This document shows, piece after piece, positions 1 through 64,000 of a stretch of DNA of 64,000 bases. The position numbers were made by a program, and so were the translations under genes. Below the pieces are notes generated by a model that was not told the origin of the DNA, searched no databases, and saw nothing but the letters and a program-made list of their open reading frames with translations. Origin of the DNA: an uncultured Gammaproteobacteria bacterium (GTDB lineage Bacteria > Patescibacteriota > Patescibacteriia > JAHIZJ01); contig CAZQLY010000001.1 in NCBI GenBank assembly GCA_964594455.1, forward strand, positions 69,989-133,988. Direction: 5' to 3'. How positions within the stretch are numbered: position 1 is the stretch's first letter; the number at the start of each line of letters is the position of its first letter.

Positions 1-406
1 ATATGTTGGCGATGAATATGAGGCTATGGCTGACCCTGAGGTATTTAATGCTTTGAAACAGGCGGCTGATGAATTAAGCTACAAATATTTTATCGGAACC
101 AATCGGACCCATGATTCTTTTTATGAACCGACGGGAAACTTTCTCAGATTAATGGATTTGCCGGCCTACAAAAAAGGTGAGTTAGTCAGCTCTGAGATGG
201 AGTGCTCGGCCGTGTTCACCGTGGCTAAATTACGAGAGGCAAAAGCCGCCACAGTTTTAGCCGTAAATACCACAGAGCCTTTGGAAGAAATAGCGGACAA
301 CCCTGATCTGGTTTATCAGCTGGAAGTTTCATCGGAAGCGGAGCAAGGTGTTGATGCAGCGATTTTGACTGCATTGCGGGCAGTAGAGATATTAAAGAAA
401 AAATAA
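1..406 (+). CDS. PNP/UDP-family nucleoside phosphorylase, C-terminal part (5' end lies outside the window)
   Basis: ORF 26..406 is only the C-terminal half; 'SSEMECSAVF' resembles the EMEx active-site region of DeoD/MTA-nucleosidase-type phosphorylases. The reading frame is open to position 1. Confidence 0.45.
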   Translation, partial: YVGDEYEAMADPEVFNALKQAADELSYKYFIGTNRTHDSFYEPTGNFLRLMDLPAYKKGELVSSEMECSAVFTVAKLREAKAATVLAVNTTEPLEEIADNPDLVYQLEVSSEAEQGVDAAILTALRAVEILKKK

Positions 407-407
407 A

Positions 408-1532
408 ATGGAAATGCAAGATAAAGACAAATTAATACAGGAAAAGTTTGATAACCTAATTCAACCGGAGAATTTAGTCCAGCTTTGGACTGAAGAAAAA
501 AAGAAACGCTATCAACTTCTTTCCATTAGCTCGCTGGTGATAAATGTATTGGGTAGAGATTTGCCTAGGATAGAGGAGTGGTGCTTGGAGCAAGGGTTCG
601 ACGGCATGGAAATAAGGATTCAGGATTTTGTTGGTTTCAAAGAGGGTTTTGATTCTAGCTTATTGGAAAAGTTTAAACCCCAAGGGATTATCACGGTTCA
701 CTTGTCAGATTGGAGCAGCTGGATACCTTTATATAGAAATGATTCAAAAGCATTGCTGAAAACATTTTATAGCTCAGCCAATGTAATTAAGTATTTTGGT
801 GGCGAAAATCCGGATATTATAATTGATCGCCTGGATCGGGAATTGGATATAGCTGGTCGCTTGGGCGTAAAAGCTGCTACCTGGCACGCCAATCAGATAG
901 ATTACGATGATATACTCTTCGGAGAGAAACAGTATTCTGATCAAGAAATTATCGAGATAGTTTCAGAGTTCTCAGAAAAGCTCATTGGCAGGAATTCAGG
1001 TTATTCTCAAATCCTATCTTTGGAAAACGGCAGTGCCATTGATCGCGGTGTCAGAAGATTTAAAGACTTCAAAGAACTTTTTACCAATCCAGCGTTATCT
1101 GAGGTTGGGATAACATTTGACACGGCCCACATGACAGCGGTGTTATCACAAGAAGTTGGGAGCAAGGATAAGCCCATTGATCAGCAGATTTTTGAAGAGT
1201 TGCAAAGCAATCCAGATGCGCTCAAAAAGATTCGGGCCGTACACTTGTCTGATTCCATGACTACTTCCAGTTTTATTAAAGAAGCTAGCCCGGAACAGTT
1301 GAAAAAAGCTAAAGAGGATTTTTGGTACAAAAGAGAATTGGTGCGCGATGTGGTTGTTGATGACCACATCCCTATTGGCTTTGTTTTTCAAGCAGCCAAG
1401 CAAGTTTTAGAATTAGTGAGTTCGAATACCAAAAATAAGTTGTCTGTGGTTTGGGAACTAAGACCAGGTGATTTCGCAAGCCTAAAAAAATCAATAGATA
1501 TTCAAAAAGTAAATATTTTATATGAACAATAA
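408..1532 (+). CDS. hypothetical protein, possibly a xylose-isomerase-like TIM-barrel (sugar phosphate isomerase/epimerase) fold
   Basis: 374-aa ORF with typical low-GC codon use. 'SLENGS' and 'ITFDTAHM' are weakly reminiscent of AP-endonuclease-2/xylose-isomerase-like barrels. Confidence 0.3.
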   Translation: MEMQDKDKLIQEKFDNLIQPENLVQLWTEEKKKRYQLLSISSLVINVLGRDLPRIEEWCLEQGFDGMEIRIQDFVGFKEGFDSSLLEKFKPQGIITVHLSDWSSWIPLYRNDSKALLKTFYSSANVIKYFGGENPDIIIDRLDRELDIAGRLGVKAATWHANQIDYDDILFGEKQYSDQEIIEIVSEFSEKLIGRNSGYSQILSLENGSAIDRGVRRFKDFKELFTNPALSEVGITFDTAHMTAVLSQEVGSKDKPIDQQIFEELQSNPDALKKIRAVHLSDSMTTSSFIKEASPEQLKKAKEDFWYKRELVRDVVVDDHIPIGFVFQAAKQVLELVSSNTKNKLSVVWELRPGDFASLKKSIDIQKVNILYEQ

Positions 1533-2274
1533 AATAATTAAAAAAGAAATTTTGTTTCTTGCGGCAACTCATGGTAATGAAAATTTTGCGATTAGTGTTT
1601 TAAAGAGAATAGATAAACAATCTAACATGATTGATTATGATTGGATTATTGTAAACGAAGAAGCATTAAAACAAAATAAGAGATTCGTTGAATCTGATAT
1701 GAACCGAATAGCCCCCGGAAACATCAAAGATATTAATTATGAAAATAGACGGGTTGCAGAAGTAATAAAGCTCAGTAAAAAATATAAATACACAATTGAT
1801 TTACATGGAACAGTTGCTAATACCGGTATTTTTATTATCATTACTAATCCTACACCTCAGAATATTGTCCTAGCCTTATCATTGCCGATCAAGCGTATTG
1901 TATTCTGGATTTCTGGCGATAAGAATGACCCAGGAGCAATCACTAAATTTGTAGACTGCGGTCTAGAGATTGAATGCGGACCTAAAGATTCGCCAGATAC
2001 AGCTGATAATTTACAATCTACTTTACAAGATATTATAAAAAGCAAATTAGAAATAATCCAGAAATCAATAAATTCAAAAGAATTCTTTCAGGTAACTGGC
2101 AAGCTAAAAAAAGAAGATATCGAGACAGAAGAGGTCGGGGAGTTACGAGAGTTTCAAAAGGTTGACATAAGTGGTGAATCGTTCTATCCTCTCTTGATTG
2201 GTCGATACGATGATCGTGTTTGTACCAAGCTGAAGCGTCTTGATTTCTGGGAACTATTCTCCTATAAATCGTAA
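1522..2274 (+). CDS. succinylglutamate desuccinylase/aspartoacylase (AstE/AspA) family zinc hydrolase
   Basis: N-terminal 'LAATHGNE' matches the HGNE zinc-binding motif of the AstE_AspA family, and 'DLHG' follows downstream. Confidence 0.4.
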   Translation: MNNKIIKKEILFLAATHGNENFAISVLKRIDKQSNMIDYDWIIVNEEALKQNKRFVESDMNRIAPGNIKDINYENRRVAEVIKLSKKYKYTIDLHGTVANTGIFIIITNPTPQNIVLALSLPIKRIVFWISGDKNDPGAITKFVDCGLEIECGPKDSPDTADNLQSTLQDIIKSKLEIIQKSINSKEFFQVTGKLKKEDIETEEVGELREFQKVDISGESFYPLLIGRYDDRVCTKLKRLDFWELFSYKS

Positions 2275-2315
2275 GCCATTAGTTGATATAGGTTCTTTAA
2301 AATAGGAGGCCGAAA

Positions 2316-2870
2316 ATGGTCATTCGCAACCATGCTCCAAGTGAGGCAGAGTCTATTTGTCTGATATTCCAAAGTGCCTTTTCTGGACCGCCATGGAATG
2401 AGAGATTTTCTATGGCCGTTCTTCTAAAGCAATGGGCCGATCATTCACAGAAGCCAGGATTTAGATGCCTAGTTGCTGAGAATGAAGGCGAGTTGATTGG
2501 TGCAACATGGTGGGACACTCCCACTCTGGCACAACTGGAAACTGAGAGGGGCAAGGCTTTAGCGGCAATGAGTGCGGGGATGAACCCTGGAACTATTGTC
2601 TGGCTACGCGAGACTTGTGTTGACAGAAGCTTTCACAGAAGAGGTGTTGCCAGGAGACTCAAACAAGAGTCTTTGCGCGCCATTTCATGTTATCCCAAAC
2701 CCGTTCTTCTGTTGACCAGGATGAGAGACGATAATGCGGGAATTGTCCGGATCAACTCATCCATGGGTCTTAAGAGGACGAATATCACCACTCCTAGTAA
2801 GACATTTCCGGGAGTGGTACACGAGTATTGGTATCGTCTATTAGACGATGATGTCAGTAAAGGGGGTTGA
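2316..2870 (+). CDS. GNAT-family N-acetyltransferase, lying in a GC-rich islet
   Basis: 'HRRGVARRL' matches GNAT motif A (R/Q-x-x-G-x-A/G). AGGAGG ribosome-binding site upstream. Local GC is clearly higher than in flanking genes. Confidence 0.45.
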   Translation: MVIRNHAPSEAESICLIFQSAFSGPPWNERFSMAVLLKQWADHSQKPGFRCLVAENEGELIGATWWDTPTLAQLETERGKALAAMSAGMNPGTIVWLRETCVDRSFHRRGVARRLKQESLRAISCYPKPVLLLTRMRDDNAGIVRINSSMGLKRTNITTPSKTFPGVVHEYWYRLLDDDVSKGG

Positions 2871-3796
2871 AAATGAGGCCATACGTTGTCACGGAGGATG
2901 TGGAGTTCCTGATGCAGTGCTGGGCCCGTGAGATGAACTTTCGTTGTCCTGAGAGTGCTTTTTTCCAAGCGCTCCAGAGTGAACTGTTCGATCATCTGCG
3001 GTCCATATTTCCAGAAGTCGTGAGTATCAGCCATGGAGACATGACTGAACAGCTGAGGCAAGCGATCGCTCGGGCTGAAAGCGGAATTGTTGTTTCGATT
3101 GACCGAGTCTACAATCAGGCGACGCACCGTCTCCAGAGTAATCGGATTGCTGATCTTAACAGCACGAACGTTATCGGTGAGGCGCCGCGTCCCGGTCATC
3201 CTTCACTGCAGGAGCAGATTAGCCTTTTACCGGCCGGCCCCTTAACCTTGGTGGATGACGGTTGCTTCTCTGGGGTAACCCTGAACAAGATTCACGATCT
3301 GCTAGTGACCGATGGGCACAGAGTGTGTTCAGTCATCGTGGGCGTGTTGATCGATCGTTCCAATAATGAGTTCTTGGCCAAACATCCGGACGTGAAGCTG
3401 ATCGCGCTTCAGGAATTTCCTGAGGCGATCGATTGGATCTGCGAGCGCGATTTCTTCATTGGTGTTCCCCTGTCTGGCCGGACCGGTGGGTATCGGGAAG
3501 GAAACGTGGTTACTGCCTGTGATCCTGAGGTAGCTTTGCCATACTGCATACCGTTCGGCGACCCAGTCAGCGGTGCGTCGATTCCGGCAGACCAGGCAAT
3601 CACTTTTTCCAAGAGGGTACTACAGCTCAGCCGACGGCTTTGGGAGGAAGTCGGCCGCGTGTCTGATCGGCCAGTGTTGTGTCGAGACATCCCGCGCCTG
3701 CCGCGTGGTGTATCTCGGGGCGATGAACCGTTTATTGATGCCCTGGACCAGGCTCTGCAGAAGTTGCGGACCAATGGTTCTGAGGCTAGGATGTGA
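2867..3796 (+). CDS. phosphoribosyltransferase-domain protein, lying in a GC-rich islet
   Basis: 'LTLVDDGCFSGVTL' matches the type-I PRTase PRPP-binding motif (hydrophobic x4, DD, xx, S/T-G-x-T). ATGA overlap with the GNAT gene suggests translational coupling. Confidence 0.35.
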   Translation: MKMRPYVVTEDVEFLMQCWAREMNFRCPESAFFQALQSELFDHLRSIFPEVVSISHGDMTEQLRQAIARAESGIVVSIDRVYNQATHRLQSNRIADLNSTNVIGEAPRPGHPSLQEQISLLPAGPLTLVDDGCFSGVTLNKIHDLLVTDGHRVCSVIVGVLIDRSNNEFLAKHPDVKLIALQEFPEAIDWICERDFFIGVPLSGRTGGYREGNVVTACDPEVALPYCIPFGDPVSGASIPADQAITFSKRVLQLSRRLWEEVGRVSDRPVLCRDIPRLPRGVSRGDEPFIDALDQALQKLRTNGSEARM

Positions 3797-3881
3797 GATT
3801 AATTCTTGCATCCTTTTTTTATTTGCTTTTTGGGCTGATAATAGATATAATTATCTTGATTTCATTATTGATATTAAACAC

Positions 3882-4382
3882 ATGAAAAAAACTTTATTTA
3901 TTACGCTGGGGTTGTTGTTAGTGGTCGTAATGGTTGGAGCTAGTTGCGGCCAAAAAGCGGCTGAAGAAAAGATTGAAAATGATATTGAGAGCGCAACCAA
4001 CGGTGACGCCGAAGTAGATTTGGATGATAACAGTGTCAAAGTAAACACCAACGAAGCGACTTTTGAGGCTGGCGAAAGCGTTGATTTGCCAGAAGATTTT
4101 CCATCAGATGTGTTTGTGATTGATGGCACTATCATCGCTGCAGTGACTGTTGAAGAGGGTGATTCCTATTCATTGAACATTCAAACTTCCAAATCAGTCT
4201 CTGACGCCAAAGCTGAATATGAAGAAGAACTAGAAGCTGACGGTTGGGATATAAATGTCTCGATGGATTTAGGCGGCAGTTCTACTATGTCGGCTGAAAA
4301 AGATGATCGGTTGACTACAATCACAATTAGCGAGGTGGATAGTGTCACCACAGTAATTCAGACGACCACTAAGAACGAATAA
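3882..4382 (+). CDS. acidic lipoprotein, hypothetical
   Basis: The true start is the internal Met at 3882: MKKTLFITLGLLLVVVMVGASCGQ is a signal peptide plus lipobox (GASC). The longer ORF beginning at 3573 overlaps the upstream gene and has a different composition. Confidence 0.5.
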   Translation: MKKTLFITLGLLLVVVMVGASCGQKAAEEKIENDIESATNGDAEVDLDDNSVKVNTNEATFEAGESVDLPEDFPSDVFVIDGTIIAAVTVEEGDSYSLNIQTSKSVSDAKAEYEEELEADGWDINVSMDLGGSSTMSAEKDDRLTTITISEVDSVTTVIQTTTKNE

Positions 4383-4390
4383 CATAGTTA

Positions 4391-4852
4391 ATGAGTCAAT
4401 CAGAGGCAACATTGTATCGATCGCGCACCGACCGCATGGTGGGGGGAGTCTGCGGGGGTTTATCCAAATATTATAGCTTGGACCCGATTGTTACCAGACT
4501 GATTTTTGTGGTTCTGGCGTTGGTTGATGGAGTGGGTATACTTTTGTATTTGATTCTACTAGTCATAATCAAGGAAGAACCGGGTGAAAAAGTAGATGTC
4601 GACACAGGTGCAAAAACCAAAGAGTTTATTAATGAAGCTGGTAAAAGATCGCAAGAGGTGGCAAAAAACATAAAAACTAACCAATCTTGGATTGGAGATA
4701 AGCGAAATTTAATAGCCTTGTTGATAATCGTAGTCGGCATAGCCTTGCTATTGAAACAGCTATTTCCAGAAAGACTGGTGCATTGGGAATACGTTTGGCC
4801 CGGCATCTTAATAGTTTTTGGTTTTTATCTAATCACTCGTCATAATAAATAA
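4391..4852 (+). CDS. PspC-domain membrane protein
   Basis: 'LYRSRTDRMVGGVCGGLSKYYSLDPIVTRLIFVVLAL' is the classic PspC N-terminal domain. A C-terminal TM segment follows. Confidence 0.7.
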   Translation: MSQSEATLYRSRTDRMVGGVCGGLSKYYSLDPIVTRLIFVVLALVDGVGILLYLILLVIIKEEPGEKVDVDTGAKTKEFINEAGKRSQEVAKNIKTNQSWIGDKRNLIALLIIVVGIALLLKQLFPERLVHWEYVWPGILIVFGFYLITRHNK

Positions 4853-4857
4853 TCCAC

Positions 4858-5877
4858 ATGGAAGAAGAAAAGAACCAAAGTACAGATAACACAAAAGATA
4901 TCCCCGAGGAACCGGAAGTTGTTGATTCACCGGAAAAGAAAGCAGAGCCCGAGGTTAAAGAAATCCACCATCATCACTACAAAGAAAAATCCGGTATTAG
5001 CTGGGGCCGAGTTTATCTGGGTATAATAATTATTCTCATCGGAGTATTCTATTTAGCCCAATCGATCGGCTGGCTAGAGAATGTGAGTTTTGACATCTGG
5101 CAGTTGTGGCCATTACTGATTGTAATAGTTGGGCTATCTATGTTGACGGGACGGGGTTGGGTTTCGGGTATAATTAGTTTAGTGGTTTTACTGGTGATAT
5201 TAGGAATTGTCGGACTGTTATTTATAACCAATTCGAATGTCGCTACTACGGAAACCCAGCTTAGTTTTGACATACAAGAAGGCGCTGAGTCGGCTGTATT
5301 AAAAATTGCTACCGGAGGAGGTGAGATAAATTTACAAGCTGGCTCAGAAGACATGACTAAATTAATCACGGGTCAGTCTGTGGCCTCATTTTTGGAACTG
5401 ACTCAAGATGATGATTTAGACGGCAGCGTGCAAACAATTTCTTTGACTGGTCAGACTAGGTGGGATGTGTTTGACTGGGGTAAGAATAACGAGCTGAATC
5501 TGGATCTAAATCGTAATTTGCCAATGAACATTGATATTGATAGCGGTGCTGTTAGTATGGACGTTGATTTAACCCAGGTTCAAGCTGAGAAAGTTGATAT
5601 TGATACGGGAGCCTCTTCGGTTGATTTAGCTATTGGCGATTTATCCGAAAACGTTTCGGTTAATATCGATGCTGGAGTTAGTTCAGTGGATATTACTCTA
5701 CCTGAGGGTTTCGCAGCGCGGATGGATGTCGATTCAGGATTAACCTCAAAGAATTTGGAAGGATTTAAAAAGGCGGATGATGATACCTACCAGACAGATA
5801 ATTATGGTGAAGCGGAAAAGAAAATAGAACTGGATCTTAGTTTAGGAGTAAGCAGTTTAAATATAGATTGGAAATAA
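4858..5877 (+). CDS. membrane protein with a C-terminal DUF4097/LiaF-like repeat domain
   Basis: N-terminal TM helices, then repeated 'DID(S/T)GA(V/S)SVD' beta-repeat units. Sits directly downstream of the PspC gene. Confidence 0.4.
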   Translation: MEEEKNQSTDNTKDIPEEPEVVDSPEKKAEPEVKEIHHHHYKEKSGISWGRVYLGIIIILIGVFYLAQSIGWLENVSFDIWQLWPLLIVIVGLSMLTGRGWVSGIISLVVLLVILGIVGLLFITNSNVATTETQLSFDIQEGAESAVLKIATGGGEINLQAGSEDMTKLITGQSVASFLELTQDDDLDGSVQTISLTGQTRWDVFDWGKNNELNLDLNRNLPMNIDIDSGAVSMDVDLTQVQAEKVDIDTGASSVDLAIGDLSENVSVNIDAGVSSVDITLPEGFAARMDVDSGLTSKNLEGFKKADDDTYQTDNYGEAEKKIELDLSLGVSSLNIDWK

Positions 5878-5912
5878 TTTCGTTTGAACAGTCTGCTGAA
5901 AATTAAGCCGAT

Positions 5913-6557
5913 TTGGAGTTGGTTATGATAAAAAACGTAATCTTTGATTGGTCCGGAGTTTTGGATGATAATTTAATGACTCAGTATTGTGCCAGTATGG
6001 AAGTACTTAAGTCATGTGGTGTTAAGCGTATTTCTTTAAAAGAATATCGTGAAGAGTTTGATTTACCTTACATGGTGTTTTATCGAAAATATAGTCCTGG
6101 TATTACCAAGAAGCATCAGGATGAAGTCTTTAAAAAGGCCTTTCCTAAATGCCCAAAATCAAAATTATATCCTGGAATGAAAGCCCTTCTTAAGAGGTGT
6201 GAGAGTTCGGATAAAAAAATATATTTGGTTACATCGGATCATAAAGTGTATCTAGATAATCTTTTAAAGAAATACGGTATCAGCCGAATGTTTGCAGATA
6301 TTAAGTACAGCGTTCACAATAAATATAGCTGTATAAATAATATAATAAAAAAGGAAAAGCTGAATAAAACGCAAACAATATTTATTGGTGATACCCTAAA
6401 TGAGGTTGCTGTCAGTAAAAAACTTAGTATTAAATCAGCTGGCGTGACTTGGGGCATTTGCAGCTATCGTAAACTCAGACAAGCTAAACCGGATTATATT
6501 TTTCAAAACATAAAAAATATGAATAAAGTAATTTTTTCTGAAAATGAGCCCAAATGA
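5913..6557 (+). CDS. HAD-superfamily hydrolase
   Basis: HAD motif I 'IFDWSGVLDD' (DxD) and motif IV 'FIGDTLNE'. Confidence 0.6.
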   Translation: MELVMIKNVIFDWSGVLDDNLMTQYCASMEVLKSCGVKRISLKEYREEFDLPYMVFYRKYSPGITKKHQDEVFKKAFPKCPKSKLYPGMKALLKRCESSDKKIYLVTSDHKVYLDNLLKKYGISRMFADIKYSVHNKYSCINNIIKKEKLNKTQTIFIGDTLNEVAVSKKLSIKSAGVTWGICSYRKLRQAKPDYIFQNIKNMNKVIFSENEPK

Positions 6558-7554
6558 ATATCTAGCCGATCGGCTAAAAAAAAGTGCTCAGACAATAGAC
6601 AGCAAAAAAGTTCTGAAGAATGAAGAATTAAAGGAGTTCATTTTTAAGACCTTAATGTCCAAGAAATTCCGCAAGTGGGGCGTTGGTGATGAATATACCC
6701 AAGAAGTCAAAGACTCTGCTAAATATGTAGTGGAGAAAGACATACCACTTAACACTACTTGGTTTTTTGGCGGTTACAAGCTCTGGAGTCTGCCTAGTAG
6801 TCCCGAAGCAGATTGGGCGGAGTTTTTTGCAATTAGCTATCTGCTCAGATATATTGCTCCGATTGCCCAGGCCCATCAGCCTGGAGTGGCGATGACGTTT
6901 TGGGCGGCCCATCCTTCGATTATGAAACGCCAGAGCAATATTCCTGAAGAAGAGTGCCGAACTTATCATGAGTCATTTAGAAAGTTAATTGCTGAGTTTC
7001 AGCCTCATCTTCCAGCCAATATTAAATTAGAGTTGAGAGGTTTTGATGAGCTTTATCCGGACGAAAAAGAGTATACCGACGAGCTGGAACCTTTAATAAA
7101 AGAGGTGGAAAAAGAATATGAAGCCTGGCCTCAGGACCGAAAGGATAAAAAAAGAGCCACTTCAGTGTTAAATATTCAGTGGAACGGAGCAGAAGATTTG
7201 GAAAAACTCTCAGTATCTGAAAAAGAAGCAAGAATAAAAAACGGTCCAATAGTGCACGATGGATATTGCCGTCTTTCTAAAATCAACCAGGTCATCCGCG
7301 GTTTGGGAAAGATAGATTTAACAGCTACACCTTTACCAAAAAGAAATTCCATTACCGTTGGTACAACTTCCTCATCCGTTGCTAAATTCTGGGCTGGTGT
7401 TGGTGTTTTGGAAAGAAAAGGCGATTCATTCTCAGATCGTATCTTGTCGCCTAAGCAATTTCAGCAAAAAAAAGATGCACAGCATGAGGTTGTACCATCA
7501 AATTTGATCAAACAAAAAAACTTCCAAAAAATCTGGATATTCCCCGAGTCTTAA
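6544..7554 (+). CDS. hypothetical protein
   Basis: 336-aa ORF with good coding composition and no recognised motif. Confidence 0.3.
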   Translation: MSPNEYLADRLKKSAQTIDSKKVLKNEELKEFIFKTLMSKKFRKWGVGDEYTQEVKDSAKYVVEKDIPLNTTWFFGGYKLWSLPSSPEADWAEFFAISYLLRYIAPIAQAHQPGVAMTFWAAHPSIMKRQSNIPEEECRTYHESFRKLIAEFQPHLPANIKLELRGFDELYPDEKEYTDELEPLIKEVEKEYEAWPQDRKDKKRATSVLNIQWNGAEDLEKLSVSEKEARIKNGPIVHDGYCRLSKINQVIRGLGKIDLTATPLPKRNSITVGTTSSSVAKFWAGVGVLERKGDSFSDRILSPKQFQQKKDAQHEVVPSNLIKQKNFQKIWIFPES

Positions 7555-7560
7555 GATAAA

Positions 7561-8847
7561 CTAGTTTTCTCTCAGATAACCCCAAGTGTGAAGCTTATCG
7601 CTGTCTTCATACCAGCGATCACCAATATCTTTGCGGTAGTACATATTGGGTATTAAAACGTTTTCTATTCTATGGTAGACTTGTTGCTGAGCCTGTTTTA
7701 GCGTTGGTCCTGTGCCGACCACAGCTAAGGCTAAACCAGCCGTACCGGTTACAATCCATTGTTCGTTTATTCTTTTAACATCATGTATGTGTACGCCCTC
7801 GATGCTTTTAGGGTTTTTGAAAACAATGGTGGCGCCTTTGGAGTAGGAATCAAAAGTCTTTTTATCTCGGAAGGGGTAGGGCGGAACTACCAGACGAACT
7901 CCAACCTGAAAACCTTTTTTGACTTTCAATTGGGGATCTCGTCCGTTTGCTAAATCATAGAGAAATTTGCCAATCGGTGTAATCATGCCTTCTTGCTGTA
8001 TGCTTATAGTCGGATAGCCAAAGCGGGCTGTAAATTCCAAGGGATATATGCCATTTCCGTTAACAATACAGTTCAGATCCATATAGCCGACGTAATTGTT
8101 GTCAGCCAATGTCGTTTCCAGCTTCTTCAGTGTTTGATTGAAAAGTCGGTTGGGGCTGCTCCAAAACATGCTAGTACCCATTTCACCGGTAGCCGGCCCG
8201 AGGTTGCCTGGAAAAAGCTTCTTATGCTCGAAGTTAATGTTAATCGGATATATAAAACTATGACCATTAAAGAAAGCCCCAACTGCTACTTCAACACCGC
8301 TTACCTTTTTTTGTAATTGGAATACTTTTAGTTGTTTATACCAAACCCGCTTATAGGCTTCGAGTACCCTTATTACATCGCTTCCGTCATCCTCCATACC
8401 TACGAAGAGTAAACGCTTGATGTTCTGAGCCTCACCGCTGGGCTTGATAACGTATTTATTAGGATTAGTTTTGACGTGATTCATGGCCGCGTCAAAATCT
8501 GTGAAGGTGTTGTAGGATAATATAGGAATGCCGTGTTTTTTCAACTCCTCCTGGCCAAACCCTCGATCATCTTCCAGCATATCTGTATATGACGATCCGC
8601 CGATTACGCTTTTTCCCATTTTTCTCAAAGATTCGGCTTTTTTGCCTTGCCCGAGTACATCATCAAATACAACCACATCAGCCCATTTAACAGACTTCTT
8701 CCAATTTTTAACTTTGGGCACAAAACCGTCGGCTATATCTGGCTCGTGTTTATTTTCGACACAATAACGAACCTCATGGCCTTCTTTATGAGTTTGCCAC
8801 GCAATGTCGCTGATCAGCCCGTCGGCTGATACAAAGAGAAATTTCAT
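7561..8847 (-). CDS. ATP-grasp enzyme, phosphoribosylamine--glycine ligase (PurD)-like
   Basis: Probable start 'MKFLFVSADGLISDIAWQ' parallels the PurD N-terminus. 'VIKPSGEAQ' is an ATP-grasp motif. 'FEHKKLFPGNLGPATGEMGTSMF' resembles the PurD 'QDHKR..DGD.GPNTGGMG' motif. Confidence 0.45.
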   Translation of the reverse strand: MKFLFVSADGLISDIAWQTHKEGHEVRYCVENKHEPDIADGFVPKVKNWKKSVKWADVVVFDDVLGQGKKAESLRKMGKSVIGGSSYTDMLEDDRGFGQEELKKHGIPILSYNTFTDFDAAMNHVKTNPNKYVIKPSGEAQNIKRLLFVGMEDDGSDVIRVLEAYKRVWYKQLKVFQLQKKVSGVEVAVGAFFNGHSFIYPININFEHKKLFPGNLGPATGEMGTSMFWSSPNRLFNQTLKKLETTLADNNYVGYMDLNCIVNGNGIYPLEFTARFGYPTISIQQEGMITPIGKFLYDLANGRDPQLKVKKGFQVGVRLVVPPYPFRDKKTFDSYSKGATIVFKNPKSIEGVHIHDVKRINEQWIVTGTAGLALAVVGTGPTLKQAQQQVYHRIENVLIPNMYYRKDIGDRWYEDSDKLHTWGYLREN

Positions 8848-8949
8848 TTTTAGGATATGTGAATAATGATAGTTGTGAGAAAAGTATAGCACTAGTAGAT
8901 GTTTTTAGATAGTGTACGTTGAGCCAGTACGTTTTTTATATAAAAAAAC

Positions 8950-8985
8950 CTCCCCAGAAAAATCAGGGAGGGAGTGGTGATCTTT
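8950..8985 (-). terminator. rho-independent terminator downstream of the RidA-like gene
   Basis: CTCCC....GGGAG hairpin followed by a T-run on the minus strand. Confidence 0.4.
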
Positions 8986-9424
8986 ACTTGCTTGCCAGGG
9001 CAAAGATCTCGACCAGAGCGCCCTTGGGCAGGCCCTTGACCTGGAAGGCGATACGGCAGGTTTCGGGCCGTTCACCCATCAAGCCGGACCAGACGGTGTT
9101 GATGGCAGCGTAGTTGCTCCGCCCCTCTTCGGTGTCATCGACCGGTTCGGTGGTCAGAATCAATGCCAGGGCTGTATCGCTGGTCTCATGGTCGCACTTG
9201 ATCAGGTGGCCGAGCGCGTTGGAAAGAGCTTCGTGGAACTGAGCGGGCAGGTCGCCGGGAGAAGCAATTTTTCCATCCTCGGTCAGATTGGGCAAGGTGC
9301 CTGAAGTGATGGAAAGGCCGTTCAGCTTCAACGCAGCCGAGAAGAGGCCAGCCAGAGGAAAATCACGCAGAGCTTCGGGGACTTGCTTGGACATTGGAAC
9401 CTCCATTGCTTCGTTTCCATACAA
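8984..9424 (-). CDS. ridA: RidA/YjgF/endoribonuclease L-PSP family protein, lying in a GC-rich islet
   Basis: C-terminal 'LPKGALVEIFALA' and overall pattern match the RidA family. Local GC is markedly above the surrounding genome. Confidence 0.65.
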   Translation of the reverse strand: MYGNEAMEVPMSKQVPEALRDFPLAGLFSAALKLNGLSITSGTLPNLTEDGKIASPGDLPAQFHEALSNALGHLIKCDHETSDTALALILTTEPVDDTEEGRSNYAAINTVWSGLMGERPETCRIAFQVKGLPKGALVEIFALASK

Positions 9425-9476
9425 CTATCAAAAAACCACTTTGGAAATCTTATAGCCAGGATGGTTATATGTCAAG

Positions 9477-10280
9477 CTATTTTCTAAACTTTTGGAATAT
9501 CAAAACTGAAATAAACAACAGGGTTGATGTTAGCACTATGGTCGGACCGGTTGGTAGGTCTAAATAGTATGAAAGAATAATACCGGCCACCATTGTGATT
9601 TCAGCCAGTAATAAGGTAATGTACTCCAGGCTTTTGAGTGATTTAGCCAGTAGTTTGCCGGTAGAAGGCGGGATGATCAATAAGGCGCTGACTAAAATTA
9701 TTCCCAGCACTTTAACGCCCAGCACCACTGAAACGGACAAGGCAATATAAAGAGTTATTTCCAATAAGGTAACATTGATCCCGGCTAAGTAAGCGCTTTC
9801 CCGGTCAAATATCATCAGGGCAATCTTATTCTTCTTGGCGATATGCAACAAGATCAAAAGTGCCGCCACCACGCCAAAATATATTAATTCCGTGGTCTTG
9901 ATCGCCAGAATATTTCCGAATAAAAAGCTGATCAATTCAGGCTGATACCCCGATTGCAGACTGATCAACAAAACTCCCAGCGACATGCTGGCCGTAAAAA
10001 TAATTCCGATAATGGTGTCTGAAGACAGGACTGTTTTATTTTCTAGATAGTAAATAATAATTGCCAAGATAATGCCAAAGATAACCGCTACTGGCAGGGG
10101 GCTGACTCCAGTTATGATCCCGATAGCTATCCCGGCCAGTGAAGCGTGAGCAATCCCATCTCCAAAGAAAGCCATTTTTCTCAGCATGACAAAGATTCCC
10201 AAATAGGCCAGCAGTCCGGCTAATATCACGCCGGCTATTAGAGCTCGCTGAATAAATGGATATTGAAGCAACTCAATCAT
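9477..10280 (-). CDS. znuB: metal (zinc/manganese) ABC transporter permease, ABC-3 family
   Basis: Multi-TM protein containing 'FFGDGIAHASLAGIAIG' and following the typical ZnuB/TroC pattern. Lies in an operon with the ATPase and substrate-binding-protein genes. Confidence 0.7.
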   Translation of the reverse strand: MIELLQYPFIQRALIAGVILAGLLAYLGIFVMLRKMAFFGDGIAHASLAGIAIGIITGVSPLPVAVIFGIILAIIIYYLENKTVLSSDTIIGIIFTASMSLGVLLISLQSGYQPELISFLFGNILAIKTTELIYFGVVAALLILLHIAKKNKIALMIFDRESAYLAGINVTLLEITLYIALSVSVVLGVKVLGIILVSALLIIPPSTGKLLAKSLKSLEYITLLLAEITMVAGIILSYYLDLPTGPTIVLTSTLLFISVLIFQKFRK

Positions 10281-10989
10281 GTTTGGGATATTTATGTTGA
10301 TAGAGCGCTACATCTTGGCTATAAAGTGATTTCAACGTGTTTTCGTTGATTACATTTTCCGGTTTACCCGTGCATATAAGTTTACGATTCAAACAGATTA
10401 CCTGAGAAGCGTATTGGAAAACTATGTCGATTTCATGAGAAACCAGCACAACCGTAACATCGTGTTCGGTATTAAGATGTTTAATCAGATCATAGAAATT
10501 TTTCTCTCCCGTGATATCAATGCCGGAGACCGGCTCGTCAAAGAAAATTATCTTTGGCTCATTTACCAGCGCTCGGGCAATTAACACCCTTTGTATTTGA
10601 CCGCCTGATAATTTGCCAAGAATGAGATCTTGTTTCCCAGACAGGCCAACTTCTTTTAATGGGATATTAGTATCAGAATTTCTGTGTTTATCGTCTAGCG
10701 ACAATTTTAAAAATTCCCCAACTGTGATTGGGTAGGTTTTATCAAAGCTGAATCTTTGAGGGACGTAGGCAATATCTTGTCTAGCTAATGAAGGTTTTTT
10801 GTCCAGAATTGAGATTTCTCCATCTGATGGTATTAATCCGAGTAAAGCTTTTAATAATGTTGTCTTGCCAGAGCCATTGGGTCCAATCACTGCACAAATA
10901 GATTTTTCTTCCACTGTAAAATTAAGTCTTTCTAAGACAGTAAGATTGCCGTATTTGACTGTCAGGTTTTTTACTTGGACAGCTAGCAT
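10273..10989 (-). CDS. znuC: metal ABC transporter ATP-binding protein
   Basis: Walker A 'GPNGSGKTT', ABC signature 'LSGGQIQRVLIARAL', Walker B 'IIFFDEP'. Confidence 0.8.
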   Translation of the reverse strand: MLAVQVKNLTVKYGNLTVLERLNFTVEEKSICAVIGPNGSGKTTLLKALLGLIPSDGEISILDKKPSLARQDIAYVPQRFSFDKTYPITVGEFLKLSLDDKHRNSDTNIPLKEVGLSGKQDLILGKLSGGQIQRVLIARALVNEPKIIFFDEPVSGIDITGEKNFYDLIKHLNTEHDVTVVLVSHEIDIVFQYASQVICLNRKLICTGKPENVINENTLKSLYSQDVALYQHKYPKHD

Positions 10990-11934
10990 TTATTTTAGCG
11001 AGCTGATAATAATATCTGTATTATATTTTATCAGTTCAATATAACTTTGTCGATTATCTAAGCCTCCGAGGGGATCAAGGATCGCTAAACTGAGATCCAA
11101 GTCATTAGCAAAAGGCTGCAAGGTTTCATTAGATAGTTGTGGTTCGGAAAAAACAACTTTAATATCATGTTCGGTAATTTCTTCCTGGAACTTAACTAAA
11201 TATTGAGGGCTGGGTTCTTGACCAGGAAAAGGCTCAAAAGTGGTCACAATTTCTAAACCCATTTCATCAGCGAAATATTGCCAGGCATCATGAAAAGTAG
11301 CCATTTTTTTGTTAGTCAGTGAACTGAAGCGGTTGAGGGATTCATCTTTCAGATCATTCAGCGAATCAAAGTAGGTGTTTAAGTTTTCTTCAAAATATTC
11401 TTTGAACTCAGGAAATTTTGCTTCTAAACTAGACGTAATATTGGCGGCGATAGTTCTTGCATTGTCAAGCGACAACCAGTAGTGCGGATCGGTTGCATCA
11501 GTCTGTTCCTGATCTTCTTCATGCTCTTCCTCTTCTTCCCCGTCTTCATGTTCGTGAATGTGACCCGATTCTTTCAAGACAATATTTTCACTTACTATGG
11601 ATATTTCTATGTTTGGCCAGGTGTCGACCATATCCTCAACCCAATCATCGAGACCATATCCAATACCAAACACTATTTCTGATTGACTCAATTCTTTTAC
11701 TTTAGCCGGAGTGAGTTCAAAAGTATGAGGGCTGCTGCCTGAGGGGAGTATTTGAATGACGTCGATTTTGTCACCAGCAATGTTGGAAGTTATGTCAGCC
11801 AACGGAAAAATAGTAGCGGCGACAGTTGGTTGATCAGTTTCATCATCGGTTTTGCTGACAGTTAGAATAATTACTAATACCGCGATTATCAAAAGAACAA
11901 CCAGAATGATTTTTTGTATGAGATTGTTTTTCAT
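10990..11934 (-). CDS. znuA: metal ABC transporter substrate-binding protein (ZnuA/TroA family) with a His/acidic-rich loop
   Basis: Signal peptide followed by 'HIHEHEDGEEEEEHEEDQEQ', the His/Glu-rich flexible loop typical of ZnuA. Confidence 0.7.
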   Translation of the reverse strand: MKNNLIQKIILVVLLIIAVLVIILTVSKTDDETDQPTVAATIFPLADITSNIAGDKIDVIQILPSGSSPHTFELTPAKVKELSQSEIVFGIGYGLDDWVEDMVDTWPNIEISIVSENIVLKESGHIHEHEDGEEEEEHEEDQEQTDATDPHYWLSLDNARTIAANITSSLEAKFPEFKEYFEENLNTYFDSLNDLKDESLNRFSSLTNKKMATFHDAWQYFADEMGLEIVTTFEPFPGQEPSPQYLVKFQEEITEHDIKVVFSEPQLSNETLQPFANDLDLSLAILDPLGGLDNRQSYIELIKYNTDIIISSLK

Positions 11935-11939
11935 AGTGG

Positions 11940-12356
11940 TTATTTACATTTAGGACAAAGCCCAAAGAATTCCAGCGAATGCGAAGAGAGCTCAAATTCT
12001 TTTGACTTTAATTTGCTTATTATTAGATTAACTTCGCTGGCACAGTCGAACTCTTCGGTTCGACCGCATTTTTGACAAACAATATGATGATGGTGTTCTT
12101 TGGCAATTTCGTAGAGCTTGTGCTTGTCATTGTAGCCAAGTTCATCAATGATTCCTAGATCGCGCAAGAAATATAACTCGCGGTAAACAGTCGTTTTGTT
12201 TAATATAATATTCCTGGCTGACAACTGTTTTAAGATTTCTGATGCTGACAAATGCGCATCACTTTTTAATAGCAAGGATACTATAGCTTGCCTGGATTTG
12301 GTTATCCTATAGCCCAGATCTTTTATCTTATTTAATGGGGGAGAACTATTATTCAT
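11940..12356 (-). CDS. zur: Fur-family transcriptional regulator, probably Zur
   Basis: The real start is the internal Met (MNNSSPPLNKIK...). Contains 'HHHIVCQKCG' and C-terminal 'CPKC' metal sites of the Fur family. Lies directly upstream of znuACB. Confidence 0.7.
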   Translation of the reverse strand: MNNSSPPLNKIKDLGYRITKSRQAIVSLLLKSDAHLSASEILKQLSARNIILNKTTVYRELYFLRDLGIIDELGYNDKHKLYEIAKEHHHHIVCQKCGRTEEFDCASEVNLIISKLKSKEFELSSHSLEFFGLCPKCK

Positions 12357-12368
12357 ATATATACATAA

Positions 12369-12387
12369 TAATGCAACTCGGTTGCAT
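12369..12387. promoter_or_regulatory. perfect inverted repeat AATGCAAC-tcg-GTTGCATT, 13 nt upstream of the zur start
   Basis: 8-3-8 palindrome read directly from the sequence. Candidate operator. Confidence 0.3.
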
Positions 12388-12451
12388 TTGTCAAATATAA
12401 AAATTAACATGATATTGGCTAAAAACAAAAAGTATGATACTATCATACAAG

Positions 12452-12468
12452 GAGTAAGTTCTTTTGTT
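12452..12468. promoter_or_regulatory. Fur/Zur-box-like palindrome GTATGATA-c-TATCATAC
   Basis: 8-1-8 perfect palindrome with TGATA/TATCA half-sites typical of Fur-family operators. Lies in the divergent zur / 12490-ORF intergenic region, 22 nt upstream of the + strand ORF. Confidence 0.4.
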
Positions 12469-12489
12469 AATTGCCAAGGAGGATGGGGT

Positions 12490-12993
12490 ATGGAGCAAGG
12501 AACTCTAAATAGGGAGTTTGCTGGTTGTGATGATCTCTGTCGCACGGTTGTTGATAGAACAGTCCCGGTGCCTGAGCTGATTGCCCAATCGGGTTGCAGC
12601 TGGGAATCCCAAGGCCTGGATCTGGAGCAATTTCCAGCCTTAGAAGAGACGTCTGAATCAGTGCTCAAAGTGTGTATCACCAATGAATCTCTTCCTCACT
12701 GGAAAGTCTGCGAGCTAATCCAGCAAACGGGGCTTTACATTACGGCAGACCTTTGGGACCTGATAGCTTTTTGGAAAGCCTATCAGGCTCAGGAAGTAAC
12801 CCTTGGACCCGAACTGCCCCTAGGTTGGCTTTGGGCCTTGGGACCACCTTGGCTCTATTTTCCCGATCGGAGAAACTACTTCTTCAAGCTTGACCTAAAT
12901 AATGGTCAGCTGGTGGCGGCACCTTTAACTCTCCAAGGATTGAGTTTTGAATCCGGTACCCTCTTTCTGATTCGTCGTTGTCGAGACGAATAG
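12490..12993 (+). CDS. hypothetical protein, lying in a GC-rich islet
   Basis: AGGAGG ribosome-binding site 6 nt upstream of the ATG (MEQGTLNREF...). About 55% GC versus ~38% background. No recognisable motif. Confidence 0.35.
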   Translation: MEQGTLNREFAGCDDLCRTVVDRTVPVPELIAQSGCSWESQGLDLEQFPALEETSESVLKVCITNESLPHWKVCELIQQTGLYITADLWDLIAFWKAYQAQEVTLGPELPLGWLWALGPPWLYFPDRRNYFFKLDLNNGQLVAAPLTLQGLSFESGTLFLIRRCRDE

Positions 12994-13042
12994 ATCCGTG
13001 GCGTAAACGCGCTCGGATTTTTTTTGAAAAATATCATCCGAT

Positions 13043-13738
13043 ATGGTATTATTTAGGCATAAAAATATGGCAGAGTCTATTTTTTCTGTAAAAAAACTAT
13101 CCAAAACATATAAATTGGGTGATATAAGAGTAAAGGCGCTACGCGCGGTTTCTTTTGATATCCAGAGAGGTGAATTTTTAATTATTACCGGTAGAAATGG
13201 TTCGGGTAAGTCTACGCTCTTACATCAATTGGGCTTGCTGGATTTTCCAGATGGTGGAGAAATTTATTTCGAGAATAAGGAGGTAGTTGGGATGAAAGAA
13301 AAATATAGACGGATGTTGAGGCTAAACGATATTGGATATATTTTTCAGAATTATGCCTTAATAGCAGAATTGACAGCACTGGAGAATGTTATGCTGCCAG
13401 CCATGATGATCAAAGATCTAAAAACCTGCCGGCAGAATGCCGAAAAATTGTTGGTAAAAGTTGGATTGGGCAAAAGGTTAAAACATCTGACGAAACAATT
13501 ATCTGGCGGAGAGCAGCAGAAAGTGGCGATTGCCCGGGCTTTGATCAATAATCCTAAAGTGATATTTGCTGACGAGCCAACAGCTAATTTGGATACTACG
13601 GCCGCCAAAGACGTTATGCAGATATTCCAGAAATTAAATAAAGATGAAGGACATACGATCATTATGGTAACCCATGAACCGGAAGAGACTATATATGCCA
13701 GCAAACAGATTAAATTATCAGATGGAAAAATATTATGA
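13043..13738 (+). CDS. ABC transporter ATP-binding protein (LolD/MacB/FtsE-like)
   Basis: Walker A 'GRNGSGKST', signature 'LSGGEQQKVAIARAL', Walker B 'IFADEPT'. Confidence 0.8.
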   Translation: MVLFRHKNMAESIFSVKKLSKTYKLGDIRVKALRAVSFDIQRGEFLIITGRNGSGKSTLLHQLGLLDFPDGGEIYFENKEVVGMKEKYRRMLRLNDIGYIFQNYALIAELTALENVMLPAMMIKDLKTCRQNAEKLLVKVGLGKRLKHLTKQLSGGEQQKVAIARALINNPKVIFADEPTANLDTTAAKDVMQIFQKLNKDEGHTIIMVTHEPEETIYASKQIKLSDGKIL

Positions 13739-14934
13739 AGGGTGAGTCAAAAATTGCATTTTATTTAGCCTGGAGATTTCTTCAACGAGGCAATAAATGG
13801 ACTCTGCTGCTAATAATATTTTTAATGGCGATTGCATTTGTAAATTTAGTATTCGTGACTTCACTTTTTGACGGTATTGTAAAAGGGGCCAATGAACAGC
13901 TGATAAATACCTATACCGGCAATATATCAATGGTGCCATTGGAAGGTAATGAAGTAATAAATGATGTGGAAGATGTTCTAGAAAAAATTAGGAAAACTGA
14001 GGGAGTGAAAGCTGCTAGCTCCCAGTCATTTGTCCCCGCTTCATTAAAATATAAAAGTATTAGCGGTAATTGGCAGGTATTGGCTGTAGATCCTGAAGAC
14101 AAAAAAGAAGTACTAAACATATCGCAAAAAATGATTTCCGGGGAATATTTGGATGATTCGCCTGATGAAATTGTTATAGGAAGGCAAATCGCTGGCGGCG
14201 AGGGTGTGGAAATGGACGCTTTTTCTTTCAAAGATGCGCAAGTAGGTGATAAAGTCAGGCTTTCGTTTGACAGCGTTTCAAAAGAACTAACGATAAAGGG
14301 AATATTTTACACGAAATTTATAGATACTGATCAAAGAGCCTTTATCAATAAAAAAACACTAGTCGATCTGGTTCCGGGAATAGAAGATACCGCTACCAAT
14401 ATAATCATTCGCATAAATGAATCAGAAACAGAAAAAAATGTGATTGAACGTTTGGAAGATGAGAATCTTAATGGAAGATTCTTCAGCTGGGATGAAGTTT
14501 CGGGGTTGATGGATACAGTAACCGATAGCTTTTTGTTCGTAAACGCTTTATTGACTACGGTTGGCATATTGATAGCCGCCGTCACTATTTTTATAGTTAT
14601 CTATATTGATATTTTTTCAAAAAAACAGCAGATTGGAGTCTTACGAGCCATCGGTATTAAATCATATTTGATCCGTTCCGCTTATGTTATATTAACGGCT
14701 ATTTATTCAGTTTTAGGAGTCGCCTTGGGGCTAGCTATTTTGTTTGGAATTCTGATACCTTATTTTAAAGCTTATCCGTTTGAACTACCTATCGGAGACT
14801 CGACCTTGGCGGTTAATACTGTAGATTTGATATTTCGAGCCGAGCTGATTATCTGGGTGGCGATTGGTTCGGGGCTAATTCCAGCTTTAATAATAACAAG
14901 GGTAAAAATACTCAACGCTATCTTTAATAAATAG
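13735..14934 (+). CDS. ABC transporter permease, FtsX/MacB-like
   Basis: N-terminal TM, large periplasmic domain and three C-terminal TM helices, the FtsX-like permease architecture. ATGA overlap with the upstream ATPase gene. Confidence 0.7.
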   Translation: MKGESKIAFYLAWRFLQRGNKWTLLLIIFLMAIAFVNLVFVTSLFDGIVKGANEQLINTYTGNISMVPLEGNEVINDVEDVLEKIRKTEGVKAASSQSFVPASLKYKSISGNWQVLAVDPEDKKEVLNISQKMISGEYLDDSPDEIVIGRQIAGGEGVEMDAFSFKDAQVGDKVRLSFDSVSKELTIKGIFYTKFIDTDQRAFINKKTLVDLVPGIEDTATNIIIRINESETEKNVIERLEDENLNGRFFSWDEVSGLMDTVTDSFLFVNALLTTVGILIAAVTIFIVIYIDIFSKKQQIGVLRAIGIKSYLIRSAYVILTAIYSVLGVALGLAILFGILIPYFKAYPFELPIGDSTLAVNTVDLIFRAELIIWVAIGSGLIPALIITRVKILNAIFNK

Positions 14935-14985
14935 TCCAATAAAAAACATCAGCCTCTTTAAGACCGATGTTTTTTTATATTGCTA

Positions 14986-15327
14986 CTATTTTACTTCTTT
15001 GACGATAGCTTCAAATATATTGGAATGATTCATGGCTAGCTCAGCTAGAACTTTGCGATCTAGTTCAATCTTGTTCTTTTTTAAAGCGTTCATAAAGACC
15101 GAATAGCTCATCCCGTGCTGGCGGACAGTGGCATTGATCCGAACCTGCCAGAGGTTGCGAAAAGCTCTCTTTTTCACCCGGCGGTCGCGATAGGCTTGGG
15201 ACCCAGCTTTGGTAACGGCTACTTTGGCCAGCTTAGGCTTGCTCTTGCGGCCCCAGCGATATCCTTTAGCTTTCTTTAGAAGATTGCGTCGTCTTTTGGT
15301 ATGGGTTGTTCCACGTTTTACTCGCAT
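14986..15327 (-). CDS. rplT: 50S ribosomal protein L20
   Basis: '[28 protein letters not shown]' is the classic L20 N-terminus. Confidence 0.9.
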
Positions 15328-15332
15328 ACAGT

Positions 15333-15410
15333 TAATGAAGAATTAAGAATTACGAATTAATAATGAAGAATTAGGGTTTATAAACATTTTTAATTCTTCA
15401 TTTTTCATTT
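15333..15410. repeat. AT-rich palindromic intergenic element containing AATGAAGAATTAAGAATTA
   Basis: 19-mer identical to 39274-39292. The inverted partner TAATTCTTCATT follows downstream. Confidence 0.45.
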
Positions 15411-15415
15411 TTTTA

Positions 15416-15613
15416 TTATTTATAAGGCATTAACCGCCTAAGGCTGCGGGTATTGCTTTTGGCAGACACTTTATCGCGTCTTTTGTTGCGGGTAGTTGAT
15501 CCGCGTTCTCGAGAATTAAAATGATCCTGGCCAGCTTGGCGCTGAAGAATCTTTTTTTTGGATGTAACCTTGAAACGTTTGCTAGTTCCTTTATGGGTTT
15601 TCAGTTTCGGCAT
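15416..15613 (-). CDS. rpmI: 50S ribosomal protein L35
   Basis: 'MPKLKTHKGTSKRFKVT' is the classic L35 N-terminus. Confidence 0.9.
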   Translation of the reverse strand: MPKLKTHKGTSKRFKVTSKKKILQRQAGQDHFNSRERGSTTRNKRRDKVSAKSNTRSLRRLMPYK

Positions 15614-16116
15614 TATTTTCCTATTAACATTGTGAATCTTTTTCCCTGGCGAGTTAATGGCTGTTCGACCTTGGCGTTTCCAACCGCCTGGAGAAATTCG
15701 TTGATTTTTTGCTTAGCCCTGTCTACGTGCTGCATTTCACGTCCGCGAAGTATCATCTCGATGCGCACCTTATCTCCCGCTTCTAGAAACTTGATCGCTT
15801 GATTGATGCGGTGTTCAAAGTCGTGCTGGCCGATTTTCAGAGATATACGGATACCTTTGACATCAATCTTTCTCTGTTTGGCTTTTGATTTACGCTCGGC
15901 TTTTTCCTGACGATATTTGAAGGCGCCGAAGTTATCAAGTTTGCAGACCGGAGGATCGGCCTGAGGAGCTATTTCGACTAAATCAAAACCGCGTTCTTGC
16001 GCCAAGCGCAAGGCCTCATCAGTACGAAGAACCCCGAGCTGTACTCCATTTTCATCGATCACTCGTACCTGAGGTACGCGGATGTATTGATTAATCCGTG
16101 TTCTGTTCTTGCTAAT
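15613..16116 (-). CDS. infC: translation initiation factor IF-3, with a probable non-canonical AUU start
   Basis: The table ORF begins with GTG, but the frame stays open upstream as ISKNRTRINQYIRVPQVRV(IDENG...), matching the IF-3 N-terminus. The first in-frame codon after the stop is ATT at 16114-16116. Canonical infC-rpmI-rplT gene order. Confidence 0.75.
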   Translation of the reverse strand: MSKNRTRINQYIRVPQVRVIDENGVQLGVLRTDEALRLAQERGFDLVEIAPQADPPVCKLDNFGAFKYRQEKAERKSKAKQRKIDVKGIRISLKIGQHDFEHRINQAIKFLEAGDKVRIEMILRGREMQHVDRAKQKINEFLQAVGNAKVEQPLTRQGKRFTMLIGK

Positions 16117-16245
16117 TGTCTAGAAACTTAATTGTTATATTTGGCTGTGCCATCCGAAGCGCACTGTATTTGTGCATGTTTTACGGCACAATTGTTGCTC
16201 TCCTGCGCTGAAGCTACGGAGAGTATCCTTCGCTTATGCGAAGGA

Positions 16246-16635
16246 TGGTGGAGATGAGGGGAATTTCACCCCTGTCTGGAAAGGTCTCCAAAAACCTTCT
16301 ACCAACATAGTCTGTTTATAAGGATTCGAGCAACAAGGTCGAAACAGACAAAAAACTTGTTACTCTAGTCTCAGTTGCCCAGAACGATCTGCTGAAACAC
16401 CTAGATCGTTAGCCCTGATAAATGACACCCGGGTTTCTCCTATCAGGAGTCAGAGAATCGGATGGTCGCTGGTTATTTAAGCAGCGACAGGAGCTAAGCT
16501 AAATGATGCGAAAGCATTCTTTAGTTTAGCCAATTTTGACTTGGCATTTGTCTTGTGACCAGTTTTTTTACAGAGATCTGAGACTCTGATTGGCCGGTGT
16601 TTGAATGTGCTTTCCGTCGATTATTAAACATCCCC
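16246..16635 (-). ncRNA. ssrA: tmRNA (SsrA)
   Basis: Minus-strand 5' end GGGGAUGUUUAAUAAUCGACGGAAAGCAC parallels the canonical GGGG...AUUCGACGG start. The 3' end GGGGUGAAAUUCCCCUCAUCUCCACCA is a T-arm plus acceptor stem ending in CCA, with G3:U70 pairing. An internal reading frame ends ...SFSLAPVAA followed by UAA. smpB lies immediately adjacent. Confidence 0.65.
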
Positions 16636-16753
16636 GGAATATTGCTCTCAGAATTCGACACATTTCATCGTTGACAGTTTCGGTGCTCATTATTACGGCT
16701 TATTCCGCTCCTCACTGTCGCCTCGATCTGTATCAAATTCTGAGAGCATGCTA

Positions 16754-17200
16754 CTACCTTTTTAAAGCTCGGCGAATGCGTCGATCGGTTTCGCGTTTCT
16801 TTATTGTTTCACGCTTATCTGACTTCTTTTTTCCGCGTCCGATTCCGCCCTTGAGCTTAATCAGGCTGCCTCTAGTATATAGAGACAAGGGCATTAATGT
16901 CAAGCCTTGAGAGGCTCCTTTCCCGATCAGGCTTTTTATCTCACTTTTTTTCAAAAGAAGCTGGCGTTCGCGAGTGGGTTTATACTTTCTCTGGACGCTT
17001 TTGGCGTATTTATAAGGTGAGATATGACAATTGACCAGAATCGGAACATTATTCCTGATAGATATGTAGCTCCCTTTGAGTTGTACTTGTCCGCTTTTCA
17101 CAGATTTCACCTCGGGTCCAGTCAATACAATACCGGCCTCGAATTCGTCTTGAATATCGTAGCTGTACCGAGCGTATTTATTTGTGGCTAAAGTTGGCAT
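16754..17200 (-). CDS. smpB: SsrA-binding protein SmpB
   Basis: 'YDIQDEFEAGIVLTGPEVKSVKSGQVQLKGSYI' and a basic C-terminal tail, as expected for the SmpB family. Confidence 0.85.
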   Translation of the reverse strand: MPTLATNKYARYSYDIQDEFEAGIVLTGPEVKSVKSGQVQLKGSYISIRNNVPILVNCHISPYKYAKSVQRKYKPTRERQLLLKKSEIKSLIGKGASQGLTLMPLSLYTRGSLIKLKGGIGRGKKKSDKRETIKKRETDRRIRRALKR

Positions 17201-17299
17201 CGCATTTGTAGTTTATCACGTTAGTAAGGGATGTAAACAGTCATTTGACGATCAAGTCATAATATTGTTTTATATAGAAAAATTGGTTATAATAGCCGC

Positions 17300-18955
17300 A
17301 TGCTTAGAGACGATATCGCCAAACAATTACAGCGTGTTTGTTTTGAACTCTGGCCGCATTTGAAAGAAGAGGTTGGGGAAGATTTTTTTGTTAAAACTAT
17401 CGAGCTAACTAAAGATGAAAAGTATGGTGATGTTTCTTCCACCATTGCCATGCAGCTGGCCAAAAAGGTGTCAGCCAATCCTTTGGAGCTAGCCGAAAAG
17501 ATAATAGGATCAACTAGTCAGAATTTCCAGAAACAGTTCAATCGGATCGAGGTAGCGGTTCCGGGTTTTATTAATTTTACTTTGAGCAAAGCCTGGCTGA
17601 ATCAGCAGGTCAGCCAAATTATTGAACAGGGCACTACTTTTGGAAAAAGTGATTTAGGCCAGGGGCAAAAGGTGCAAGTGGAATTCATCTCCGCCAATCC
17701 GACCGGCCCGCTCCACTTAGGCAATGGCCGAGGAGCGTTTATGGGAGATGTTTTGTCCAGCATATTGTCCAGCCAGGGCTATACTGTTCGCAGAGAATAT
17801 TATGTTAACGATATAGGCAATCAGGTGGAGGTATTGGCCGAATCAGTCATCCGCCGGTATCTGCAGCAGACAGAACTGAAAGTCGATTACCCGGCGCGCT
17901 GCTATCAGGGTAATTATGTTATTGACCTGGCCAACAAGCTAAAGCTCCAAGAAGCTAAGCTCAACGATATCAACCGGACCAAGAAAAGGATCAAAGAAAA
18001 GGTTCTGAAGATGATGATTTCTCAGATCCAAAAAGTGGTCGAGAAAAAATTGGATATAAAATTTCATCAGTGGTTTTACGAAAGTGATTTGTACAAAAAA
18101 GGGATTGTCAAAGAAGTTCTGGCTCGGTTGAAAGAAAAAGACCTGATTTATAAATCCGAGGGCGCTACCTGGCTGAAAACCAGCCAATTTGGTGATGAAA
18201 AAGACCGAGTGCTTATCAAAGCCAATCGTGAATATACTTATTTCATTTCCGATATCGCTTATCACTGGAACAAGTTCGTCCAGCGGAAGTTTGATCGGGT
18301 GATTGATTTCTGGGGGGCTGATCATCAAGGCCACGTTATTAGAATGCACGCCATGAAAAAGGCTTTGGACATGCCGGGCCGCCTGGACCTGATAGTTTTT
18401 CAGTTGGTTCGCTTGATATCCCAGAATCAGGAAGTAAAAATGTCCAAGCGCAGCGGCACGTTTGTCACGTTGGAAGAATTAGTGGACGAAGTAGGCCTGG
18501 ACGTAGCCAGGTTTTTCTTTCTCATGCGTTCGGCTGATACTCATATGGATTTTGATCTGGATCTGGCCAAGGAACGCTCAGAAAAAAACCCCGTCTACTA
18601 TGTCCAATATGCGCACGCTCGGATATGTAGTATAATGAAACAAAAGGAACTGAGGCGAGCGCCCAAAGGCAAGAAACAGCTGGGTCAATATGACCATAAA
18701 GCCGAGGTGGATTTGATAAAAGAGCTAGTGCGTTTCCCGGATCTTTTGGCTGATATCAGCGATAGCTATGAAATACAGAGATTGCCTTTTTATTCAGTCC
18801 GGCTGGCGGAATTGTTCCATAACTTCTATACTCAATGTCGGGTGATCGATGATGGAAAGGTGAATTGGGACCGGGTCGCGCTGATAAAAGCCACGCGAGT
18901 AGTATTGCGCAACAGCTTGAAAATAATGAAGGTGTCCGCGCCAGTAAAGATGTAA
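17300..18955 (+). CDS. argS: arginine--tRNA ligase
   Basis: 'SANPTGPLHLGNGRGA' (HIGH-type motif), 'KMSKRSG' (KMSKS), and 'YVQYAHARICSI' typical of ArgS. Confidence 0.9.
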   Translation: MLRDDIAKQLQRVCFELWPHLKEEVGEDFFVKTIELTKDEKYGDVSSTIAMQLAKKVSANPLELAEKIIGSTSQNFQKQFNRIEVAVPGFINFTLSKAWLNQQVSQIIEQGTTFGKSDLGQGQKVQVEFISANPTGPLHLGNGRGAFMGDVLSSILSSQGYTVRREYYVNDIGNQVEVLAESVIRRYLQQTELKVDYPARCYQGNYVIDLANKLKLQEAKLNDINRTKKRIKEKVLKMMISQIQKVVEKKLDIKFHQWFYESDLYKKGIVKEVLARLKEKDLIYKSEGATWLKTSQFGDEKDRVLIKANREYTYFISDIAYHWNKFVQRKFDRVIDFWGADHQGHVIRMHAMKKALDMPGRLDLIVFQLVRLISQNQEVKMSKRSGTFVTLEELVDEVGLDVARFFFLMRSADTHMDFDLDLAKERSEKNPVYYVQYAHARICSIMKQKELRRAPKGKKQLGQYDHKAEVDLIKELVRFPDLLADISDSYEIQRLPFYSVRLAELFHNFYTQCRVIDDGKVNWDRVALIKATRVVLRNSLKIMKVSAPVKM

Positions 18956-18974
18956 GTAACAATTCAAAATGAAA

Positions 18975-19070
18975 AATTAAAAATGAAGAATTGTTGCAGA
19001 TACTCTTTAATAAAAAAGAATAATAAGAACTTTCCTTAATTATTCATTCTTAATTCTTAATTATTAATTT
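18975..19070. repeat. AT-rich palindromic intergenic element of the same family, in inverted orientation
   Basis: AATGAAGAATTG...TTCATTCTTAATTCTTAATTATTAATTT. Confidence 0.4.
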
Positions 19071-19075
19071 CCTCC

Positions 19076-20254
19076 ATGAGGATAGGAATAGATTGTCGAA
19101 CAATATTAAATCCCAAGAGGGGCGAACGCGCTGGAGTCGGCCACTACTCTTACTATTTGATAAAAAACATTTTAGCTCAGGACAAGAAAAACGAATACGT
19201 TTTGTTTTTTGATTATCGTTTTCAAAATACCAATGAATTTCGACAGAAGAACGTCACGATAAGGTATTTCCCGTTTTCCCAATACAAGAAGTTTCTGCCT
19301 TTTAGCTATTCCCATATGTTAATTGCCGCTTTCCTGAGCCGTGAAAATCTGGATCTCTATCATTCTCCGGCCAATGTCATTCCCTACGGCTACCGCCAGC
19401 CCTCTATCGTTACAGTCCATGATCTGGCTATCTATAAACATCCGGAATGGTTCCCGCGCGGCCAGAAATTCAGCATCTCAATTTTAGTGCCCAGAAGTTT
19501 AAATCGAGCCTGGAGGATTATCGCCGTCTCCGAAGCAACGAGAAAAGACATCATCAAGACGTTTAATATCTCCCAGGACAAGATAAAGGTTATTTATGAG
19601 GGCATGGTAGATGCCAAGACGGCTGTAGACGCCGAAGCCATGAAGAAAAAATATAAGATTCCCGGGAAATACCTACTTTATGTAGGAACATTAGAACCAC
19701 GAAAAAACCTTGTAGAATTAGTCTCGGCTTATCATCAGCTGATCGAAAAGAATAAATCGCTGTCCAAATACACTTTAGTCTTAGCCGGCCACAGAGGCTG
19801 GAAGAGCGGGGGGATATTCAAGAAGATCAAAAAATTAAAGCTCGGAGACAAGGTTCACTACGTGGATTATGTGCCGCACGCTGACAAGCTGGGCTTGATC
19901 AAAGAAGCCACCGCCTTTGTCTTCCCTTCACTGTATGAAGGTTTTGGTTTGCCGGTGCTGGAAGCAATGAGCCTGGGAACGCCGGTCATCACTTCAAACA
20001 TTTCTTCACTGCCCGAAGTGGCTGGCCAAGCTGCAATATTAGTGAACCCCAAAAATGAAAAGTCCTTAGTTGACGCCATGAAGAAAGTCTTGACCTCAGC
20101 GCCCACTCGCAAGAGATTAAGCACCGCCGGGATAGAGCAATCCAAGAAATTCAGCTGGCGCAAATGCGCTCAAGAAACTATCAAGGTTTATCGAGAAGAA
20201 TACCAGAAGATCCAGAAGATAAAAAAAGCCGCTCAGAAGAAGCGCAAGAAATAA
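19076..20254 (+). CDS. glycosyltransferase, family 4 (GT-B fold)
   Basis: 'FVFPSLYEGFGLPVLEAMSLGTPVITSNISSLPEV' is the Glycos_transf_1 signature. Confidence 0.75.
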   Translation: MRIGIDCRTILNPKRGERAGVGHYSYYLIKNILAQDKKNEYVLFFDYRFQNTNEFRQKNVTIRYFPFSQYKKFLPFSYSHMLIAAFLSRENLDLYHSPANVIPYGYRQPSIVTVHDLAIYKHPEWFPRGQKFSISILVPRSLNRAWRIIAVSEATRKDIIKTFNISQDKIKVIYEGMVDAKTAVDAEAMKKKYKIPGKYLLYVGTLEPRKNLVELVSAYHQLIEKNKSLSKYTLVLAGHRGWKSGGIFKKIKKLKLGDKVHYVDYVPHADKLGLIKEATAFVFPSLYEGFGLPVLEAMSLGTPVITSNISSLPEVAGQAAILVNPKNEKSLVDAMKKVLTSAPTRKRLSTAGIEQSKKFSWRKCAQETIKVYREEYQKIQKIKKAAQKKRKK

Positions 20255-20507
20255 TATTTTTTGCAATATAATATATAAAAAAAAGAGGTCCGTTGATTGA
20301 AGCGGTACCTCGTTTGGCTGTCAGCAGATAGCCCACTGCCCAGAACAAGACCGGGTTCAGTCCCGGGGGGATGAAGTGGCTCTGGATCAAGTGCTGGATA
20401 GCGCTGAGTACAGCCACCCAGGCGATGAACGGCGGACTGATCCACCCAATGAACAAACAAGCGAACGAGACCAGCAGAATGCAGAAAATGGCTTCGGAAC
20501 GCGGCAT
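20181..20507 (-). CDS. small multi-TM membrane protein, hypothetical
   Basis: GGAGG ribosome-binding site 7 nt upstream of the ATG (MPRSEAIFCILLVSF...). About three hydrophobic helices. Elevated GC. Overlaps the glycosyltransferase 3' end convergently by ~74 nt, so it is uncertain. Confidence 0.3.
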   Translation of the reverse strand: MPRSEAIFCILLVSFACLFIGWISPPFIAWVAVLSAIQHLIQSHFIPPGLNPVLFWAVGYLLTAKRGTASINGPLFFIYYIAKNIISCASSERLFLSSGSSGILLDKP

Positions 20508-21125
20508 ATCCATCCCTCCTTTCAGATATGGCCATAAGCGCTTTTTCACCATAATCAAACTAGCATTTGTGCGTATAATGTGCAATAAAGCTGTATTATG
20601 TATATTTTCCCTTCAAGGTCCCTAGTTTTTTAATAATTTATATGGTTTACAATATCTATAAAAATGGTTTTTTGGGGTGATTTTATGATATTAACCTATG
20701 AATACATATGATTTTTTTCAATTAATGCTTGACAGGGTTTCACCATTCGTGGTAACCTATGAAATGGTATGAAAAATAACAGTTTCAGAAGGCGCCTTCA
20801 TTAACCTATTAAGAAAAGCTATTAAGGGCTCGCACCCCGATCTGGCCAAAAATACACCAGCAAACAGCAGGCCGAGCAGACTGCATTAAGCAGCTGGTGG
20901 GCAAAGTCGAGCCCATTATTAAGTACTAAAGCGTACCATTATGGCAAAGACAAAAACTTCAGCCTATGGCAAGCAGAAACAGAAAATCGTTCCTGTTCGC
21001 TCATATAAAAGGAACGGCAAACGGATAAAACCGCATCGCCGCTCCACCCGGAATAAAATAGGTTGTGAGTCAATCGGGGTGTGGACTTTTGATAAATCCT
21101 ACTAAATAAATTATACATCACTACC

Positions 21126-22838
21126 GTGGTAAATAAAACATCAAGCGAAAAGAAATTATTATCAATCAGCCAAGTGTCGAAAATCTTTGGTATCCACCAA
21201 GATACACTTCGTAATTGGGAGAAAAAAGGACTCATTACTCCTCTCCGGGTGGGTCCTCGTAAGGACAGAAAATATCGCCCTCAAGATATTGAAAGAATCG
21301 CCAACGATAAAAGTCTCGTAGATGAATTTATTTCTCCGGTGGCTGATGAGCGAGGGAAAATGAATCTCACCCAGTTAAAGCAGTTTCTCTGGAGAAGCGC
21401 TGATATATTACGTGGAAAAATCGATAGTTCCGATTACAAAAAGTATATTTTTGGACTTCTTTTTTATAAGCGCATTAGTGATGTGTGGGATGAAGAATAT
21501 AAAAAAGTTTTGGAAGAGTTTCACAATGAAGATTTAGCACGCAGTGATCACAATCACCGCTTTCAGGTTCCAAAAGATTGTCAGTGGTCAGAGATTCAAA
21601 AACAGGCAGAAGGAATCGGGCATAAGCTCAACGAAATTTTTGATAAACTTACCAACGCAAACAACCCGAAGCTGGATAAGATATTTGATGATCTTGATTT
21701 TGCGAATAAGGACAAATTTCCTAATGAGACACTCCAGCGTCTGGTCAATCATTTTTCTCAATTCAATTTTGGCGATAATTATATCAGTTCCGATCTTTTG
21801 GGTGACGCATACGAATACCTTATTGAGCAGTTCGCGGCGGATGCTGGAAAAAAAGGTGGGGAGTTCTACACACCCCGTGAAGTAGAGCGTGTAATTATTA
21901 ATATTTTGAAACCGCACGAAAAAGACCACATCTATGACATGGCGGCTGGTTCGGGCGGGTTCTTACTCGAGGCATATCATTATCTTAAAAGTCAGGCAAG
22001 CGAAAAAAAAGCTCGCTCACTGTATCTCTATGGCCAAGAAATAAATATTGGCACATACGCGATTGCAAAGATTAATATGTTTCTGCACGGACTTGATGGT
22101 GCGGACATTCAGCGCGGTGACACGCTAGCGGATCCGAAATTTCTCAATCCCGATGGCTCACTTAAAACATTCGACATTTGCGTGGCAAATCCACCATATT
22201 CTGTAAAAGAATGGGAAACTGAAACATTTAGAGCCGACAAATACGGTCGGATTACTGACTATGAAATGCCCCCGACCAAAAAAGCCGATTATGCCTTTGT
22301 TTTACACATGGTGAAGTCAATGAATGAAAATGGTCGTGCCGGAATTGTACTTCCCCATGGCGTGCTTTTCCGTGGTGGTGCAGAGGGTCGTATCCGCGAA
22401 AAACTCATCAAAGATGATCTCATTGAAGCAATTATTGCTTTACCGCCTAAACTATTTTATGGCACAGGGATACCTGCAGCGATCGTAATATTTAATAAGA
22501 ATAAACCAGAGGAACATAAGAATAAAATTCTCATCATTGACGCTGAAAAGGATTTCGAGGAGGGGAAAAATCAAAATCGCCTTCGCAAGAAAGATATTGA
22601 GAAAATCGTTTTAGCCTTTGATGGGTATCGGGATATAGAAAAATATGCCCGTGTAGTAGATATTAAAGAATTAGAAGAAAACGAATTTAATCTAAATGTT
22701 CGTAGATATATTGAGAATGGTGAGGATGAGGAAGTGGTGGATGTCAAAACAGTATGGAGCGAGTTAAAGGATATTGAAAAAGAGCGCGAGGTGGTTGATA
22801 AAAAAGTCGAGGGGTATTTAAAGGAGTTGGAGTATTAA
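21126..22838 (+). CDS. hsdM: Type I restriction-modification system methyltransferase HsdM, with an in-frame N-terminal HTH (excisionase/MerR-like) extension
   Basis: 'NPPYS' N6-adenine methyltransferase motif. HsdM N-domain 'LWRSADILRGKIDSSDYKKYIFGLLFYKRISD'. The first ~78 residues ('ISQVSKIFGIHQDTLRNWEKKGLITPLRVGPRKDRKYRPQDIERI') look like an HTH_17/Xis-type DNA-binding domain. The ORF begins at GTG 21126. An internal ATG at 21360 (MNLTQLKQFLW...) matches canonical HsdM starts. Confidence 0.85.
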   Translation: MVNKTSSEKKLLSISQVSKIFGIHQDTLRNWEKKGLITPLRVGPRKDRKYRPQDIERIANDKSLVDEFISPVADERGKMNLTQLKQFLWRSADILRGKIDSSDYKKYIFGLLFYKRISDVWDEEYKKVLEEFHNEDLARSDHNHRFQVPKDCQWSEIQKQAEGIGHKLNEIFDKLTNANNPKLDKIFDDLDFANKDKFPNETLQRLVNHFSQFNFGDNYISSDLLGDAYEYLIEQFAADAGKKGGEFYTPREVERVIINILKPHEKDHIYDMAAGSGGFLLEAYHYLKSQASEKKARSLYLYGQEINIGTYAIAKINMFLHGLDGADIQRGDTLADPKFLNPDGSLKTFDICVANPPYSVKEWETETFRADKYGRITDYEMPPTKKADYAFVLHMVKSMNENGRAGIVLPHGVLFRGGAEGRIREKLIKDDLIEAIIALPPKLFYGTGIPAAIVIFNKNKPEEHKNKILIIDAEKDFEEGKNQNRLRKKDIEKIVLAFDGYRDIEKYARVVDIKELEENEFNLNVRRYIENGEDEEVVDVKTVWSELKDIEKEREVVDKKVEGYLKELEY

Positions 22839-22841
22839 ATA

Positions 22842-24293
22842 ATGAAAACAGAGATTTCTAACAATAGGATGATAAATGGGCAAACGAAAAATTTGCAAAT
22901 TAAACATTTAAGCAAAGTAAATGTTATTTTTGGCAAAAATGGAACTGGTAAAAGTAGTTTCTTAAGAAATCTCTATCAATCAGATTCAGAGAATTTTCAC
23001 TTAATTGTACCTGAGAGAGGTGGTGCAGAAATGCGGCAAAATTCTGGGATATTAGATCAGGAAAATAATCCTCAACAAAAGAAGGCAGTTAGAAGATGGA
23101 ACTTCGATTCAGAATATCGAAGCAGAGCAATTTCTAGAGCAACTAACATTCTCACTTCACTGGGATACAATACGGCCCATAACATTCAATCCAAAGAGGT
23201 GTCAGCTGAGGAATTAACTACACTATTTAGGGTTTTCTTGCCGGAGTTTAAAGTAATATTTAACTCTAGCGCCCCGTTTAATCTTGAAATTTTCCGTGAG
23301 ATTAATGGAAATGAAGAAAAAATAACAGATGCAAAGCAGTTATCTTCTGGGCAAGTTGAAGCATTATCACTAGCCGCAGATATCATTACTCAAGCCATTT
23401 TGTGGGACGCGACAGAAAAAACTCTCTTAATTGATGAACCCGATGTTCACCTTCATACTGATTTAGAAAACAGATTTGCAATTTTTATTAATGAGATAGC
23501 CAAAAGATTTGGCGTACAAGTTATTATTGCCACCCATTCTTCCGGCCTAATCGCAAGCTTACTGAGTTTAATAAAAGAAGTTGGAATTTTATGCTTTGAT
23601 AAAAATAGTGAAGAGATTTCTGCTATACAGAAGGATCAGGCATCTATTTTTACAAATTTATTGAGCATTGAGTTGTCCTTGGCGGTCGTTTTGAATAGGA
23701 AAATAGTCATTGTTGAAGGCAATGATGATTTTCTGGTTTGGAATCAGGCAACACGTTCGCAGCAATTTGACGATATTGCATTAATACAGGCGAATGGTAG
23801 CGATATATTAAAATACAAAAATAATGCGGAGAAAATTTTAGAAGCTGTTCTTGATAGAAATTGTCAACTTGGTGTTACTTTACTTGATGGTGATAACAAA
23901 CAAAAGTTTACTAATCAACAAAATGATAAACTACCTTGCGAAAGATTAAATTGTTATAGCTTAGAAAACTTATTGTTAACCAACGAAGTTCTACAAATAA
24001 TCAAACCTGACATTGATCTGAACAACGAACTTAAAGTTCTTAAAGGTGAAGATAATATTACCGATGATGAAAAAAATATTCTTGATGGGGTTATTAAGGA
24101 CAAACAACACACAAAAATACCCAAGGAACTGATAAAAAAAATTCATTCATATATTGACGAACACTCATCGTCACGCGATTGGAGAATTATTATTGGTAAA
24201 AGTCTGGGTATAAATATGCCCTCTGGGGAATTAGCGTCTTTTTTAGGGGGAGACATTGTGAAATATATTTGGAATGAGAATAAAGAAATATGA
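22842..24293 (+). CDS. ABC-type ATPase fused to a Toprim-like domain (OLD-family / PARIS AriA-AriB-like / GajA-like nuclease)
   Basis: Walker A 'GKNGTGKSS', ABC signature-like 'QLSSGQVEALSLA', Walker B 'LLIDEPDVHLH', H-loop 'ATHSS'. C-terminal 'KIVIVEGNDDF' ... 'LLDGDNK' resembles the Toprim/DUF4435 E and DxD motifs. Sits directly after the hsdM stop. Confidence 0.55.
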   Translation: MKTEISNNRMINGQTKNLQIKHLSKVNVIFGKNGTGKSSFLRNLYQSDSENFHLIVPERGGAEMRQNSGILDQENNPQQKKAVRRWNFDSEYRSRAISRATNILTSLGYNTAHNIQSKEVSAEELTTLFRVFLPEFKVIFNSSAPFNLEIFREINGNEEKITDAKQLSSGQVEALSLAADIITQAILWDATEKTLLIDEPDVHLHTDLENRFAIFINEIAKRFGVQVIIATHSSGLIASLLSLIKEVGILCFDKNSEEISAIQKDQASIFTNLLSIELSLAVVLNRKIVIVEGNDDFLVWNQATRSQQFDDIALIQANGSDILKYKNNAEKILEAVLDRNCQLGVTLLDGDNKQKFTNQQNDKLPCERLNCYSLENLLLTNEVLQIIKPDIDLNNELKVLKGEDNITDDEKNILDGVIKDKQHTKIPKELIKKIHSYIDEHSSSRDWRIIIGKSLGINMPSGELASFLGGDIVKYIWNENKEI

Positions 24294-24682
24294 CAGAAGT
24301 TGAAAAATTACAAATCTCAATTAGTCGAGAGCACTCTGATGTTAAGGGTGAAATCAGTGAAATTTTTAAAGATCTAAATGCTAGTGTTAAGGCAGACTAC
24401 GTGCGCCTTTCTGAAAGCGAGCTAGCGATGCAGGTGATTATTTTTTTAACAACTGCTTTTGCGGGTGGAGCACTGTGGGATGTACTAAAGTGGTCGATAA
24501 AAGAGCTGTATAAAAAACACCCTAAAGCGATGGTTGAAATTCGTGATTCGGATTCTATTATGTACGCGGTTAAAGGAGACTTAAGTATTACGGTGATAGT
24601 TGCCCCAGATAGGGCAAAAGAGTTTGAACACATAAACACGCTCGACGATTTACGGAAGCATTTAGAGTCGACTAAAAGATGA
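24290..24682 (+). CDS. hypothetical small protein, translationally coupled partner of the ATPase-Toprim gene
   Basis: ATGA overlap with the upstream gene. 130 aa with no recognised motif. Confidence 0.4.
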   Translation: MTEVEKLQISISREHSDVKGEISEIFKDLNASVKADYVRLSESELAMQVIIFLTTAFAGGALWDVLKWSIKELYKKHPKAMVEIRDSDSIMYAVKGDLSITVIVAPDRAKEFEHINTLDDLRKHLESTKR

Positions 24683-24837
24683 AAAATAATACAACACAAA
24701 AGAATATTCCGAGCGGGTGGAAACTAAAAAAATTGAGTAATGTTTTGGATTATGAACGACCAGATGCCTATATTGAAAAAAAGCGCGGGATTGTTGACAA
24801 AAAAGTTGGAGGGTATTTAAAGGAATTAAAATATTAA
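24679..24837 (+). pseudogene. chimeric remnant ORF: hsdS 5' fragment (~33 codons) fused in frame to the hsdM 3' end (~19 codons)
   Basis: Nucleotides 24679-24778 are ~90% identical to the hsdS start at 25722-25820. Nucleotides 24781-24837 are ~80% identical to the hsdM 3' end at 22782-22838. The joint lies at the shared microhomology ATATTG(A/T)AAAAAG. Translation gives MKNNTTQKNIPSGWKLKKLSNVLDYERPDAYIEKKRGIVDKKVGGYLKELKY*. Confidence 0.6.
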
Positions 24838-24840
24838 TTT

Positions 24841-25239
24841 ATGAACGAGAAAAGACTAAAACATTTGGAGTTAATTCAAGGGGTCGTCACCAGAATGGGC
24901 TCAAATCTCTTTACATTAAGAGGTTGGATGATAACGCTTGTCGTCGGTCTGTCTGTTGCTTTTTTGGAGGTTGGGCGTAATGAATTGCAAATTATACTAG
25001 TATTCGTTGTTTTAATATTTTGGATCCACGATGCGTACTTCCTTTCTTTGGAGCGAAGCTACCGATGCATGTACGACAAAGTTAGGAAATTAACAGAGGA
25101 TGAGATTGATTTTTCAATGGATATTTCGGAATTTAATAAGTTAAGGGCGACATCCATTTGGTACTGCATGATATCCGGTACTCTGGCGTATTTTTATATA
25201 CCGACTCTCGTATTGATAGGAATAATAAGTATATTTTAA
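24841..25239 (+). CDS. small three-TM membrane protein (SLATT-like / TM effector candidate)
   Basis: 132 aa with three predicted hydrophobic helices (WMITLVVGLSVAFLEV; IILVFVVLIFWI; IWYCMISGTLAYFYIPTLVLIGIISIF). Starts 3 nt after the chimeric scar and ends 2 nt before the TIR gene. Confidence 0.5.
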   Translation: MNEKRLKHLELIQGVVTRMGSNLFTLRGWMITLVVGLSVAFLEVGRNELQIILVFVVLIFWIHDAYFLSLERSYRCMYDKVRKLTEDEIDFSMDISEFNKLRATSIWYCMISGTLAYFYIPTLVLIGIISIF

Positions 25240-25241
25240 TT

Positions 25242-25721
25242 ATGACAAGAAAAATATTTTACAGTTTTCGTTTTGATGACGACGTAATGAGGGTTCAGCA
25301 AATCCGAAATATAGGAGTTATCGAAGACAACAAGCCTGTTACGGCTAACAAATGGGAAGAAATTAAAAGTGGCGGTGATTCTGCGATTCAAAAATGGATT
25401 GATGCTAGCATTGCCCGATCTGAATGCGTCGTTGTGTTAATTGGAAAAAATACTTCACAAAGTCGTTGGGTTGATTACGAAATCAGAAAAGCTTGGAACG
25501 ATGGTAAGGGCTTAGTGGGTATCTACATTCACAATTTAAAAGACCCAAGGTATGGAACCTCTGATAAAGGCACCAATCCTTTTGAACAGATAGGATTAAA
25601 AAATGGAAAAAAATTATCTGAATATGTTTCTGTTTATAACCCAGACACAGATGCCTACAACTATATAGCTAAATACATAGATCAAATTGTCGAGAAAGGA
25701 ATCGATTCGCGGAATAAATAA
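25242..25721 (+). CDS. TIR-domain protein, ThsB-like (DUF1863-type)
   Basis: 'KIFYSFRFDDD' (TIR βA FxSY..D start), 'VVVLIGKNTSQSRWVDYEIRKAW' with a conserved Glu near residue 80, and 'GLVGIYIHN'. This pattern resembles Thoeris ThsB-type TIR proteins as recalled from memory. Confidence 0.55.
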   Translation: MTRKIFYSFRFDDDVMRVQQIRNIGVIEDNKPVTANKWEEIKSGGDSAIQKWIDASIARSECVVVLIGKNTSQSRWVDYEIRKAWNDGKGLVGIYIHNLKDPRYGTSDKGTNPFEQIGLKNGKKLSEYVSVYNPDTDAYNYIAKYIDQIVEKGIDSRNK

Positions 25722-26882
25722 ATGAAAACTGACACAATACAACAAAATACTCCGAGTGGATGGAAACTCAAAAAATTGAGTGATGTTTTGGATTATGAAC
25801 GACCAGATGCCTATATTGTAAAAAGTACAAGCTACAACGACAAAGCAAAGACCCCAGTGCTTACCGCAAACAAATCCTTTATCTTGGGATATACAGATGA
25901 GGATTTCGGAATTTATAAAAATGTTCCTGCAATAATTTTTGATGATTTTACCACTGACAGCAAGTTTGTAGATTTTCCGTTTAAGGTTAAGTCTTCAGCG
26001 ATTAAAATCTTAAAAGAAAAAAATAAAGAGATAGATCTGCGATTTGTATTTGAAAAAATGAAGTCAGTGAATTTCCCTACAGGAAGTCATAAGCGTTTCT
26101 ATATTTCGCAGTATCAAAATTTAGACATAACAGTTCCCCCGATCAAAGAACAGCAAAAGATTGCAGAGATATTGGGAGGAGTTGATGAGGATATTGCGAA
26201 GACGCAGGAAGTGATTGAGGCGACCGAGAAGCTCAAGCGCGGATTGATGCAACAGCTTTTTACTCGCGGGATTGGGCATACAAAGTTCAAAGATACAGAG
26301 ATTGGAGAGATTCCAGTAGAATGGAAGTTGGAACAATTAAGAGATGTGGCTGATTTTATAAACGGAAAAGCACACGAAAGAGATATTACTGAATATGGTC
26401 ATTATGTTGTTATCAACTCAAAATTTATTTCTACAAATGGAGAGGTTGCAAAACGTTCAGATAAAAATTTGATCCCATTAAGTATTGGGGATATTGCAAT
26501 GGTAATGAGCGATGTCCCTAATGGCAAGGCGATTGCAAAATGTTTTTATGTTTTAGAAAATAATAAGTATACCCTGAATCAGAGAATCTGCTCACTTCGT
26601 GCAAAAAATATCTATAGTAGATTTTTGTATTATGTCGTAAACAGAAATCAATATTTTCTTAAACATGACGACGGAGTTGGACAAACAAATTTAAGAAAAG
26701 ATGAAGTGTTAAACTGCCCCGTCCAAGTTCCGCCAATTAAAGAACAGAAAAAGATCGTCAGAATTATTGAAGCTGTCGATGAAAAGATTTTGATTAATAA
26801 GAAATTAAAAGAAAAACTTACCCAACTCAAAAAAGGCCTGATGCAGGATCTTTTAAGTGGGATGAAGAGAGTAAAAATATGA
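25722..26882 (+). CDS. hsdS: Type I restriction-modification system specificity subunit HsdS
   Basis: Two target-recognition-domain halves, each followed by a conserved 'PPIKEQ(Q/K)KI..IL..VDE.I' repeat (residues ~139 and ~334). Gene position between hsdM and hsdR. Confidence 0.85.
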   Translation: MKTDTIQQNTPSGWKLKKLSDVLDYERPDAYIVKSTSYNDKAKTPVLTANKSFILGYTDEDFGIYKNVPAIIFDDFTTDSKFVDFPFKVKSSAIKILKEKNKEIDLRFVFEKMKSVNFPTGSHKRFYISQYQNLDITVPPIKEQQKIAEILGGVDEDIAKTQEVIEATEKLKRGLMQQLFTRGIGHTKFKDTEIGEIPVEWKLEQLRDVADFINGKAHERDITEYGHYVVINSKFISTNGEVAKRSDKNLIPLSIGDIAMVMSDVPNGKAIAKCFYVLENNKYTLNQRICSLRAKNIYSRFLYYVVNRNQYFLKHDDGVGQTNLRKDEVLNCPVQVPPIKEQKKIVRIIEAVDEKILINKKLKEKLTQLKKGLMQDLLSGMKRVKI

Positions 26883-27562
26883 AAGATGATATGGAGAAAA
26901 AATGGGAACAAAATCATTTGACTCTTTGGCAGGATGATTCCTCACGAATAGAAGAATTCTTCAAACGATTTGGTGTAGAAATGTCGCAATCCTATAATAA
27001 TCTTTTCAATCTGGATTATGATTTCATCCAGCCAGCTATTTATCTAATTGGGAAAATTGAGAAGGTCATAGAGGTATGCGATTTTTTGAACTCTCTTGCG
27101 AAAAATAATCATGATGACGTTGATAAGATTAAAATATTTTATTTAGTTTCACATGCCGAAATTATTATCAATACTTTTACCGCAAATTCGGCCGGTATGA
27201 ATAAAAGTGATTTAGTTGATTCCTTTTTTGAGCCCGTTAAGGATAAATTACAGTATACCTTGCAGCTCACGAGTGAGGATACGAATAAATTAAGCAAAAT
27301 GAATCAACAAATTACTCCAAGCAGGATATTGTACAAATTGCGCAACGAATATGCTCATCAGGGTAATTTTACGGGTAAGATTTTTAAATTGCTCACAGAT
27401 GAAGAAAAGGTATCCAACCTATTTTCGTTCGATTGGGATATCCCGAAAGCACAACCGCTTGATGTTTGTGGTCTAACAAGATTAACATACGATCAGTTTC
27501 TTCATATATATTTTTCAGCTTTTAAGTGGCATTTTGAAGACTATATAAAAAAACATTCATGA
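26879..27562 (+). CDS. hypothetical protein with a HEPN-like R-x4-H motif, embedded between hsdS and hsdR
   Basis: 'KLRNEYAHQG' fits the Rx4-6H HEPN signature. ATGA overlaps with both hsdS and hsdR. Otherwise no recognised motif. Confidence 0.3.
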   Translation: MKDDMEKKWEQNHLTLWQDDSSRIEEFFKRFGVEMSQSYNNLFNLDYDFIQPAIYLIGKIEKVIEVCDFLNSLAKNNHDDVDKIKIFYLVSHAEIIINTFTANSAGMNKSDLVDSFFEPVKDKLQYTLQLTSEDTNKLSKMNQQITPSRILYKLRNEYAHQGNFTGKIFKLLTDEEKVSNLFSFDWDIPKAQPLDVCGLTRLTYDQFLHIYFSAFKWHFEDYIKKHS

Positions 27563-30477
27563 AATTTAACGAACAGGTAACAGTAGAAAATTATATTATC
27601 AAGTTTATTCAAAATAAGCTTGGTTATGAATACGTTAAGCCAGAGGAATTTGCTAAATACCGTGATCTTGAGAGTGAATATATTATCACCCCACTTTTAG
27701 AGAATGCTATTAAGAACCTCAATCAAGATATTACAGAAAATGAAATTAAAAATGTCATTCGCGAAGTCAAAAAGATTGATACAAATCAAGGTTTCCTAGA
27801 GGCCTTGAGAAACGGAGTTAACTTAAAAAATCCCAAGACAGGCAAGAAGCACGATTATAAATTACTTGATTTTGAGAATCCTGAGAATAATCAATTTGTC
27901 GTTACCAATCAATTTTATTTCGAGGGCGACAGTGAGAATATTCGACCTGATGTTATGATTTTTGTTAACGGATTGCCACTTGTGGATATTGAAGCAAAGA
28001 GCCCGACTGCCTCAGAGGGTGTCAGCTTTGAGAATGGAATGGATCAGATTAAGCGATACGAAAAGGTAGCCCGAAAATTATTCATTCCAAATTGTTTTAA
28101 TATTGCTAGTGACGGACTTAAAACGGTATATGGCGCGACTGGCGCACCGAAACAGTACTTTTTTCAATGGCGCGATGAGGATAAAGAAAAAGAGATGGGT
28201 GGCGAACTTGAGATGACCTTGTTTGCACTTTTAGCAAAGGAAAATTTCTTGGATATTGTGCAGAATTTTATACTGTTCGAAAAAGAGAAAGAAATGCTCG
28301 TGAAGAAAATTACTCGATATCAACAAATGCGTGCGACGAATAAGATTGTCGAGCGAGTGGTGAATAAGGAAAAGCGACAAGGTTTAATTTGGCACACACA
28401 AGGTTCAGGTAAGACATTAACCATGTTTTTCACTGCGTGGAAATTACGCTTTAATAAATTGTTGAATAATCCAAAGGTTTTTATTTTGGTTGACCGAGTT
28501 GATTTAGATGATCAGATATTTGAAACGTTTACTAACGCCGGGGGTAAAAATGTCATTCGTGTTATTTCCCGAAAAGATTTAGAAGAGAAGATTCAGTCCC
28601 CAATGAGTGGTATATTTATCACTACCATTCAAAAATTTTCAGAACTCGGTAGCAAGGTAGAAAATTTAGAAGAGAATGTGATTATTCTTTCTGATGAAGC
28701 ACACCGCGGTGATGAGGGAGTGTCAGGTATTAATATGCGTAACGCATTTAAAAAAGCGTTTTTCTTCGGGTTTACTGGTACGCCAATCGATAAAACGCAT
28801 ACAAATACATTTCGCAATTACGAAGGTGAGGGTAAGCGCTATCTTGATTATTATTCCATTCAGCAGGCAATTGATGATGGCGCGACCATTCCCGTTACCT
28901 ATGAAGCGCGGTTGTCTAAGTTTTCTATTGATGAGGAAAAGTTAGATCAGCAGTTTGATGAGATTGCTGGTGATCTTTCAGATAAGCACAAAACTGAATT
29001 GGTAAAGAAATATGGAAAGAAGGCAGCACTTGTGAAACTACCAAAACGTATGGAGGCAATAGCACGTGATATAGTGGAGCATTATAAACTATATATAGAA
29101 CCGAATGGCTTTAAGGCGCAAGTTGTGGCTTACGATCGTGAAGCTGTTGCTGGGTATAAAAAGTTACTTGATGAATTAGTGCCAGCTGAATGGTCTGCCG
29201 TGGTGTATTCGCCCGGTGATCCCAACAGTGATGCCGATGATCTGAAGGCGTATAACACGAGCAAAAACGAGAGAGAGAAGATTATTGAACGATTTAAAGA
29301 TCCGAAATCTCCTCTTAAATTTCTTTTAGTCTGTGATATGTTGCTGACTGGTTTTGATGCACCTGTTGAACAAGTAATGTACCTGGATAAACCACTCCGC
29401 GATCATAATTTATTGCAAGCGATCGCGCGAACGAACAGGGTTTACAATAAAAAAAAGGAAGCGGGAAAAATCATTGATTATTATGGGATAACTAGGAACT
29501 TATACGATGCGCTTGATTTTGATGAGGATATAGTCGATTCCGCGATGATTGATATAGATAGAGTCAAGCAAAGGTTCACTGATGTGTTGGATGATGTCAT
29601 GAAGATTTTCACTGGGGTCAATATTGAGGACCCTTCAATGGATAATTTGCGGCGTTGTTTAAAAATTTTCATTGATAATCAAGATAAGCAAAAATATTTT
29701 GTCGAAAAATATACGAAACTTAAGAGCTTATTTGAATTTTTATCGCCAGATCCATTCTTGAAACAGTATGTCCGCAAGTTTGAATGGCTCACCAGTTTTT
29801 ATCTAGCTTTTTTGAAAGAATATCGTAGTGAAGAGGATAGATATTTACTGGAAGAATATGGTGAAAAAGTAAAAGAACTGATTCAAAAGAGTGATATTAT
29901 TGACTACGAAGGTATAACTAAGAATTTTCGGGAGCTCAAGGTCAATGAATTGTATACCCTTGAACGTCTCAAAGGCATGGACGACGAGGAAAAGGCGCTC
30001 AATTTGGAGAAAATGCTTAAGCAGGAAATTTCTATTAAACTTGATGAAGATCCTGCCTTCCAAAAGTTTAGCGAGCGCCTCACGGCAATACGGCGAGAGT
30101 TCGAACAAAATCAAATTGATCTTGCTGAGAGGATTCGCAGATATGAGGAATTAATGAAAGATATTAAATCTAAAGGTGATGAAGCCAAGGAGCTAGGGCT
30201 TGATCTAAAAGAATATGCACTATATGTGATCTCTCAGGAGTTTGCTAGTGATAAAGAGGTGGATGTTATTAAAGAGTTCGTTAGAGAGTTACGCGTTCGT
30301 ATTGAGGATGATCTAGACGCTGGTTGGCAAGATTCTTCAAAACGCGACGTATTTATTAAGGATATCAAACAAACCTTGCAAGAATTGATTTTAAAAGACT
30401 ATAAAGGCCGACTGAAGGTTAAAGATTTTCCAAAATTCATGAATAGACTTGTAGATATCATTATCAAGAAATTCTAA
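27559..30477 (+). CDS. hsdR: Type I restriction enzyme endonuclease/helicase subunit HsdR
   Basis: SF2 helicase motif I 'TQGSGKTLTMFF' and motif II 'LSDEAHRG'. 972 aa. Gene position after hsdS. Confidence 0.9.
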   Translation: MKFNEQVTVENYIIKFIQNKLGYEYVKPEEFAKYRDLESEYIITPLLENAIKNLNQDITENEIKNVIREVKKIDTNQGFLEALRNGVNLKNPKTGKKHDYKLLDFENPENNQFVVTNQFYFEGDSENIRPDVMIFVNGLPLVDIEAKSPTASEGVSFENGMDQIKRYEKVARKLFIPNCFNIASDGLKTVYGATGAPKQYFFQWRDEDKEKEMGGELEMTLFALLAKENFLDIVQNFILFEKEKEMLVKKITRYQQMRATNKIVERVVNKEKRQGLIWHTQGSGKTLTMFFTAWKLRFNKLLNNPKVFILVDRVDLDDQIFETFTNAGGKNVIRVISRKDLEEKIQSPMSGIFITTIQKFSELGSKVENLEENVIILSDEAHRGDEGVSGINMRNAFKKAFFFGFTGTPIDKTHTNTFRNYEGEGKRYLDYYSIQQAIDDGATIPVTYEARLSKFSIDEEKLDQQFDEIAGDLSDKHKTELVKKYGKKAALVKLPKRMEAIARDIVEHYKLYIEPNGFKAQVVAYDREAVAGYKKLLDELVPAEWSAVVYSPGDPNSDADDLKAYNTSKNEREKIIERFKDPKSPLKFLLVCDMLLTGFDAPVEQVMYLDKPLRDHNLLQAIARTNRVYNKKKEAGKIIDYYGITRNLYDALDFDEDIVDSAMIDIDRVKQRFTDVLDDVMKIFTGVNIEDPSMDNLRRCLKIFIDNQDKQKYFVEKYTKLKSLFEFLSPDPFLKQYVRKFEWLTSFYLAFLKEYRSEEDRYLLEEYGEKVKELIQKSDIIDYEGITKNFRELKVNELYTLERLKGMDDEEKALNLEKMLKQEISIKLDEDPAFQKFSERLTAIRREFEQNQIDLAERIRRYEELMKDIKSKGDEAKELGLDLKEYALYVISQEFASDKEVDVIKEFVRELRVRIEDDLDAGWQDSSKRDVFIKDIKQTLQELILKDYKGRLKVKDFPKFMNRLVDIIIKKF

Positions 30478-30481
30478 TACA

Positions 30482-31021
30482 ATGACTAATCGCATTACCT
30501 ATACCGTAAAAAGAAGCAAGCGAGCAAAACTAATGCGTCTCGCGGTGTATTGTGATGGTCGGGTTGTAGTAACTGCCCCTATAAATATTCAGGAGTCAAT
30601 AATTCAAAAAATCGTACGGGAGAAGAGTCAATGGTTAGTCCAAAAGATAGATTTTTTTGCACAATTTAAAAATCAACCGATAGCTCGATATAGTAGAAAT
30701 CATTTTCTACAACACAAGGAGAGTGCTCACGAGTTTGTGTCATCGCGCCTAGCCAATCTAAACAAAAAATATGGTTATAATTATAATCAAATTAACATAA
30801 AAAATCAGAAAACTCGCTGGGGTAGTTGTTCAAAAAAAGGAAATTTGAATTTTAATTATAAAATAAAGTTTTTACCAACAAAATTGGCCGACTATATTAT
30901 TGTGCATGAGCTTTGTCATTTGAAAGAGTTTAACCATTCGCGTAAATTTTGGAACCTAGTTGGTAGAACTTTTGCAAATTATAAGGACATCAGAAAGGAA
31001 ATGGTCGCATGGAGAGTGTAA
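30482..31021 (+). CDS. DUF45/YgjP-like (M48-related) zinc metallopeptidase
   Basis: 'IIVHELCHLKEFNHSRKFWNL' is the HExxH...NHS..FW signature of DUF45. The family is frequently hsdR-linked. Confidence 0.75.
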   Translation: MTNRITYTVKRSKRAKLMRLAVYCDGRVVVTAPINIQESIIQKIVREKSQWLVQKIDFFAQFKNQPIARYSRNHFLQHKESAHEFVSSRLANLNKKYGYNYNQINIKNQKTRWGSCSKKGNLNFNYKIKFLPTKLADYIIVHELCHLKEFNHSRKFWNLVGRTFANYKDIRKEMVAWRV

Positions 31022-31383
31022 ATATAATTAATATTATATTTAATGGAATTAATGAGGGCAAAAAAGAAGCGGCCCAGATTTTGTGGGATATACTTATATC
31101 ATTTTTTCACCAGTACATATTATTCTTTTTAGCGATTGTAATTAGTCTATTGATTTTTTCTTTTACCAAAGCCGTACTCGGTAGGTGGGGCATGCTCGGA
31201 AGTGTGCTTTATAATATATTGTATTTTGGGATTTTATTTATTGTGGGTTCAATTTGGGGACCCAGTATATTTGTAAGCAATTATTTTCATCTTGCTTGCA
31301 CAGTAGTATTGTATCCTATTTGTTATCAGATAGTGGGTTTTATTCTAAATACAACAGGACTTCGGAGAAGCTATGCTCAATAA
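31009..31383 (+). CDS. hypothetical membrane protein
   Basis: 124-aa ORF with 3-4 hydrophobic helices. Confidence 0.3.
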   Translation: MESVNIINIIFNGINEGKKEAAQILWDILISFFHQYILFFLAIVISLLIFSFTKAVLGRWGMLGSVLYNILYFGILFIVGSIWGPSIFVSNYFHLACTVVLYPICYQIVGFILNTTGLRRSYAQ

Positions 31384-31519
31384 TTATTCATCTTATTTTA
31401 ACCATTGGAGCGGAAGCTGTCCGTAGCGATGCATCGCAGACGACGCTCTGGTAAAACTATGTTGCCAGAGCACTTTTAAAGAAAAAGATCAGTTAATATT
31501 AATTTATTAATTAAAACCT

Positions 31520-32038
31520 ATGGAACAACTTGCTACTAACACCACTACTTGGTATGTCATTTTGCCAATCATGCTTATCATGCTGGCAGGAATTATTTGG
31601 TTTATCATTGGGTTGAAGACAGTCATTTGGAAAAAGGTTGTTATGATATTATTGGGATTTTTTTCTTTTATTGGATTCTCGGCAGTTTTATTGAGTGTTT
31701 ATTATCAGACCAGCACTGTTTTTTCCGGATCATTTGATTTATACGCTTATTCAGTCTTTGCTCCTGAGCGGGATCCTTTTGATATTCCTGAAGGGGATTA
31801 TGATACTGTCTTGGCTACCTTTGGAGTGTATAAGGAAAATGGAGAATTAAAAGTTATGCGTGTGCCAAATTCTTCTACTCAGTATGGAGCCTATCTATTT
31901 AGTCCTGGCAAATGGATGGTGGTTGATGTAAATGATGATGTTATTACTCTCTCGGAATCCGAGCCAAATATAACTGAGATGTCTTTTTGGTGGGCAATGA
32001 CTAAAGATTTGTACAACCTTAAAGTGTCAGTAGAGTAG
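31520..32038 (+). CDS. hypothetical membrane-anchored protein
   Basis: Two N-terminal TM helices followed by a soluble domain. Followed by a terminator. Confidence 0.35.
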   Translation: MEQLATNTTTWYVILPIMLIMLAGIIWFIIGLKTVIWKKVVMILLGFFSFIGFSAVLLSVYYQTSTVFSGSFDLYAYSVFAPERDPFDIPEGDYDTVLATFGVYKENGELKVMRVPNSSTQYGAYLFSPGKWMVVDVNDDVITLSESEPNITEMSFWWAMTKDLYNLKVSVE

Positions 32039-32055
32039 TTAAGTTATTATTTAAT

Positions 32056-32092
32056 AAAAAAAGCCCATCTGAAGAAATGATGGGTCTTTTTG
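32056..32092 (+). terminator. rho-independent terminator
   Basis: AAAAAGCCCATC-tgaagaaat-GATGGGTCTTTTT hairpin followed by a T-run. Confidence 0.55.
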
Positions 32093-32172
32093 AGCTGAGC
32101 TAAAGATTCTGGAAGTTTCAGGAATGAAAAGTCTTGTAACTAATAATGGTTATAATGTGGTATCATTTAAAT

Positions 32173-32406
32173 ATGAATATGTCAATACCAAAAGAGCTAG
32201 AAATAAAGGTAATAACGAATGCCAAAGCAGTGTCGGTTGAAGAGAAAGACGGGATTTATATAGTCCGTCTAACCAGCCAGCCGGAAAAAGGCCAAGCCAA
32301 CAAGCAGCTGATAAAAGTGATGTCAGACCATCTAAGAATCCCTAAGTCTAGGATAAAAATTAAATCAGGCCAGACCAGCCGGCGCAAGAAGCTGCTTGTA
32401 TTTTGA
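32173..32406 (+). CDS. DUF167 (YggU-like) protein
   Basis: 'GQANKQLIKVMSDHLRIPKSRIKIKSGQTSRRKKLLV' matches the DUF167 family pattern. The start could instead be 32146. Confidence 0.5.
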   Translation: MNMSIPKELEIKVITNAKAVSVEEKDGIYIVRLTSQPEKGQANKQLIKVMSDHLRIPKSRIKIKSGQTSRRKKLLVF

Positions 32407-32457
32407 TTTACGAGCCTATTTATGCTATTCTATCTTTAGATTATTAAGCCCAAAAAC

Positions 32458-32829
32458 ATGGCTGATACCAAGAAAATTTTATTTATCGAGGACGAAAAAG
32501 AGGTAGTAGAGGCTTTTGCTGAGCGGTTTAAACAGCACAATGTTGAAGTTATCTCAGCCGGAGATGGCCAGGAGGGGCTCAAGCTGGCTGAAGAACAAAA
32601 ACCGGATCTTATCCTGCTGGATTTGATCTTGCCCAAGATGCATGGTTTTGAATTTTTGGAAAAGTTGCGATCAGACGAAAGTTTAAAAGATACTCCGGTC
32701 ATTGTCTTGTCCAATTTGGGAGGAGAGCTGAATGTGACCAAGGCCAAAGACTTGGGTGTCAAAGATTATTTAGTTAAGACCGAAACAAAAGTTGACCAGA
32801 CGGTTGAGAAAATAGTTAATCAATTATAA
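32458..32829 (+). CDS. single-domain response regulator (CheY-like receiver)
   Basis: 'KILFIEDEKEV', phospho-acceptor 'DLILLDLILPKMHG', 'VIVLSNLG'. Confidence 0.75.
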   Translation: MADTKKILFIEDEKEVVEAFAERFKQHNVEVISAGDGQEGLKLAEEQKPDLILLDLILPKMHGFEFLEKLRSDESLKDTPVIVLSNLGGELNVTKAKDLGVKDYLVKTETKVDQTVEKIVNQL

Positions 32830-32847
32830 CCAAAAAAAGTATTCTTT

Positions 32848-33228
32848 ATGTCGAAGGCGAAGAAAAAAAAGATATTGATCATTGAAGACGAGCAAACTTT
32901 GGCCAAATCGCTCAGCGACAAGCTGACGCGCGAAGGCTATGAAGTTATCGCGGAGATTGATGGAGCCATGGGCCTGAAAAGAGTGATTGAGGAAATGCCG
33001 GATCTTGTTATCCTGGACATCATTTTGCCGGGCTTGAACGGATTGGAAGTATTGAAATCGCTAAAAGGGAGGGATAAGACAAAGAATGTTCCGGTTATTT
33101 TGGTCAGCAATGTCGATGATATGAAGAGCACTCGAGACGCCAAGAAGCTGGGTGCGGCCAATTACTTGCTCAAGTCAAATGTCACCCTGGCTAATATCAT
33201 TGAGGAGATAAAAAAACATATTAAATAA
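32848..33228 (+). CDS. single-domain response regulator (CheY-like receiver)
   Basis: 'KKILIIEDEQTLAKSL', 'DLVILDIILPGLNG', 'VILVSNVDD'. Confidence 0.75.
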   Translation: MSKAKKKKILIIEDEQTLAKSLSDKLTREGYEVIAEIDGAMGLKRVIEEMPDLVILDIILPGLNGLEVLKSLKGRDKTKNVPVILVSNVDDMKSTRDAKKLGAANYLLKSNVTLANIIEEIKKHIK

Positions 33229-33232
33229 TATC

Positions 33233-33261
33233 TTGCTAAGTGGCGTGTAATCTACTATAAT
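33233..33261 (+). promoter_or_regulatory. sigma70-like promoter upstream of ileS
   Basis: TTGCTA, 17-nt spacer, TATAAT, located 45 nt upstream of the ileS ATG. Confidence 0.4.
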
Positions 33262-33306
33262 AGTTGCACACGCTTGTTTGTTTTATTGCGTAATTATTGA
33301 TAAATA

Positions 33307-36222
33307 ATGTTGCCCAAGTTTCCTGAGCTGGAAGAAAAAGTACTGGCTCACTGGAAAAAGAATAAAATATTCGACAAAACCTTAGAGCAGACTGCCAAAG
33401 GAAAGCGGTTTGTCTTTTTTGAGGGCCCGCCGACCGCTAACGGCAAGCCGGGCATCCACCATGTGCTAGCTCGAGTCTTCAAGGATCTGATCCCGCGCTT
33501 CAAGACCATGCAGGGGTATTTTGTGGAACGCAAAGCCGGCTGGGACACCCAGGGCTTGCCAGTGGAATTAGAAGTCGAGAAGCGGATCGGCGTCTCGGGC
33601 AAACAGGATATAGAAAAATACGGCATAGAAAAATTTAATGCCGCCTGTCGAGATAGTGTTTGGAAGTATCAAAAAGAATGGCAAGAATTAACTGAGCGGA
33701 TCGGTTTCTGGCTGGATTTGGAACATCCTTATATCACTTATCACAATTCCTATATTGAAACGCTCTGGTGGATATTTAAGCAGATTTGGGACAAGGGCTT
33801 GCTGGTCCAGGGCCACAAAGTAGTGCCGCAATGTCCGAGTTGCGGTACGGCTTTGTCATCCCATGAAGTAGCTCAAGGTTATGAGAAAATAAAAGAACCA
33901 TCAGTTTATGTAAAATTAGAATTGGTTGACGAACCAAAGACTTATGTTCTGGCTTGGACAACCACTCCCTGGACTTTACCGGGCAATGTAGCTCTGGCTG
34001 TAGGAAAAAAAATCGATTATATTATTACCCAACCCAATGATAAGGGAGAAAGATTTATTTTAGCCAGCGAATTGGCTGGTAAGGTTTTAGGAGAGGAATT
34101 TGATATTAGTGGAGCAGAAAAAATCAAAGGCGATAAACTAATTGGCAAGAAGTATCAGCCACTGTTTGAGATTGAAGCGTTTAAAGATAGCGATACAGCC
34201 TATAAGATTTATGAAGCGGATTTCGTTTCTACTGCGGACGGTACTGGAGTGGTTCACACCGCAGTAATGTACGGTGAAGACGATTATCAATTGGGCAAAA
34301 AAGTCGGATTGCCCAAACAGCATACGGTCAATGAAGATGGCAAATTCAACGAGCTGGTTCCCCAGTGGCAAGGCAAGTTTGTTAAAGATGTTGATAATGA
34401 AATCATTGAAGATTTGAAGTCGCGTAGCTTATGGTTTAAGACTGAAGATTATGAGCATGATTATCCGTTTTGCTGGCGCTGCCACGGACCGCTAGTCTAT
34501 TACGCTAAGGATTCCTGGTTTATAAAGATGTCGGAATTGCGCGAAGAGCTGATCAAGAACAACGAGCAGATAAATTGGGTGCCGGAGCATTTCCAGCGCG
34601 GACGGTTCGGCGAATGGCTGAACGAAGTAAAAGACTGGGCTATTTCCCGCGAACGTTATTGGGGTACGCCCATACCGGTTTGGATTTGCGATAAATGCGG
34701 GGAGCAAGAATGTATTGGCAGCTTTGAAGAGCTGGCAGAAAAGACTGGTGATAAGAAGGTTTTGTCAGAAGAATTCGATCCGCACCGGCCGTTTATTGAT
34801 CGGGTAACTTTTAAATGTCAATGCGGCGGCGAGATGAAACGCATTCCTGAAGTGGCCGATACCTGGTTTGATTCCGGGTCCATGCCTTTTGCTCAGTGGC
34901 ATTATCCTTTTGAGAATAAAGAACGGATAGACAAAGGAATTAGCTTCCCGGCTGATTATATTGCTGAGGCGATCGACCAGACTCGAGGCTGGTTCTATAC
35001 TTTGCTGGCCATTTCTACTGCCTTGGGCCAAAAAGTTCCTCCTTATAAAAATGTCATTTGCCTGGGCCACATCCTGGATGTTGACGGCCAAAAGATGAGC
35101 AAGCATATTGGCAATGTGATCAACCCCTGGGAAGTGATAGACGAATTTGGCATTGATGCGGTGCGCTGGTATCTCTATACCTTGAACCAGCCCGGCGAGT
35201 ATAAACGTTTTGATAAAGAAGGCGTTCGGGAAGTGGTGAAGAAGAATTTCCTGATTCTCTGGAACGTTTTGAGTTTTTACCAGCTCTACCAGGAAAAAGG
35301 CCGGCCAGTTCCAGACCAACCCAATGCTAAGCACATCATGGATCGCTGGATTCTGGCCAAACTGCATGAACTGGTCAGCGAGGTTACGAAATATTTGGAA
35401 AACTATCAGATCATAGAGGCTGGCCGGGCGATCAGTATTTTTATCAATGAATTATCAACTTGGTATTTGCGAAGAAGCCGGGAGCGGTTTAAGAGCGATG
35501 AAGCGGAAGTAAAGCAGTCGGCGGTTCAAACCCTAGGCTACACCTTGGGCGAGGTGACTAAATTGTTAGCTCCGTTTACGCCTTTTGTAGCCGAAGGCTT
35601 GTATCAGGAGTTAGGCGGGCAAAAAGACAGCGTGCACCTGGAGGCCTGGCCCAAACCAGCCAAAGACTTAAAAGACGAGAAGCTGATCCGAGAGATGGAT
35701 AAGCTGCGCCAGATCGTAGAATTAGTCCACTCAGCTCGGGCCGAGAAGGGGATCAAAGTAAGACAACCATTATCCCAGCTTATAGTTAAAGGTCCTGAGC
35801 TGCGCACGGACTTGGTTGATATTTTGAAGGCTGAAGTAAATATCCAGGATATATTTTTTCGCGATGAGCTACCACCTTCAGCCGACTGGCACAAGAAAGA
35901 AGGCGGCAGCTTGGCCGTGGCTATCGATACCACTATTACTAAGGAGCTTTATTATCAAGGATTTATTAGAGAAGTTATTCGAAATGTAAACAGCTTGCGC
36001 AAACAGGCCGGTTTAACCATTGATGATCAGGTAGCCTTAATATTTGATACGCCAGCTGATGATTTGAAGATGGCCCTGGAGAATTCAGCCGATTTGGTCC
36101 AGCGGGAAACTTTGTCAGTCGAAATAATCAAATCGAAGATTGACCCCGAGGCAGTAGTGGCGCACAAAGAATTCAAACAGGATAAGAAATCCATTACCTT
36201 TGGTATAAAAAAACTAGGATAA
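33307..36222 (+). CDS. ileS: isoleucine--tRNA ligase
   Basis: 'PPTANGKPGIHHVLARVF' (HIGH region), 'GWDTQGLPVE', editing-domain 'CPSCGTALSSHEVAQGY', 'WAISRERYWGTPIP', 'KMSKHIGN' (KMSKS). 971 aa. Confidence 0.8.
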   Translation: MLPKFPELEEKVLAHWKKNKIFDKTLEQTAKGKRFVFFEGPPTANGKPGIHHVLARVFKDLIPRFKTMQGYFVERKAGWDTQGLPVELEVEKRIGVSGKQDIEKYGIEKFNAACRDSVWKYQKEWQELTERIGFWLDLEHPYITYHNSYIETLWWIFKQIWDKGLLVQGHKVVPQCPSCGTALSSHEVAQGYEKIKEPSVYVKLELVDEPKTYVLAWTTTPWTLPGNVALAVGKKIDYIITQPNDKGERFILASELAGKVLGEEFDISGAEKIKGDKLIGKKYQPLFEIEAFKDSDTAYKIYEADFVSTADGTGVVHTAVMYGEDDYQLGKKVGLPKQHTVNEDGKFNELVPQWQGKFVKDVDNEIIEDLKSRSLWFKTEDYEHDYPFCWRCHGPLVYYAKDSWFIKMSELREELIKNNEQINWVPEHFQRGRFGEWLNEVKDWAISRERYWGTPIPVWICDKCGEQECIGSFEELAEKTGDKKVLSEEFDPHRPFIDRVTFKCQCGGEMKRIPEVADTWFDSGSMPFAQWHYPFENKERIDKGISFPADYIAEAIDQTRGWFYTLLAISTALGQKVPPYKNVICLGHILDVDGQKMSKHIGNVINPWEVIDEFGIDAVRWYLYTLNQPGEYKRFDKEGVREVVKKNFLILWNVLSFYQLYQEKGRPVPDQPNAKHIMDRWILAKLHELVSEVTKYLENYQIIEAGRAISIFINELSTWYLRRSRERFKSDEAEVKQSAVQTLGYTLGEVTKLLAPFTPFVAEGLYQELGGQKDSVHLEAWPKPAKDLKDEKLIREMDKLRQIVELVHSARAEKGIKVRQPLSQLIVKGPELRTDLVDILKAEVNIQDIFFRDELPPSADWHKKEGGSLAVAIDTTITKELYYQGFIREVIRNVNSLRKQAGLTIDDQVALIFDTPADDLKMALENSADLVQRETLSVEIIKSKIDPEAVVAHKEFKQDKKSITFGIKKLG

Positions 36223-37020
36223 ATGCCCAGTACTTATAAAACCGACGGGCTGGTGATACGCCGACAACCGCTGCGCGAAACAGATCGGCTGATTGTGGTG
36301 CTCACGCCGGATCGAGGCAAGCTGGAATTAGTAGCCCGAGGCGCTTCCAAAATAAAAAGCAAATTGGCAGCTCATCTGGAACCATATACCTACAGTCGCT
36401 TGATGATCGCCCAAGGCCGGTCGCGCGATACAATAGCCGCCAGTCAGACGCTCATGCGTTTTAATAGTTTTACCCAATCTATAATAAAGAAGGCCTGGGT
36501 TGATTATACGGCTGAGATTGTGGACCGTCTGGTCCATACCAATGAGCCGGAACCGCATATTTTCAGATTGGTTTTTGCCACTTGGGAAATGCTGGACCAG
36601 CAGCCGGTACGCTCACCCCAGGAGTATGCCAACGGCTTTATCTTGGTGGCCGGCTTCATAATAAAACTATTCAGTGAGTTGGGTTATAGACCAGAATTAA
36701 GGTATTGCAGCAATTGCGGACAAAGATTGACGCGGGATGGCAATGTCTATGATTTTTCTCAGGGCGGGATTGTTTGTTCGCACTGCCAGGAGGAAAAAGT
36801 TGACCCTAGCCAAAAATTAGCTTTGACTATTCCAACCATAAAGTTATTAAGATTTTTGCAACAAGCCGATTACGAACATATCCAGAAATTATCAGTGTCG
36901 AGTGCAAAACTCAAAGACCTCAAGAATGTTATCGAGAGATTTTTAGGATATTATATTGATTCAGATCTGCGGACAGTGGAGTTTCTGCACACTCTCAGCA
37001 ATCATAAAGCCTTGGCCTGA
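36223..37020 (+). CDS. recO: DNA repair protein RecO
   Basis: N-terminal OB-fold 'TDGLVIRRQPLRETDRLIVVLTPDRGKLELVARGASK' and a C-terminal Cys4 zinc motif (CSNCGQ...CSHC). Confidence 0.7.
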   Translation: MPSTYKTDGLVIRRQPLRETDRLIVVLTPDRGKLELVARGASKIKSKLAAHLEPYTYSRLMIAQGRSRDTIAASQTLMRFNSFTQSIIKKAWVDYTAEIVDRLVHTNEPEPHIFRLVFATWEMLDQQPVRSPQEYANGFILVAGFIIKLFSELGYRPELRYCSNCGQRLTRDGNVYDFSQGGIVCSHCQEEKVDPSQKLALTIPTIKLLRFLQQADYEHIQKLSVSSAKLKDLKNVIERFLGYYIDSDLRTVEFLHTLSNHKALA

Positions 37021-37090
37021 AAAGTTTGACAAAATAGTTTCAATAATATAAATTGCTTTGGTGTAGCGGACACTGAACAAGGAGGTGGGC

Positions 37091-37249
37091 ATGAGTCAGA
37101 GGCATAAAAACTATGTCCCGAATCACGAGGCTCCGACCAATCCAGACGTTCGTCGTCAGCGCAGACTGATGCTGGTGTTCGGTATTCTCGTGGCTATCAT
37201 CACTGTTGGCGCCATTGTCGGCTCTCTGCTGTCTGGCGGCGCTCAGTGA
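37091..37249 (+). CDS. small (52 aa) GC-rich single-TM protein
   Basis: AAGGAGGTG ribosome-binding site 5 nt upstream of the ATG. Sequence MSQRHKNYVPNHEAPTNPDVRRQRRLMLVFGILVAIITVGAIVGSLLSGGAQ*. TTGACA/TATAAT-like promoter at ~37026-37060. Followed by a strong terminator. ~58% GC. Confidence 0.4.
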   Translation: MSQRHKNYVPNHEAPTNPDVRRQRRLMLVFGILVAIITVGAIVGSLLSGGAQ

Positions 37250-37251
37250 TC

Positions 37252-37284
37252 AGGTGATCTCAATCGGATCACCTTTTTTTATTG
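37252..37284 (+). terminator. rho-independent terminator
   Basis: AGGTGATC-tcaatcg-GATCACCT followed by TTTTTTT. Confidence 0.6.
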
Positions 37285-37319
37285 CCAAAATAGAGAAATA
37301 ATGCTATAATGCCAAAACT

Positions 37320-39263
37320 ATGGCAAAAGATAAACGAAAACAGACAGCATTTCAAAAGAAGGAAAAATATAATTTTAACTCAGGTGTTGATAAGAGCACG
37401 CATGGCTTGATGAAAGAGATTTTTCAAGGTGATGAGGCTGAAGAAAAGACTGATATGACGAAAATGGAAAGAAAAACCCGTAATTGGAAAAAGATTACAC
37501 TAATCAGTGCAATTGTTTTTTTGGTATTGGCTTTGGGTGCGGCGGTTCTTGGTTTTTTCGTTTTTAATAAAGAAAGCACTTTCAAGGATGAAGGCATTAG
37601 CCTGGATTATACCGGCAAAGCCCAAGCGATATCCGGCGAAGATTTTGTGTTGAGCATCACCTTCCGTAACCGTGAAAATACTTCTTTGACTGACCAAATT
37701 ATCGAAGTTCAATATCCAGCCGGTTTTACTTACCAATCATCAAATTACGGACCAAGCGGGCAATATAACAACCAGTGGTCGCTGCCTACTTTGGCGGCCG
37801 GACAGGAGTCAACCCTGGAAATAACCGGTCAGATTGTCGGAGATATTGGTACCAGCCGGAATTTTTCCGCTGTCTGGACCTATCAGCCGCTAAACTTCAG
37901 CTCGGAATTTCGCAAGACTCTGGATTGGGAAGTGGTGGTAGCATCATCCACTTTGGAATTAGAACTTGATGGATCGCGCGAGGTAATCTCTGATCAAGAA
38001 ACAGCCTATACTTTGAAGCTGAAAAATACATCGACTCGTGATCTGCAGCGCGTCAAGGTGACCGCCGAATGGCCCAGTGGTTTTGAGCTGAAATCATCTG
38101 AACCATCAATAGACGGTGATGGTTGGCTGTATTCAGAATTATCAGCCGGTGATGAAGAGGAAATTGCGATTAGAGGAATATTTACCGGCTCGCCCGGCGA
38201 TTCCAAAGAATTATTATTTAAGGTGGGTTTAGTCCAGTCGGATGGTTCCACCAACAGCCAATTGGACGAATCGTTTATTATTCTTTTGATTGAACCGCAG
38301 TTACAGATCCAGTTGAGTTTAAATAGTGAAGCCACCTCTGACGCAGTAGAGTGGGGTGATACTCTGGTTTATGACGTAGAGTTGAATAATGCCGGTGATG
38401 TTAAGCTTGATGACGGTCAGGTAACCTTAGTATTTTATGTCTTGTCTGAAGAAGTAGAGACAGAGGCAGAGCTTTTGGATTGGTCTACATTGATAAATCC
38501 TCAAGAGGCGGAACGAGACAATGAAACCTTGGTTTGGACTGCCGATGAGGTATCGGGATTGGAATCGTTTAAACCGGGCAATACCTTAAGCCTGAAAGCT
38601 GAAGTGAACTTGATCTCTCAGCCACCCAGCGAGCTGGTGGAAAAATCAAATATTGCCCTGCAGGCCAAAGTGGATTATTCAGCCCAGCGGACAAGCTCCA
38701 ATGAATCTAATAATTTATCTTATACAACTTCCAGCCAACCGGTTTTGGCAAATATCCTGTCCGAGCCAACCCTGTCGGTGGAAGCTAGATATTATGACGA
38801 TTCCGGAGAAGTGGTCGGGCTAGGAGCCTTGCCGCCGGTTGTGGGAGAAACAACGGTATTCAAAATCTATTGGACTATCAAGAATACTACCAATGACCTT
38901 ACCCAGGCAACAGTAACAGCCACCTTGCCCGACTCGGCTAAATGGATCGGACAGGGGACAGTCAATGCCGGACAGCCATTATCTTTTGATCAATCATCCA
39001 GAAAAATAACTTGGGAAATAAACAAGGTGCCTGCCTTTGCCGGTACTTTTATATCTGATTTGACGGCTGAGTTTAGCGTTAGCATCACCCCTGCCCAGAG
39101 CCAGATAGGCGAGTACGTTTTATTGTTGGATAAGACAGTATTCAGGGCTACGGATGGTTTTGCCGATGAAACAATAGTTTTGTCACGCGATAGCCAGAGC
39201 ACCAGCCTGACTGCTGACGCTTTGGCCAGAGAAAAAGGCAGGGTTATTGGTCGAGGGGATTAG
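37320..39263 (+). CDS. membrane-anchored extracellular repeat protein (DUF11/Ig-like-like)
   Basis: N-terminal TM (ITLISAIVFLVLALGAAVLGFFVF) followed by a long Ser/Thr-rich, beta-rich domain. No catalytic motifs. Confidence 0.35.
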   Translation: MAKDKRKQTAFQKKEKYNFNSGVDKSTHGLMKEIFQGDEAEEKTDMTKMERKTRNWKKITLISAIVFLVLALGAAVLGFFVFNKESTFKDEGISLDYTGKAQAISGEDFVLSITFRNRENTSLTDQIIEVQYPAGFTYQSSNYGPSGQYNNQWSLPTLAAGQESTLEITGQIVGDIGTSRNFSAVWTYQPLNFSSEFRKTLDWEVVVASSTLELELDGSREVISDQETAYTLKLKNTSTRDLQRVKVTAEWPSGFELKSSEPSIDGDGWLYSELSAGDEEEIAIRGIFTGSPGDSKELLFKVGLVQSDGSTNSQLDESFIILLIEPQLQIQLSLNSEATSDAVEWGDTLVYDVELNNAGDVKLDDGQVTLVFYVLSEEVETEAELLDWSTLINPQEAERDNETLVWTADEVSGLESFKPGNTLSLKAEVNLISQPPSELVEKSNIALQAKVDYSAQRTSSNESNNLSYTTSSQPVLANILSEPTLSVEARYYDDSGEVVGLGALPPVVGETTVFKIYWTIKNTTNDLTQATVTATLPDSAKWIGQGTVNAGQPLSFDQSSRKITWEINKVPAFAGTFISDLTAEFSVSITPAQSQIGEYVLLLDKTVFRATDGFADETIVLSRDSQSTSLTADALAREKGRVIGRGD

Positions 39264-39266
39264 GTT

Positions 39267-39335
39267 TAATGAATAATGAAGAATTAAGAATTAATAATTT
39301 TGGTTCTTCTTTTTCATTTTTTATTATTCATTTTT
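39267..39335. repeat. AT-rich palindromic intergenic element of the same family
   Basis: AATGAATAATGAAGAATTAAGAATTAATAATTTT...TTCTTCTTTTTCATT. Confidence 0.45.
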
Positions 39336-39346
39336 AATTAATATCA

Positions 39347-40438
39347 ATGTTCCAGGTTCTGAAAAAATCTAGAAATTCATCGGCTCGTCTAGGGTTATTA
39401 AAAACCTCTCATGGTGTAATTGAGACGCCTTTTTTTATGCCGATTGCCACCCGGGGCTCGGTCAAAGCCGTTACCCCAGACGAGCTGGAAAACATTGGCG
39501 CCCAAATAATACTGTCAAATACCTACCACCTTTATCTTAAACCCGGATTAAAAGTAATAAAGAAGGCCGGGGGATTGCACAAGCTGATGAATTGGCCGGG
39601 GCCGATTCTGACTGACTCGGGCGGTTTTCAGGTATTCAGCTTGGCCCACGCGCGCAAGATCACTGATTCTGGAGTGGAATTCAAAGATGATGTTTCCGGC
39701 CAGAAACATAAGCTGACTCCGGCAAAAGCCATGGAAATTCAAAAGGTTCTTGGCTCAGATATTCGAATGGTGCTGGATGAGTGCTCGGGTTATCCTGTAA
39801 CAAAGGCTAAGTCTTTAGTAGCAGTCAAAAGAACCACCAACTGGGCAAAAAAATCTTTGCCGTATCGTAATAAAAAGCAGTTAACTTTTGGCATAGTCCA
39901 AGGAGCCACTTATAACGATTTACGAAAAAAGAGTTTAGAAGAAATAACCAGTTTGCCTTTTGACGGCTTTGCTCTAGGCGGATTGGCGGTGGGTGAGCCA
40001 GAAACAAAAATGTGGCCGATAGTAAAAAAGTTTACCCCCAGGCTACCGGCTAATAAACCCAGATATTTAATGGGATTTGGTAAACCAGACCAGATAGTCC
40101 GAGCGGTCCAGGCGGGAATTGATATGTTTGATTGCGTTATCCCAACCCGCAATGCTCGGCACGGCCAAATATTCATCTGGAAGAAACCCTATAATATTTC
40201 CAAACCGGCTTTTTACCAGGAGATCAGAATAAAGAATTCACGCTTTGCTAATGATCAGAAACCATTGGATCAACACTGCCAATGCTATACCTGCAAAAAC
40301 TTTTCTCGGGCTTACCTCAGGCATTTGTTTATGGCTAGCGAACCCTTAGCTCTTCGACTGGCCACCCTACACAATTTGAGTTTTTATATTACTTTGACCA
40401 AGAAGATACGTTCCACTATAAAAAGGGGCCAGTTGTGA
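39347..40438 (+). CDS. tgt: queuine tRNA-ribosyltransferase
   Basis: 'ETPFFMPIATRGSVK', 'LTDSGGFQVFSL', 'VLDECS', and zinc site 'CQCYTCKNFSRAYLRHL'. Confidence 0.85.
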   Translation: MFQVLKKSRNSSARLGLLKTSHGVIETPFFMPIATRGSVKAVTPDELENIGAQIILSNTYHLYLKPGLKVIKKAGGLHKLMNWPGPILTDSGGFQVFSLAHARKITDSGVEFKDDVSGQKHKLTPAKAMEIQKVLGSDIRMVLDECSGYPVTKAKSLVAVKRTTNWAKKSLPYRNKKQLTFGIVQGATYNDLRKKSLEEITSLPFDGFALGGLAVGEPETKMWPIVKKFTPRLPANKPRYLMGFGKPDQIVRAVQAGIDMFDCVIPTRNARHGQIFIWKKPYNISKPAFYQEIRIKNSRFANDQKPLDQHCQCYTCKNFSRAYLRHLFMASEPLALRLATLHNLSFYITLTKKIRSTIKRGQL

Positions 40439-40529
40439 TTTGACCAGCTGCCTCTATTGTCCTAAGATACGAAGCCGTACATTCGCAATCAAAAAACCAA
40501 ACCTAAACCGGGGAGGAGGGGTCGCATTG

Positions 40530-40784
40530 ATGAGATACCTGTCAGTACCGTTCTCAGCGATTCTACTAATCTGGGTCGCATTCAATCTGTGTTTGATCAT
40601 AGCCTTTCCCATCAACGCTGTACTGAATCTGATTGGCTTCAGTAGCTGGTCAGTATTCGGACCACTATCGCTTCTGTGGTCCTCATACTGGAGGTTCGCT
40701 ATTTACACAACAGTTTACCTGATAGCTGCGATGGTGATTGAAGGCATTGGATCAAGGAGGGGTAACCCATGCCGGAATCCGTGA
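40530..40784 (+). CDS. small hydrophobic protein in a GC-rich islet
   Basis: GGAGGAGG ribosome-binding site upstream of the ATG at 40530. 2-3 TM helices. Confidence 0.3.
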   Translation: MRYLSVPFSAILLIWVAFNLCLIIAFPINAVLNLIGFSSWSVFGPLSLLWSSYWRFAIYTTVYLIAAMVIEGIGSRRGNPCRNP

Positions 40785-40987
40785 AGTGGCTCAATGCGGT
40801 CTGGTTCATACTGAACCTTATCGCTAGTCTTATAGCGTTGGCACTACGTCTTGGGCATTCGCAATTCACAGACAGTTGCTGGCTATTCGTCAGGATGTCG
40901 TGGCTAGTTTGGCTCCTCTTTTTCTTTTCACTGGTGTTTGGTTACCACGCAGTGCAACGGCGCAAAAGAAAACGTGCCGCACAGTAA
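40769..40987 (+). CDS. small hydrophobic protein in a GC-rich islet
   Basis: AGGAGG ribosome-binding site 6 nt upstream. Two TM helices and a basic C-terminal tail (RRKRKRAAQ). Followed by a terminator-like hairpin at ~40990-41025. Confidence 0.3.
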   Translation: MPESVKWLNAVWFILNLIASLIALALRLGHSQFTDSCWLFVRMSWLVWLLFFFSLVFGYHAVQRRKRKRAAQ

Positions 40988-41073
40988 TACCCCCATCTTT
41001 ATTATAAGGTGGGTCTTTTTTGATTTTTTATTAAAAAAATGCTATAATTAAAGAAACAAAAGTTAAATATAAT

Positions 41074-41436
41074 ATGAGTTTTATCTTAACTTCATTAAAG
41101 CTGGTTGTCGTTGATATCCTTGGGAGTATCGGCCATTTTCCATTTTGGTGGTACACCAAGGGCTTTAAAATGGCAACTATTTTTGTATTCGGAAAAATAT
41201 CTGATGCGGAGAAAGCCTTAGCTATCAGAATCCAGCTGCGCTATTTATTTAAACCAATGTACGCTGATTATACCAAGAGCGGCCGGGCTATTAGTGTTGT
41301 TATGAGGTTAATTGTCTTAGGGTTCAAGTCTGTCATAATGGCAGTTGCCTTAGTATTTTGGCTAATTGTTTTGGTGATCTGGATAACCCTCCCGCCAACC
41401 GCGATATATTTTATAGTTATTAACCTGACTGCTTAA
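41074..41436 (+). CDS. hypothetical membrane protein
   Basis: 120 aa with 3 TM helices. Its stop codon abuts the start of the Clp ATPase gene. Confidence 0.35.
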   Translation: MSFILTSLKLVVVDILGSIGHFPFWWYTKGFKMATIFVFGKISDAEKALAIRIQLRYLFKPMYADYTKSGRAISVVMRLIVLGFKSVIMAVALVFWLIVLVIWITLPPTAIYFIVINLTA

Positions 41437-44163
41437 ATGCCCGAGGTAAAAGCGACAATTCCACCTCTGCAATACTTTCCCTGGCCTGGCAAAAATAAAC
41501 CCCATGAAATTGTGGGTTGGTTTAACGGCCGCATAAGATATTGGAATAAGGCGGTGGATGAAATAAGTATTTGGTCCACTCGCCTGACAGAGATCAGCCG
41601 GACAATTTATACTATGATATTGATGCTGTTCGGTGTTTTTGGCTTGGGCGTGGGTATTTTCAAAGTTGCTGATATCTTGAATGATGATTTATCTTTTCAA
41701 TTGCTCTGGGAAGCTCGGGAACCTGAATTTATTATCTTTTGGGTTTCGGTGTTAGTTGATTGTTATATTTTTTATCGATTTGCCTGGCTGCAGCAGCACC
41801 GTAAAAAAATTGAGATGGAAGCTCCGGCTCCACTGGAATTTCATCACGCTGAGTATGCTACTATTGCCAAATTGCCGCCAAAGACCTGGATGGAAATATC
41901 AGCCTATTTTTCACCTGAGGCAAATAAAGCTGTGGAGAGGGCTGTAAGCTTTGCGGCTTCTTTGAAACATGATCAGGTCGACCCGATCCATTTGTTAATG
42001 GTCATTGCCAAAGAAAAACAGGTAGCTGTTATGTTTGCCCGACTTGGCATTCCTCCCAAAATACTTATGGATCATATCAATAAATCATTACGTAAGATCA
42101 AGAAAAGCAATTCAGCATCGCCTGATCTCTCGCAAAGTTTTCACCAGCTCTTACTGGGAGCTTATGAAGAGGCCTATCGTCGGAGAGGTAACCAGGTTGA
42201 AATTCCAGATTTGTTCACTGCCATTATGAAAACCGGAAAAGTAGCACAGGCTATTTTGTACGATTTAGATGTGGAAGCGGACGAATTGCGCAACGTAGTT
42301 ATTTGGTCGATGATCCAGGCGGATCTGCGCAAACAGATGAGACGCTATCGTGCTCGGGCCCGCTTCAAACCAAAAAATACAATGAATCGGGCAATGACCG
42401 CTGTGGCCACGCCGTTTCTGGATAAATTTAGCCAGGATTATACTTTGATGGCCAAAGCTGGCGCCCTGGATTATTGTGTTGATCGGAACGACGAGATAGA
42501 AAGTATTTTCCGAGCTGTTGAAGCCGGCAATAACGGCATCGTATTGGTCGGTAATCCCGGAGTAGGTCGTAAAACCATCGTGGCCGGTTTGGCTGAGAGA
42601 ATGGTGACTGAAGACGTTCCGCCGGTTTTTGAAGACAAACGCCTGGTTAGTTTGAGTATTAGCGCCTTGGTAGCGGGTGCCTCAGCGCCGGGGCAGTTGG
42701 AAGAAAGGCTTTTAGGAATAATGGCTGAAGCTGGCCGTTCCGGCAACATAGTTTTCTTTATCGAAGACATCCATAATATGATCGGTGTTAACACTGAAGG
42801 CGGCCAGGGCTTGGACCTCTCTGAAGTATTTGCCGAGTTTATTCAGAAACAGGCTTTTATTGTAATAACCAGTACCAATCCAACAGAATACCGCCGCTAT
42901 GTGGAACGCAGCAGTATCGGTGAAATATTGCATAAAGTAAATGTTGATGAGATGGACGAAACTCAAACCATCCATGTCTTAGAAGCCAAATCAGGATACA
43001 TTGAGTATCAGCAAAAAGTGTTTTTCTCGTATGAATCAATCGCCGCTATCGTACGGCTCGCAAAACGATATGTCTACGAGAAATTTTTCCCGGAAAAAGC
43101 TATTCAATTGATGGAAGAAGTTGCCTCCTATGTAAGACGAACCAAGGGAGTAAAGAATATAGTAACAGCCGAGGATGTGGCTCAGGTTATCTCTGCGAGA
43201 GTCAAAGTTCCTGTTACAAAAGTTACCCAAAAAGAGAGTGTTAAGCTGCTTCAACTAGAACAAAGAATTCATCAGCGCCTAGTTGATCAAGAAGAAGCCG
43301 TCAATATGGTAGCGGCGGCTTTGCGGAGAGCCCGAGCAGAATTAAGAGACCTGAAGAGACCAATTGTTAATTTGCTGTTTTTGGGCCCGACCGGTGTCGG
43401 AAAAACCGAATTGTCAAAAACTGTGGCCGAGGCCTACTTTGGCAGTGAAGATTCAATGATCCGTATAGATATGTCTGAATATCAAACCAAAGAAAGTATT
43501 AAGCGTTTGATTGGGGCGTCACCCGGTATGGCCAAGGGCGAAGAAGGAGGTTATCTGACTGAAGCAGTTCGTCGGACACCTTTTTCTCTATTACTGCTTG
43601 ATGAAATTGAAAAAGCCCATCCAGATATATTAAATTTGTTTTTACAAGTTTTTGATGATGGGCGCTTAACAGATTCTCAGGGCCGAACCATTGATTTCAC
43701 TAACACTATTATTATTGCTACTTCCAATGCTGGAACCCCGTTGATACAGAAAATGGTCAAAGAAGGCGTTCCGGTTGAGAAAATAAGAGACGAGCTGATT
43801 GATAAGGAATTATCAAAATATTACCGGCCAGAGTTTCTTAACCGGTTTGATGGTATTATGGTTTTCAAGCCCTTGTCACCAGAAGATTTGTATAAAATTG
43901 CTGAATTACTTCTGATCAAAGTGGCGCGTCGTTTGGAAGATAAAGGAATTATGCTGCAGGCCACAGCAGAAGCGATCAAGGAATTGGTTAAAGAGGGCTA
44001 TGATCCGGCCTTTGGAGCCCGACCGTTGCGCAGAGTTATTCAGAATAAAGTTGACAATGCTCTGGCTAATTTTTTGCTTCAAGGAAAATTGACCCGGAGA
44101 GATATTGCAATTCTAGAACCAGGCGGTGTTATCCGAGTAGAAAAGGCGGAATCATTTAAATAG
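41437..44163 (+). CDS. Clp/Hsp100-family AAA+ ATPase (ClpC-like) with an N-terminal two-TM membrane anchor and a degenerate D1 module
   Basis: Two Clp_N repeats. D1 carries 'GNPGVGRKT' (one-residue insertion breaking GxxxxGK[ST]) and 'FFIEDIH' (E-D in place of the D-E Walker B). D2 is intact: 'GPTGVGKT', 'LLLDEIEKAH', 'RIDMSEY', 'GARPLRR'. Residues ~50-110 contain two TM helices. Confidence 0.7.
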   Translation: MPEVKATIPPLQYFPWPGKNKPHEIVGWFNGRIRYWNKAVDEISIWSTRLTEISRTIYTMILMLFGVFGLGVGIFKVADILNDDLSFQLLWEAREPEFIIFWVSVLVDCYIFYRFAWLQQHRKKIEMEAPAPLEFHHAEYATIAKLPPKTWMEISAYFSPEANKAVERAVSFAASLKHDQVDPIHLLMVIAKEKQVAVMFARLGIPPKILMDHINKSLRKIKKSNSASPDLSQSFHQLLLGAYEEAYRRRGNQVEIPDLFTAIMKTGKVAQAILYDLDVEADELRNVVIWSMIQADLRKQMRRYRARARFKPKNTMNRAMTAVATPFLDKFSQDYTLMAKAGALDYCVDRNDEIESIFRAVEAGNNGIVLVGNPGVGRKTIVAGLAERMVTEDVPPVFEDKRLVSLSISALVAGASAPGQLEERLLGIMAEAGRSGNIVFFIEDIHNMIGVNTEGGQGLDLSEVFAEFIQKQAFIVITSTNPTEYRRYVERSSIGEILHKVNVDEMDETQTIHVLEAKSGYIEYQQKVFFSYESIAAIVRLAKRYVYEKFFPEKAIQLMEEVASYVRRTKGVKNIVTAEDVAQVISARVKVPVTKVTQKESVKLLQLEQRIHQRLVDQEEAVNMVAAALRRARAELRDLKRPIVNLLFLGPTGVGKTELSKTVAEAYFGSEDSMIRIDMSEYQTKESIKRLIGASPGMAKGEEGGYLTEAVRRTPFSLLLLDEIEKAHPDILNLFLQVFDDGRLTDSQGRTIDFTNTIIIATSNAGTPLIQKMVKEGVPVEKIRDELIDKELSKYYRPEFLNRFDGIMVFKPLSPEDLYKIAELLLIKVARRLEDKGIMLQATAEAIKELVKEGYDPAFGARPLRRVIQNKVDNALANFLLQGKLTRRDIAILEPGGVIRVEKAESFK

Positions 44164-44206
44164 TATAAAAAAGAACAGTCAAAAGGTACTGGAGGCTGTT
44201 TTTTTG

Positions 44207-44235
44207 TTTACACATTATACAATTAATGTTATAAT
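44207..44235 (+). promoter_or_regulatory. sigma70-like promoter for glyQS
   Basis: TTTACA, 17-nt spacer, TATAAT. Predicts a ~160-nt leader. Confidence 0.45.
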
Positions 44236-44250
44236 TTTTGGGAAAGAAAC

Positions 44251-44370
44251 AAAAAAAGACCCAGACACGCGGGTCGGAGGGGTGCCTACAAGAGACAGTA
44301 TAACCTTTGTGTCTGGGCTTCCGGCTGATGACCCCCCGGTGCGAAAGCGTGTAGTTCCTAAAGATCTATA
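44251..44370 (+). other. GC-rich structured 5' leader of glyQS (candidate cis-regulatory RNA)
   Basis: ACCCAGACAC (44261-70) pairs with GTGTCTGGG (44313-21). Several other GC stems sit in an otherwise AT-rich intergenic region. Confidence 0.25.
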
Positions 44371-44400
44371 GCTGGTAATAATATATTTTTTTAAGTTAAT

Positions 44401-45723
44401 ATGTCAAGAGACAATATGGCAATGGAAAAGTTAGTTTCGCTCGCCAAAAGGCGGGGTTTTATTTTTCCTAGCGCTGAGAAATATGGCGGGTTAGCCGGTT
44501 TTTGGGATTGGGGCCCGCTAGGAGTTGAATTGAAAAATAATATTAAAAAGCTGTGGTGGAAACGCTTTGTCCAAGAAAGACGGGACGTGGTGGGTCTCGA
44601 CAGTGCGATTATAACCAACCCAATGGTCTGGGAAAAAAGCGGCCACGCCCAGGGCTTTGCTGATAAACTATTAGAATGTAAGGAATGCCATCAAAGGTTT
44701 AGAGAAGAAGACATCACCATAGACAGAAAATGCCCCAATTGCGGCCAAAGCAATTTCGGGGCAGCCAGGGATTTTAATCTGATGTTACAAACCAATGTCG
44801 GCCCGGCCACCGATTCTGCATCGACTGCCTATTTGAGACCGGAAACTGCTCAAAATATTTTTGTAAACTTTGATACCGTTGTTCAAACTTGTCGTAAGAA
44901 GATACCTTTTGGAATCGCTCAGATTGGAAAAGCCTTTCGCAACGAGATCACACCGGGTAATTTCATATTCCGATCTAGAGAATTTGAACAGATGGAGTTG
45001 GAATTTTTTGTCAGCCCGAAGGAAGATAAAAAGTGGTTTGACTACTGGGTTGATATGTCACTGCGATGGTTTTTGGAATTGGGGATTAAGGAGACGAATA
45101 TTAAGAAGCGAGTTCAGAAAAAAGACGAGCTGGCTCATTATGCCAAACAAACAATTGATATCGAGTATAAATGGCCGTTCGATAAAGGCTGGGGTGAGCT
45201 GATTGGCATAGCTAACCGTACCGATTATGATACCAAGGCCCATCAAATAGAATACCGTGATGAGTCAGAGAAATTTCATCCCCATGTTATCGAGCCTTCC
45301 TTTGGCGTTGAGCGGCCAGCGCTGGCATTCTTACTGGACGCATTTGAAGAGGTTAAAGGCGGACGGACTACGACTACCAAGAGTACCAAAGAAGCAGAAA
45401 CAGTTTTACGCCTGCATAAGAGCCTGGCGCCAATTAAAATTGCTGTTCTACCTCTGTCAAAGAAAGAACCCTTGGCTAAACTGGCCCAAAATATTTTTGA
45501 TTCACTCAAATTTAAATATTTCTGCGATTATGATGATGTGGCCTCGATTGGTCGCCGTTATCGCCGCCAGGATGAGGTCGGAACCCCATACTGTTTAACT
45601 GTAGACTTTGAATCTTTGGAAGACAAAAAAGTCACTGTACGTGATCGCGATACCATGGAGCAGGAACGAATAGCTATAGAATCATTGATAGACTACTTTG
45701 CTGAAAAATTCAATGAAATATAA
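44401..45723 (+). CDS. glyQS: glycine--tRNA ligase (class II, alpha2 type)
   Basis: 'LAKRRGFIFPSAEKYGGLAGFWDWGPLGVELKNNIKKLWW' and 'FRNEITPGNFIFRSREFEQMELEFF' (class II motif 2 region). Confidence 0.85.
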   Translation: MSRDNMAMEKLVSLAKRRGFIFPSAEKYGGLAGFWDWGPLGVELKNNIKKLWWKRFVQERRDVVGLDSAIITNPMVWEKSGHAQGFADKLLECKECHQRFREEDITIDRKCPNCGQSNFGAARDFNLMLQTNVGPATDSASTAYLRPETAQNIFVNFDTVVQTCRKKIPFGIAQIGKAFRNEITPGNFIFRSREFEQMELEFFVSPKEDKKWFDYWVDMSLRWFLELGIKETNIKKRVQKKDELAHYAKQTIDIEYKWPFDKGWGELIGIANRTDYDTKAHQIEYRDESEKFHPHVIEPSFGVERPALAFLLDAFEEVKGGRTTTTKSTKEAETVLRLHKSLAPIKIAVLPLSKKEPLAKLAQNIFDSLKFKYFCDYDDVASIGRRYRRQDEVGTPYCLTVDFESLEDKKVTVRDRDTMEQERIAIESLIDYFAEKFNEI

Positions 45724-46981
45724 TAAAACCGTTAATGCCAACGGACTAAGGGTTATTACAGTACCGCGTTCAGATTCCAAAGCGGTAACTATTATGGTTG
45801 TAGTGAAAGTTGGCTCCAGGCATGAAACTGCTAAGATTAATGGTATCTCTCATTTTGTTGAACACATGATGTTCAAGGGGACAGCCAAAAGACCGACTAC
45901 TTTAGAAATTTCAAAAGCCTTAGATTCAGTCGGTGCTGAATATAATGCTTTTACTGCCAAGGACCATACTGGCTATTATATAAAAGTTGATCGAAGACAT
46001 ATCAATCTTGCTTTGGATATTATTTCAGATATGTTAATTAATTCGAAATTTGATTCTGTCGAGCTGGAACGAGAAAAGGGAGTTATCGTCGAGGAGATTA
46101 ATATGTATGAAGACAATCCACTAATGTATGTTGAAGAGCTACTGGAACAGTTAGTCTATGGCAAGAACGATAAGCTGGGCCGATTAATATCTGGATCAAG
46201 ACAAACGGTGCGGGGATTAACCCGAGCCGATCTGGTGGACTATGTCGATAAATACTATTCCTCGGACCGAACTGTTGTAGTGGCGGCGGGTGCCGTTGAT
46301 GATAAGGTGCAAGCCAAGATATCAAAATTGTTTTCTAACTATCACAGAAGCTCCCAGCCGGAAAAATTTAGTCGGAGAAAAATCACTCAAACCAAACCCA
46401 GGGTCTCAATTTTAAAGAAGAAGACAGAGCAAATCCAGCTGGGCTTGGGATTTCCTGGGGTGGCCTACAATGATTCGCGCCGTTATGCTGTAGCCTTGCT
46501 CAGGATAATAATGGGCGGCAATATGAGTTCACGCTTGTTTATTTCCATACGGGAACGGCAAGGACTAGCCTATTATATAAAGGCTGATCACGGTTTTTTT
46601 GAGGATACTGGATTGTTTTATGTCCAAGCTGGCTTAGATAAATCGAGACTGGAACTGGCTATCGCCGCTATATTAAAGGAAATCAATGAAGTAAAGAAAA
46701 AAGGAGTCAACCTGGCAGAAGTCAAAAAAGCCAAAGATTTTCTGCAAGGCAAAATAGTTTTGGATTTGGATGATTCCAGTAATATTGCATCCTGGTTTGC
46801 GCGGCAGGAGGCGGTCGAAGGCAAATCATTGTCTCCGGAAGAGCATTTTGCGTTTATTAATAAGGTAAAACCCAAGGATATCCAGAAAGCTGCCCAACAG
46901 CTGTTTATCAAGAATAAATTGAACCTTGCCTTGATTGGTCCTGTCTCTTCTACCCAGTCAATAAAAAAAGTTATTCAATAA
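45698..46981 (+). CDS. M16-family zinc peptidase (insulinase-like)
   Basis: 'HFVEHMMFKGT' is the inverted HxxEH zinc-binding motif of the M16 family. Confidence 0.75.
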   Translation: MLKNSMKYNKTVNANGLRVITVPRSDSKAVTIMVVVKVGSRHETAKINGISHFVEHMMFKGTAKRPTTLEISKALDSVGAEYNAFTAKDHTGYYIKVDRRHINLALDIISDMLINSKFDSVELEREKGVIVEEINMYEDNPLMYVEELLEQLVYGKNDKLGRLISGSRQTVRGLTRADLVDYVDKYYSSDRTVVVAAGAVDDKVQAKISKLFSNYHRSSQPEKFSRRKITQTKPRVSILKKKTEQIQLGLGFPGVAYNDSRRYAVALLRIIMGGNMSSRLFISIRERQGLAYYIKADHGFFEDTGLFYVQAGLDKSRLELAIAAILKEINEVKKKGVNLAEVKKAKDFLQGKIVLDLDDSSNIASWFARQEAVEGKSLSPEEHFAFINKVKPKDIQKAAQQLFIKNKLNLALIGPVSSTQSIKKVIQ

Positions 46982-47027
46982 TTTTGCAGGATTGGCGATT
47001 TTTCGGTATAATTAAAAGTGCGTGTAA

Positions 47028-48098
47028 TTGACAAAAATGGCTGACAAAAACAACTCAAATGTAACTATTTCAACCGGGACGATATTCAAAGTCATATTGA
47101 TTTTATTGGCTTTATGGTTTGTTTACCAGATACGCAGCATTATCGGAATCTTGTTTGTTTCTATAATATTTACGGCTGGCATCATCCCTTGGGTTGATTG
47201 GCTGGAAAACAAAAAAATACCCAGGGTTTTAGGCACTTCCGTCATTTACGCGGTTGTACTAGGTATTTTTAGTTTGATTGTTGTTTTAATAATTCCACCA
47301 TTATCTGATCAAGTTGGTCAGATAGTATCGGCTTTTCCTGAGTATTACGAAAAAATAGTGAAAGGGTTTGAGACTCTAGAATCATCCAACGATAGTGCCA
47401 TCGCTTCCAGCATCCAGGGTGGGCTCGAAAGCATTAATGAAGCCTTGCGCAATGCTGCCTCGGGTATTTTATCCAGTTTGGTTTCGGTGTTTGGTGGATT
47501 TGCTTCCTTCCTCAGCGTAGTAGTGATTACCTTCTATTTAGTTTTGGAACGCAATGGATTTAAGAAAATTATTCATTCCATCTCGCCAGTCCAATATCAG
47601 CCTTATCTGATTCAGTTGAGCAATCGCATCACCACTAAGCTTGGTTCCTGGCTGAGGGGGCAGCTGCTTCTCAGTTTGATTATCTTCCTGATGTCGTATA
47701 TCGGCCTTTTGTTGTTGAATGTTAAATACGCTCTGGTTTTGGCTTTGATTGCTGGCTTATTTGAATTTATACCTATTATTGGACCAATCATCGGTGCTAT
47801 ACCGGCCCTGTTCCTCAGTTTTGCTGAATCACCAGGTAAGGCCCTGATGGTTTTGATTCTCTATATCGTTATCCAGCAGCTGGAAAACCAGATTGTCGTT
47901 CCAAAAGTCATGCAAAAGTCAGTGGGCCTGAATCCGGTCATTGTAATTATTGCTATGCTCATCGGGGGGCAGCTAGGGGGCATGTTGGGAATAATATTAG
48001 CAATTCCTGTAGCCGCAATTATCCAAGTATTCAGCAGCGATTTTTTTGGACAGCGTCGAGCTAAAGATAACGAGCTGGAAGAAAGCGAATCTACGTAA
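47028..48098 (+). CDS. AI-2E family transporter (PerM/UPF0118)
   Basis: ~8 TM helices with an organisation typical of the AI-2E family. Confidence 0.5.
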   Translation: MTKMADKNNSNVTISTGTIFKVILILLALWFVYQIRSIIGILFVSIIFTAGIIPWVDWLENKKIPRVLGTSVIYAVVLGIFSLIVVLIIPPLSDQVGQIVSAFPEYYEKIVKGFETLESSNDSAIASSIQGGLESINEALRNAASGILSSLVSVFGGFASFLSVVVITFYLVLERNGFKKIIHSISPVQYQPYLIQLSNRITTKLGSWLRGQLLLSLIIFLMSYIGLLLLNVKYALVLALIAGLFEFIPIIGPIIGAIPALFLSFAESPGKALMVLILYIVIQQLENQIVVPKVMQKSVGLNPVIVIIAMLIGGQLGGMLGIILAIPVAAIIQVFSSDFFGQRRAKDNELEESEST

Positions 48099-48100
48099 AC

Positions 48101-48790
48101 ATGGGCATCCTGTATGTGGTGGCGACACCGATCGGCAATCTAGAGGACATGACACTGAGAGCCATGCGGATTTTGCGTGAAGTGGATTTGATTTTATGCG
48201 AAGATACTCGAGTATCCCAGAAGCTATTACAGCATTTTGAAATAAAAAAACCTCTGCTAAGTTACCACCAGCACAGCCGGTTACAGCGCATTGACGAAGT
48301 CATTAAAAAAATAAATGACGGTCAAAACATCGCCCTGGTGACAGATGCCGGCACTCCCGGCGTTTCTGATCCGGGAAATGTCTTGGTTAGAGAGGTAATA
48401 GAGCGGTGCGGTCCGGAGGCAGAAATCATTTCTATCCCGGGCGTATCTGCAGTAACCAGTGCGGCCAGCATTGCCGGATTGCCGAGTGATCGGTTTTTGT
48501 TTTTAGGGTTTTTACCCCACAAGAAAGGCAAGGAAACATTACTTAAGAGGATTGCTGAGAGTACTGAAACCGTGATATTTTATGAATCGCCCCACAGAAT
48601 ATTAAAAACTCTTCAGAAGTTGAATGCCATAGTCAGTCCGGATAGAAAAGTCGTAGTCTTGCGCGAATTGACTAAGAAGTTTGAACAGCGTGTCGGAGAA
48701 ACTATTGAAGAGTGTCTGGATTATTTTGAAAAGCATCAAGATAAAATAAAAGGAGAATTCGCCGTTGTGGTCGGAGGAAAAAAACAATGA
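48101..48790 (+). CDS. rsmI: 16S rRNA (cytidine1402-2'-O)-methyltransferase
   Basis: 'LYVVATPIGNLEDMTLRA...ILCEDTRVSQKLL', tetrapyrrole-methylase fold, RsmI pattern. Confidence 0.8.
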   Translation: MGILYVVATPIGNLEDMTLRAMRILREVDLILCEDTRVSQKLLQHFEIKKPLLSYHQHSRLQRIDEVIKKINDGQNIALVTDAGTPGVSDPGNVLVREVIERCGPEAEIISIPGVSAVTSAASIAGLPSDRFLFLGFLPHKKGKETLLKRIAESTETVIFYESPHRILKTLQKLNAIVSPDRKVVVLRELTKKFEQRVGETIEECLDYFEKHQDKIKGEFAVVVGGKKQ

Positions 48791-50220
48791 AGTATTACAT
48801 CACCACGCCAATTTATTACGTAAATGATAAACCCCACCTCGGGCATGCTTATACTACGGTGGCTGCGGATGTATTGGCGCGTTTCCATCGCCGACAAGGG
48901 GATAATGTTTTCTTCCTGACTGGCACTGATGAGCATGGAGCTAAAGTAGCTGAGAGTGCCGAGCAAGCCGGACAAAACCCCCAAGATTATGTTAACGAAG
49001 TGGTTGAACTGTTTGACTTAGCTTGGAAGAATCTTAACATAAAATACGACCATTTCATCCGAACAACTGACCAGCAGCACATAGAAGCGGTTGAAGGGTT
49101 TATGAAAACGCTTAAGGCTAACGATGCATTGTATGAAGGAAAATATGAGGGCCTCTACTGCATTGGCTGCGAGAAATTTATTACTGAGAAAGAATTAGTT
49201 GACGGTAAATGCCCCGATCATAATAAGAAGCCTAAAAAGATAAAAGAGAAAAATTTTTTCTTTAAACTATCGGATTACCTTGATCAAGTCAGGGAAATGA
49301 TTGAGAAAGATGAGATCCGCATCTTGCCAAAGGAGAGAAAAAGCGAAGTGATAGGATTATTTAAACAGGGGCTGGATGATTTCTCGGTTTCTCGAGAAAA
49401 AGTCAAATGGGGGATACCATTGCCTTTTGACAACAAGCAGGTGATTTACGTTTGGGTGGAGGCTTTACAAAACTACATCTCTGCCATTGGCTATGGGAAA
49501 GACTCCAATCAATTCAAAACTTGGTGGCCGGCTGACTGCCACTTGATGGCCAAGGATATTTTGAAATTCCATGCTATATATTGGCCAGCTATGTTGCTGG
49601 CAGTTGGGGAAAAGCCCCCGCACGAGCTTTTTGTCCATGGCTTCTTTACTATCAACGGTCAGAAGATGAGCAAGTCGCTGGGCAATGTCATCAATCCAAA
49701 CGAGCTGGCGGATAAATATGGGTCTGATGCCGCCCGATACTTATTGCTCAGCCAATTCCCGTTTGGGCAAGATGGAGATGTCAAGGAATCTTTGTTCACC
49801 GAGAAATACAATGCTGATCTAGCAAACGGATTGGGCAACTTGGTCAGCCGCACTGCAAATTTGATGGAAAAGTATGAGGTAAAGGTTGGAACTAATGCTA
49901 AGCCTGCCAATAAAGAAAGTGAAATAAAGTTTAAAAATATTAGTGAAGCAGTAGAAAACTATAAGTTTGATCAAGCCCTGAAGGGCATATTTCAGATTAT
50001 AGATCATGCTAATAAAGTTTTAGATACTAGTGCCCCCTGGAAGATGGCTGATTCACAGGCAGTCGAACGGACTGAGGTATTACAGGCGGTGGCTAGTTTG
50101 ATAAAGATTATCGCCCAACAAATTTATCCTTTTATGCCGATTGCTAGTCGTAAGATAGAAAAACAGTTTTCAGCCGATAAAGTTAAGAAAGAAGAAAGCC
50201 TTTTCCCGCGCATTAAATAG
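48787..50220 (+). CDS. metG: methionine--tRNA ligase
   Basis: 'YITTPIYYVNDKPHLGHAYTTVAADV' (HIGH) and 'KMSKSLGN'. Confidence 0.9.
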   Translation: MKYYITTPIYYVNDKPHLGHAYTTVAADVLARFHRRQGDNVFFLTGTDEHGAKVAESAEQAGQNPQDYVNEVVELFDLAWKNLNIKYDHFIRTTDQQHIEAVEGFMKTLKANDALYEGKYEGLYCIGCEKFITEKELVDGKCPDHNKKPKKIKEKNFFFKLSDYLDQVREMIEKDEIRILPKERKSEVIGLFKQGLDDFSVSREKVKWGIPLPFDNKQVIYVWVEALQNYISAIGYGKDSNQFKTWWPADCHLMAKDILKFHAIYWPAMLLAVGEKPPHELFVHGFFTINGQKMSKSLGNVINPNELADKYGSDAARYLLLSQFPFGQDGDVKESLFTEKYNADLANGLGNLVSRTANLMEKYEVKVGTNAKPANKESEIKFKNISEAVENYKFDQALKGIFQIIDHANKVLDTSAPWKMADSQAVERTEVLQAVASLIKIIAQQIYPFMPIASRKIEKQFSADKVKKEESLFPRIK

Positions 50221-50228
50221 TCATTATT

Positions 50229-50741
50229 ATGGCAACCATTGATTTAGTGTTACTAATAATTCTCGGTGGCTTCATAGTCATGGGTTTTATGACTGGTTTA
50301 TTTCAAGCCCTGGGGGCAGTAGTTGGGATAATCTTTGGGTATTTCATGGCCAGCCAGTTTTATGAACCGCTGGGTAATTTGATATCACCCATGGTGATGG
50401 GCAACGAAGGGTTGAGTAATGTTATAGCCTTTACCTTAATTTTTCTTATTATCAATCATTTGGTTGGTATTGTTGTTTGGTTTTTGGCTAAGACGTTTCA
50501 ATTTCTCAAGCTGGTACCGTTTTATTCGATCCTGAACAGATTTGTCGGATCAGTATTGGGTTTCATAGAAGGGCTGTTTGTAATCGGGGTGGTTTTGAAC
50601 ATCATTGATGTTTTCTTGCGTCAGCCGCAGCTCAGTGAACAAATTGCCAGATCAGATCTGGCTCAGCTGATGTTGGGTACGGCCAAATTATTGGATTACA
50701 TTTTACCCTCAGCTTATCAAGCTCTAAATTCGATGATGTGA
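50229..50741 (+). CDS. cvpA: CvpA-family membrane protein
   Basis: 'IDLVLLIILGGFIVMGFMTGLFQALGAVVG' is typical of the colicin V production protein family. Confidence 0.55.
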   Translation: MATIDLVLLIILGGFIVMGFMTGLFQALGAVVGIIFGYFMASQFYEPLGNLISPMVMGNEGLSNVIAFTLIFLIINHLVGIVVWFLAKTFQFLKLVPFYSILNRFVGSVLGFIEGLFVIGVVLNIIDVFLRQPQLSEQIARSDLAQLMLGTAKLLDYILPSAYQALNSMM

Positions 50742-51532
50742 TGTTAGTTGACTCGCACGCCCATCTGAACTTCAAGGCTTATAACAAAGATCGCTCGGAT
50801 GTGATAACGAGATGCCTTCAGAATAATATGAAGGTTATTAATGTTGGTTCCCAGCTTCCGACAAGCCAAAAAGCGGTTGAGCTGGCCTTGCAAAATCCCG
50901 ACGCGATGTATGCGGCGGTGGGTTTTCATCCGGTGCATTCAGAAAAGATTGAGTACGATTTGGCTGCCTTTCGTGATTTGATTGAAAAAAATAGGAAGGC
51001 AATCGTGGCAGTAGGCGAGATAGGCTTGGACTATTATCGGCTGGAGGCTAACACAGAAGAAGATGAGCAGAAGATAAAAGAAGATCAAAAAGAGCTGTTT
51101 AAGATCCAGTACCAATTAGCCCAAGATAATAATTTACCGGTAATAGTTCATTGCCGAGATGCTTACGACGATCTGATTAATTTATGCCAAGAAATATCAG
51201 ATCAACATATCGGTGTGGTCCATTGTTTTTTGGGAGATGTTGCTATAGCTGATAAATTCTTACAACAGGGATTCTTATTGGGATTTACCGGTATAATAAC
51301 TTTTGGAGATGATGAAAAGTTAAAAGAAGTAATTGAACATGTTCCTCTAAAAAAAATGTTGATCGAGACTGATGCCCCATATTTATCCCCAGTTCCTTTT
51401 CGTGGGAAGCGCAATGAACCTCTTTTTGTTCAATACGTGGCAGAAAAAATTGCCGAGATAAAAGGAATATCAAAAGATAAGGTGGTAGAACAGACGGCTG
51501 GTAATGCTAGTCAGCTTTTTCAATTAGGTTAA
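50738..51532 (+). CDS. tatD: TatD-family metal-dependent DNase/hydrolase
   Basis: 'LVDSHAHLNF', 'GEIGLDY', 'VIVHCRDA', 'LIETDAPYL'. Confidence 0.85.
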   Translation: MMLVDSHAHLNFKAYNKDRSDVITRCLQNNMKVINVGSQLPTSQKAVELALQNPDAMYAAVGFHPVHSEKIEYDLAAFRDLIEKNRKAIVAVGEIGLDYYRLEANTEEDEQKIKEDQKELFKIQYQLAQDNNLPVIVHCRDAYDDLINLCQEISDQHIGVVHCFLGDVAIADKFLQQGFLLGFTGIITFGDDEKLKEVIEHVPLKKMLIETDAPYLSPVPFRGKRNEPLFVQYVAEKIAEIKGISKDKVVEQTAGNASQLFQLG

Positions 51533-51589
51533 GTAACCCGCTTCCGGTTAGTAAGAGTAGCGCCCTGGGTACGGTATTGGTCCTGCGGC

Positions 51590-51810
51590 CGAATTATTTA
51601 CTGCATATTGTCATGCTGAATTTATTTCAGCATCTCCACCATCATGCTAAAGTTGTTTAGTAGTCTATACCCGCCTGCGCCTCAAAAGATTAATTCTAAT
51701 AGGTATAGTAGTGGGCTACGGCGGGTTATTTACAGCCCGCCTCGCTGAAGACAAGCATCAGCGAGTCGAGGCGGGTGGCTATAAGATAACACATGGTGGT
51801 TATTATCTAT
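51590..51810. other. GC-rich structured noncoding region (candidate small RNA)
   Basis: Perfect hairpins ATGCTGAA/TTCAGCAT, CTATACC/GGTATAG, GGCGGG/CCCGCC and GCCCGCCTCGCTGA...TCAGCGAG..GAGGCGGG. Lies between convergent tatD and a minus-strand gene, distal to that gene's terminator. Confidence 0.2.
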
Positions 51811-51882
51811 ATCCCTTACTCTCTGTCTAATAATACCTCTAGGTAAATAAAAAACCCGTCCGGTTGCCCAGACGGGAAGTCG

Positions 51883-52221
51883 CTAGGGAGTGTTCTGGCG
51901 ACAGTCGAACAAAATACCAGGTTCAGATAGAACCTTACGTTTCAGCTTAGGATCAAGAGAAAAGGTCGACACAAGCTCCAGGGTTTCGTCACGGTCTAGA
52001 TAGATCCGACGAGGTTTCAAATTTCTTTTCTCGAGATACTTAGCTGCATGTTGCATATCTGAATAGATACTCTGTTCCGTACTTTCTAGCCAGAGAATCC
52101 CATCGTTGAGAATAACGAAGTCCGGCAGATGATCCTGTTCAGACATGATGCTGAATAGCCCGACACCCGCAAGGCAGAGGACCACCGTGCCAAAGATGCT
52201 CGGTATCAACCCCCTTTGCAT
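51883..52221 (-). CDS. hypothetical membrane-anchored protein
   Basis: N-terminal TM. A minus-strand CCCGTC...GACGGG terminator with a T-run lies immediately downstream (51850-51880). Confidence 0.35.
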   Translation of the reverse strand: MQRGLIPSIFGTVVLCLAGVGLFSIMSEQDHLPDFVILNDGILWLESTEQSIYSDMQHAAKYLEKRNLKPRRIYLDRDETLELVSTFSLDPKLKRKVLSEPGILFDCRQNTP

Positions 52222-52384
52222 TACTCTGCCCCCGTTGGAAAAGAGCCGTTGTTCTTCCTTATGACTCCTTCATAAGGAAGTTTTTATCTTACAATAAAGC
52301 AAAATGGAGTGCAAGATGACCATTTTTGGCCTTGTGGATAAGCTGTAAATCAATTATTATTAACGTAGACTATTAAATGAACTC

Positions 52385-53419
52385 ATGAACACACCCTGGA
52401 TAATAACAATTTTTGTACTAATGCTGCTAGGTTTTGCCGTAGTGGTTTTGGTTATTATCTGGCAGTTTAGGAAGATTCAGGCCAATCAGCTAAAAGACTC
52501 CGAGTCTAAAAAAGATCCCTTGATAATGCTAAAGCAGGACATAGAAAGCGTCCGGCGTGATATCCAGAACCAACAATCAGGCAGCTTAAAAGTGGTAAGG
52601 GAAGTGACTGAAAAATTAACCCGCCTGGATGAAACAAATAAGCAGGTAGTTGGTTTCACTGATCAGCTACAACAACTCCAAGATATCTTAAAAAATCCGA
52701 AACAGAGAGGAGTTTTAGGGGAGTATTATTTGGAAACAGTATTGAAGAATGTTTTACCGCCCAAGAATTACCAGTTGCAATATCCATTTAAAAATAATGA
52801 CAAAGTTGACGCGGTAATATTTATTGGGGAAAAGATAATTCCCATTGATTCAAAATTTTCATTGGAAAATTATAATCGAATATCAGTTGAACGAGATCCG
52901 ACTGAACGCGAACGTTTGGAAAAATTATTTAAACAAGACCTTAAAAACAGGATTGACGAAACAGCCAAGTATATTCGTCCCAGTGAAAAAACTATGGATT
53001 TTGCTTTTATGTTTATTCCAGCTGAGGCTATTTATTATGATTTGTTAGTTAACCAAATTGGCACCGTTAAGTTGAACACTCGTGATTTGATAGAATACGC
53101 TTTCAAAGACAAACACGTGATAATAGTTTCTCCGACTTCCTTCTTTGCCTATTTGCAAACGGTTTTACAGGGATTAAGAGCGCTACAGATAGAGGAGTCG
53201 GCTAAGGAGATTAGGAAAAATGTTGAGCAGCTGGCTAGGCACTTGTTAAGTTACGAAGCACATTTCGGCAGATTAGGGAATCAATTACAAACTACTGTCA
53301 AAACTTACAACACTACGTCAAAGGAGTTTAGTAAAATCAACAAGGATGTCTATCGTATAACTGGCCAGGAAAAAAAGACCAGCCAAAAGGTTTTTGATAT
53401 ACCAGATCAAGAGGAATAA
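52385..53419 (+). CDS. rmuC: DNA recombination protein RmuC
   Basis: N-terminal TM, long coiled coil, and a C-terminal 'FAFMFIPAEAIYYDLL' core of the RmuC family. Confidence 0.65.
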   Translation: MNTPWIITIFVLMLLGFAVVVLVIIWQFRKIQANQLKDSESKKDPLIMLKQDIESVRRDIQNQQSGSLKVVREVTEKLTRLDETNKQVVGFTDQLQQLQDILKNPKQRGVLGEYYLETVLKNVLPPKNYQLQYPFKNNDKVDAVIFIGEKIIPIDSKFSLENYNRISVERDPTERERLEKLFKQDLKNRIDETAKYIRPSEKTMDFAFMFIPAEAIYYDLLVNQIGTVKLNTRDLIEYAFKDKHVIIVSPTSFFAYLQTVLQGLRALQIEESAKEIRKNVEQLARHLLSYEAHFGRLGNQLQTTVKTYNTTSKEFSKINKDVYRITGQEKKTSQKVFDIPDQEE

Positions 53420-53872
53420 GTAAAATAAAAAAGGCTGATTGCTATGATTTAGCCTTTTTGTTTATTTAATTTCGTTTTTTAATCTGCGGCTAGCTTCACG
53501 GAATTTGCGAAATGCAATTTTGAGTTCTAGGAGTGACTGGAGACTATCTCTTCTAGTTTTATCATATCTCTTGTTGGTTTCCGGTCTCACTTTTGTAATT
53601 ATCCTTTAAATTTTATTTTTGTTTTAAAAAAATTGTGTGCAATAGTATTAATATTAGCGTAAAAAAATACAATTGTCAATGATAAAAGTCTCGACCCCAA
53701 TATATTGCTATAAAGTTTTTTATTTTGTCCAAGAGATAGTTTAACTATTTCGTATTGTGAAAAAAGTTATCAATTTGCGGTTGGGGAAATCCAAAAAAAT
53801 TAAAAATGTTGAAATATTATTTAATAGGTATTTAATATTTTTGGCTAATATTAGAGATATAAATGTTTACCC

Positions 53873-53906
53873 CTTGATTATTTGCCTTAGGTTGGGTAGA
53901 ATACCG
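53873..53906 (+). promoter_or_regulatory. candidate promoter of the A/V-ATPase operon
   Basis: TTGATT, 17-nt spacer, TAGAAT within a 550-nt AT-rich leader. Other candidate promoters exist in the same leader. Confidence 0.25.
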
Positions 53907-53968
53907 TCGAATAGTAGTGGATAACTCACATATTCTTTAATTTTGATATTAATAAAAATTATACGGCG

Positions 53969-54286
53969 ATGAACGACAATCCATTAAAAACAATTCAAAA
54001 AACCGAATCTGAGTTGAAGCAAAAAATTCAGAATAAAAAAACGGAGTCTGAAAATAAGATTGCCGATTTTAAACGTGAACAAGAAAAAGCTTTATCTGAG
54101 CAGTTTCAGGCTCTGGCTCCGGAATTGAAAAAGATAAAAGCCCAGGTTTTGAGCGATTCTAAGAAAAAAATAACTGTCCAGCAAAAAAACTATCAATCGG
54201 AAATAGATGAGTTGGAAAAGATAAACAAAAAATTATTAGATCAATTGGCTGATAAAATAGTATCAAAGGTAGCCGAGGTGTATTAA
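53969..54286 (+). CDS. atpH: A/V-type ATPase peripheral-stalk subunit (H/G-like)
   Basis: 105-aa coiled-coil protein at the head of the operon. Confidence 0.5.
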   Translation: MNDNPLKTIQKTESELKQKIQNKKTESENKIADFKREQEKALSEQFQALAPELKKIKAQVLSDSKKKITVQQKNYQSEIDELEKINKKLLDQLADKIVSKVAEVY

Positions 54287-54287
54287 A

Positions 54288-56267
54288 ATGGCAATTGCAG
54301 AAGTTAAAAAAATAGGATTAATCGGATTAAAGCGGGACCAAGGAGCTGTCATTGATGCTTTGTATGATTTTAGCCAGCTGCAGATAATCGGAGTCAATCA
54401 AGAGGGTGCGCTGAGCAACGATGCGATAAGTGAGTTGGATTACCGGCTGGCTCAGTTAAAATTTGCTCTGGAGTTCGTTGAGCGTTACGCTGAACCAGAA
54501 AAAATTAGCTTGAAGCAAAAGCTGGAAAAAATGGCTAGCCGAGGACTTCATGTTTCAAAGAAAAAAATAGATCAGCTAGTCACAGATTTTGATTATAAAA
54601 AAGTCATTGCCGAGGCTGAGAGGCTAGAGGAAAATATTAATAACAAGCAAACCCTGGTCACAAATATTCAGTCAGAAATAAATGAGCTGGAACCTTGGGT
54701 TGATTTGAAATTTAATTACCAAGAAAAGGCTACAGACAAAGCTTCAGCCAGTATCGGGACGATCAGCGATCTGGGTTATGCCGGCTTGATCAAAGATTTT
54801 GAGGACAAGAAGGTTCCTTGCGAAGTTCAAATTATCGGCCAGAAGGAGAAAGAGGTTAAAGTCTTAGTGGTGTATTTGAATCAGGTTAGCGTTCAAGTGC
54901 GGGAAATATTAAGCCAAAATGATTTCAGAGAAGTTCTCTTGCCGGAAATTACAGCTGCGCCTCAAACCGCTATTGCTGAAAAGAAAAAAGCTATTGACCA
55001 ACTAAACGCAGAAATTGATAAATTAACCCAAGCCGCCAAGAATCTTTCTCTTCACCGAGAAAATCTTCAGATTTTATTTGATTACACAACTTGGCAGCGT
55101 GATAAAACAGCCGCTTCATTCCAGGCTTTGTCCCAAGATAAAACATTTTATATAACTGGCTATGTTGCCAAAGATCGCTTATCAGAATTAGAAAAACGCA
55201 TTGGCAAAGTCACCAGCGATTACTATATAAGTGAACTGCCTATAGAGAAAGATGAAGATCTACCGGTGATTCTACGGAACAATCGATCCATCTTCCCATT
55301 TGAGACGGTAACCAACGTCTACGGTGCGCCCAAGCCAAATGAAATAGATCCCACGCCATTTTTGGCTCCATTTTTTATATTATTTTTCGGCATCTGCTTG
55401 TCTGATGCTGGATACGGATTATTACTGGGCGGTATGGCTTTTTTAGCAATTAAGATTTTTAAACTGCCGCCTAACAAACAAGGATTTTTTAGACTATTTG
55501 TTTATGCTGGCATAGTAACGTTTATTATCGGTGCTTTGTTTGGTGGCTGGTTCGGTGTAGCGTTGGAAGATTTGCCTGATAGTGCCATCAAGAGCGCCTT
55601 ACTGTCGGTTAAGATAATCGATCCGGTAACCAATCCTTTGACCATGTTAGTCTTTTCTATGATTCTGGGTGTGATTCAAGTGGTAACCGGCATCGTGGTA
55701 AATTTCTATTACCAGATCAAGCAAAAAGATTGGGGCAAGGCTTTTGACGCCGGGGCTTGGATATTTCTTTTGCTGGGTGTTATTTTCTGGCTGGTGGCTG
55801 GGCAAGTCGTTAAAAATGCCGGTCTGCAGCAAATCGGCCAGTATTGGATATATGCCGGAGTGGCCGTATTGGTTTTGACCCAAGGCCGCCGGCAAAAGAG
55901 TATCATTATGAAAATACCAGCCGGCATTTTGAGCTTATATGACCTGGTTGGATATTTTTCCGATGTTATGTCATATTCACGCCTCCTGGCTCTGGGGCTA
56001 TCTACTGGAATTATCGCTTTTGTAATCAATATGGTAGCCATGTTGTTTAAAGATATGATTCCATTTATCGGTTGGCCCGTGGCTATAGGCATACTGATTG
56101 GAGGACACTTGTTTAACTTAGCCATCAATGCCTTAGGCTCGTTCATCCATTCTGGACGTCTGCAGTATGTGGAGTTTTTCCCGAAATTCATGGAAGGTGG
56201 CGGCAGTAGGTTTCAGCCCTTGGCTAAGCAAGCAAAGTACGTAAACATTGATAAAGAAGATAATTAA
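54288..56267 (+). CDS. atpI: A/V-type ATPase subunit I (a-subunit)
   Basis: 659 aa with a soluble N-terminal half and a C-terminal multi-TM domain. Gene position in the operon. Confidence 0.75.
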   Translation: MAIAEVKKIGLIGLKRDQGAVIDALYDFSQLQIIGVNQEGALSNDAISELDYRLAQLKFALEFVERYAEPEKISLKQKLEKMASRGLHVSKKKIDQLVTDFDYKKVIAEAERLEENINNKQTLVTNIQSEINELEPWVDLKFNYQEKATDKASASIGTISDLGYAGLIKDFEDKKVPCEVQIIGQKEKEVKVLVVYLNQVSVQVREILSQNDFREVLLPEITAAPQTAIAEKKKAIDQLNAEIDKLTQAAKNLSLHRENLQILFDYTTWQRDKTAASFQALSQDKTFYITGYVAKDRLSELEKRIGKVTSDYYISELPIEKDEDLPVILRNNRSIFPFETVTNVYGAPKPNEIDPTPFLAPFFILFFGICLSDAGYGLLLGGMAFLAIKIFKLPPNKQGFFRLFVYAGIVTFIIGALFGGWFGVALEDLPDSAIKSALLSVKIIDPVTNPLTMLVFSMILGVIQVVTGIVVNFYYQIKQKDWGKAFDAGAWIFLLLGVIFWLVAGQVVKNAGLQQIGQYWIYAGVAVLVLTQGRRQKSIIMKIPAGILSLYDLVGYFSDVMSYSRLLALGLSTGIIAFVINMVAMLFKDMIPFIGWPVAIGILIGGHLFNLAINALGSFIHSGRLQYVEFFPKFMEGGGSRFQPLAKQAKYVNIDKEDN

Positions 56268-56317
56268 AATAATTAATTTAAGTGCTGGATAAGCACTAAG
56301 TAAGAAAGGATAAAAAA

Positions 56318-56788
56318 ATGGGTTTAGCATTAGCAATCGCAGGAGCAACCACAGCCGTTATATTGGCTGGTATTGGTTCTGTGCTCGGTACTGGCACAGC
56401 CGGCCGTGCAGCCTCAGGACTAGTGTCTGTTGCTCCTGAACAATTCGGTAAAGTACTGCTTTTGCAGGCATTACCCGGAACTCAGGGTATTTATGGATTT
56501 TTGGGAGCGATTATGGCTCTGCAAAAGATTGGTTTATTGGGCGGTGAATCTGTTGAGTTGTCCATGGCTCTGGGTTGGCAAGTATTCTTTGCTTGTTTGC
56601 CAATAGCTTTGACTGGTTTATTCTCAGGTTGGTTCCAGGGCAAAGTATCAGCCGCTGCTGTCGGCATTGTCGGCAAGAAACCGACTGAAGTTGGTAAAGG
56701 TATTATCTTAGCCGCCGTTGTAGAAACCTATGCCGTACTCGGCTTGCTGGCTACAATTCTTTTGCTTAACGGCATTAATGTTGCCTAA
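56318..56788 (+). CDS. atpK: A/V-type ATPase subunit K (proteolipid c)
   Basis: 'AIAGATTAVILAGIGSVLGTGTAGRAASG' proteolipid helices. 156 aa. Confidence 0.8.
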   Translation: MGLALAIAGATTAVILAGIGSVLGTGTAGRAASGLVSVAPEQFGKVLLLQALPGTQGIYGFLGAIMALQKIGLLGGESVELSMALGWQVFFACLPIALTGLFSGWFQGKVSAAAVGIVGKKPTEVGKGIILAAVVETYAVLGLLATILLLNGINVA

Positions 56789-56790
56789 AA

Positions 56791-57360
56791 ATGAGTCTGA
56801 ATAACATTATCAAAACATTAGAAACCGAGACGCAAAAAGAGATTGAAGCAATAGAACAAAGTACTCAGGAATCTCTGGCTAAGTTAGCCAAAGAATATGA
56901 GCAGAAACTGACTAATTCCAAAGATGAGATCCTCACCCAGGCCAATTCCGAAGCCCAGAGAACAGCTGATTTGCACCTGTTTGCCGAACAGACAGAATTG
57001 AAGAAACAGGTTCTGCAGAAAAAAAGAAGCTTGATCGATAATATCTATCAGCAAGCTATTGGAAAACTTAGTAAGCTGCCTGATTCGGAATACCAAAAGA
57101 TGATAGTGACTCTATTGAAGCAACTACCAGTACAGAGTGGGTCAATTATTCCGGCCCAGGGTCGGGAGAAAGTTACTCGGGAAGCTGTTAAAAAATCAAA
57201 AGGCCAGTTTCAAGTTTCTTCCGAGACGGTAGATTCGGCTGGCGGATTTATCTGGTATTCGGAAAAGATGAATATCGACAACACCTTTGAACAGTTAGTT
57301 AGAAACGCCAGAGAAGAAACTGAGATAGAAATCGCTCAAGAATTATTTAAGAACAAATGA
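56791..57360 (+). CDS. atpE: A/V-type ATPase subunit E
   Basis: 189-aa coiled-coil protein with a C-terminal globular part, at the canonical operon position. Confidence 0.65.
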   Translation: MSLNNIIKTLETETQKEIEAIEQSTQESLAKLAKEYEQKLTNSKDEILTQANSEAQRTADLHLFAEQTELKKQVLQKKRSLIDNIYQQAIGKLSKLPDSEYQKMIVTLLKQLPVQSGSIIPAQGREKVTREAVKKSKGQFQVSSETVDSAGGFIWYSEKMNIDNTFEQLVRNAREETEIEIAQELFKNK

Positions 57361-58352
57361 GTCGAGATGGATATCTCTATGCGGCCGGAGTAATCAGGCA
57401 CTTAGAGACAAAATTATTAGATCCTACTGATTTGGAGAGAATGGTTGACTCTGAGGATCTCAAGGCTGCTTTTAAAGTGTTTCATGACACCGACTTCTTT
57501 GATAATGTCCTGGATGTTTCACCTAGAGAATACTTAAAGGCCCTGGATGCCGATTTGCTCCAAGCCAAACAGAACTTAGCAGAAATGCTCCCGGACGAGA
57601 AAATGCTTAAGCTGTTATTTTTGAGATTTGATTTTCATAATCTCAAACTGCTCTTGAAGGCAAAGTACAGCCAGAGCAATTTTGATAGTCAGGCTTCGGA
57701 CTTAGGTTTGGTTGGATACGATGTTTTGAAAGAGGCGATCAAAGAAAACCGCCCGGAAGATTTGGATGACGACTACAAAAACGTTCTTATTAAATTCAAT
57801 GAAGAGATTGGTGATACTGAGCCAGCACCATCGTTAATCGACAGGATTATCGATCGTGAGTACTTCAAGCTCTATTACCAAACAGCAAAAGCAGTCAAAA
57901 GCAAATTCGTGCTCGAGTTTGCGAAGCTGCAGTTTGATATTGCCAATATAAAGATATTTATCCGTTCCAAGATTCTAGGACTACCAGCAGAAGAATGGTT
58001 GGCTGATATGATTGATAATGGCAATCTGGCTACGGACGAGTATACCAATATTGCCGAGAAGTCGGTAGATGAAGCTTTGGGCCAGTTGGCACAATTATTG
58101 CAGTTTGGAACTGACGAGGCGGTCAGTGATTATCTTCAGCATAAGTCGTTGGCTAAGCTGGAACAGGCGCTGGAAGAAGTAGAAATGGATTATTTGCGCC
58201 AGGCTAAATATATTGATTACGGTCCGGAAATGATTTTAGCTTATTTTTATGCTAAAAAGAGTGCCATCCGGAATGTCAGACTAATCATGACTGCCAAACT
58301 AAATGATCTACCAGCTAGTGAAATAAAAACTAAGACCAGAGAACTTTATTAA
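57357..58352 (+). CDS. atpC: A/V-type ATPase subunit C (d)
   Basis: 331 aa at the canonical operon position. ATGA overlap with the upstream gene. Confidence 0.6.
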   Translation: MSRDGYLYAAGVIRHLETKLLDPTDLERMVDSEDLKAAFKVFHDTDFFDNVLDVSPREYLKALDADLLQAKQNLAEMLPDEKMLKLLFLRFDFHNLKLLLKAKYSQSNFDSQASDLGLVGYDVLKEAIKENRPEDLDDDYKNVLIKFNEEIGDTEPAPSLIDRIIDREYFKLYYQTAKAVKSKFVLEFAKLQFDIANIKIFIRSKILGLPAEEWLADMIDNGNLATDEYTNIAEKSVDEALGQLAQLLQFGTDEAVSDYLQHKSLAKLEQALEEVEMDYLRQAKYIDYGPEMILAYFYAKKSAIRNVRLIMTAKLNDLPASEIKTKTRELY

Positions 58353-58357
58353 AAATA

Positions 58358-58693
58358 ATGGATCAACAAGATTTACAATACACGATAGCGATAATCGGAT
58401 CACCCAATGCTATCTTAGGTTTTAAGGCCTTGGGAGTAACCGCTTTTCCAGTAGCCACCAAAGAAGAGGGGCAGCAAGTTTTGGAAAAAATAAAAGAGGG
58501 AAGATATGCTATTTTACTAGTTACGGAAGATTGGGCTAGAGAGCTTCAAACCGAGTTGGATGAAATAAGACAAATGACTTTACCAGCGGTTTCAGTTTTG
58601 CCTTCGCAATCAGGCAGTCAAGGGCTGGGTGAACAAGAATTGAGAAGAACAGTAGAGCAGGCTGTCGGCAGCGACATTTTATTTAAAGAATAA
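58358..58693 (+). CDS. atpF: A/V-type ATPase subunit F
   Basis: 111 aa at the canonical operon position. Confidence 0.55.
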   Translation: MDQQDLQYTIAIIGSPNAILGFKALGVTAFPVATKEEGQQVLEKIKEGRYAILLVTEDWARELQTELDEIRQMTLPAVSVLPSQSGSQGLGEQELRRTVEQAVGSDILFKE

Positions 58694-58718
58694 TTATAAA
58701 TAAATTAATCGAATATTT

Positions 58719-60464
58719 ATGAAAACTCAGACAGGTAAAATTATCAAAGTATCAGGACCGCTCGTAGTCGCTTCAGGAATGAGTGGCGCTAAGATGTATG
58801 AAGTGGTGAAGGTTTCTGATAAGAAATTGATCGGTGAGATTATCCGATTGGATGGCGATATGGCCTTTATCCAGGTTTACGAAGATACAGCCGGATTGGG
58901 GCCGGATGAACCGGTATTCCGAACCGAAATGCCCCTGACCGTTACCTTGGGGCCAGGCCTGTTAACCTCTTTTTATGACGGTATCCAGCGCCCGTTGGTT
59001 TCACTTCAGAAAAAGGCTGGTGCTTATATAACCAGAGGCATTGAAGTGCCTGCTTTGGATGAAGAGAAGAAATGGGATTTTAAAGCTATCGTCAAAAAGG
59101 GTGACAAAGTTGTAGCCGGTGATGTATTAGGCGAAGTTGCGGAAACTAGTTTAATTACACACAAGGTATTAGTACCGCCCCAGATCAAAGTGGGTACTGT
59201 CAAAAACATTTCTTCGGGTAAGTTTACCGTCAGAGAAGTAGTAGCTGAGGTGGACAACCAAAAAGTTACCATGGCTCAAGAATGGCCGATTCGCGACCCC
59301 AGACCCTCTAAGCAGAAAATCGCTCCCGATATTCCTTTGATTACCGGACAGAGAATTATCGATACTTTTTTTCCGATAGCCAAAGGTGGAGCGGGTTGTA
59401 TTCCTGGACCCTTTGGCGCCGGTAAAACTGTTATTCAGCATCAATTGGCTAAATGGGCCGATGCTGACGTTATTATCTTTATCGGTTGCGGTGAGCGCGG
59501 CAATGAGATGACTGATGTGCTAATGGAATTTCCTGAGCTGAAGGATCCGAAGAGTGGCCAGCCTTTAATGGAACGAACCGTGTTAATCGCAAACACTTCC
59601 AATATGCCGGTAGCAGCCCGAGAAGCCTCGGTCTATACTGGCATTACCATCGCGGAATATTTCCGGGATATGGGCTATCACGTAGCCTTAATGGCTGATT
59701 CCACTTCACGCTGGGCTGAGGCTCTGCGTGAGATTTCCGGTCGTTTGGAAGAAATGCCTGGTGAAGAAGGCTACCCAGCCTATTTAGGTTCCCGGACCGC
59801 AGCATTTTACGAACGAGCTGGTATTGTGGAAACATTGGGTTCAGAACGGCGTCAGGGTTCGCTCACAGTTGTCGGAGCAGTATCGCCTCCAGGAGGTGAC
59901 TTGTCTGAGCCAGTTACTCAGAACACCTTACGTGTAACCAAGGTTTTTTGGTCATTGGAAGCACAATTAGCCTATCGTAGACATTTCCCTTCGATTAACT
60001 GGTTGACCAGCTATTCGTTATATACCGATGATTTAAGCGCCTATTTCAAAAAAGTAGCCGCTGACGACTTCTTTGACTTGAGAATTGAAGCCATGTCATT
60101 GCTACAAAAAGAAGCCGAACTGGAAGATATTGTGAGATTAGTTGGTTTGGACGCGCTTTCACACAAAGAACAGTTGGTACTAGAAACCGCCCGATCGCTG
60201 CGTGAAGATTTCTTGATGCAGAACGCTTTTGATGATGTCGACACTTACACCTCGATGAAAAAACAATACTACATGCTGAAAAGCATTTTGACTTTTCATC
60301 AGAGCGCTAACGAAGCCCTAGAACGGGGAGTCAAACTGGATGCTATCAAGGGACTGACAATCCGCGAAAAAATTGGTCGCAGCAAGATGACCGACCCTGA
60401 TAAAATCAGTGAACTGGAGAATTTGGTAACTGAAGTTAAAAACTCGATTGAAGCTCTTAAATAA
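58719..60464 (+). CDS. atpA: A/V-type ATPase catalytic subunit A
   Basis: Walker A 'GPFGAGKTV' and the non-homologous insert typical of A subunits. 581 aa. Confidence 0.9.
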
Positions 60465-60485
60465 TTAACCAATAATCACATACTT

Positions 60486-61922
60486 ATGCAGAAAGAATAT
60501 AAAACAATCAAAGAAGTTGCCGGACCGCTCTTGATAGTTGAAGGGATTGAGGGAGTGACTTATGAAGAGCTAGTCGACGTTGAGCTGCCAGACAAGACCA
60601 TCCGGCGCGGTCGCGTCTTGGAAATTTCCAAAGATCGGGCGGTAGTTCAGATGTTTGAAGATACTCGCGGCATCAGCATGCAAGATTCCAAAGTCAGATT
60701 TTTGGGCCGCACCATGGAAGTGCCTGTTTCCACGGACATGTTAGGCAGAATTTTTGATGGAGCTGGAAATCCCAAAGATGGCGGTGGTGAAATTATTGCT
60801 GAGAAAAAGCTCAGTATCTCCGGTAACCCAATCAATCCTTATTCCCGCGACTATCCTAATGACTTTATTCAAACTGGAATTTCCACTATCGATGGCTTGA
60901 ACACCTTAGTACGTGGTCAGAAACTACCGATATTTTCCGGGGCTGGCTTACCGCACAACTACATGGCCGCTCAGATTGCTCGACAAGCCAAAGTGGTACA
61001 GGTATCGCCAGACGGAAAGGTAAAAGCTGACGAGTCAAAATTTGCTGTGGTTTTTGGAGCGATGGGTATTACCTTTGAAGAAGCCGAATATTTCTCCAAT
61101 GAATTTCATCAAACCGGCGCTATCGAAAGAGCAGTCATGTATATTAACCTGGCTAATGATCCAGTAGTGGAACGTATCACCCTGCCTCGTTTGGCTCTGA
61201 CTACGGCTGAGTATTTGGCTTTTGAAAAAGGAATGCACGTCTTGGTTATATTAACTGACATGACTAACTACTGCGAGGCTCTGCGTGAAGTTTCTGCTGC
61301 TAGAAAAGAAGTTCCCGGCCGCCGTGGTTATCCAGGTTATCTCTATACTGACTTGTCTACAATATACGAGCGCGCTGGGCGCATCAAAGGTAAAAAGGGT
61401 TCAATTACCCAGATTCCGATTTTAACCATGCCTGAAGATGACAAAACTCACCCCATTCCTGACTTGACCGGATATATTACTGAGGGCCAGATCATGCTTT
61501 CTCGCTCACTCTACAAACAAGGTATTATGCCTCCGGTGGACGTGCTGCCTTGTCTGTCTCGTTTGATGCCTAAGGGCATTGGTGAGGGCAAAACCCGAGA
61601 AGATCACTCAGGCGTTTTCAACCAGCTCTATGCTGCTTATGCCCGCGGAAAAGAAGCTAAAGAATTAGCAGTTATTTTGGGTGAAGCCGCCCTATCTGAT
61701 GTCGATAAGAAATATGTAGAATTTTCTGATAACTTTGAGAAACGCTACATCACTCAGGGTGAAGATGAAGATCGTGATATTCTCTATACTCTGAATTTGG
61801 GCTGGGAGCTATTCTCGATCCTGCCAAAATCAGAGCTGAAACGTGTTAAAGAAGAACAGATTGAAAAATATTTACCCCAGAAAGAAACCGAGCCGGAGAA
61901 AGAAGCTCAACTAGCAAATTAA
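60486..61922 (+). CDS. atpB: A/V-type ATPase subunit B
   Basis: 478 aa with A/V-type B subunit homology; e.g. '[20 protein letters not shown]'. Confidence 0.9.
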
Positions 61923-62003
61923 GTAACAAATAACGAGTAATAGTTAACAAACAAATATCAAGTCAGTTTATTACTTCTTAATTATTAATTCTGAATTAAA
62001 CAC

Positions 62004-62618
62004 GTGGCGCAAAAAATAAATCCAACTCGAATGGAGCTGATCCGCCTGAAAGCCAGGTTAAAGGTGGCTTTGCGCGGGCATTCTCTTTTGGAAGAGAAAC
62101 GCGATGGTCTGATGAAAGAGTTTATGACCACTATCAAAGAAGCGCGTGATTTGCGAGCCAAGGTGGAGTCAAAAATGGCCGACGGTTTCAAAGCCTTTGT
62201 TTTTGCTGCTGCAGACATGCGTCCTGAGGTAACGGAAGAGGCTTTGGTAGTTCCAGCTAAAAAGACCAAGTTGGAAGTTGATACCCGAAACGTGATGAGT
62301 GTCATGGTACCGTTGTTTCAATATAAGGAAGAGGGGGACTATATCAGCTATTCTCTAGCGACCACTTCATCGGGATTGGACACTTCGTTGAAAATATTTG
62401 CTGATGCCTTACCGAATATTGTTAAGCTGGCTCAAATAGAGCACTCAGCCAGACTTTTAGCAGTTGAAATCGAGAAAACCCGACGCCGAGTCAACGCTTT
62501 GGAATATGTGTTTATTCCAGACATGGAGCATAACATCAAATATATATCCAGCAAACTTGATGAACAAGAACGAGGCACGTTGACGAGCTTGATGCGCATC
62601 AAAGAAACAATGGTGTAA
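62004..62618 (+). CDS. atpD: A/V-type ATPase subunit D
   Basis: 'INPTRMELIRLKARLKVALRGHSLLEEKRDGLMKEF' is the classic subunit D N-terminus. Confidence 0.85.
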   Translation: MAQKINPTRMELIRLKARLKVALRGHSLLEEKRDGLMKEFMTTIKEARDLRAKVESKMADGFKAFVFAAADMRPEVTEEALVVPAKKTKLEVDTRNVMSVMVPLFQYKEEGDYISYSLATTSSGLDTSLKIFADALPNIVKLAQIEHSARLLAVEIEKTRRRVNALEYVFIPDMEHNIKYISSKLDEQERGTLTSLMRIKETMV

Positions 62619-62659
62619 ATTTGTAATACTTATATAAAAAAGAACAGGTTATCATGACC

Positions 62660-63535
62660 CGTTTTTTTAATAAAGAAAAAGGGGCGGAGACTCTTCCGGA
62701 TGTAGCAAGCTACAGCCGTGTGAGTCTTTACCGCCCCGGGCATTCGGACCGGGAAATGAAGACGCGGAGTGCGTCATCGGGGGTTGCTGTCGGCCCGTCA
62801 GTTGACGCACCTGAGCACAGACTTATCACCCCGAACCGGAGTAACTTGCCCCGAGAAATGATGGCCCGAATGTGTTGAGTGGCGAGGGGGCGGGCCGGCA
62901 AGAATGGCCCCATGGCCGGCTTTCGAAAGATGGTCGCCCCCTCGCACACTCGATGTCTTCTTTTTTCAAAATATCGGTTTCTACGCCCCCTCTTGACCGA
63001 ACCACATCGTTGGAACGGTTATAAGGCGGCGTACCTCTCTCAGCGCCATGATCCTGGATCGACCAGGCGGTGAAGCCGAGAAAGCACAGATAGACACTAG
63101 CCGCGCGGATTTATGTCCATTTGCGACCCCCAAGGATTTCGGAGGATTACGCCTTCGTAGCCCAGGCGCAGGGGGACATAGAGTTTAGAGGAATTTTTAG
63201 GGCCCCCCAGCGGTTTGTCCAGTTTACCGACTGGCCCAAGTACTGTAGTTTCTGGTCAGCATCGGAGTATCTCCGTACCACACGCGTGTGTGGCATAGGC
63301 CGTTGCACGGCGGATCGGGACGGCAGTCCCATGTCAGCCGCTGGTTTCAGGTGACGGGATACAACGGGTAGCTTGAACGAATCGAGTTGACCGCGTAATA
63401 CCTGCTACCTGTCCAATGGACCTTACCTCCTCTCTTGAGAGTCTAGAGTTAAGCCAGAATAGATGGGTGGACCGGAAGATCCAACCGCCAACCATGCTGG
63501 CATTGGCAACAAAAACAACAACTTTGGTATTATAC
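62660..63535. other. ~870-nt GC-rich (~58%) ORF-less element with long perfect stems (candidate large structured ncRNA or degenerate foreign DNA)
   Basis: No ORF longer than 77 aa in any frame. GGGGCGGAGACTC...GAGTCTTTACCGCCCC hairpin at the 5' edge. GAGTGGCGAGGGGGCG...CGCCCCCTCGCACACTC is a ~17-bp stem enclosing GCCGGC...GCCGGC. A sharp compositional boundary on both sides. Confidence 0.3.
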
Positions 63536-63622
63536 ATTATCCACCTTTCTTGTCAATAGACCTGGATAAAATAAGCTTAAAATGTTATTAATAAATAGTA
63601 GACTAAACATTAAAATATATAT

Positions 63623-64000
63623 ATGAGTAAAAATATTTACAACATATTGATGGTGCTTGGTTCTATTAGATCTAACAGAAAAGGGATTATGGTTGCTCGC
63701 TGGCTCGAAAAGGAAATAAAGAAAAAGGGTCATAATATAGAATTTGTTGATCTAAAAGAAAAAGATTTACCTATAATGGATAAAAGATTCCAAGATTATG
63801 ATGCTGGCCAGGCACCAAAATTTTTGACTGATTTACACAAAAAGATGGAGCAAGCCGATGGATTTATTTTTATAACTCCTGAGTATAACCATGCTATATC
63901 TTCAGCCTTGAAGAATTTTTTGGATTATTTTTTTCGTGAATATTTTTTCAAACCAGCTGCTCTATCCAGCTATTCCACTGGGGCAACTGCTGGGATCAGG
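63623..64000 (+). CDS. NAD(P)H-dependent FMN reductase (flavodoxin-like), 3' end lies outside the window
   Basis: 'LMVLGSIRSNRKG' and 'FIFITPEYNHAISSALKNFLDY' match the NADPH-dependent FMN reductase family. The ORF runs off the window end. Confidence 0.55.
   Translation, partial: MSKNIYNILMVLGSIRSNRKGIMVARWLEKEIKKKGHNIEFVDLKEKDLPIMDKRFQDYDAGQAPKFLTDLHKKMEQADGFIFITPEYNHAISSALKNFLDYFFREYFFKPAALSSYSTGATAGIR

Follow-up and report, generated by a model that had tools for sequence, protein, structure and literature searches.

Gene organization and R-M backbone of the locus

We analyzed a 64,000-nucleotide stretch of DNA (the window) and found ten genes on the same (+) strand at positions 21126–31021, at the coordinates given by a first-pass annotation. 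They are arranged in the order hsdM, an ABC-ATPase/Toprim gene, a gene for a 130-aa protein, a 52-aa ORF, genes for a three-transmembrane (3-TM) protein and a ThsB-type TIR protein, hsdS, a gene for a 227-aa HEPN-like protein, hsdR, and a YgjP/DUF45 peptidase gene. All genes named in the annotation were present, but the 52-aa ORF between two cassettes had been overlooked. The spacings calculated from the coordinates were, in gene order, +3, −4, −4, +3, +2, 0, −4, −4, and +4 nt. The gene order and the tight junctions (gaps of 0–4 nt or 4-nt overlaps) were therefore as claimed, and extra genes did occupy both inter-subunit gaps, hsdM–hsdS (M–S) and hsdS–hsdR (S–R). No terminator-like site was detected on the + strand within 21126–31021, in a promoter/terminator scan that overall performed no better than on shuffled sequences.

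The backbone begins with hsdM (21126–22838), which encodes a type I methyltransferase matching TIGR00497 (286.6 bits; cutoff 242.75) and the Pfam families N6_Mtase (1.1e-109) and HsdM_N (9.6e-27). Its N-terminus carries a MerR-type HTH (MerR_1, 2e-12, residues about 13–70). HsdS (25722–26882) contains two target-recognition domains (TRDs), which are variable, and was matched by Methylase_S in two stretches (1.8e-33) and by PADLOC Specificity_I (1e-60). The restriction/translocase subunit gene hsdR (27559–30477) encodes HSDR_N (1.6e-39), SWI2_SNF2 (1.8e-69), ResIII, T1R_D3-like, and T1RH-like_C domains, and its product scored 586 bits against TIGR00348 (cutoff 284.55). An HsdM with HsdM_N and N6-adenine methyltransferase domains, a two-TRD HsdS, and an HsdR with nuclease and SF2 translocase domains constitute a type I R-M system; the region is a type I R-M operon, predicted to methylate and restrict at a specific bipartite site. 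HsdM shared 65–89% amino acid identity across about 57 loci, mostly in metagenome-assembled genomes (MAGs) of Patescibacteria, and HsdR shared 64–88% with relatives of the same backbone family.

The gene at 30482–31021 encodes a YgjP-like (DUF45) metallopeptidase (Pfam YgjP-like, 2.4e-42) with the motif HELCH. In nearly all relatives a YgjP-like gene follows hsdR, and it is not an insert but a conserved member of the backbone, the last in order. Its stop codon lies within a 13-nt overlap with a 124-aa ORF on the same strand (31009–31383), predicted from hydropathy to span the membrane several times. This ORF had no family match in the profile scans and lies outside the DNA-conserved backbone; among the relatives compared, a homologue (53%) was found at the equivalent position in L006 only. 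It is possibly a further accessory gene, its membership in the operon being uncertain.

Accessory genes in the two gaps

The first cassette of the M–S gap is the ATPase/Toprim gene (22842–24293), which encodes a compact single chain. The Pfam scan assigned AAA_21/AAA_15 to it, and gave no match to Toprim, OLD, DUF4435, or AAA_13. In PADLOC, AriAB was the best hit (64.7 bits, 1.7e-18; residues 117–436) amid many ATPase models, which included ATPase-Toprim_I-B (residues 187–418), GajA, and PtuA. Comparison with PDB profiles retrieved retron PtuA-type ATPases, AriA (1e-13, ATPase lobe only), the Eco8 OLD protein, and OLD 6p74. Residues of Walker A (G31, K37, S38), the signature motif (S168, G170), Walker B (D198, P200, D201), and the H-loop (H232) were invariant in 25 homologues. 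The Toprim motifs, identified by alignment, were also conserved in these homologues: E292, G293, D295, and D296 in IVEGNDD, D349 in LLDGD, and E375, with D351 nearly invariant. The same layout, in which an ABC ATPase bearing Walker A, signature, and Walker B motifs precedes a Toprim domain with its catalytic Glu and DxD, is found in OLD, PARIS (AriA/AriB), GajA, retron Eco8, and HEC-04. Matches to the OLD, PARIS, and Gabija models were weak and mostly over the ATPase lobe, but consistent, and the family is likewise often embedded in R-M-type systems. In contrast to these proteins, the window ATPase is much shorter (483 aa) and almost lacks the coiled-coil insert; it belongs to a family of its own, with members of about 480 aa. 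From its motifs, we predict it to be an OLD/PARIS-like ABC-ATPase/Toprim nuclease. An anticodon nuclease of the PrrC/RloC type was considered and rejected, as the AAA_13 match is absent and the C-terminus is a Toprim domain instead.

The following 130-aa gene (24290–24682) had been regarded as a small partner of the ATPase. This proposal was not borne out, as ATPase homologues never had such a gene beside them. Among 50 phmmer matches of its product, which has one hydrophobic helix at residues 45–63 by hydropathy, many were 530–560-aa proteins with the domain at residues 1–130 followed by a complete HsdS. In addition, a stand-alone homologue lies directly 5′ of, and overlaps, hsdS in the same MerR-HsdM family. 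The gene encodes an HsdS N-terminal extension domain, split off as a separate gene; it goes with the left-hand unit's hsdS (see below).

The second cassette of the M–S gap consists of the 3-TM gene (24841–25239) and the TIR gene (25242–25721). The 132-aa 3-TM protein matched PADLOC PDC-M50A (5.5e-39) and has three hydrophobic helices by hydropathy, Arg, Asp, and Glu residues conserved on the cytosolic side, and an AlphaFold2 model with a pLDDT of 87. We retrieved 176 homologues, with no Pfam match in the 120 listed, and in all neighbourhoods inspected the gene lay beside a TIR gene. The 159-aa TIR protein matched Pfam ThsB_TIR (5e-26; 3.2e-26 and 92 bits, cutoff 21.2, when rescanned from its ATG), PADLOC ThsB (3.5e-65) and PDC-M50B (5.7e-56), and, among PDB entries, 8wcf_A (2.4e-44) and ThsB1 (9b7d/6lhy, 4e-18). 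Its catalytic Glu, E80 in WVDYEI, aligned with the Glu of WVRYEI in ThsB1 (9b7d). Translation starts at the ATG at 25242; the TTG at 25158 was rejected as a start. With adjacent PDC-M50A and PDC-M50B matches in genes 2 nt apart, the pair corresponds to the PADLOC candidate PDC-M50.

Type V Thoeris combines a ThsB TIR protein with ThsF, a three-TM DUF2270 effector with predicted positively charged pockets, and uses 3′cADPR as the signal (bioRxiv 10.64898/2025.12.03.692087). The window pair shares its two-gene layout of a TIR protein and a small three-TM protein, and the TIR protein, in which the catalytic Glu is kept, is 55–59% identical to the type V TIRs in Table S1 of that preprint. The 3-TM protein, presumably the membrane effector of the pair, has conserved Arg-rich cytosolic segments, but showed no PF10028 (DUF2270) match even at E ≤ 10; the analogy with type V thus rests on architecture and TIR similarity. 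Thoeris types I and II were rejected, as the sole partner is the 3-TM protein, without a SIR2, SLOG, or Macro match.

The S–R gap holds the gene for the 227-aa protein (26879–27562), in which the segment R155-N-E-Y-A-H160 (R-x4-H) agrees with the HEPN motif R-x4–6-H; H160 was invariant, and R155 was present in 22 of 23 sequences. The nearest known proteins were the HEPN/MNT toxins 7ae2, 8xdj, and 5yep, AbiV (9bj5), and HEC-08. On this motif, the protein is classified as HEPN-like, in a small undescribed family.

Cassette slots in related loci

We compared 38 related loci of the same backbone, mostly from Patescibacteria MAGs. The M–S gap was filled in 35 of them and the S–R gap in 35; both were filled in 33 and only one locus was bare. 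When accessory ORFs of at least 90 aa were counted, 96 of 97 lay on the operon strand. With this co-orientation and the occupation of each gap in 35 of 38 loci, the arrangement is not due to chance, and the window, carrying varied cassettes in both gaps as 33 relatives do, is typical of its backbone family. At the DNA level, hsdM, the conserved parts of hsdS (its central and C-terminal regions), hsdR, and the DUF45 gene were matched in 27–68 loci, whereas the window inserts were matched in 0–2; the edges of the matches were sharp and coincided with gene ends at the inserts. The hsdM–hsdS and hsdS–hsdR junctions therefore act as cassette slots in this family.

The slots of relatives contained SduA (Shedu; 6), ThsB_TIR (5), RhuM (5), NYN (4), and SMODS (3) with SLATT_4 and AGS_C, as well as PIN, Abi_alpha, ThsA_Macro, AAA_13 (one protein), and Bro-N. 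The first-pass view of the R-M operon as a scaffold for defence genes was correct in that the backbone is constant, the gap cassettes are variable, and the profile searches on the window inserts pointed to defence rather than housekeeping families. It is not novel, as Payne, Hughes, Fineran, and Jackson (2024) have described, under the term "guilt-by-embedding", defence systems nested within type I R-M, BREX, DISARM, and Hma, with 96.7% co-orientation of the embedded genes (bioRxiv 10.1101/2024.01.29.577857). TgvAB in the type I R-M locus of V. cholerae VPI-2 (PMC11411939) and PrrC in EcoprrI are further embedded examples. The window shares with those systems co-oriented accessory defence genes nested between hsd genes; ABC-ATPase/Toprim, HEPN, and TIR proteins are among the embedded families of Payne et al., and the TM+TIR pair matches the candidate PDC-M50 of that study. 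It differs in that nearly all members of a single R-M family, most of them from Patescibacteria, have both gaps filled, and in that one gap holds two stacked cassettes between which an hsdS::hsdM fusion scar is preserved.

Such slots might also be a genomic sink, in which selfish or neutral passengers, some perhaps decaying, accumulate where insertion is tolerated and hitch-hike with a selected mobile operon to no benefit of the host. IS200-type transposases in two slots, the heavy turnover of slot content (about 64 clusters among 110 ORFs), the scars and remnants of backbone genes, and the orphaned HsdS N-domain gene and 52-aa fusion ORF, which look like debris, would suit this explanation. 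Against it, every window insert is an intact ORF with conserved catalytic residues, frames and start/stop coupling are kept even across the scar, and the inserts of relatives are overwhelmingly co-oriented defence families; we thus consider passengers of this kind very unlikely. An integron-type cassette platform was rejected, as no recombinase was found in the scanned ORFs (13.7–36.2 kb) and the inter-cassette repeats are leftovers of the coding sequence of backbone genes and not structured sites.

Recombination scar between the stacked cassettes

The 52-aa ORF (24679–24837) joins, in frame, the 5′ end of an hsdS to the 3′ end of an hsdM. Two direct repeats define it: positions 24674–24781 (108 nt) were 87% identical to 25717–25824 at the hsdS 5′ end, and positions 24770–24845 (76 nt) were 82% identical to 22771–22846 at the hsdM 3′ end. 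The junction lies within a 12-nt microhomology, ATATTG.AAAAAG (24770–24781). The match of the ORF to the ends of hsdS and hsdM was also seen at the protein level, and the reading frame and start/stop coupling are intact across the joint. The ORF is a recombination scar, the joint of two "hsdM-cassette-hsdS" units placed head to tail.

Remnants of the hsdM tail between cassettes were found at 9 sites in 7 loci (the window and six relatives) at E ≤ 1e-5, compared with 0 and 1 sites in reversed and shuffled decoys, respectively. At E ≤ 1e-3, the search was near background (31 sites versus 21–22 in decoys), and hence only the stronger remnants were counted. Furthermore, hsdR-5′ and hsdS-3′ remnants were present in S–R slots. 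The TM+TIR cassette was 87–89% identical at the nucleotide level to those of L002 and L018, compared with 76–78% for the flanking hsdM and hsdR; selection, and not recent transfer, may account for part of this difference.

As the relatives come from MAGs, and variable cassettes flanked by conserved sequence are well known to cause misassembly, the assembler might have misjoined in tandem two strain variants that differ in the cassette between a shared hsdM and hsdS. The duplicated flanks are, however, only 82–87% identical and so are not a collapsed repeat, the common stretch of about 12 nt at the hsdS-to-hsdM joint is too short for a k-mer assembly to bridge, and similar remnants are present in six other assemblies, which are independent and stem from different studies. 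An assembly artefact is accordingly extremely improbable. While embedding in type I R-M is already described, the preprint of Payne et al. (bioRxiv 10.1101/2024.01.29.577857) makes no mention of recombination or remnants; the hsdS::hsdM scar is new here and shows how modules were stacked in one gap.

Proposed model of the locus

Here, we propose, with a probability of about 0.72, that the locus is a type I R-M operon gained by horizontal transfer, of a family circulating mainly among Patescibacteria, and that its two gaps carry three defence modules stacked by recombination. The M–S slot comprises two units head to tail: unit 1 with the ATPase/Toprim gene and the split-off HsdS N-terminal domain gene, and unit 2 with the 3-TM and ThsB-type TIR pair (PDC-M50, type V Thoeris-like). 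The hsdS-5′::hsdM-3′ fusion between them formed at the 12-nt microhomology, and its retained hsdM tail would supply both a GGAG ribosome-binding site and a stop codon immediately ahead of the next ATG. The S–R slot adds the HEPN-like protein. We infer that the whole set of genes is co-transcribed from the R-M promoter, with coupled translation. The R-M enzyme would then be the first line of defence and the three cassettes an autonomous second line of abortive type. In this line, the ATPase may sense a phage cue and release the Toprim nuclease, the TIR protein may respond to infection with an ADP-ribose-derived signal that binds the 3-TM protein on its Arg-rich cytosolic face and leads to membrane damage, and the HEPN-like protein would cleave RNA.

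Whether the cassettes depend on the R-M enzyme bears on this model. As for PrrC in EcoprrI, and following the reasoning of Payne et al., one or more embedded proteins could bind the R-M complex as guards and be activated only once a phage anti-restriction protein disables it, so that embedding would mean functional dependence and not mere co-location. ABC-ATPase defences such as PARIS and Gabija respond to anti-restriction proteins, for instance Ocr, and the tight translational coupling at the locus would favour co-assembly. This alternative is nevertheless unlikely: each module also occurs without type I R-M around it (L083, L089, L090/91, L093, and L079) and in the other slot or other R-M families, and the window ATPase lacks a match to AAA_13, the PrrC/RloC-type model.

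Since each module also turns up separately, whether in a different slot, in a different R-M family, or away from type I R-M, the cassettes are probably autonomous back-up defences. The combination, which had been noted as not known to be a described system, is not one system, as the modules occur apart elsewhere. The ATPase stands alone in L082–L085 and L036, and the 227-aa family occurs in another slot and outside R-M. The TM+TIR pair was also found in L089, in L090/91, and on a plasmid of Ligilactobacillus. A Desulforapulum plasmid is a further probable case, the candidate TM gene being a 132-aa gene that abuts the TIR gene.

Organization of the operon

Ten consecutive genes were found on the + strand at 21126-31021 by ORF listing and translation, which confirms the first-pass observation of a type I restriction-modification (R-M) operon with additional genes between its subunits. 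Profile searches identified hsdM (start at 21126), whose product has an N-terminal MerR-type helix-turn-helix (HTH), followed by a gene for a 483-aa ABC ATPase and a 130-aa ORF that gave no match. The ORF listing placed a 52-aa ORF (24679-24837) next, ahead of the genes for a 132-aa transmembrane (TM) protein (24841-25239; PADLOC PDC-M50A, 5.5e-39) and a ThsB-type TIR protein (25242-25721; Pfam, 5e-26; PADLOC ThsB, 3.5e-65, and PDC-M50B, 5.7e-56). The latter was taken to start with the ATG at 25242, as its alignments to the models begin only at residue 29 of a longer TTG-initiated ORF. The remaining genes encode HsdS with two target-recognition domains, a 227-aa protein without a profile match, HsdR (TIGR00348, 586 bits), and a YgjP-like/DUF45 peptidase with a HELCH motif, which ends at 31021. 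The successive gene junctions were +3, -4, -4, +3, +2, 0, -4, -4, and +4 nt.

The operon lies between housekeeping genes, namely those for ArgRS and a GT4 glycosyltransferase upstream, and those for YggU, two response regulators, and IleRS downstream. The G+C content was ~0.43 in the flanks versus 0.33-0.39 across the operon (window 22000-32000). No tRNA gene marking an integration site was found at the operon, and profile searches of the operon and neighbouring ORFs revealed no recombinase gene. The low G+C content between the ArgRS and IleRS flanks is consistent with an island acquired horizontally without a tRNA or an integrase. A promoter and terminator scan gave signals no better than those of shuffled sequences.

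The R-M family and its two cassette slots

A scan using one genome per species yielded 78 related loci (numbered here, together with the contexts of cassette homologues, L001, L002, and so on). HsdM was 65-89% identical to that of the window in ~57 of the 78. The titled records were mostly Patescibacteria/CPR MAGs of many classes, and some were titled Gammaproteobacteria, Pseudomonadales, Bdellovibrionales, or archaeon. Mapping by tblastn indicated the order hsdM, hsdS, hsdR, DUF45 throughout, with extra DNA in both inter-subunit gaps. Gap occupancy was counted in the 38 loci where hsdM, hsdS, and hsdR could all be placed: the hsdM-hsdS (M-S) gap was filled in 35, the hsdS-hsdR (S-R) gap in 35, and both in 33, while one locus (L029) was bare of cassettes. 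The distance from hsdM to hsdR ranged from 1200 to 6168 nt (median 3380); it was 4720 nt in the window and larger in four loci. Conservation at the DNA level was limited to hsdM, two segments of hsdS, hsdR, and the DUF45 gene, with sharp edges at the gene ends, and the inserts of the window matched only 0-2 loci.

Accessory ORFs of at least 90 aa lay on the operon strand in 96 of 97 cases. In total, 110 accessory ORFs fell into ~64 clusters, several of which were found in either slot. According to Pfam and PADLOC, the slots contained Bro-N/PDC-S13 (10), Shedu SduA (6), RhuM/PDC-S05 (5), ThsB_TIR (5), NYN (4), DUF3800 (4), and SMODS (3, with SLATT_4 and AGS_C), besides PIN, trypsin/Trypco2, Abi_alpha, ThsA_Macro, AAA_13, Fic, and two IS200 transposases. 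From the gap comparison, the DNA conservation, and this census, we concluded that the earlier picture of the operon as a scaffold for defence genes is correct and is a property of the whole R-M family, of which the window is an ordinary, fairly full member.

A recombination scar within the M-S slot

The 52-aa ORF proved to be a chimera, its first ~33 residues resembling the HsdS N-terminus and its last ~19 the HsdM C-terminus. At the DNA level, 24674-24781 shared 87% identity with the true start of hsdS (25717-25824), and 24770-24845 shared 82% with the true end of hsdM (22771-22846). Since these segments meet in the shared string ATATTG.AAAAAG, the M-S slot consists of two units, each comprising an hsdM end, a cassette, and an hsdS start. 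A microhomology-mediated event joined the two units and removed everything from around hsdS codon 32 to the hsdM codon that lies 19 before the stop. The reading frame is kept across the fusion; the ATGA overlap is kept upstream, and the hsdM stop and a GGAG box are kept downstream, 3 nt before the next ATG, and therefore translational coupling was preserved. With repeats this diverged and only ~12 nt shared at the joint, misassembly is an unlikely explanation.

The 130-aa gene, which the first-pass annotation had taken for a small partner of the ATPase, was absent from all five ATPase homologue contexts, and no homologue was present in any fetched locus. An exhaustive phmmer search gave 50 matches, many of them proteins of 530-560 aa in which the domain precedes an entire HsdS, with two Methylase_S stretches and Specificity_I values as low as 1e-101. 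In another MerR-HsdM operon, a homologue (54% identity) is encoded on its own, immediately 5' of hsdS and overlapping it, and in the window the stop of the 130-aa gene shares nucleotides with the hsdS-remnant start codon. Therefore, the 130-aa gene, whose product has one hydrophobic helix, is by homology a separately encoded HsdS N-terminal extension domain, left over with the left-hand unit. The locus thus brings to light an HsdS N-terminal domain that is uncharacterised.

The right-hand unit (hsdM tail, TM, TIR, hsdS) has the arrangement of two relatives, L002 and L018. Their cassettes were 87-89% identical to that of the window in nucleotides, whereas hsdM and hsdR were only 76-78% identical, which fits a cassette exchange more recent than the divergence of the backbone. 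Remnants of the hsdM tail, 19-76 nt long, were located exactly between cassette genes in six other relatives (L003, L004, L015, L020, L021, and L047). At E<=1e-5, there were nine such sites in seven loci, the window among them, and the reversed and shuffled decoys gave 0 and 1, respectively. Weaker matches (E 1e-5 to 1e-3; e.g. L077 and part of L011) were at the background level of the decoy control and were discarded. Remnants of the hsdR 5' end were found in L001 and L041, both times in the S-R slot, and remnants of the hsdS 3' end in L023, L046, and, as a weaker match, L032. Many apparent extra copies of hsdS 5' and 3' ends were disregarded as artefacts, since they arose from partial hsdS coordinates (queries L050_S5 and L043_S3). 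In L046 (11611-13517), no recognisable hsdS was present between hsdM and hsdR, where only a 25-nt hsdS 3' remnant, 100% identical to L034, was left; this suggests that the specificity gene was lost through the same kind of recombination.

A proposed model of cassette exchange

Here, we propose that the M-S and S-R junctions of this mainly patescibacterial R-M family form an integrase-free dock for defence cassettes. Cassettes would carry along short leftovers of the backbone genes, namely the hsdS and hsdR heads and the hsdM tail, the last including a ribosome-binding site and stop; they would be swapped by homologous recombination between diverged operon copies and stacked by microhomology-mediated joints, and the mobile R-M operon would be the main platform for abortive infection. 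We rate this model as a whole slightly below even odds, at roughly 45%. If it is true, very small genomes express a shifting repertoire of abortive-infection genes mainly from a single promoter-bearing, horizontally mobile R-M operon.

The earlier interpretation of the locus was right in outline, apart from the ATPase pairing, and the phenomenon itself was already known. PrrC is one embedded example that has been studied experimentally. Defence genes nested in systems of the Hma, BREX, DISARM, and type I R-M kinds were described by Payne et al. 2024 (bioRxiv 10.1101/2024.01.29.577857), who reported 96.7% co-orientation of embedded genes, validated seven embedded systems, and provided 145 untested candidates, the PADLOC PDC models, to which PDC-M50 belongs; their account left the mechanism open. 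TgvAB in a type I R-M system of V. cholerae has also been studied experimentally (PMC11411939), and a genomic island of a Patescibacteria MAG combines type I R-M with a co-located ATP-dependent endonuclease (PMC12455944). What the present locus newly shows is a probable mechanism: a preserved junction, with cassettes that appear to move with backbone gene ends and to be stacked by illegitimate recombination. The locus offers a clear instance, in nature, of defence genes becoming embedded in R-M operons, and its intact junction allows the stacking event to be retraced base by base. Judging from the remnants at other loci, such movement may recur across this mostly Patescibacteria-borne R-M family.

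Candidate defence modules

The most plausible view of the three inserts is that they are independent modules, which would share the transcription and mobility of the R-M operon; throughout, we infer function from sequence and structure prediction. For individual modules, a guard (PrrC-like) model and pure hitch-hiking are both possible. The independent modules comprise three compact candidates: the 483-aa ATPase-Toprim, the 132-aa TM protein with the 159-aa TIR protein, and the 227-aa HEPN-like protein. CRISPR is mostly absent from small-genome Patescibacteria, which here gather varied putative second-line defences in a single mobile R-M operon.

In an alignment of 25 ATPase homologues, the Walker A, signature, Walker B, and H-loop residues were invariant, as was a C-terminal Toprim signature (E292-G-x-D-D, D349, and E375), with D351 nearly so. 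The best profile matches were all weak (PADLOC AriAB, 1.7e-18, ATPase-Toprim_I-B, GajA, and PtuA; NCBIfam retron Eco8 effector), as were those to solved structures (retron PtuA-type ATPases, AriA at 1e-13, Eco8 OLD, OLD 6p74, and GajA). The protein belongs to a distinct family of ~480-aa proteins (124 matches). Stand-alone homologues were found within a Saccharibacteria type I R-M system, in its S-R slot (L084/85), beside a large methyltransferase gene of the Eco57I/TaqI_C type (L082), close to other methyltransferase genes (L083), and in L036. The window ATPase-Toprim is most likely a single-gene OLD/PARIS-like effector, whose trigger and substrate we infer.

Hydropathy indicated three hydrophobic helices in the TM protein, and its AF2 model (pLDDT 87) has two long helices and a third, C-terminal one. 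Invariant polar residues (H8, Q13, R18, N22, R27, D64, E71, R72, R75, R82, and D90) cluster on the non-membrane segments. The protein has 176 homologues, with a Pfam match in 0 of the 120 listed. Its gene abuts a ThsB-type TIR gene in every context examined: in type I R-M operons (the window, L002, L018, L006 in reversed order, and another type I R-M family, L086-88), in a stand-alone locus (L089), in a type II R-M/GmrSD island (L090/91), and on a Ligilactobacillus plasmid, adjoining SinI R-M (hhalign probability 99.6%). On a Desulforapulum plasmid, an uncharacterised 132-aa gene, a candidate member of the TM family, lies directly 5' of a related TIR gene.

Among PDB entries, the TIR protein matched 8wcf_A (2.4e-44) and ThsB1 (4e-18), and its E80 aligns with the Glu of the ThsB1 WVRYEI motif, which we take to be the catalytic E85 of B. 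cereus ThsB. A literature search on PDB entry 8WCF and on PDC-M50 found nothing. In type V Thoeris, as defined in a 2025 preprint (10.64898/2025.12.03.692087), ThsB acts with ThsF, a three-TM DUF2270 effector activated by 3'cADPR, and the window TIR was 55-59% identical to TIRs that the preprint lists as type V. The TM protein gave no PF10028 match; its only Pfam match at E<=10 was the sub-threshold DUF3278. Among plasmid neighbours of related TIRs, no genuine DUF2270 gene was found, the partners being only SIR2, TIR, Macro, or PDC-M50A-like proteins. The pair is regarded as a putative "type V-like" Thoeris, in which, by analogy, a nucleotide signal made by the TIR protein would act on a membrane effector.

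Other arrangements were observed around related genes. In L006 (6013-6931), the TIR gene comes first, followed by the TM gene (40% and 55% identity), two more unknown genes, and hsdS. In L086 (1933-8716), a 109-aa TIR fragment, a TM gene, and a 228-aa weak-TIR gene lie between hsdM and hsdS, and a serine recombinase gene and a half-size hsdS upstream of hsdM suggest phase-variable specificity. Lactiplantibacillus and Secundilactobacillus plasmids (L097/L104) carry TIRs of the same subfamily with SIR2 proteins, resembling type I Thoeris, directly 3' of a type I hsdR gene; the association of TIR systems with type I R-M therefore reaches Firmicutes plasmids. On an Enterobacter IncHI2 plasmid (L094:1947-5453), a related TIR gene is clustered with two more genes for TIR proteins and with one whose annotation reads CBASS cGAMP-activated phospholipase.

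The family of the 227-aa protein has 23 members only, all unannotated. S91, H92, and E94 are invariant, as is H160 of the R155-x4-H160 motif, with R155 present in 22 of the 23. Homologues occupy the S-R slot in L006 (79% identity) and, in an unrelated type I R-M system (L080), the M-S slot, and one lies outside R-M (L079). The best reading of the protein, with moderate confidence, is a HEPN-like RNase.

Edges of the operon

A 124-aa membrane ORF with 3-4 hydrophobic helices (31009-31383) overlaps the DUF45 stop by 13 nt; a family search gave no match, and a homologue (53%) was found at the same position in L006 only, which also has the 227-aa gene. A small, very basic 54-aa ORF (20941-21105) lies immediately 5' of hsdM, bracketed by an imperfect 22-nt inverted repeat (20820-20841 / 21073-21094), and one related locus matches the DNA of this upstream stretch (20800-21100 / 20941-21105). 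The 20800-21100 region may be the left edge or a regulatory region of the mobile unit. The MerR-type HTH of HsdM (residues ~1-80, 21126-21365; MerR_1, 2e-12, and HTH_17) is kept in close relatives, most of whose HsdM alignments begin within query residues 1-13, and in the locus of P0264, and is absent in L045. This domain could serve operon autoregulation, which, if real, would affect the expression of every embedded cassette.

What the first reader, a model, noticed from the sequence alone, without database searches (positions are those of the whole stretch)
22771..25820. Cassette boundaries marked by direct repeats of the hsdM 3' end and hsdS 5' end, with an in-frame hsdS'-'hsdM chimeric scar made at a 12-nt microhomology
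The hsdM 3' end (22771-22838) reappears at 24770-24837 at ~80% identity. The first ~97 nt of hsdS (25722-25818) reappear at 24679-24775 at ~90% identity. The two copies are joined exactly at ATATTG(A/T)AAAAAG, which occurs in both real hsdM (22771-22782) and real hsdS (25808-25820). The scar reads in frame as a 52-aa ORF with an hsdS N-terminus and an hsdM C-terminus. The layout is therefore M3'-[cassette A]-S5'/M3'-[cassette B]-S5'(full hsdS). This is a circularly permuted junction of the kind expected from tandem duplication, or unequal exchange, between alleles of the locus that carry different cassettes at the hsdM/hsdS joint. The sequence thus shows that the hsdM-hsdS junction is a recombinogenic insertion point where defence cassettes are swapped or stacked.
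Basis: seen in the sequence. Interest (0 to 1): 0.8.

Follow-up and report, generated by a model that had tools for sequence, protein, structure and literature searches.

The report
Recombination scar between stacked defence cassettes
Two small anti-phage gene cassettes sit one behind the other inside a restriction-modification operon of a Patescibacteria (CPR) bacterium, and the 159-base piece between them is a fused leftover of the two flanking genes, which shows that such cassettes are stacked by sloppy recombination between different versions of the same locus.

Summary
The last 68 nt of hsdM recur at 24770-24837 (82%). The first 97 nt of hsdS recur at 24679-24775 (89%, with a 36-nt exact run). 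The two copies abut and read in frame as a 52-aa hsdS'-'hsdM ORF.

The locus is a type I RM operon in a Patescibacteria chromosome. It carries an OLD/PARIS-like ABC ATPase plus a 130-aa partner (cassette A) and PDC-M50 (cassette B) between hsdM and hsdS.

I compared about 110 non-redundant related CPR loci:
- Alleles exist with no cassette, with B alone, and with an A-like cassette alone.
- hsdM 3' remnants separate stacked cassettes in at least 9 to 13 loci, against zero hits in three control sets.
- Some remnants match foreign alleles better than their own hsdM.
- Cassette B has a lower synonymous divergence (dS) than the RM backbone.

Exchange between different alleles is the better reading than simple tandem duplication. 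Embedding of defence genes in type I RM is already known; the recurring footprints of how the cassettes get stacked appear not to have been described. Interest is moderate.

The parts
21126..22838 (+). hsdM: type I methyltransferase with an N-terminal MerR-type HTH
   Evidence: Pfam N6_Mtase 1e-109, HsdM_N 1e-26, MerR_1 2e-12. PADLOC MTase_I 5e-146.
22771..22846 (+). M3' repeat, functional copy: last 68 nt of hsdM, the stop, a 3-nt spacer and the ATG of cassette A
   Evidence: the repeat finder family D2; alignment.
22842..24293 (+). Cassette A gene 1: 483-aa ABC-type ATPase, OLD/PARIS(AriAB)-like
   Evidence: Pfam AAA_21 3.5e-15 and AAA_15 1.3e-11. PADLOC AriAB 1.7e-18 and ATPase-Toprim_I-B 1.2e-14. 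Pfam finds no Toprim/DUF4435 domain.
24290..24682 (+). Cassette A gene 2: 130-aa protein with no family match. Its start overlaps the ATPase stop by 4 nt.
   Evidence: No Pfam or PADLOC hit. The partner gene differs in L079 (188 aa) and L080 (352 + 220 aa).
24679..24837 (+). 52-aa chimeric scar ORF: the hsdS 5' remnant (24679-24775) joined in frame to the hsdM 3' remnant (24770-24837). The crossover interval is about 24770-24782.
   Evidence: It is called as a gene in the NCBI record and has no match other than itself in the protein database.
24841..25239 (+). Cassette B gene 1: 132-aa membrane-like protein, PDC-M50A
   Evidence: PADLOC PDC-M50A 5.5e-39. 94-96% aa identity to L002, L018 and L093, where it directly follows a complete hsdM.
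25242..25721 (+). Cassette B gene 2: 159-aa TIR-like protein (ThsB_TIR / PDC-M50B)
   Evidence: Pfam ThsB_TIR 3.2e-26. PADLOC ThsB1 2e-65 and PDC-M50B 3.2e-56.
25722..26882 (+). hsdS: full-length specificity subunit. Its first 97-103 nt are the second copy of the S5' repeat (25717-25824).
   Evidence: Pfam Methylase_S 1.8e-33, two stretches. Repeat family D1.
26879..27562 (+). 227-aa unknown gene embedded at the hsdS-hsdR joint (the second cassette site)
   Evidence: No family hit. A 79%-identical homologue sits in the same position in L006.
27559..30477 (+). hsdR: restriction/translocase subunit
   Evidence: Pfam HSDR_N 1.6e-39 and SWI2_SNF2 1.8e-69. PADLOC REase_I 7e-140.
30482..31021 (+). 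YgjP-like metallopeptidase, conserved after hsdR across the family
   Evidence: Pfam YgjP-like 2.4e-42. Present after hsdR in nearly all related loci.

Best explanation
Sequence 24679-24837 is the joint left by an illegitimate, microhomology-guided recombination between two versions of one type I RM locus that carried different embedded defence cassettes.

- One version had hsdM-[ATPase + 130-aa gene]-hsdS.
- The other had hsdM-[PDC-M50]-hsdS.
- A crossover joined position +97 of the first version's hsdS to position -68 of the second version's hsdM, at ATATTG[A/T]AAAA.
- The product is hsdM-[A]-hsdS'::'hsdM-[B]-hsdS.

Both cassettes, one complete hsdM and one complete hsdS survive in a single tightly packed operon. 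The retained hsdM tail keeps the stop, spacer and start arrangement that cassette B had when it lay directly behind a whole hsdM.

The same process recurs across this Patescibacteria-wide RM family, at the hsdM/hsdS joint and at the hsdS/hsdR joint, so the operon works as a compact platform for collecting defence cassettes.

Shown: the repeats, the in-frame joint, the existence of single-cassette and empty alleles, recurrent remnants elsewhere, and cassette B being younger than the backbone.

Inferred:
- The order of events.
- That DNA came in by transformation or another route of horizontal transfer.
- That the tail is kept for expression of the downstream cassette.
- That the direct repeats can resolve the stack back to either single-cassette form.
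For: 1. The repeats and the in-frame joint are real.
2. The joint lies at the top-ranked shared run between hsdS 5' and hsdM 3'.
3. Putative parental architectures exist.
   - L002, L018 and L093 have hsdM-[M50A-ThsB]-hsdS, with the same 3-4-nt spacer after the hsdM stop.
   - L079 has hsdM-[ATPase at 77% aa + partner]-hsdS and is colinear with window 20821-24291.
   - L029, L033 and L056 have no cassette.
4. The window's two hsdM-tail copies are 82% identical. Foreign alleles reach 88% to the functional copy, and 48 close alleles have a pairwise median of 76%. Seven of the 12 differences are at third codon positions. This fits an origin from a separate functional allele.
5. hsdM 3' remnants sit between cassettes in L003, L004, L011, L015, L020, L021, L047, L077, L090, L091, L104 (three) and L157. 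Each ends at a stop codon 1-24 nt before the next gene's start.
6. Control for the remnant search: 12 sites in 102 kb of hsdM-hsdS gaps, against 0 in 162 kb of hsdR, 154 kb of hsdM bodies and 102 kb of reversed gaps.
7. Remnants match foreign alleles better than their own hsdM in L003 (95 vs 82%), L020 (95 vs 81%) and L091 (92 vs 87%).
8. Equivalent hsdR 5' remnants (L001, L041) and an hsdS 3' remnant (L023) lie in hsdS-hsdR gaps.
9. dS between the window and L018, L002 or L093 is 0.67-1.09 for cassette B but saturated for hsdM and hsdR, so the cassette moved between backbones.
10. Remnant lengths and left-hand partners differ from locus to locus. This argues for illegitimate recombination and against site-specific recombination.
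Against: - No allele with exactly cassette A (ATPase + this 130-aa partner) was found. No hsdM or hsdS allele matches the scar halves better than the window's own genes do: best foreign hsdM tail 81-82%, best foreign hsdS 5' 86%. The two parents are therefore inferred, not observed.
- The microhomology is no longer than chance gives.
- An in-frame joint has a one-in-three prior.
- Only the window shows a clear hsdS 5' remnant. Most other scars keep only the hsdM tail, so breakpoints may be biased in a way the simple model does not predict.
- There are no read-level data to show that the structure is real in single cells or is polymorphic.
Confidence: 0.75

Rival explanations
1. In-situ tandem duplication of the segment from hsdM -68 to hsdS +97 in a single-cassette allele, followed later by replacement of one cassette copy through homologous exchange.
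For: - The joint topology is exactly that of a tandem duplication.
- L104 has a 75-nt remnant 100% identical to its own hsdM tail.
- L157 has two paralogous cassette genes, each preceded by an hsdM tail.
So in-lineage duplication-type events do occur in this family.
Against: - It needs two events instead of one.
- The window's repeat copies are as diverged as alleles from different organisms.
- Cassettes A and B are unrelated.
- Remnants in L003, L020 and L091 are closer to foreign alleles than to their own hsdM.
Confidence: 0.12
2. A second hsdM-cassette-hsdS module first arrived whole, next to the resident one. A deletion between the first hsdS and the second hsdM then removed the redundant genes, leaving the same S5'/M3' joint.
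For: It produces an identical scar. Distant relatives with two tandem hsdM genes exist: L060, L061, L065 and L069.
Against: None of the close loci examined (about 110) shows two complete hsdM or hsdS genes in tandem as an intermediate. The tandem-hsdM loci belong to a different family, about 40-45% identical.
Confidence: 0.08
3. Assembly artefact: two strain variants (A-only and B-only) were joined in series by the metagenome assembler.
For: The window comes from a metagenome-type assembly. The only record of its proteins is one NCBI contig of 198,913 bp.
Against: - The joint has only 6-11 nt of shared sequence, too short for a k-mer join.
- The repeat copies differ at 11-18% of positions, so they are not collapsed identical repeats.
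- Analogous remnants occur in independent assemblies from many studies.
Confidence: 0.03
4. The 52-aa ORF is a selected functional product, for example a peptide that uses the HsdM C-terminal tail to dock on the methyltransferase core or to modulate its assembly, and not a neutral scar.
For: - The ORF is intact and overlaps the upstream stop by 4 nt.
- It ends 3 nt before the next start.
- In L104 and L077 a cassette protein (family F12) carries an in-frame HsdM-like tail that F12 lacks in L041 and L038.
Against: - No homologue of the chimera exists among 5.8 billion proteins.
- Most remnants elsewhere are decayed, with internal deletions or stop codons.
Confidence: 0.05

Closest known systems
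Defence genes embedded in type I RM, BREX, DISARM and Hma operons ('guilt-by-embedding', Payne et al. 2024, bioRxiv 10.1101/2024.01.29.577857). Earlier examples: PrrC in EcoprrI, TgvAB in the V. cholerae VPI-2 type I RM, and rlo genes in C. jejuni (as cited in 10.1101/2024.04.04.588119).
   Same: - Co-directional genes are nested between hsdM, hsdS and hsdR.
- Cassette B matches PDC-M50, a candidate from that study's PADLOC models.
- Other loci of this family carry PDC-S05/RhuM, PDC-S13, PDC-M48, Shedu and a CBASS cyclase.
   Different: - That work catalogues what is embedded. It says the biological significance of embedding 'remains to be explored' and offers only a 'genomic sink' idea for how embedding arises.
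- Here, remnants of the flanking genes record how cassettes were stacked.
- The host family is Patescibacteria-wide.
Homology-facilitated illegitimate recombination and microhomology-mediated unequal crossing-over. These are known from naturally transformable bacteria; this is from my own knowledge and was not checked in the papers read.
   Same: - A novel joint at a few bases of shared sequence.
- Duplicated flanking sequence as direct repeats.
- Variable breakpoints from event to event.
   Different: - Here it repeatedly acts at the boundaries of operon genes.
- Selection keeps one intact copy of each RM gene, plus the stop/start arrangement in front of the downstream cassette.
Phase-variable type I RM loci with spare partial hsdS copies (invertons/shufflons, e.g. 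PMC7672463)
   Same: An extra partial hsdS sequence lies near the full hsdS.
   Different: - The copies are direct repeats, not inverted.
- The fragment holds only 97 nt, with no target-recognition domain.
- No recombinase was found among the neighbours examined.
Integron cassette arrays
   Same: Promoterless co-directional cassettes are stacked behind a fixed platform and separated by recurring boundary sequences.
   Different: - No integrase was found among the neighbours examined.
- No attC-like structure was found.
- The boundaries are remnants of a coding gene, of variable length, 28-75 nt.

Membership tests
Type I restriction-modification system | HsdM with an HsdM_N domain and an N6 adenine methyltransferase domain | tested here: met
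   Pfam N6_Mtase 1.1e-109, HsdM_N 9.6e-27
Type I restriction-modification system | HsdS with two target-recognition (Methylase_S) regions | tested here: met
   Pfam Methylase_S 1.8e-33, two stretches
Type I restriction-modification system | HsdR with an N-terminal nuclease domain and an SF2 translocase | tested here: met
   HSDR_N 1.6e-39, SWI2_SNF2 1.8e-69, T1RH-like_C 4.8e-12
RM-embedded defence cassette (Payne et al. 2024) | Genes nested between genes of a multi-gene defence system, in the same orientation | tested here: met
   Five genes lie between hsdM and hsdR, all on the + strand, with spacings of -4 to +3 nt. Across the family, 131/137 gap genes are co-directional.
RM-embedded defence cassette (Payne et al. 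2024) | Anti-phage activity of the embedded genes | not testable with these tools
   Profile matches only. PDC systems are untested candidates according to the authors.
PDC-M50 (PADLOC candidate system) | Adjacent M50A and M50B (TIR-like) genes | tested here: met
   PDC-M50A 5.5e-39 (1-130 of 134) and PDC-M50B 3.2e-56 (1-157 of 162), 2 nt apart
Thoeris | ThsB TIR protein together with a ThsA (SIR2/Macro-SLOG) effector | tested here: not met
   A ThsB_TIR domain is present (3.2e-26), but there is no ThsA-like protein among the ten operon genes scanned. The partner is a small membrane-like protein.
PARIS (AriA/AriB or fused AriAB) / OLD-family nucleases | ABC ATPase of the AAA_15/AAA_21 type | tested here: met
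   AAA_21 3.5e-15, AAA_15 1.3e-11. PADLOC AriAB 1.7e-18.
PARIS (AriA/AriB or fused AriAB) / OLD-family nucleases | TOPRIM/DUF4435 nuclease domain | tested here: inconclusive
   The PADLOC AriAB and ATPase-Toprim_I-B profiles align through residues 117-436. Pfam finds no Toprim or DUF4435 in the C-terminal half even at E<=5.
Phase-variable hsdS inverton/shufflon | Inverted hsdS repeats and a nearby site-specific recombinase | tested here: not met
   The copies are in direct orientation. No recombinase was found among the neighbours scanned.
Integron-type cassette array | Integrase and structured attC-like recombination sites with fixed boundaries | tested here: not met
   No integrase was found among the neighbours scanned. 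Remnant lengths and left-hand partners vary between loci.
Illegitimate-recombination (tandem-duplication-type) joint | A novel joint linking a downstream sequence to an upstream one, flanked by direct repeats, with microhomology at the crossover | tested here: met
   hsdS +97 is joined to hsdM -68 at ATATTG[A/T]AAAA. Direct repeat families D1 and D2.

The most novel reading that the evidence does not exclude
In this Patescibacteria-wide type I RM family, the last 40-75 nt of hsdM (its stop and the spacing to the next start codon) may act as a portable adaptor. Defence cassettes would then travel and stack as [hsdM tail + cassette] units, making the operon an integrase-free, integron-like platform for genome-reduced bacteria. 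In addition, the in-frame HsdM-tail fusions (the 52-aa ORF here, F12::tail in L104 and L077) might physically tether cassette products to the methyltransferase core.
Probability: 0.1. Interest if true: 0.8.

Novelty: new variant of a known kind. Interest (0 to 1): 0.55.

Why it matters
Embedding of defence genes inside RM operons is established, but how the genes get there is not. This locus and the other remnant-bearing loci give a sequence-level record of the process. Different alleles of one operon recombine at short shared sequences in the ends of hsdM, hsdS and hsdR. This stacks cassettes while keeping one working copy of each RM gene. The direct repeats could later resolve the stack back into single-cassette forms.

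In Patescibacteria, which have tiny genomes and few defence systems, one horizontally spreading RM operon seems to serve as the main slot where defence cargo is collected and exchanged. This makes cassette gain and loss at a defined site testable with long-read metagenomes.

Tried and rejected
- **Chance or low-complexity similarity:** rejected. There is a 36-nt exact run and self-BLAST gives 8e-33 and 2e-15.
- **A 'special' 12-nt recombination site:** rejected. The shared run is 11 nt with one mismatch, and runs that long occur in 140/300 shuffles.
- **Cassette A in metagenome contigs:** the search with the ATPase found nothing. Only L079, and unrelated contexts L080/L081, were found through protein homologues.
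- **Source contig:** an exact look-up of the window's ATPase gave no contig record. The cluster look-up gave no names.
- **Other copies of the chimeric 52-aa ORF:** the search found only the ORF itself.
- **Better-matching parents for the two scar halves:** none found among about 110 non-redundant alleles. The best foreign hsdM tail is 81-82% and the best foreign hsdS head is 86%.
- **Viral contigs:** none carries this HsdM family.
- **Promoters and terminators:** the promoter scan is at chance level. No + strand terminator-like site lies inside the operon.
- **Phase-variation and integron models:** rejected. There are no inverted repeats between the hsdS copies, no recombinase or integrase was found among the neighbours scanned, and the boundaries are variable.
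- **Weak 'hsdS 3'' hits** from one panel member (L118) inside PDC-S13 genes, and hits from mis-defined termini of L027 and L046, were set aside as unreliable.
- **Pfam at relaxed thresholds:** this did not identify the 130-aa and 227-aa proteins or a Toprim domain.
- **Literature:** the searches found no earlier description of such remnants. The library is incomplete.


Full report
**1. Observation**

The region was read directly and aligned.
- The last 68 nt of hsdM (22771-22838) recur at 24770-24837 with 56/68 identities (82.4%). The match runs on through the stop, a 3-nt spacer and the next ATG: 76 nt at 82%.
- The first 97 nt of hsdS (25722-25818) recur at 24679-24775 with 86/97 identities (88.7%), or 108 nt at 87% with a few upstream bases.
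- Self-BLAST within the locus gives 8e-33 and 2e-15.
- The hsdS pair includes a 36-nt exact run of ordinary complexity. The longest exact run in the hsdM pair is 14 nt.
- The two remnants abut and read as one 52-aa ORF, 24679-24837. It consists of the HsdS N-terminus (32 aa) and the HsdM C-terminus (20 aa).

A three-way alignment places the crossover between the hsdS-specific CCT and the hsdM-specific GCGCG, inside ATATTGAAAAAAA.
- In register, hsdS and hsdM share ATATTG[T/A]AAAA: 11 nt with one mismatch.
- This is the top-ranked shared run between the first 200 nt of hsdS and the last 200 nt of hsdM. Runs of that length occur in 140/300 shuffles.
- It is therefore a typical microhomology, not a dedicated site.
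The motif lies at 25813-25825.

**2. What the locus is**

All genes from 21126 to 31021 are on the + strand, with spacings of -4 to +4 nt. There is no + strand terminator-like site before 31185. The genes, in order, are listed below.
- hsdM, with an N-terminal MerR-type HTH.
- A 483-aa ABC ATPase. PADLOC's best match is the fused PARIS protein AriAB at 1.7e-18. Pfam shows no Toprim domain.
- A 130-aa protein with no family match.
- The scar ORF.
- PDC-M50A (5.5e-39).
- A ThsB-type TIR protein (ThsB_TIR 3.2e-26; PDC-M50B 3.2e-56).
- hsdS.
- A 227-aa unknown protein.
- hsdR.
- A YgjP-like peptidase.

The host is a Patescibacteria bacterium. Its ArgRS has best matches of 74% and 71%, the named ones being 'Patescibacteria group bacterium'.

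Relatives keep the synteny SmpB-ArgRS-glycosyltransferase-[variable slot]-two response regulators-IleRS-RecO.
- L163 has only one 165-aa gene in the variable slot.
- L162 has unrelated cargo there.
- The window holds the 12-kb RM island there.

The island has 31-40% G+C against 41-46% in the flanks.

HsdM is 85-89% identical to proteins in MAGs labelled Saccharibacteria, Parcubacteria, Magasanikbacteria, Uhrbacteria and others. That is far above the ArgRS level. The operon therefore spreads horizontally among CPR lineages.

**3. Comparative evidence**

The data are 78 genome loci, 80 metagenome loci and L079-L081. After removal of duplicates, 87 loci have a complete hsdM-hsdS interval.
- The interval is empty in 10 loci, holds one gene in 42 and holds two to five genes in 35.
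- 131 of 137 interval genes are co-directional with the operon.
- The hsdS-hsdR interval is equally variable.

Recurrent cargo families:
- PDC-S05/RhuM
- PDC-S13/Bro-N
- NYN
- Shedu SduA
- A CBASS-type cyclase
- PDC-M48
- PDC-M50

The same families occur at either joint.

Architectures that match the inferred parents exist.
- L002, L018 and L093 carry hsdM-[M50A-ThsB]-hsdS. M50A is 94-96% aa identical, and the spacing after the hsdM stop is the same 3-4 nt.
- L079 carries hsdM-[ATPase at 77% aa + a different 188-aa partner]-hsdS. It is colinear with window 20821-24291, ending exactly at the ATPase stop.

**4. Scars are recurrent**

Three methods were used: self-comparison of each locus, a panel search with the termini of all alleles, and explicit alignments.
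- hsdM 3' remnants lie between cassettes in L003, L004, L011, L015, L020, L021, L047, L077, L090, L091, L104 (three remnants) and L157, as well as in the window.
- Each remnant ends in the hsdM stop codon 1-24 nt before the start of the next cassette gene.
- hsdR 5' remnants (L001, L041) and an hsdS 3' remnant (L023) lie in hsdS-hsdR gaps.

A control with the same queries and score cut-off gave these counts:

| Target | Size | Sites found |
|---|---|---|
| hsdM-hsdS gaps | 102 kb | 12 sites in 9 loci |
| hsdR bodies | 162 kb | 0 |
| hsdM bodies | 154 kb | 0 |
| Reversed gaps | 102 kb | 0 |

Remnants occur in 11 of the 35 loci with two or more gap genes. None was detected in the 52 loci with zero or one gap gene.

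The remnants differ in length, from 28 to 75 nt, and in what lies to their left. Several are decayed: L015 has internal deletions and L001 has stop codons. This argues for independent illegitimate events and against a site-specific system.

**5. Foreign allele or in-situ duplicate?**

- In L003 the remnant is 95% identical to L002's hsdM tail but 82% to its own. The figures are 95 vs 81% in L020 and 92 vs 87% in L091.
- In L104 one remnant is 100% identical to its own tail.
- Both inter-allelic events and within-lineage events therefore occur.
- In the window the two tails are 82% identical. Foreign alleles reach 88% to the functional copy, and the pairwise median among 48 close alleles is 76%.
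- Seven of the 12 differences fall at third codon positions, and the frame is intact. This fits origin from another functional allele.
- Synonymous divergence between the window and L018, L002 or L093 is 0.67-1.09 for cassette B. It is saturated for hsdM and hsdR. The cassette has therefore moved between backbones more recently than the backbones diverged.

**6. Mechanism**

Best reading: one illegitimate crossover joined hsdS +97 of an A-bearing allele to hsdM -68 of a B-bearing allele. The result stacks both cassettes while keeping one intact copy of each RM gene.

Two-step alternatives give the same joint and cannot be fully excluded:
- Duplication followed by replacement of one cassette copy.
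- Insertion of a whole second module followed by deletion of the redundant genes.

An assembly chimera is unlikely.
- The shared sequence at the joint is too short for a k-mer join.
- The repeat copies are diverged.
- Independent assemblies show the same kind of remnant.

Three further points are inference:
- The hsdM tail is retained because it carries the stop/start context, and a purine-rich AAGGA(G) stretch, in front of the downstream cassette.
- The in-register direct repeats can delete either cassette and regenerate intact single-cassette operons. The 36-nt exact run in the hsdS pair is the more likely substrate.
- Natural competence, reported for Saccharibacteria (abstract of PMC10187176), supplies the donor DNA.

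**7. Relation to what is known**

- Embedding of defence genes in type I RM operons is established. Examples are PrrC, TgvAB, the rlo genes, and the systematic survey of Payne et al. 2024, from which the PDC models come.
- Payne et al. 2024 state that the significance of embedding remains to be explored, and for its origin they offer only a 'genomic sink' idea.
- A horizontally acquired type I RM island with an ATP-dependent endonuclease has been noted in a Patescibacteria MAG (PMC12455944).
- I found no description of flanking-gene remnants as footprints of cassette stacking. The searchable library is incomplete.

**8. Verdict**

The thing itself is a known kind of arrangement: defence cassettes embedded in a type I RM operon. 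What is new is a well-preserved recombination joint that proves to be one case of a recurrent pattern in a CPR-wide RM family. Interest is moderate, at 0.55.

Noticed in passing
window 16246-16635 (-) and 16754-17200 (-): A tmRNA gene (Rfam RF00023, 101.7 bits) lies next to SmpB, about 4.5 kb upstream of the RM island. ARAGORN did not report it.
   Followed up: partly
window 20255-32457; L162 12840-19221; L163 12903-13701: The whole RM operon sits in a variable chromosomal slot between a GT4 glycosyltransferase and two response-regulator genes. One relative has only a 165-aa gene there and another has unrelated cargo. The island has lower G+C (0.31-0.40) than its flanks (0.41-0.46).
   Followed up: partly
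window 21126-21360 and 20821-21125: HsdM carries an N-terminal MerR-type HTH (aa 13-70), conserved across the family. About 300 nt upstream of hsdM is also conserved with L079, which suggests a self-contained regulatory module that travels with the operon.
   Followed up: no
window 24290-24682; L079 6960-7526; L080 9468-11191: The OLD/PARIS-like ATPase keeps changing its downstream partner. Here it is a 130-aa protein. In L079 it is an unrelated 188-aa protein, whose family also occurs in L006. In L080 the partners are 352-aa and 220-aa proteins behind a type IIG enzyme. None has a family match.
   Followed up: partly
window 26879-27562; L006 9476-10159: A 227-aa protein with no family match is embedded at the hsdS-hsdR joint, overlapping both neighbours by 4 nt. 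A 79%-identical homologue is in the same position in L006.
   Followed up: no
L104 2703-5160: One metagenome locus carries three hsdM-tail remnants in a single hsdM-hsdS gap. One is a 75-nt perfect copy of its own hsdM tail, which indicates a very recent event.
   Followed up: partly
L104 3908-4387; L077 10136-10606; L041 12446-12892; L038 12587-13033: Cassette family F12 (about 150 aa, no family match) ends in an HsdM-like tail (...KKVEKYLKELKY) in L104 and L077 but not in L041 or L038. In-frame fusions to the HsdM C-terminus are therefore not unique to the window.
   Followed up: partly
L003 3125-3261; L104 5031-5104; L091 2737-2814: NYN-domain cassettes are followed by a conserved, hairpin-rich non-coding stretch (77-85% identity between loci). 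It could be a terminator or a small RNA that belongs to the cassette.
   Followed up: no
L041 14043-14372: A 163-nt tandem duplication (99% identical) lies in the hsdS-hsdR gap, next to a 30-nt hsdR 5' remnant.
   Followed up: no
L006, L084, L085, L094, L100-L102, L133, L135: A more distant PDC-M50-like pair occurs in the reverse gene order (TIR protein first, then the membrane-like protein), also directly behind hsdM.
   Followed up: no
window 30482-31021 and nearly all related loci: A YgjP-like metallopeptidase gene follows hsdR in almost every locus of the family. Its sequence identity (50-59%) is much lower than that of HsdR (64-89%).
   Followed up: no

Follow-up and report, generated by a model that had tools for sequence, protein, structure and literature searches.

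A predicted compact single-chain relative of PARIS and OLD nucleases among the cargo of a type I restriction-modification operon

Described relatives and the host operon

The PARIS system is activated by the anti-restriction protein Ocr, and its tRNA cleavage is the work of the released AriB dimer. In this system, AriB needs dimerisation for its activity and cleaves tRNA (PMC11464382), and the system is also known as a single-gene fusion (PMC9122126). Class 1 OLD proteins, among them P2 Old, Thermus scotoductus OLD and V. cholerae OLD, are by definition partnerless single chains that begin with an ABC ATPase and end with a Toprim domain, and have been described as lying away from other defence genes (PMC10568477). 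Gabija GajA, of class 2, is likewise an ABC ATPase-Toprim fusion. HEC-04, a further fused ATPase-TOPRIM protein, protected against phage in plaque assays (10.1101/2024.01.29.577857). The same work by Payne et al. published the idea of guilt by embedding, in which defence genes nested in Hma, BREX, DISARM or type I restriction-modification (R-M) operons serve as backups triggered by anti-restriction factors; its example of such a backup within R-M is PrrC, and the authors discuss the possibility that embedded PARIS or Gabija is triggered when phage Ocr inhibits the surrounding system. Defence cargo inside a type I R-M operon is a known kind of arrangement.

The operon that we describe lies in a window of 64,000 nucleotides, by which we mean the whole stretch of DNA that was analysed. 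It contains ten genes, with the two parts of ORF-A listed separately below.

21126..22838, + strand: hsdM, methyltransferase of the type I R-M system, N-terminal HTH of MerR type (Pfam N6_Mtase 1.1e-109, HsdM_N 9.6e-27)
22842..24293, + strand: ORF-A, 483 aa
22842..23627, + strand: ORF-A residues 1-262, minimal ABC ATPase head (AAA_21 3.5e-15, AAA_15 1.3e-11)
23628..24293, + strand: ORF-A residues 263-483, predicted AriB/DUF4435-type Toprim and helical C-terminal region (PADLOC AriB 7e-5)
24290..24682, + strand: ORF-B, 130 aa, a free-standing domain of ~125 aa (exhaustive profile search, 68 representatives)
24679..24837, + strand: recombination scar, a chimeric relic ORF of 52 codons (translation and direct repeats)
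24841..25239, + strand: membrane protein of 132 aa, PDC-M50A (PADLOC PDC-M50A 5.5e-39)
25242..25721, + strand: ThsB-like TIR protein, PDC-M50B (Pfam ThsB_TIR 3.3e-26; PADLOC ThsB 2e-65, PDC-M50B 3.3e-56)
25722..26882, + strand: hsdS, type I specificity subunit (Methylase_S 1.8e-33 in two stretches; PADLOC Specificity_I 1e-60)
26879..27562, + strand: ORF of 227 aa between hsdS and hsdR, with an ATGA overlap at both ends (ORF list)
27559..30477, + strand: hsdR, type I restriction subunit (SWI2_SNF2 1.8e-69, HSDR_N 1.6e-39, ResIII 3.4e-27)
30482..31021, + strand: YgjP-like (DUF45) metallopeptidase, the last gene (Pfam YgjP-like 2.4e-42)

Pfam and PADLOC agree that the host is a complete type I R-M system, with hsdM (PADLOC MTase_I 5e-146; Pfam MerR_1 2.1e-12 at residues 13-70), hsdS and hsdR (PADLOC REase_I 6.9e-140) in one operon. 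The 227-aa ORF had no significant family match in Pfam, PADLOC and further profile searches. A YgjP-like gene also lies 3' of hsdR in another locus, L015. From 22 to 33 kb the G+C content is 0.33-0.39, against 0.40-0.48 in the flanks, and this region is a low-G+C island. Promoter and terminator scans returned matches at chance level, with no internal terminator, and the sole Rfam match in the window was a tmRNA.

Junctions between the genes range from -4 to +4 nt throughout. The hsdM stop at 22838 is followed, after a 3-nt spacer, by the ATG of ORF-A at 22842, and the TGA of ORF-A (24291-24293) overlaps the ATG of ORF-B at 24290, exactly where the original prediction had placed the two genes. 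It had also called the second gene a coupled partner of the first. However, further ATGA overlaps join ORF-B to the scar ORF, hsdS to the 227-aa ORF and the 227-aa ORF to hsdR, and because such overlaps are the default junction along the operon, the one between ORF-A and ORF-B is uninformative on partnership. Neither gene is a chance reading frame, since both have conserved homologs elsewhere; for ORF-A, 129 proteins were found in a protein search and at least 462 relatives in genomes.

In the scar, 159 nt long, the opening 32 codons of an hsdS run directly into the closing ~20 codons of an hsdM, and the translation reads MKNNTTQKNIPSGWKLKKLSNVLDYERPDAYI up to the joint and EKKRGIVDKKVGGYLKELKY from there to the stop codon. 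Both halves have direct repeats within the operon: positions 24674-24781 are 87% identical to 25717-25824, and positions 24770-24845 are 82% identical to 22771-22846. The two repeats meet at the microhomology ATATTGAAAAA. Downstream of the scar, the PDC-M50A and PDC-M50B genes are adjacent, 2 nt apart, and constitute the PADLOC candidate system PDC-M50. Read from the sequence, the scar shows that the operon holds two stacked cargo cassettes, one made up of ORF-A and ORF-B and the other of the membrane and TIR proteins. Two diverged type I operons would have recombined to give the present gene order, one carrying ORF-A and ORF-B and the other the PDC-M50 pair, each between hsdM and hsdS, and the hsdS'::'hsdM scar at 24679-24837 would have been left behind. 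Two metagenome scans for close ORF-A relatives, with patterns that were too specific in one case and too generic in the other, did not find the putative parents (hsdM-A-B-hsdS and hsdM-TM-TIR-hsdS).

The ATPase head and Toprim domain of ORF-A

From its motifs, ORF-A had been predicted to be an ABC ATPase-Toprim fusion related to OLD, PARIS and GajA. All of the motifs quoted are present, and an alignment of 49 homologs showed that the following residues are invariant or nearly so: G31, N33, G36, K37 and S38 of Walker A; S168 and G170 of the ABC signature; D198, E199, P200, D201, H203 and H205 of Walker B and the D-loop; H232 and S233 of the H-loop; E292, G293, D295 and D296 of the Toprim VEGxDD; and D349 and D351 of the DxD. 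The family has an additional invariant CxxxENL (C371, E375, N376, L377). Thus the residues for ATP binding, ATP hydrolysis and metal binding are all intact in ORF-A.

Profile searches place the N-terminal part with AAA_21 (57.3 bits against a cut-off of 27) and AAA_15 (45.2 bits against 32.1). The best PDB match of the family profile was PARIS AriA (3e-15), and retron Ec83/Ec78 PtuA, Eco8 OLD, TsOLD and GajA were matched as well. An AlphaFold2 (AF2) model of ORF-A had a pLDDT of 90 and a pTM of 0.81. Foldseek with the full-length model returned PtuA, SMC/Rad50, GajA and OLD, a list dominated by ABC ATPases that does not inform on the C-terminal domain. That ORF-A is a housekeeping ATPase of the ABC, RecF or SMC type, acting in repair or transport, is extremely improbable. 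ABC_tran, SMC_N and RecF profiles do match it weakly, but these matches fall far under the cut-offs and the best ones are defence ATPases; the fused nuclease domain, the patchy distribution of the family and the absence of conserved synteny with core genes also argue against such a role.

The head is small. Between the Walker A lysine and the Walker B aspartate there are 161 residues in ORF-A (K37 to D198) compared with about 350 in AriA (K39 to about 392), so that ~190 residues are absent, and the AF2 insert consists of only four short helices (residues 68-132). The insertions IS1 and IS2 of AriA, which form the blades of a hexameric propeller that sequesters AriB, are missing, and the alignment covers only AriA 13-47 and 295-445. 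Because these inserts are absent, the PARIS release mechanism is inapplicable to ORF-A, and as a single chain ORF-A cannot release a free AriB. The helical insert of the ATPase is also shorter (about 80 residues) than in class 1 OLD. At 483 aa the whole protein is, as had been noted, smaller than OLD or GajA (TsOLD 528 aa; GajA 575-598 aa, ~100 residues longer, its Toprim domain containing a helical insert), and the fused AriAB profile, with 694 positions, exceeds it by ~200.

For the C-terminal part, AriB is the best solved relative, as AriA is for the ATPase. The AF2 model of this domain (pLDDT 93) has the strand-E-helix ... strand-DxD topology, and its sole credible PDB match in Foldseek was AriB (8ux9_A, E 2.8e-3, prob 0.91), a match that is globally weak (TM 0.31/0.24, rmsd 15.6); no OLD or GajA Toprim was among the top 50. 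E292, D296, D349, D351 and E375 parallel AriB E26, D30, D88, E90 and E122, a correspondence of order and spacing rather than of a printed alignment. Among 36 C-terminal domains of the family searched with PADLOC, 19 matched AriB (best 1.5e-8), eight AriAB and four the GajA/OLD models, and the best PADLOC model for full-length ORF-A is fused AriAB (1.7e-18, residues 117-436). The C-terminal profile found only chance-level matches among PDB sequences, with no solved AriB or OLD.

Of the profiles that had been proposed as a check, AAA_21 and AAA_15 matched the window protein, whereas DUF4435 (PF14491), whose gathering score was used in the original PARIS detection rule, did not match it at that score or even at E<=10, nor did OLD-like_TOPRIM (PF20469) at E<=10. 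Other family members matched these two models weakly (DUF4435 in 15 of 49, best E 3e-5; OLD-like_TOPRIM in 10 of 49, best 7e-4). Together, sequence and model predict that ORF-A is an ABC ATPase fused to an AriB/DUF4435-type Toprim, a compact single-chain PARIS/OLD relative, which bears out the proposed superfamily and narrows the Toprim type. It resembles PARIS in combining an AAA_15/AAA_21-type ABC ATPase with a DUF4435-type Toprim that has the equivalent five acidic residues.

A different assignment is possible, although we consider it rather unlikely, namely that ORF-A nicks or degrades phage or host DNA as a class 1 OLD-type nuclease, rather than cutting tRNA in the manner of PARIS, and acts independently of any anti-restriction trigger. 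It has the architecture that defines class 1, has no conserved partner gene and carries the acidic residues that a two-metal Toprim site should have. DUF2813 is matched by 21 of the 49 members, in addition to the OLD-like_TOPRIM matches, and profile alignments with TsOLD and GajA extend from Walker B to the Toprim glutamate (query 188-317 for TsOLD 6p74). In V. cholerae, a DNA-nicking class 1 OLD provides defence (PMC12392090). However, the Toprim domain groups with AriB and not with the OLD/GajA profiles, the AriB and AriAB matches being stronger as well as more numerous, and both the fold search and the full-length PADLOC result favor AriB and fused AriAB. We therefore prefer the AriB-type assignment.

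Several other described systems were rejected. For Gabija, the operon contains no UvrD/PcrA-like GajB by Pfam, as had been noted, and none recurs among the neighbours of 63 loci. For a retron-associated OLD (class 3, Eco8), there is no RT domain in the operon and no msr/msd ncRNA by Rfam in the window. For AbiL/RloA-RloB, the RloB model (PF13707) did not match the C-terminal domain at E<=10 and is absent from the 25 families matched by most of the 49 members, and the PADLOC AbiLi match (3.3e-14) is limited to the ATPase part. HEC-04, which shares with ORF-A a fused ABC ATPase-TOPRIM nested in a multi-gene immune operon, does not appear in the top 25 PADLOC models for ORF-A, so ORF-A belongs to another family.

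ORF-B and the neighbourhood of ORF-A relatives

ORF-B had no match in Pfam, PADLOC, NCBIfam or PDB, and its domain appears undescribed. An exhaustive profile search yielded 68 cluster representatives, 30 of which are longer forms. In 20 of these 30 the domain is the N-terminus of an HsdS (Methylase_S); of the others, one is fused to a PemK toxin, one to DUF7701 and six to a multi-TM tail. The membrane tail of the ~286-aa fusions was tested as a homolog of PDC-M50A and is not homologous. Stand-alone copies usually lie directly 5' of hsdS (L089, L090, L091), and the domain also stands alone directly upstream of GmrSD-HNH genes. In the window, ORF-B is joined by its ATGA to the relic hsdS start, and the operon's intact hsdS has no N-terminal extension of the ORF-B type. 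The links to HsdS indicate that ORF-B is a component of the R-M system, a split-off HsdS N-terminal domain, and not a partner of ORF-A.

The alternative is that ORF-A and ORF-B make up a dedicated system of two genes, with the 130-aa protein serving as regulator, adaptor or antitoxin of the nuclease. It could draw on their ATGA overlap, on the scar, which shows that the two genes already lay side by side, flanked by an hsdM end and an hsdS start, when the second cassette was added, and on the fusions that the ORF-B domain forms with membrane modules and a PemK/MazF toxin, a pattern seen for promiscuous adaptor or antitoxin domains. We nevertheless regard it as very unlikely. The two genes never co-occur, in any reading frame, in 86 other ORF-A loci and 8 ORF-B loci; 63 full-length ORF-A loci have no conserved neighbour or downstream gene; ORF-B is coupled just as tightly to the relic hsdS start; and 20 of 68 representatives have the domain fused to HsdS. 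The partnership proposed in the original prediction is thus not supported, and the pair was found in none of these other loci.

In contrast, the link to R-M that the prediction had offered as speculation gained comparative support. All nine loci of close ORF-A homologs that were examined are in or adjoin R-M operons, and the R-M types differ:

Type I R-M: the window, L005, L006/L092, L094
Type IIG: L084, L095
EcoRI-like MTase with GmrSD: L093
N6_N4 MTases: L086, L007 (L007 also with DpnI)

This setting differs from that described for class 1 OLDs. Within type I operons (the window, L092, L094), the ORF-A homologs are inserted between hsdM and hsdS or between hsdS and hsdR, with junctions of 0-7 nt. 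Such embedding is a property of the close clade and not of the whole family, because in remote clades (25-31% identity) only ~6 of 57 loci adjoin type I genes. Type I neighbours were sought by blastp/phmmer from the Hsd proteins of the window (6 of 63 loci), a search that is insensitive and probably undercounts. A Pfam scan of 115 neighbours revealed a few R-M genes and integrases but no other family that recurs. The family as a whole, in at least 462 species-level genomes of many phyla, is distributed patchily in variable low-GC islands near integrases, transposases and R-M genes; for ORF-A as for ORF-B, most of the nearest relatives come from assemblies of Patescibacteria (CPR).

The close clade's embedding in R-M operons fits a putative PARIS- or PrrC-like backup role. 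It could also mean that ORF-A attaches physically to the type I enzyme as an accessory, kept latent by HsdMSR as PrrC is and not autonomous. The tight junctions within type I operons and the precedent of PrrC-EcoprrI (10.1101/2024.01.29.577857) are in line with this, but equally close homologs stand beside type IIG, DpnI/N6_N4 and EcoRI-MTase/GmrSD systems, which have no subunit in common with type I, and most of the more remote members have no R-M neighbour. PrrC also differs in having an anticodon-nuclease domain where ORF-A has a Toprim. We consider a physical accessory unlikely. Similarly doubtful, in our view, is the idea that the ORF-B domain is an adaptor that docks embedded effectors, possibly including ORF-A, onto the methyltransferase/specificity complex, so that the R-M enzyme keeps the effector inactive until the enzyme itself is put out of action. 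If this were true, the PrrC-EcoprrI logic would be generalised, and the scar would record guarded cargo stacked via recombination between sister R-M loci.

Proposed mechanism and meaning

The reading that we favor, and hold to be probably correct, is that ORF-A is a self-contained, partnerless OLD/PARIS-type nuclease carried as R-M cargo, that ORF-B is a piece of HsdS, and that two operons recombined. ORF-A would have been placed as cargo between hsdM and the ORF-B/hsdS unit. By analogy with ABC ATPases and AriB, ATP binding would make two ATPase heads dimerise head to tail, and this would bring together two Toprim domains, each an AriB/DUF4435-type two-metal nuclease (residues 263-483). The ATPase may act as a sensor of infection that gates the pairing of the Toprim domains. 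Judging from the R-M embedding and the PARIS and PrrC precedents, the most likely trigger would be either an anti-restriction factor of the phage or the inactivation of the adjacent R-M system. An AriB-type Toprim suggests tRNA as the favoured substrate, with translation arrest and abortive infection as the outcome; alternatively, the substrate could be DNA, cleaved as by OLD or GajA.

If this reading is right, ORF-A would be a minimal single-chain PARIS/OLD-type nuclease, in which an ATPase of ~260 residues and a nuclease of 220 suffice without the AriA scaffold. It would be a convenient test case for ATP-driven head dimerisation that gates an AriB-type Toprim without a release step. The family is large, and the Pfam models for DUF4435 and the OLD Toprim miss this protein. 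The hsdS'::'hsdM scar would be direct sequence evidence for a way in which embedded cargo accumulates. Finally, the tie of the close clade to unrelated R-M types lends comparative support to the published idea that such genes are a backup against anti-restriction proteins.

The type I operon and its embedded genes

ORF-A, the 483-aa ATPase-Toprim gene, and ORF-B, the 130-aa gene that follows it, lie in a run of ten co-directional genes (21126-31021, + strand) whose junctions range from -4 to +4 nt. The layout first described, with a 3-nt spacer between hsdM and ORF-A and an ATGA overlap between ORF-A and ORF-B, was confirmed.

Genes of the operon in order; hsdM, hsdS and hsdR are type I R-M genes by Pfam and PADLOC
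21126-22838, + strand: hsdM
22842-24293, + strand: ORF-A, 483 aa
24290-24682, + strand: ORF-B, 130 aa
24679-24837, + strand: relic ORF, 52 codons
24841-25239, + strand: membrane protein, 132 aa
25242-25721, + strand: TIR protein
25722-26882, + strand: hsdS
26879-27562, + strand: 227-aa ORF
27559-30477, + strand: hsdR
30482-31021, + strand: YgjP-like peptidase

The G+C content is 0.33-0.39 at about 22-33 kb against 0.40-0.48 in the surroundings, which fits the expectation for an acquired island. The 227-aa ORF, joined to both hsdS and hsdR by ATGA overlaps, is without a detectable family and is a third embedded gene in the operon. Residues 13-70 of HsdM (window 21126-21340) form an N-terminal MerR-type HTH (MerR_1, 2.1e-12) that precedes HsdM_N and could provide the methyltransferase or the operon with its own transcriptional control. 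Elsewhere in the window, a tmRNA gene (16246-16635, - strand; Rfam 101.7 bits) adjoins smpB (16754-17200, - strand), which is an ordinary arrangement.

ORF-A as a compact ATPase-Toprim protein

Among 5.8 billion proteins searched, 129 were homologous to ORF-A; their lengths hardly vary (about 475-490 aa), and the closest of them come from Patescibacteria/CPR assemblies. When one genome was scanned for each species, relatives turned up across many phyla, at least 462 in all. The Pfam models AAA_21 (57 bits) and AAA_15 (45 bits) each exceeded their cut-offs with ORF-A. Transporter, SMC and RecF identities were rejected, as their Pfam models scored far under their cut-offs. Residues of the Walker A, signature, Walker B/D-loop and H-loop motifs do not vary across an alignment of 49 sequences. 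Among solved structures, the profile built from it matched AriA of PARIS best (3e-15), followed by retron Ec83/Ec78 PtuA, the Eco8 OLD nuclease, Thermus OLD and GajA; with OLD and GajA, the aligned stretch begins at Walker B and reaches the Toprim glutamate. Foldseek with a confident AlphaFold model (pLDDT 90, pTM 0.81) retrieved the same defence ATPases together with SMC/Rad50 heads. The ATPase head is minimal: only 161 residues, with an insert of four short helices (68-132), separate the Walker A lysine from the Walker B aspartate, whereas AriA has about 350 residues there, including the IS1/IS2 elements that build its hexameric propeller (PMC11464382). A family-specific PERGG motif (residues 57-61, window 23010-23024) occupies the ABC Q-loop position, past the strand that comes after the Walker A helix; its E58 and G61 are invariant, and P57 and R59 are at least 90% conserved.

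The C-terminal half is more divergent. The window protein fell below every Pfam Toprim model, and in the family the Pfam similarity to DUF4435 or OLD appeared weakly (DUF4435 in 15 and OLD-like_TOPRIM in 10 of the 49 members). A profile of C-terminal domains found no relative among solved structures by sequence. The best full-length PADLOC model was fused AriAB (1.7e-18, residues 117-436), and AriB was the sole PADLOC model matched by the isolated domain (7e-5); across the family, C-terminal domains matched AriB in 19 of 36 cases (best 1.5e-8), AriAB in 8 and GajA in only 4. A confident model of residues 258-483 (pLDDT 93, pTM 0.88) has the Toprim order of strand, glutamate, helix, strand, helix, strand, DxD and strand. 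Of 350,000 PDB chains, the sole convincing match to this model was AriB from the PARIS complex (8ux9_A, E 2.8e-3, probability 0.91), the remaining matches having a probability of 0.30 or less. Residues E292, D296, D349, D351 and E375 are invariant and, judged from order and similar spacing rather than an alignment, probably correspond to the AriB acidic set E26, D30, D88, E90 and E122 (PMC11464382). Global superposition with AriB was poor (TM about 0.3), so ORF-A is a divergent member. Taken together, PADLOC, Pfam, the predicted model, the PDB fold match and the acidic residues converge on an AriB/DUF4435-type Toprim, and the ABC-ATPase-Toprim (OLD/PARIS) reading was upheld for both halves.

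Both the kind of gene and its context are already known, because PARIS fusions and embedded ABC ATPase-TOPRIM genes have been published. Single-gene PARIS fusions were reported along with the discovery of the system (PMC9122126), and the OLD family is divided into classes by genetic context (PMC10568477). Hma systems embed ABC ATPase-TOPRIM genes, one fused form of which, HEC-04, protected against phage in plaque assays, and BREX, DISARM and type I R-M systems also frequently carry embedded genes (Payne et al., bioRxiv 10.1101/2024.01.29.577857). ORF-A is thus a new, compact, divergent addition to this kind of gene.

The single ORF-A chain combines an ABC ATPase site with a Toprim acidic site; the two are complete and strongly conserved, and the chain has no conserved partner. 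Because ORF-A is without the AriA inserts and cannot free its nuclease, it cannot work by the PARIS release mechanism itself. ATP-driven head-to-tail dimerisation would bring two Toprim domains together; AriB activity needs dimerisation (PMC11464382). The ATPase may act as the sensor, the likely trigger being an anti-restriction factor or lost activity of the neighbouring R-M system (compare PARIS with Ocr and PrrC with Stp). As a substrate, tRNA would be slightly favoured because the nuclease is of the AriB type, the alternative being DNA, as in OLD/GajA.

ORF-B and a recombination scar

We found that ORF-B, originally taken for a coupled partner, is not a partner of ORF-A. In six-frame HMM scans of all the loci collected for the analysis, ORF-A relatives occurred at 86 loci and ORF-B relatives at 8, never at the same one, and no protein family recurred among the neighbours of 63 full-length ORF-A loci. 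A word-indexed search with ORF-B returned only two other proteins; one of them is flanked by an EcoRI-like methylase and a GmrSD_N-HNH gene, and there is no ATPase in its vicinity. An exhaustive profile search gave 68 cluster representatives, of which 29 stand alone, 19 measure 500-560 aa and 11 measure 200-330 aa, besides fragments. The domain forms the N-terminus of HsdS in 20 of 30 longer forms (20 of the 68 representatives overall). Other longer forms carry a PemK/MazF toxin domain (one, P0180), DUF7701 (one) or a C-terminal module of 3-4 TM segments (six: P0133, P0144, P0152, P0159, P0169 and P0181). In three further contigs, a stand-alone copy immediately precedes hsdS (hsdM-B-hsdS, hsdM-289aa-B-hsdS and BroN-B-hsdS, the Bro-N gene preceding the homolog in L091). 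The domain (about 125 aa) has no match in Pfam, PADLOC, NCBIfam or PDB, and as an HsdS N-terminal domain it appears to be undescribed. ORF-B itself (window 24290-24682) has one moderately hydrophobic helix at residues 43-68.

The 52-codon relic ORF overlaps the 3' end of ORF-B by ATGA and reads MKNNTTQKNIPSGWKLKKLSNVLDYERPDAYI followed by EKKRGIVDKKVGGYLKELKY. Its codons 1-32 repeat the start of hsdS (24674-24781 versus 25717-25824, 87% identical), and its last 20 or so codons repeat the end of hsdM together with its junction to the following gene (24770-24845 versus 22771-22846, 82% identical); the two repeats abut at an 11-nt microhomology, ATATTGAAAAA. The relic hsdS start, ATGA-coupled to ORF-B, shows that ORF-B was once translationally coupled to hsdS, in agreement with the ORF-B-HsdS fusions elsewhere. 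Downstream, the TM and TIR pair (24841-25721) matched both components of the PADLOC candidate system PDC-M50 (5.5e-39 for the membrane protein, 3.3e-56 for TIR). The TIR protein of this pair, embedded between the scar and hsdS, is ThsB-like, and the operon holds no ThsA-like partner for it. The simplest reading is that the scar, which appears to be undescribed, marks the recombination event by which one type I operon came to carry two cargo cassettes. Two diverged type I operons would have carried ORF-A-ORF-B and the TM and TIR pair, respectively, each between hsdM and hsdS, and illegitimate recombination would have brought both into a single operon.

Genomic context of ORF-A relatives

All examinable loci of close ORF-A homologs (48-71% identity) are within or next to R-M operons, so that R-M embedding is consistent in the close clade; the kinds and positions differ.

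Contexts of close homologs ([A], ORF-A homolog; L numbers, other contigs)
L092, L094: type I, hsdS-[A]-hsdR
L005, L006: type I, hsdS-[A]
L084, L095: [A] with type IIG Eco57I/MmeI-like enzymes
L093: EcoRI-like methylase-[A]...BroN-GmrSD/HNH
L086: [A] with two N6_N4 methylases
L007: DpnI-N6_N4 methylase-[A]

In remote clades (25-31% identity), type I genes adjoin only about 6 of 57 ORF-A loci, as counted by an insensitive method. Other genes are embedded as well: between hsdM and hsdS, L092 holds RhuM and DUF2513 (3056-4767), and L094 holds a 212-aa ORF, an AbiEii protein and a 100-aa ORF (2644-4845); in L094, hsdR is followed by a gene with a DCD (Dev_Cell_Death) domain. Among systems running from an EcoRI-like methylase to GmrSD_N-HNH, L001 holds an ORF-B homolog (10001-10393), and L093 holds, in this slot behind its methylase, an ORF-A homolog (6001-7452) and a Bro-N protein. 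In the R-M operons sampled here, ORF-A, ORF-B and Bro-N genes act like exchangeable cargo.
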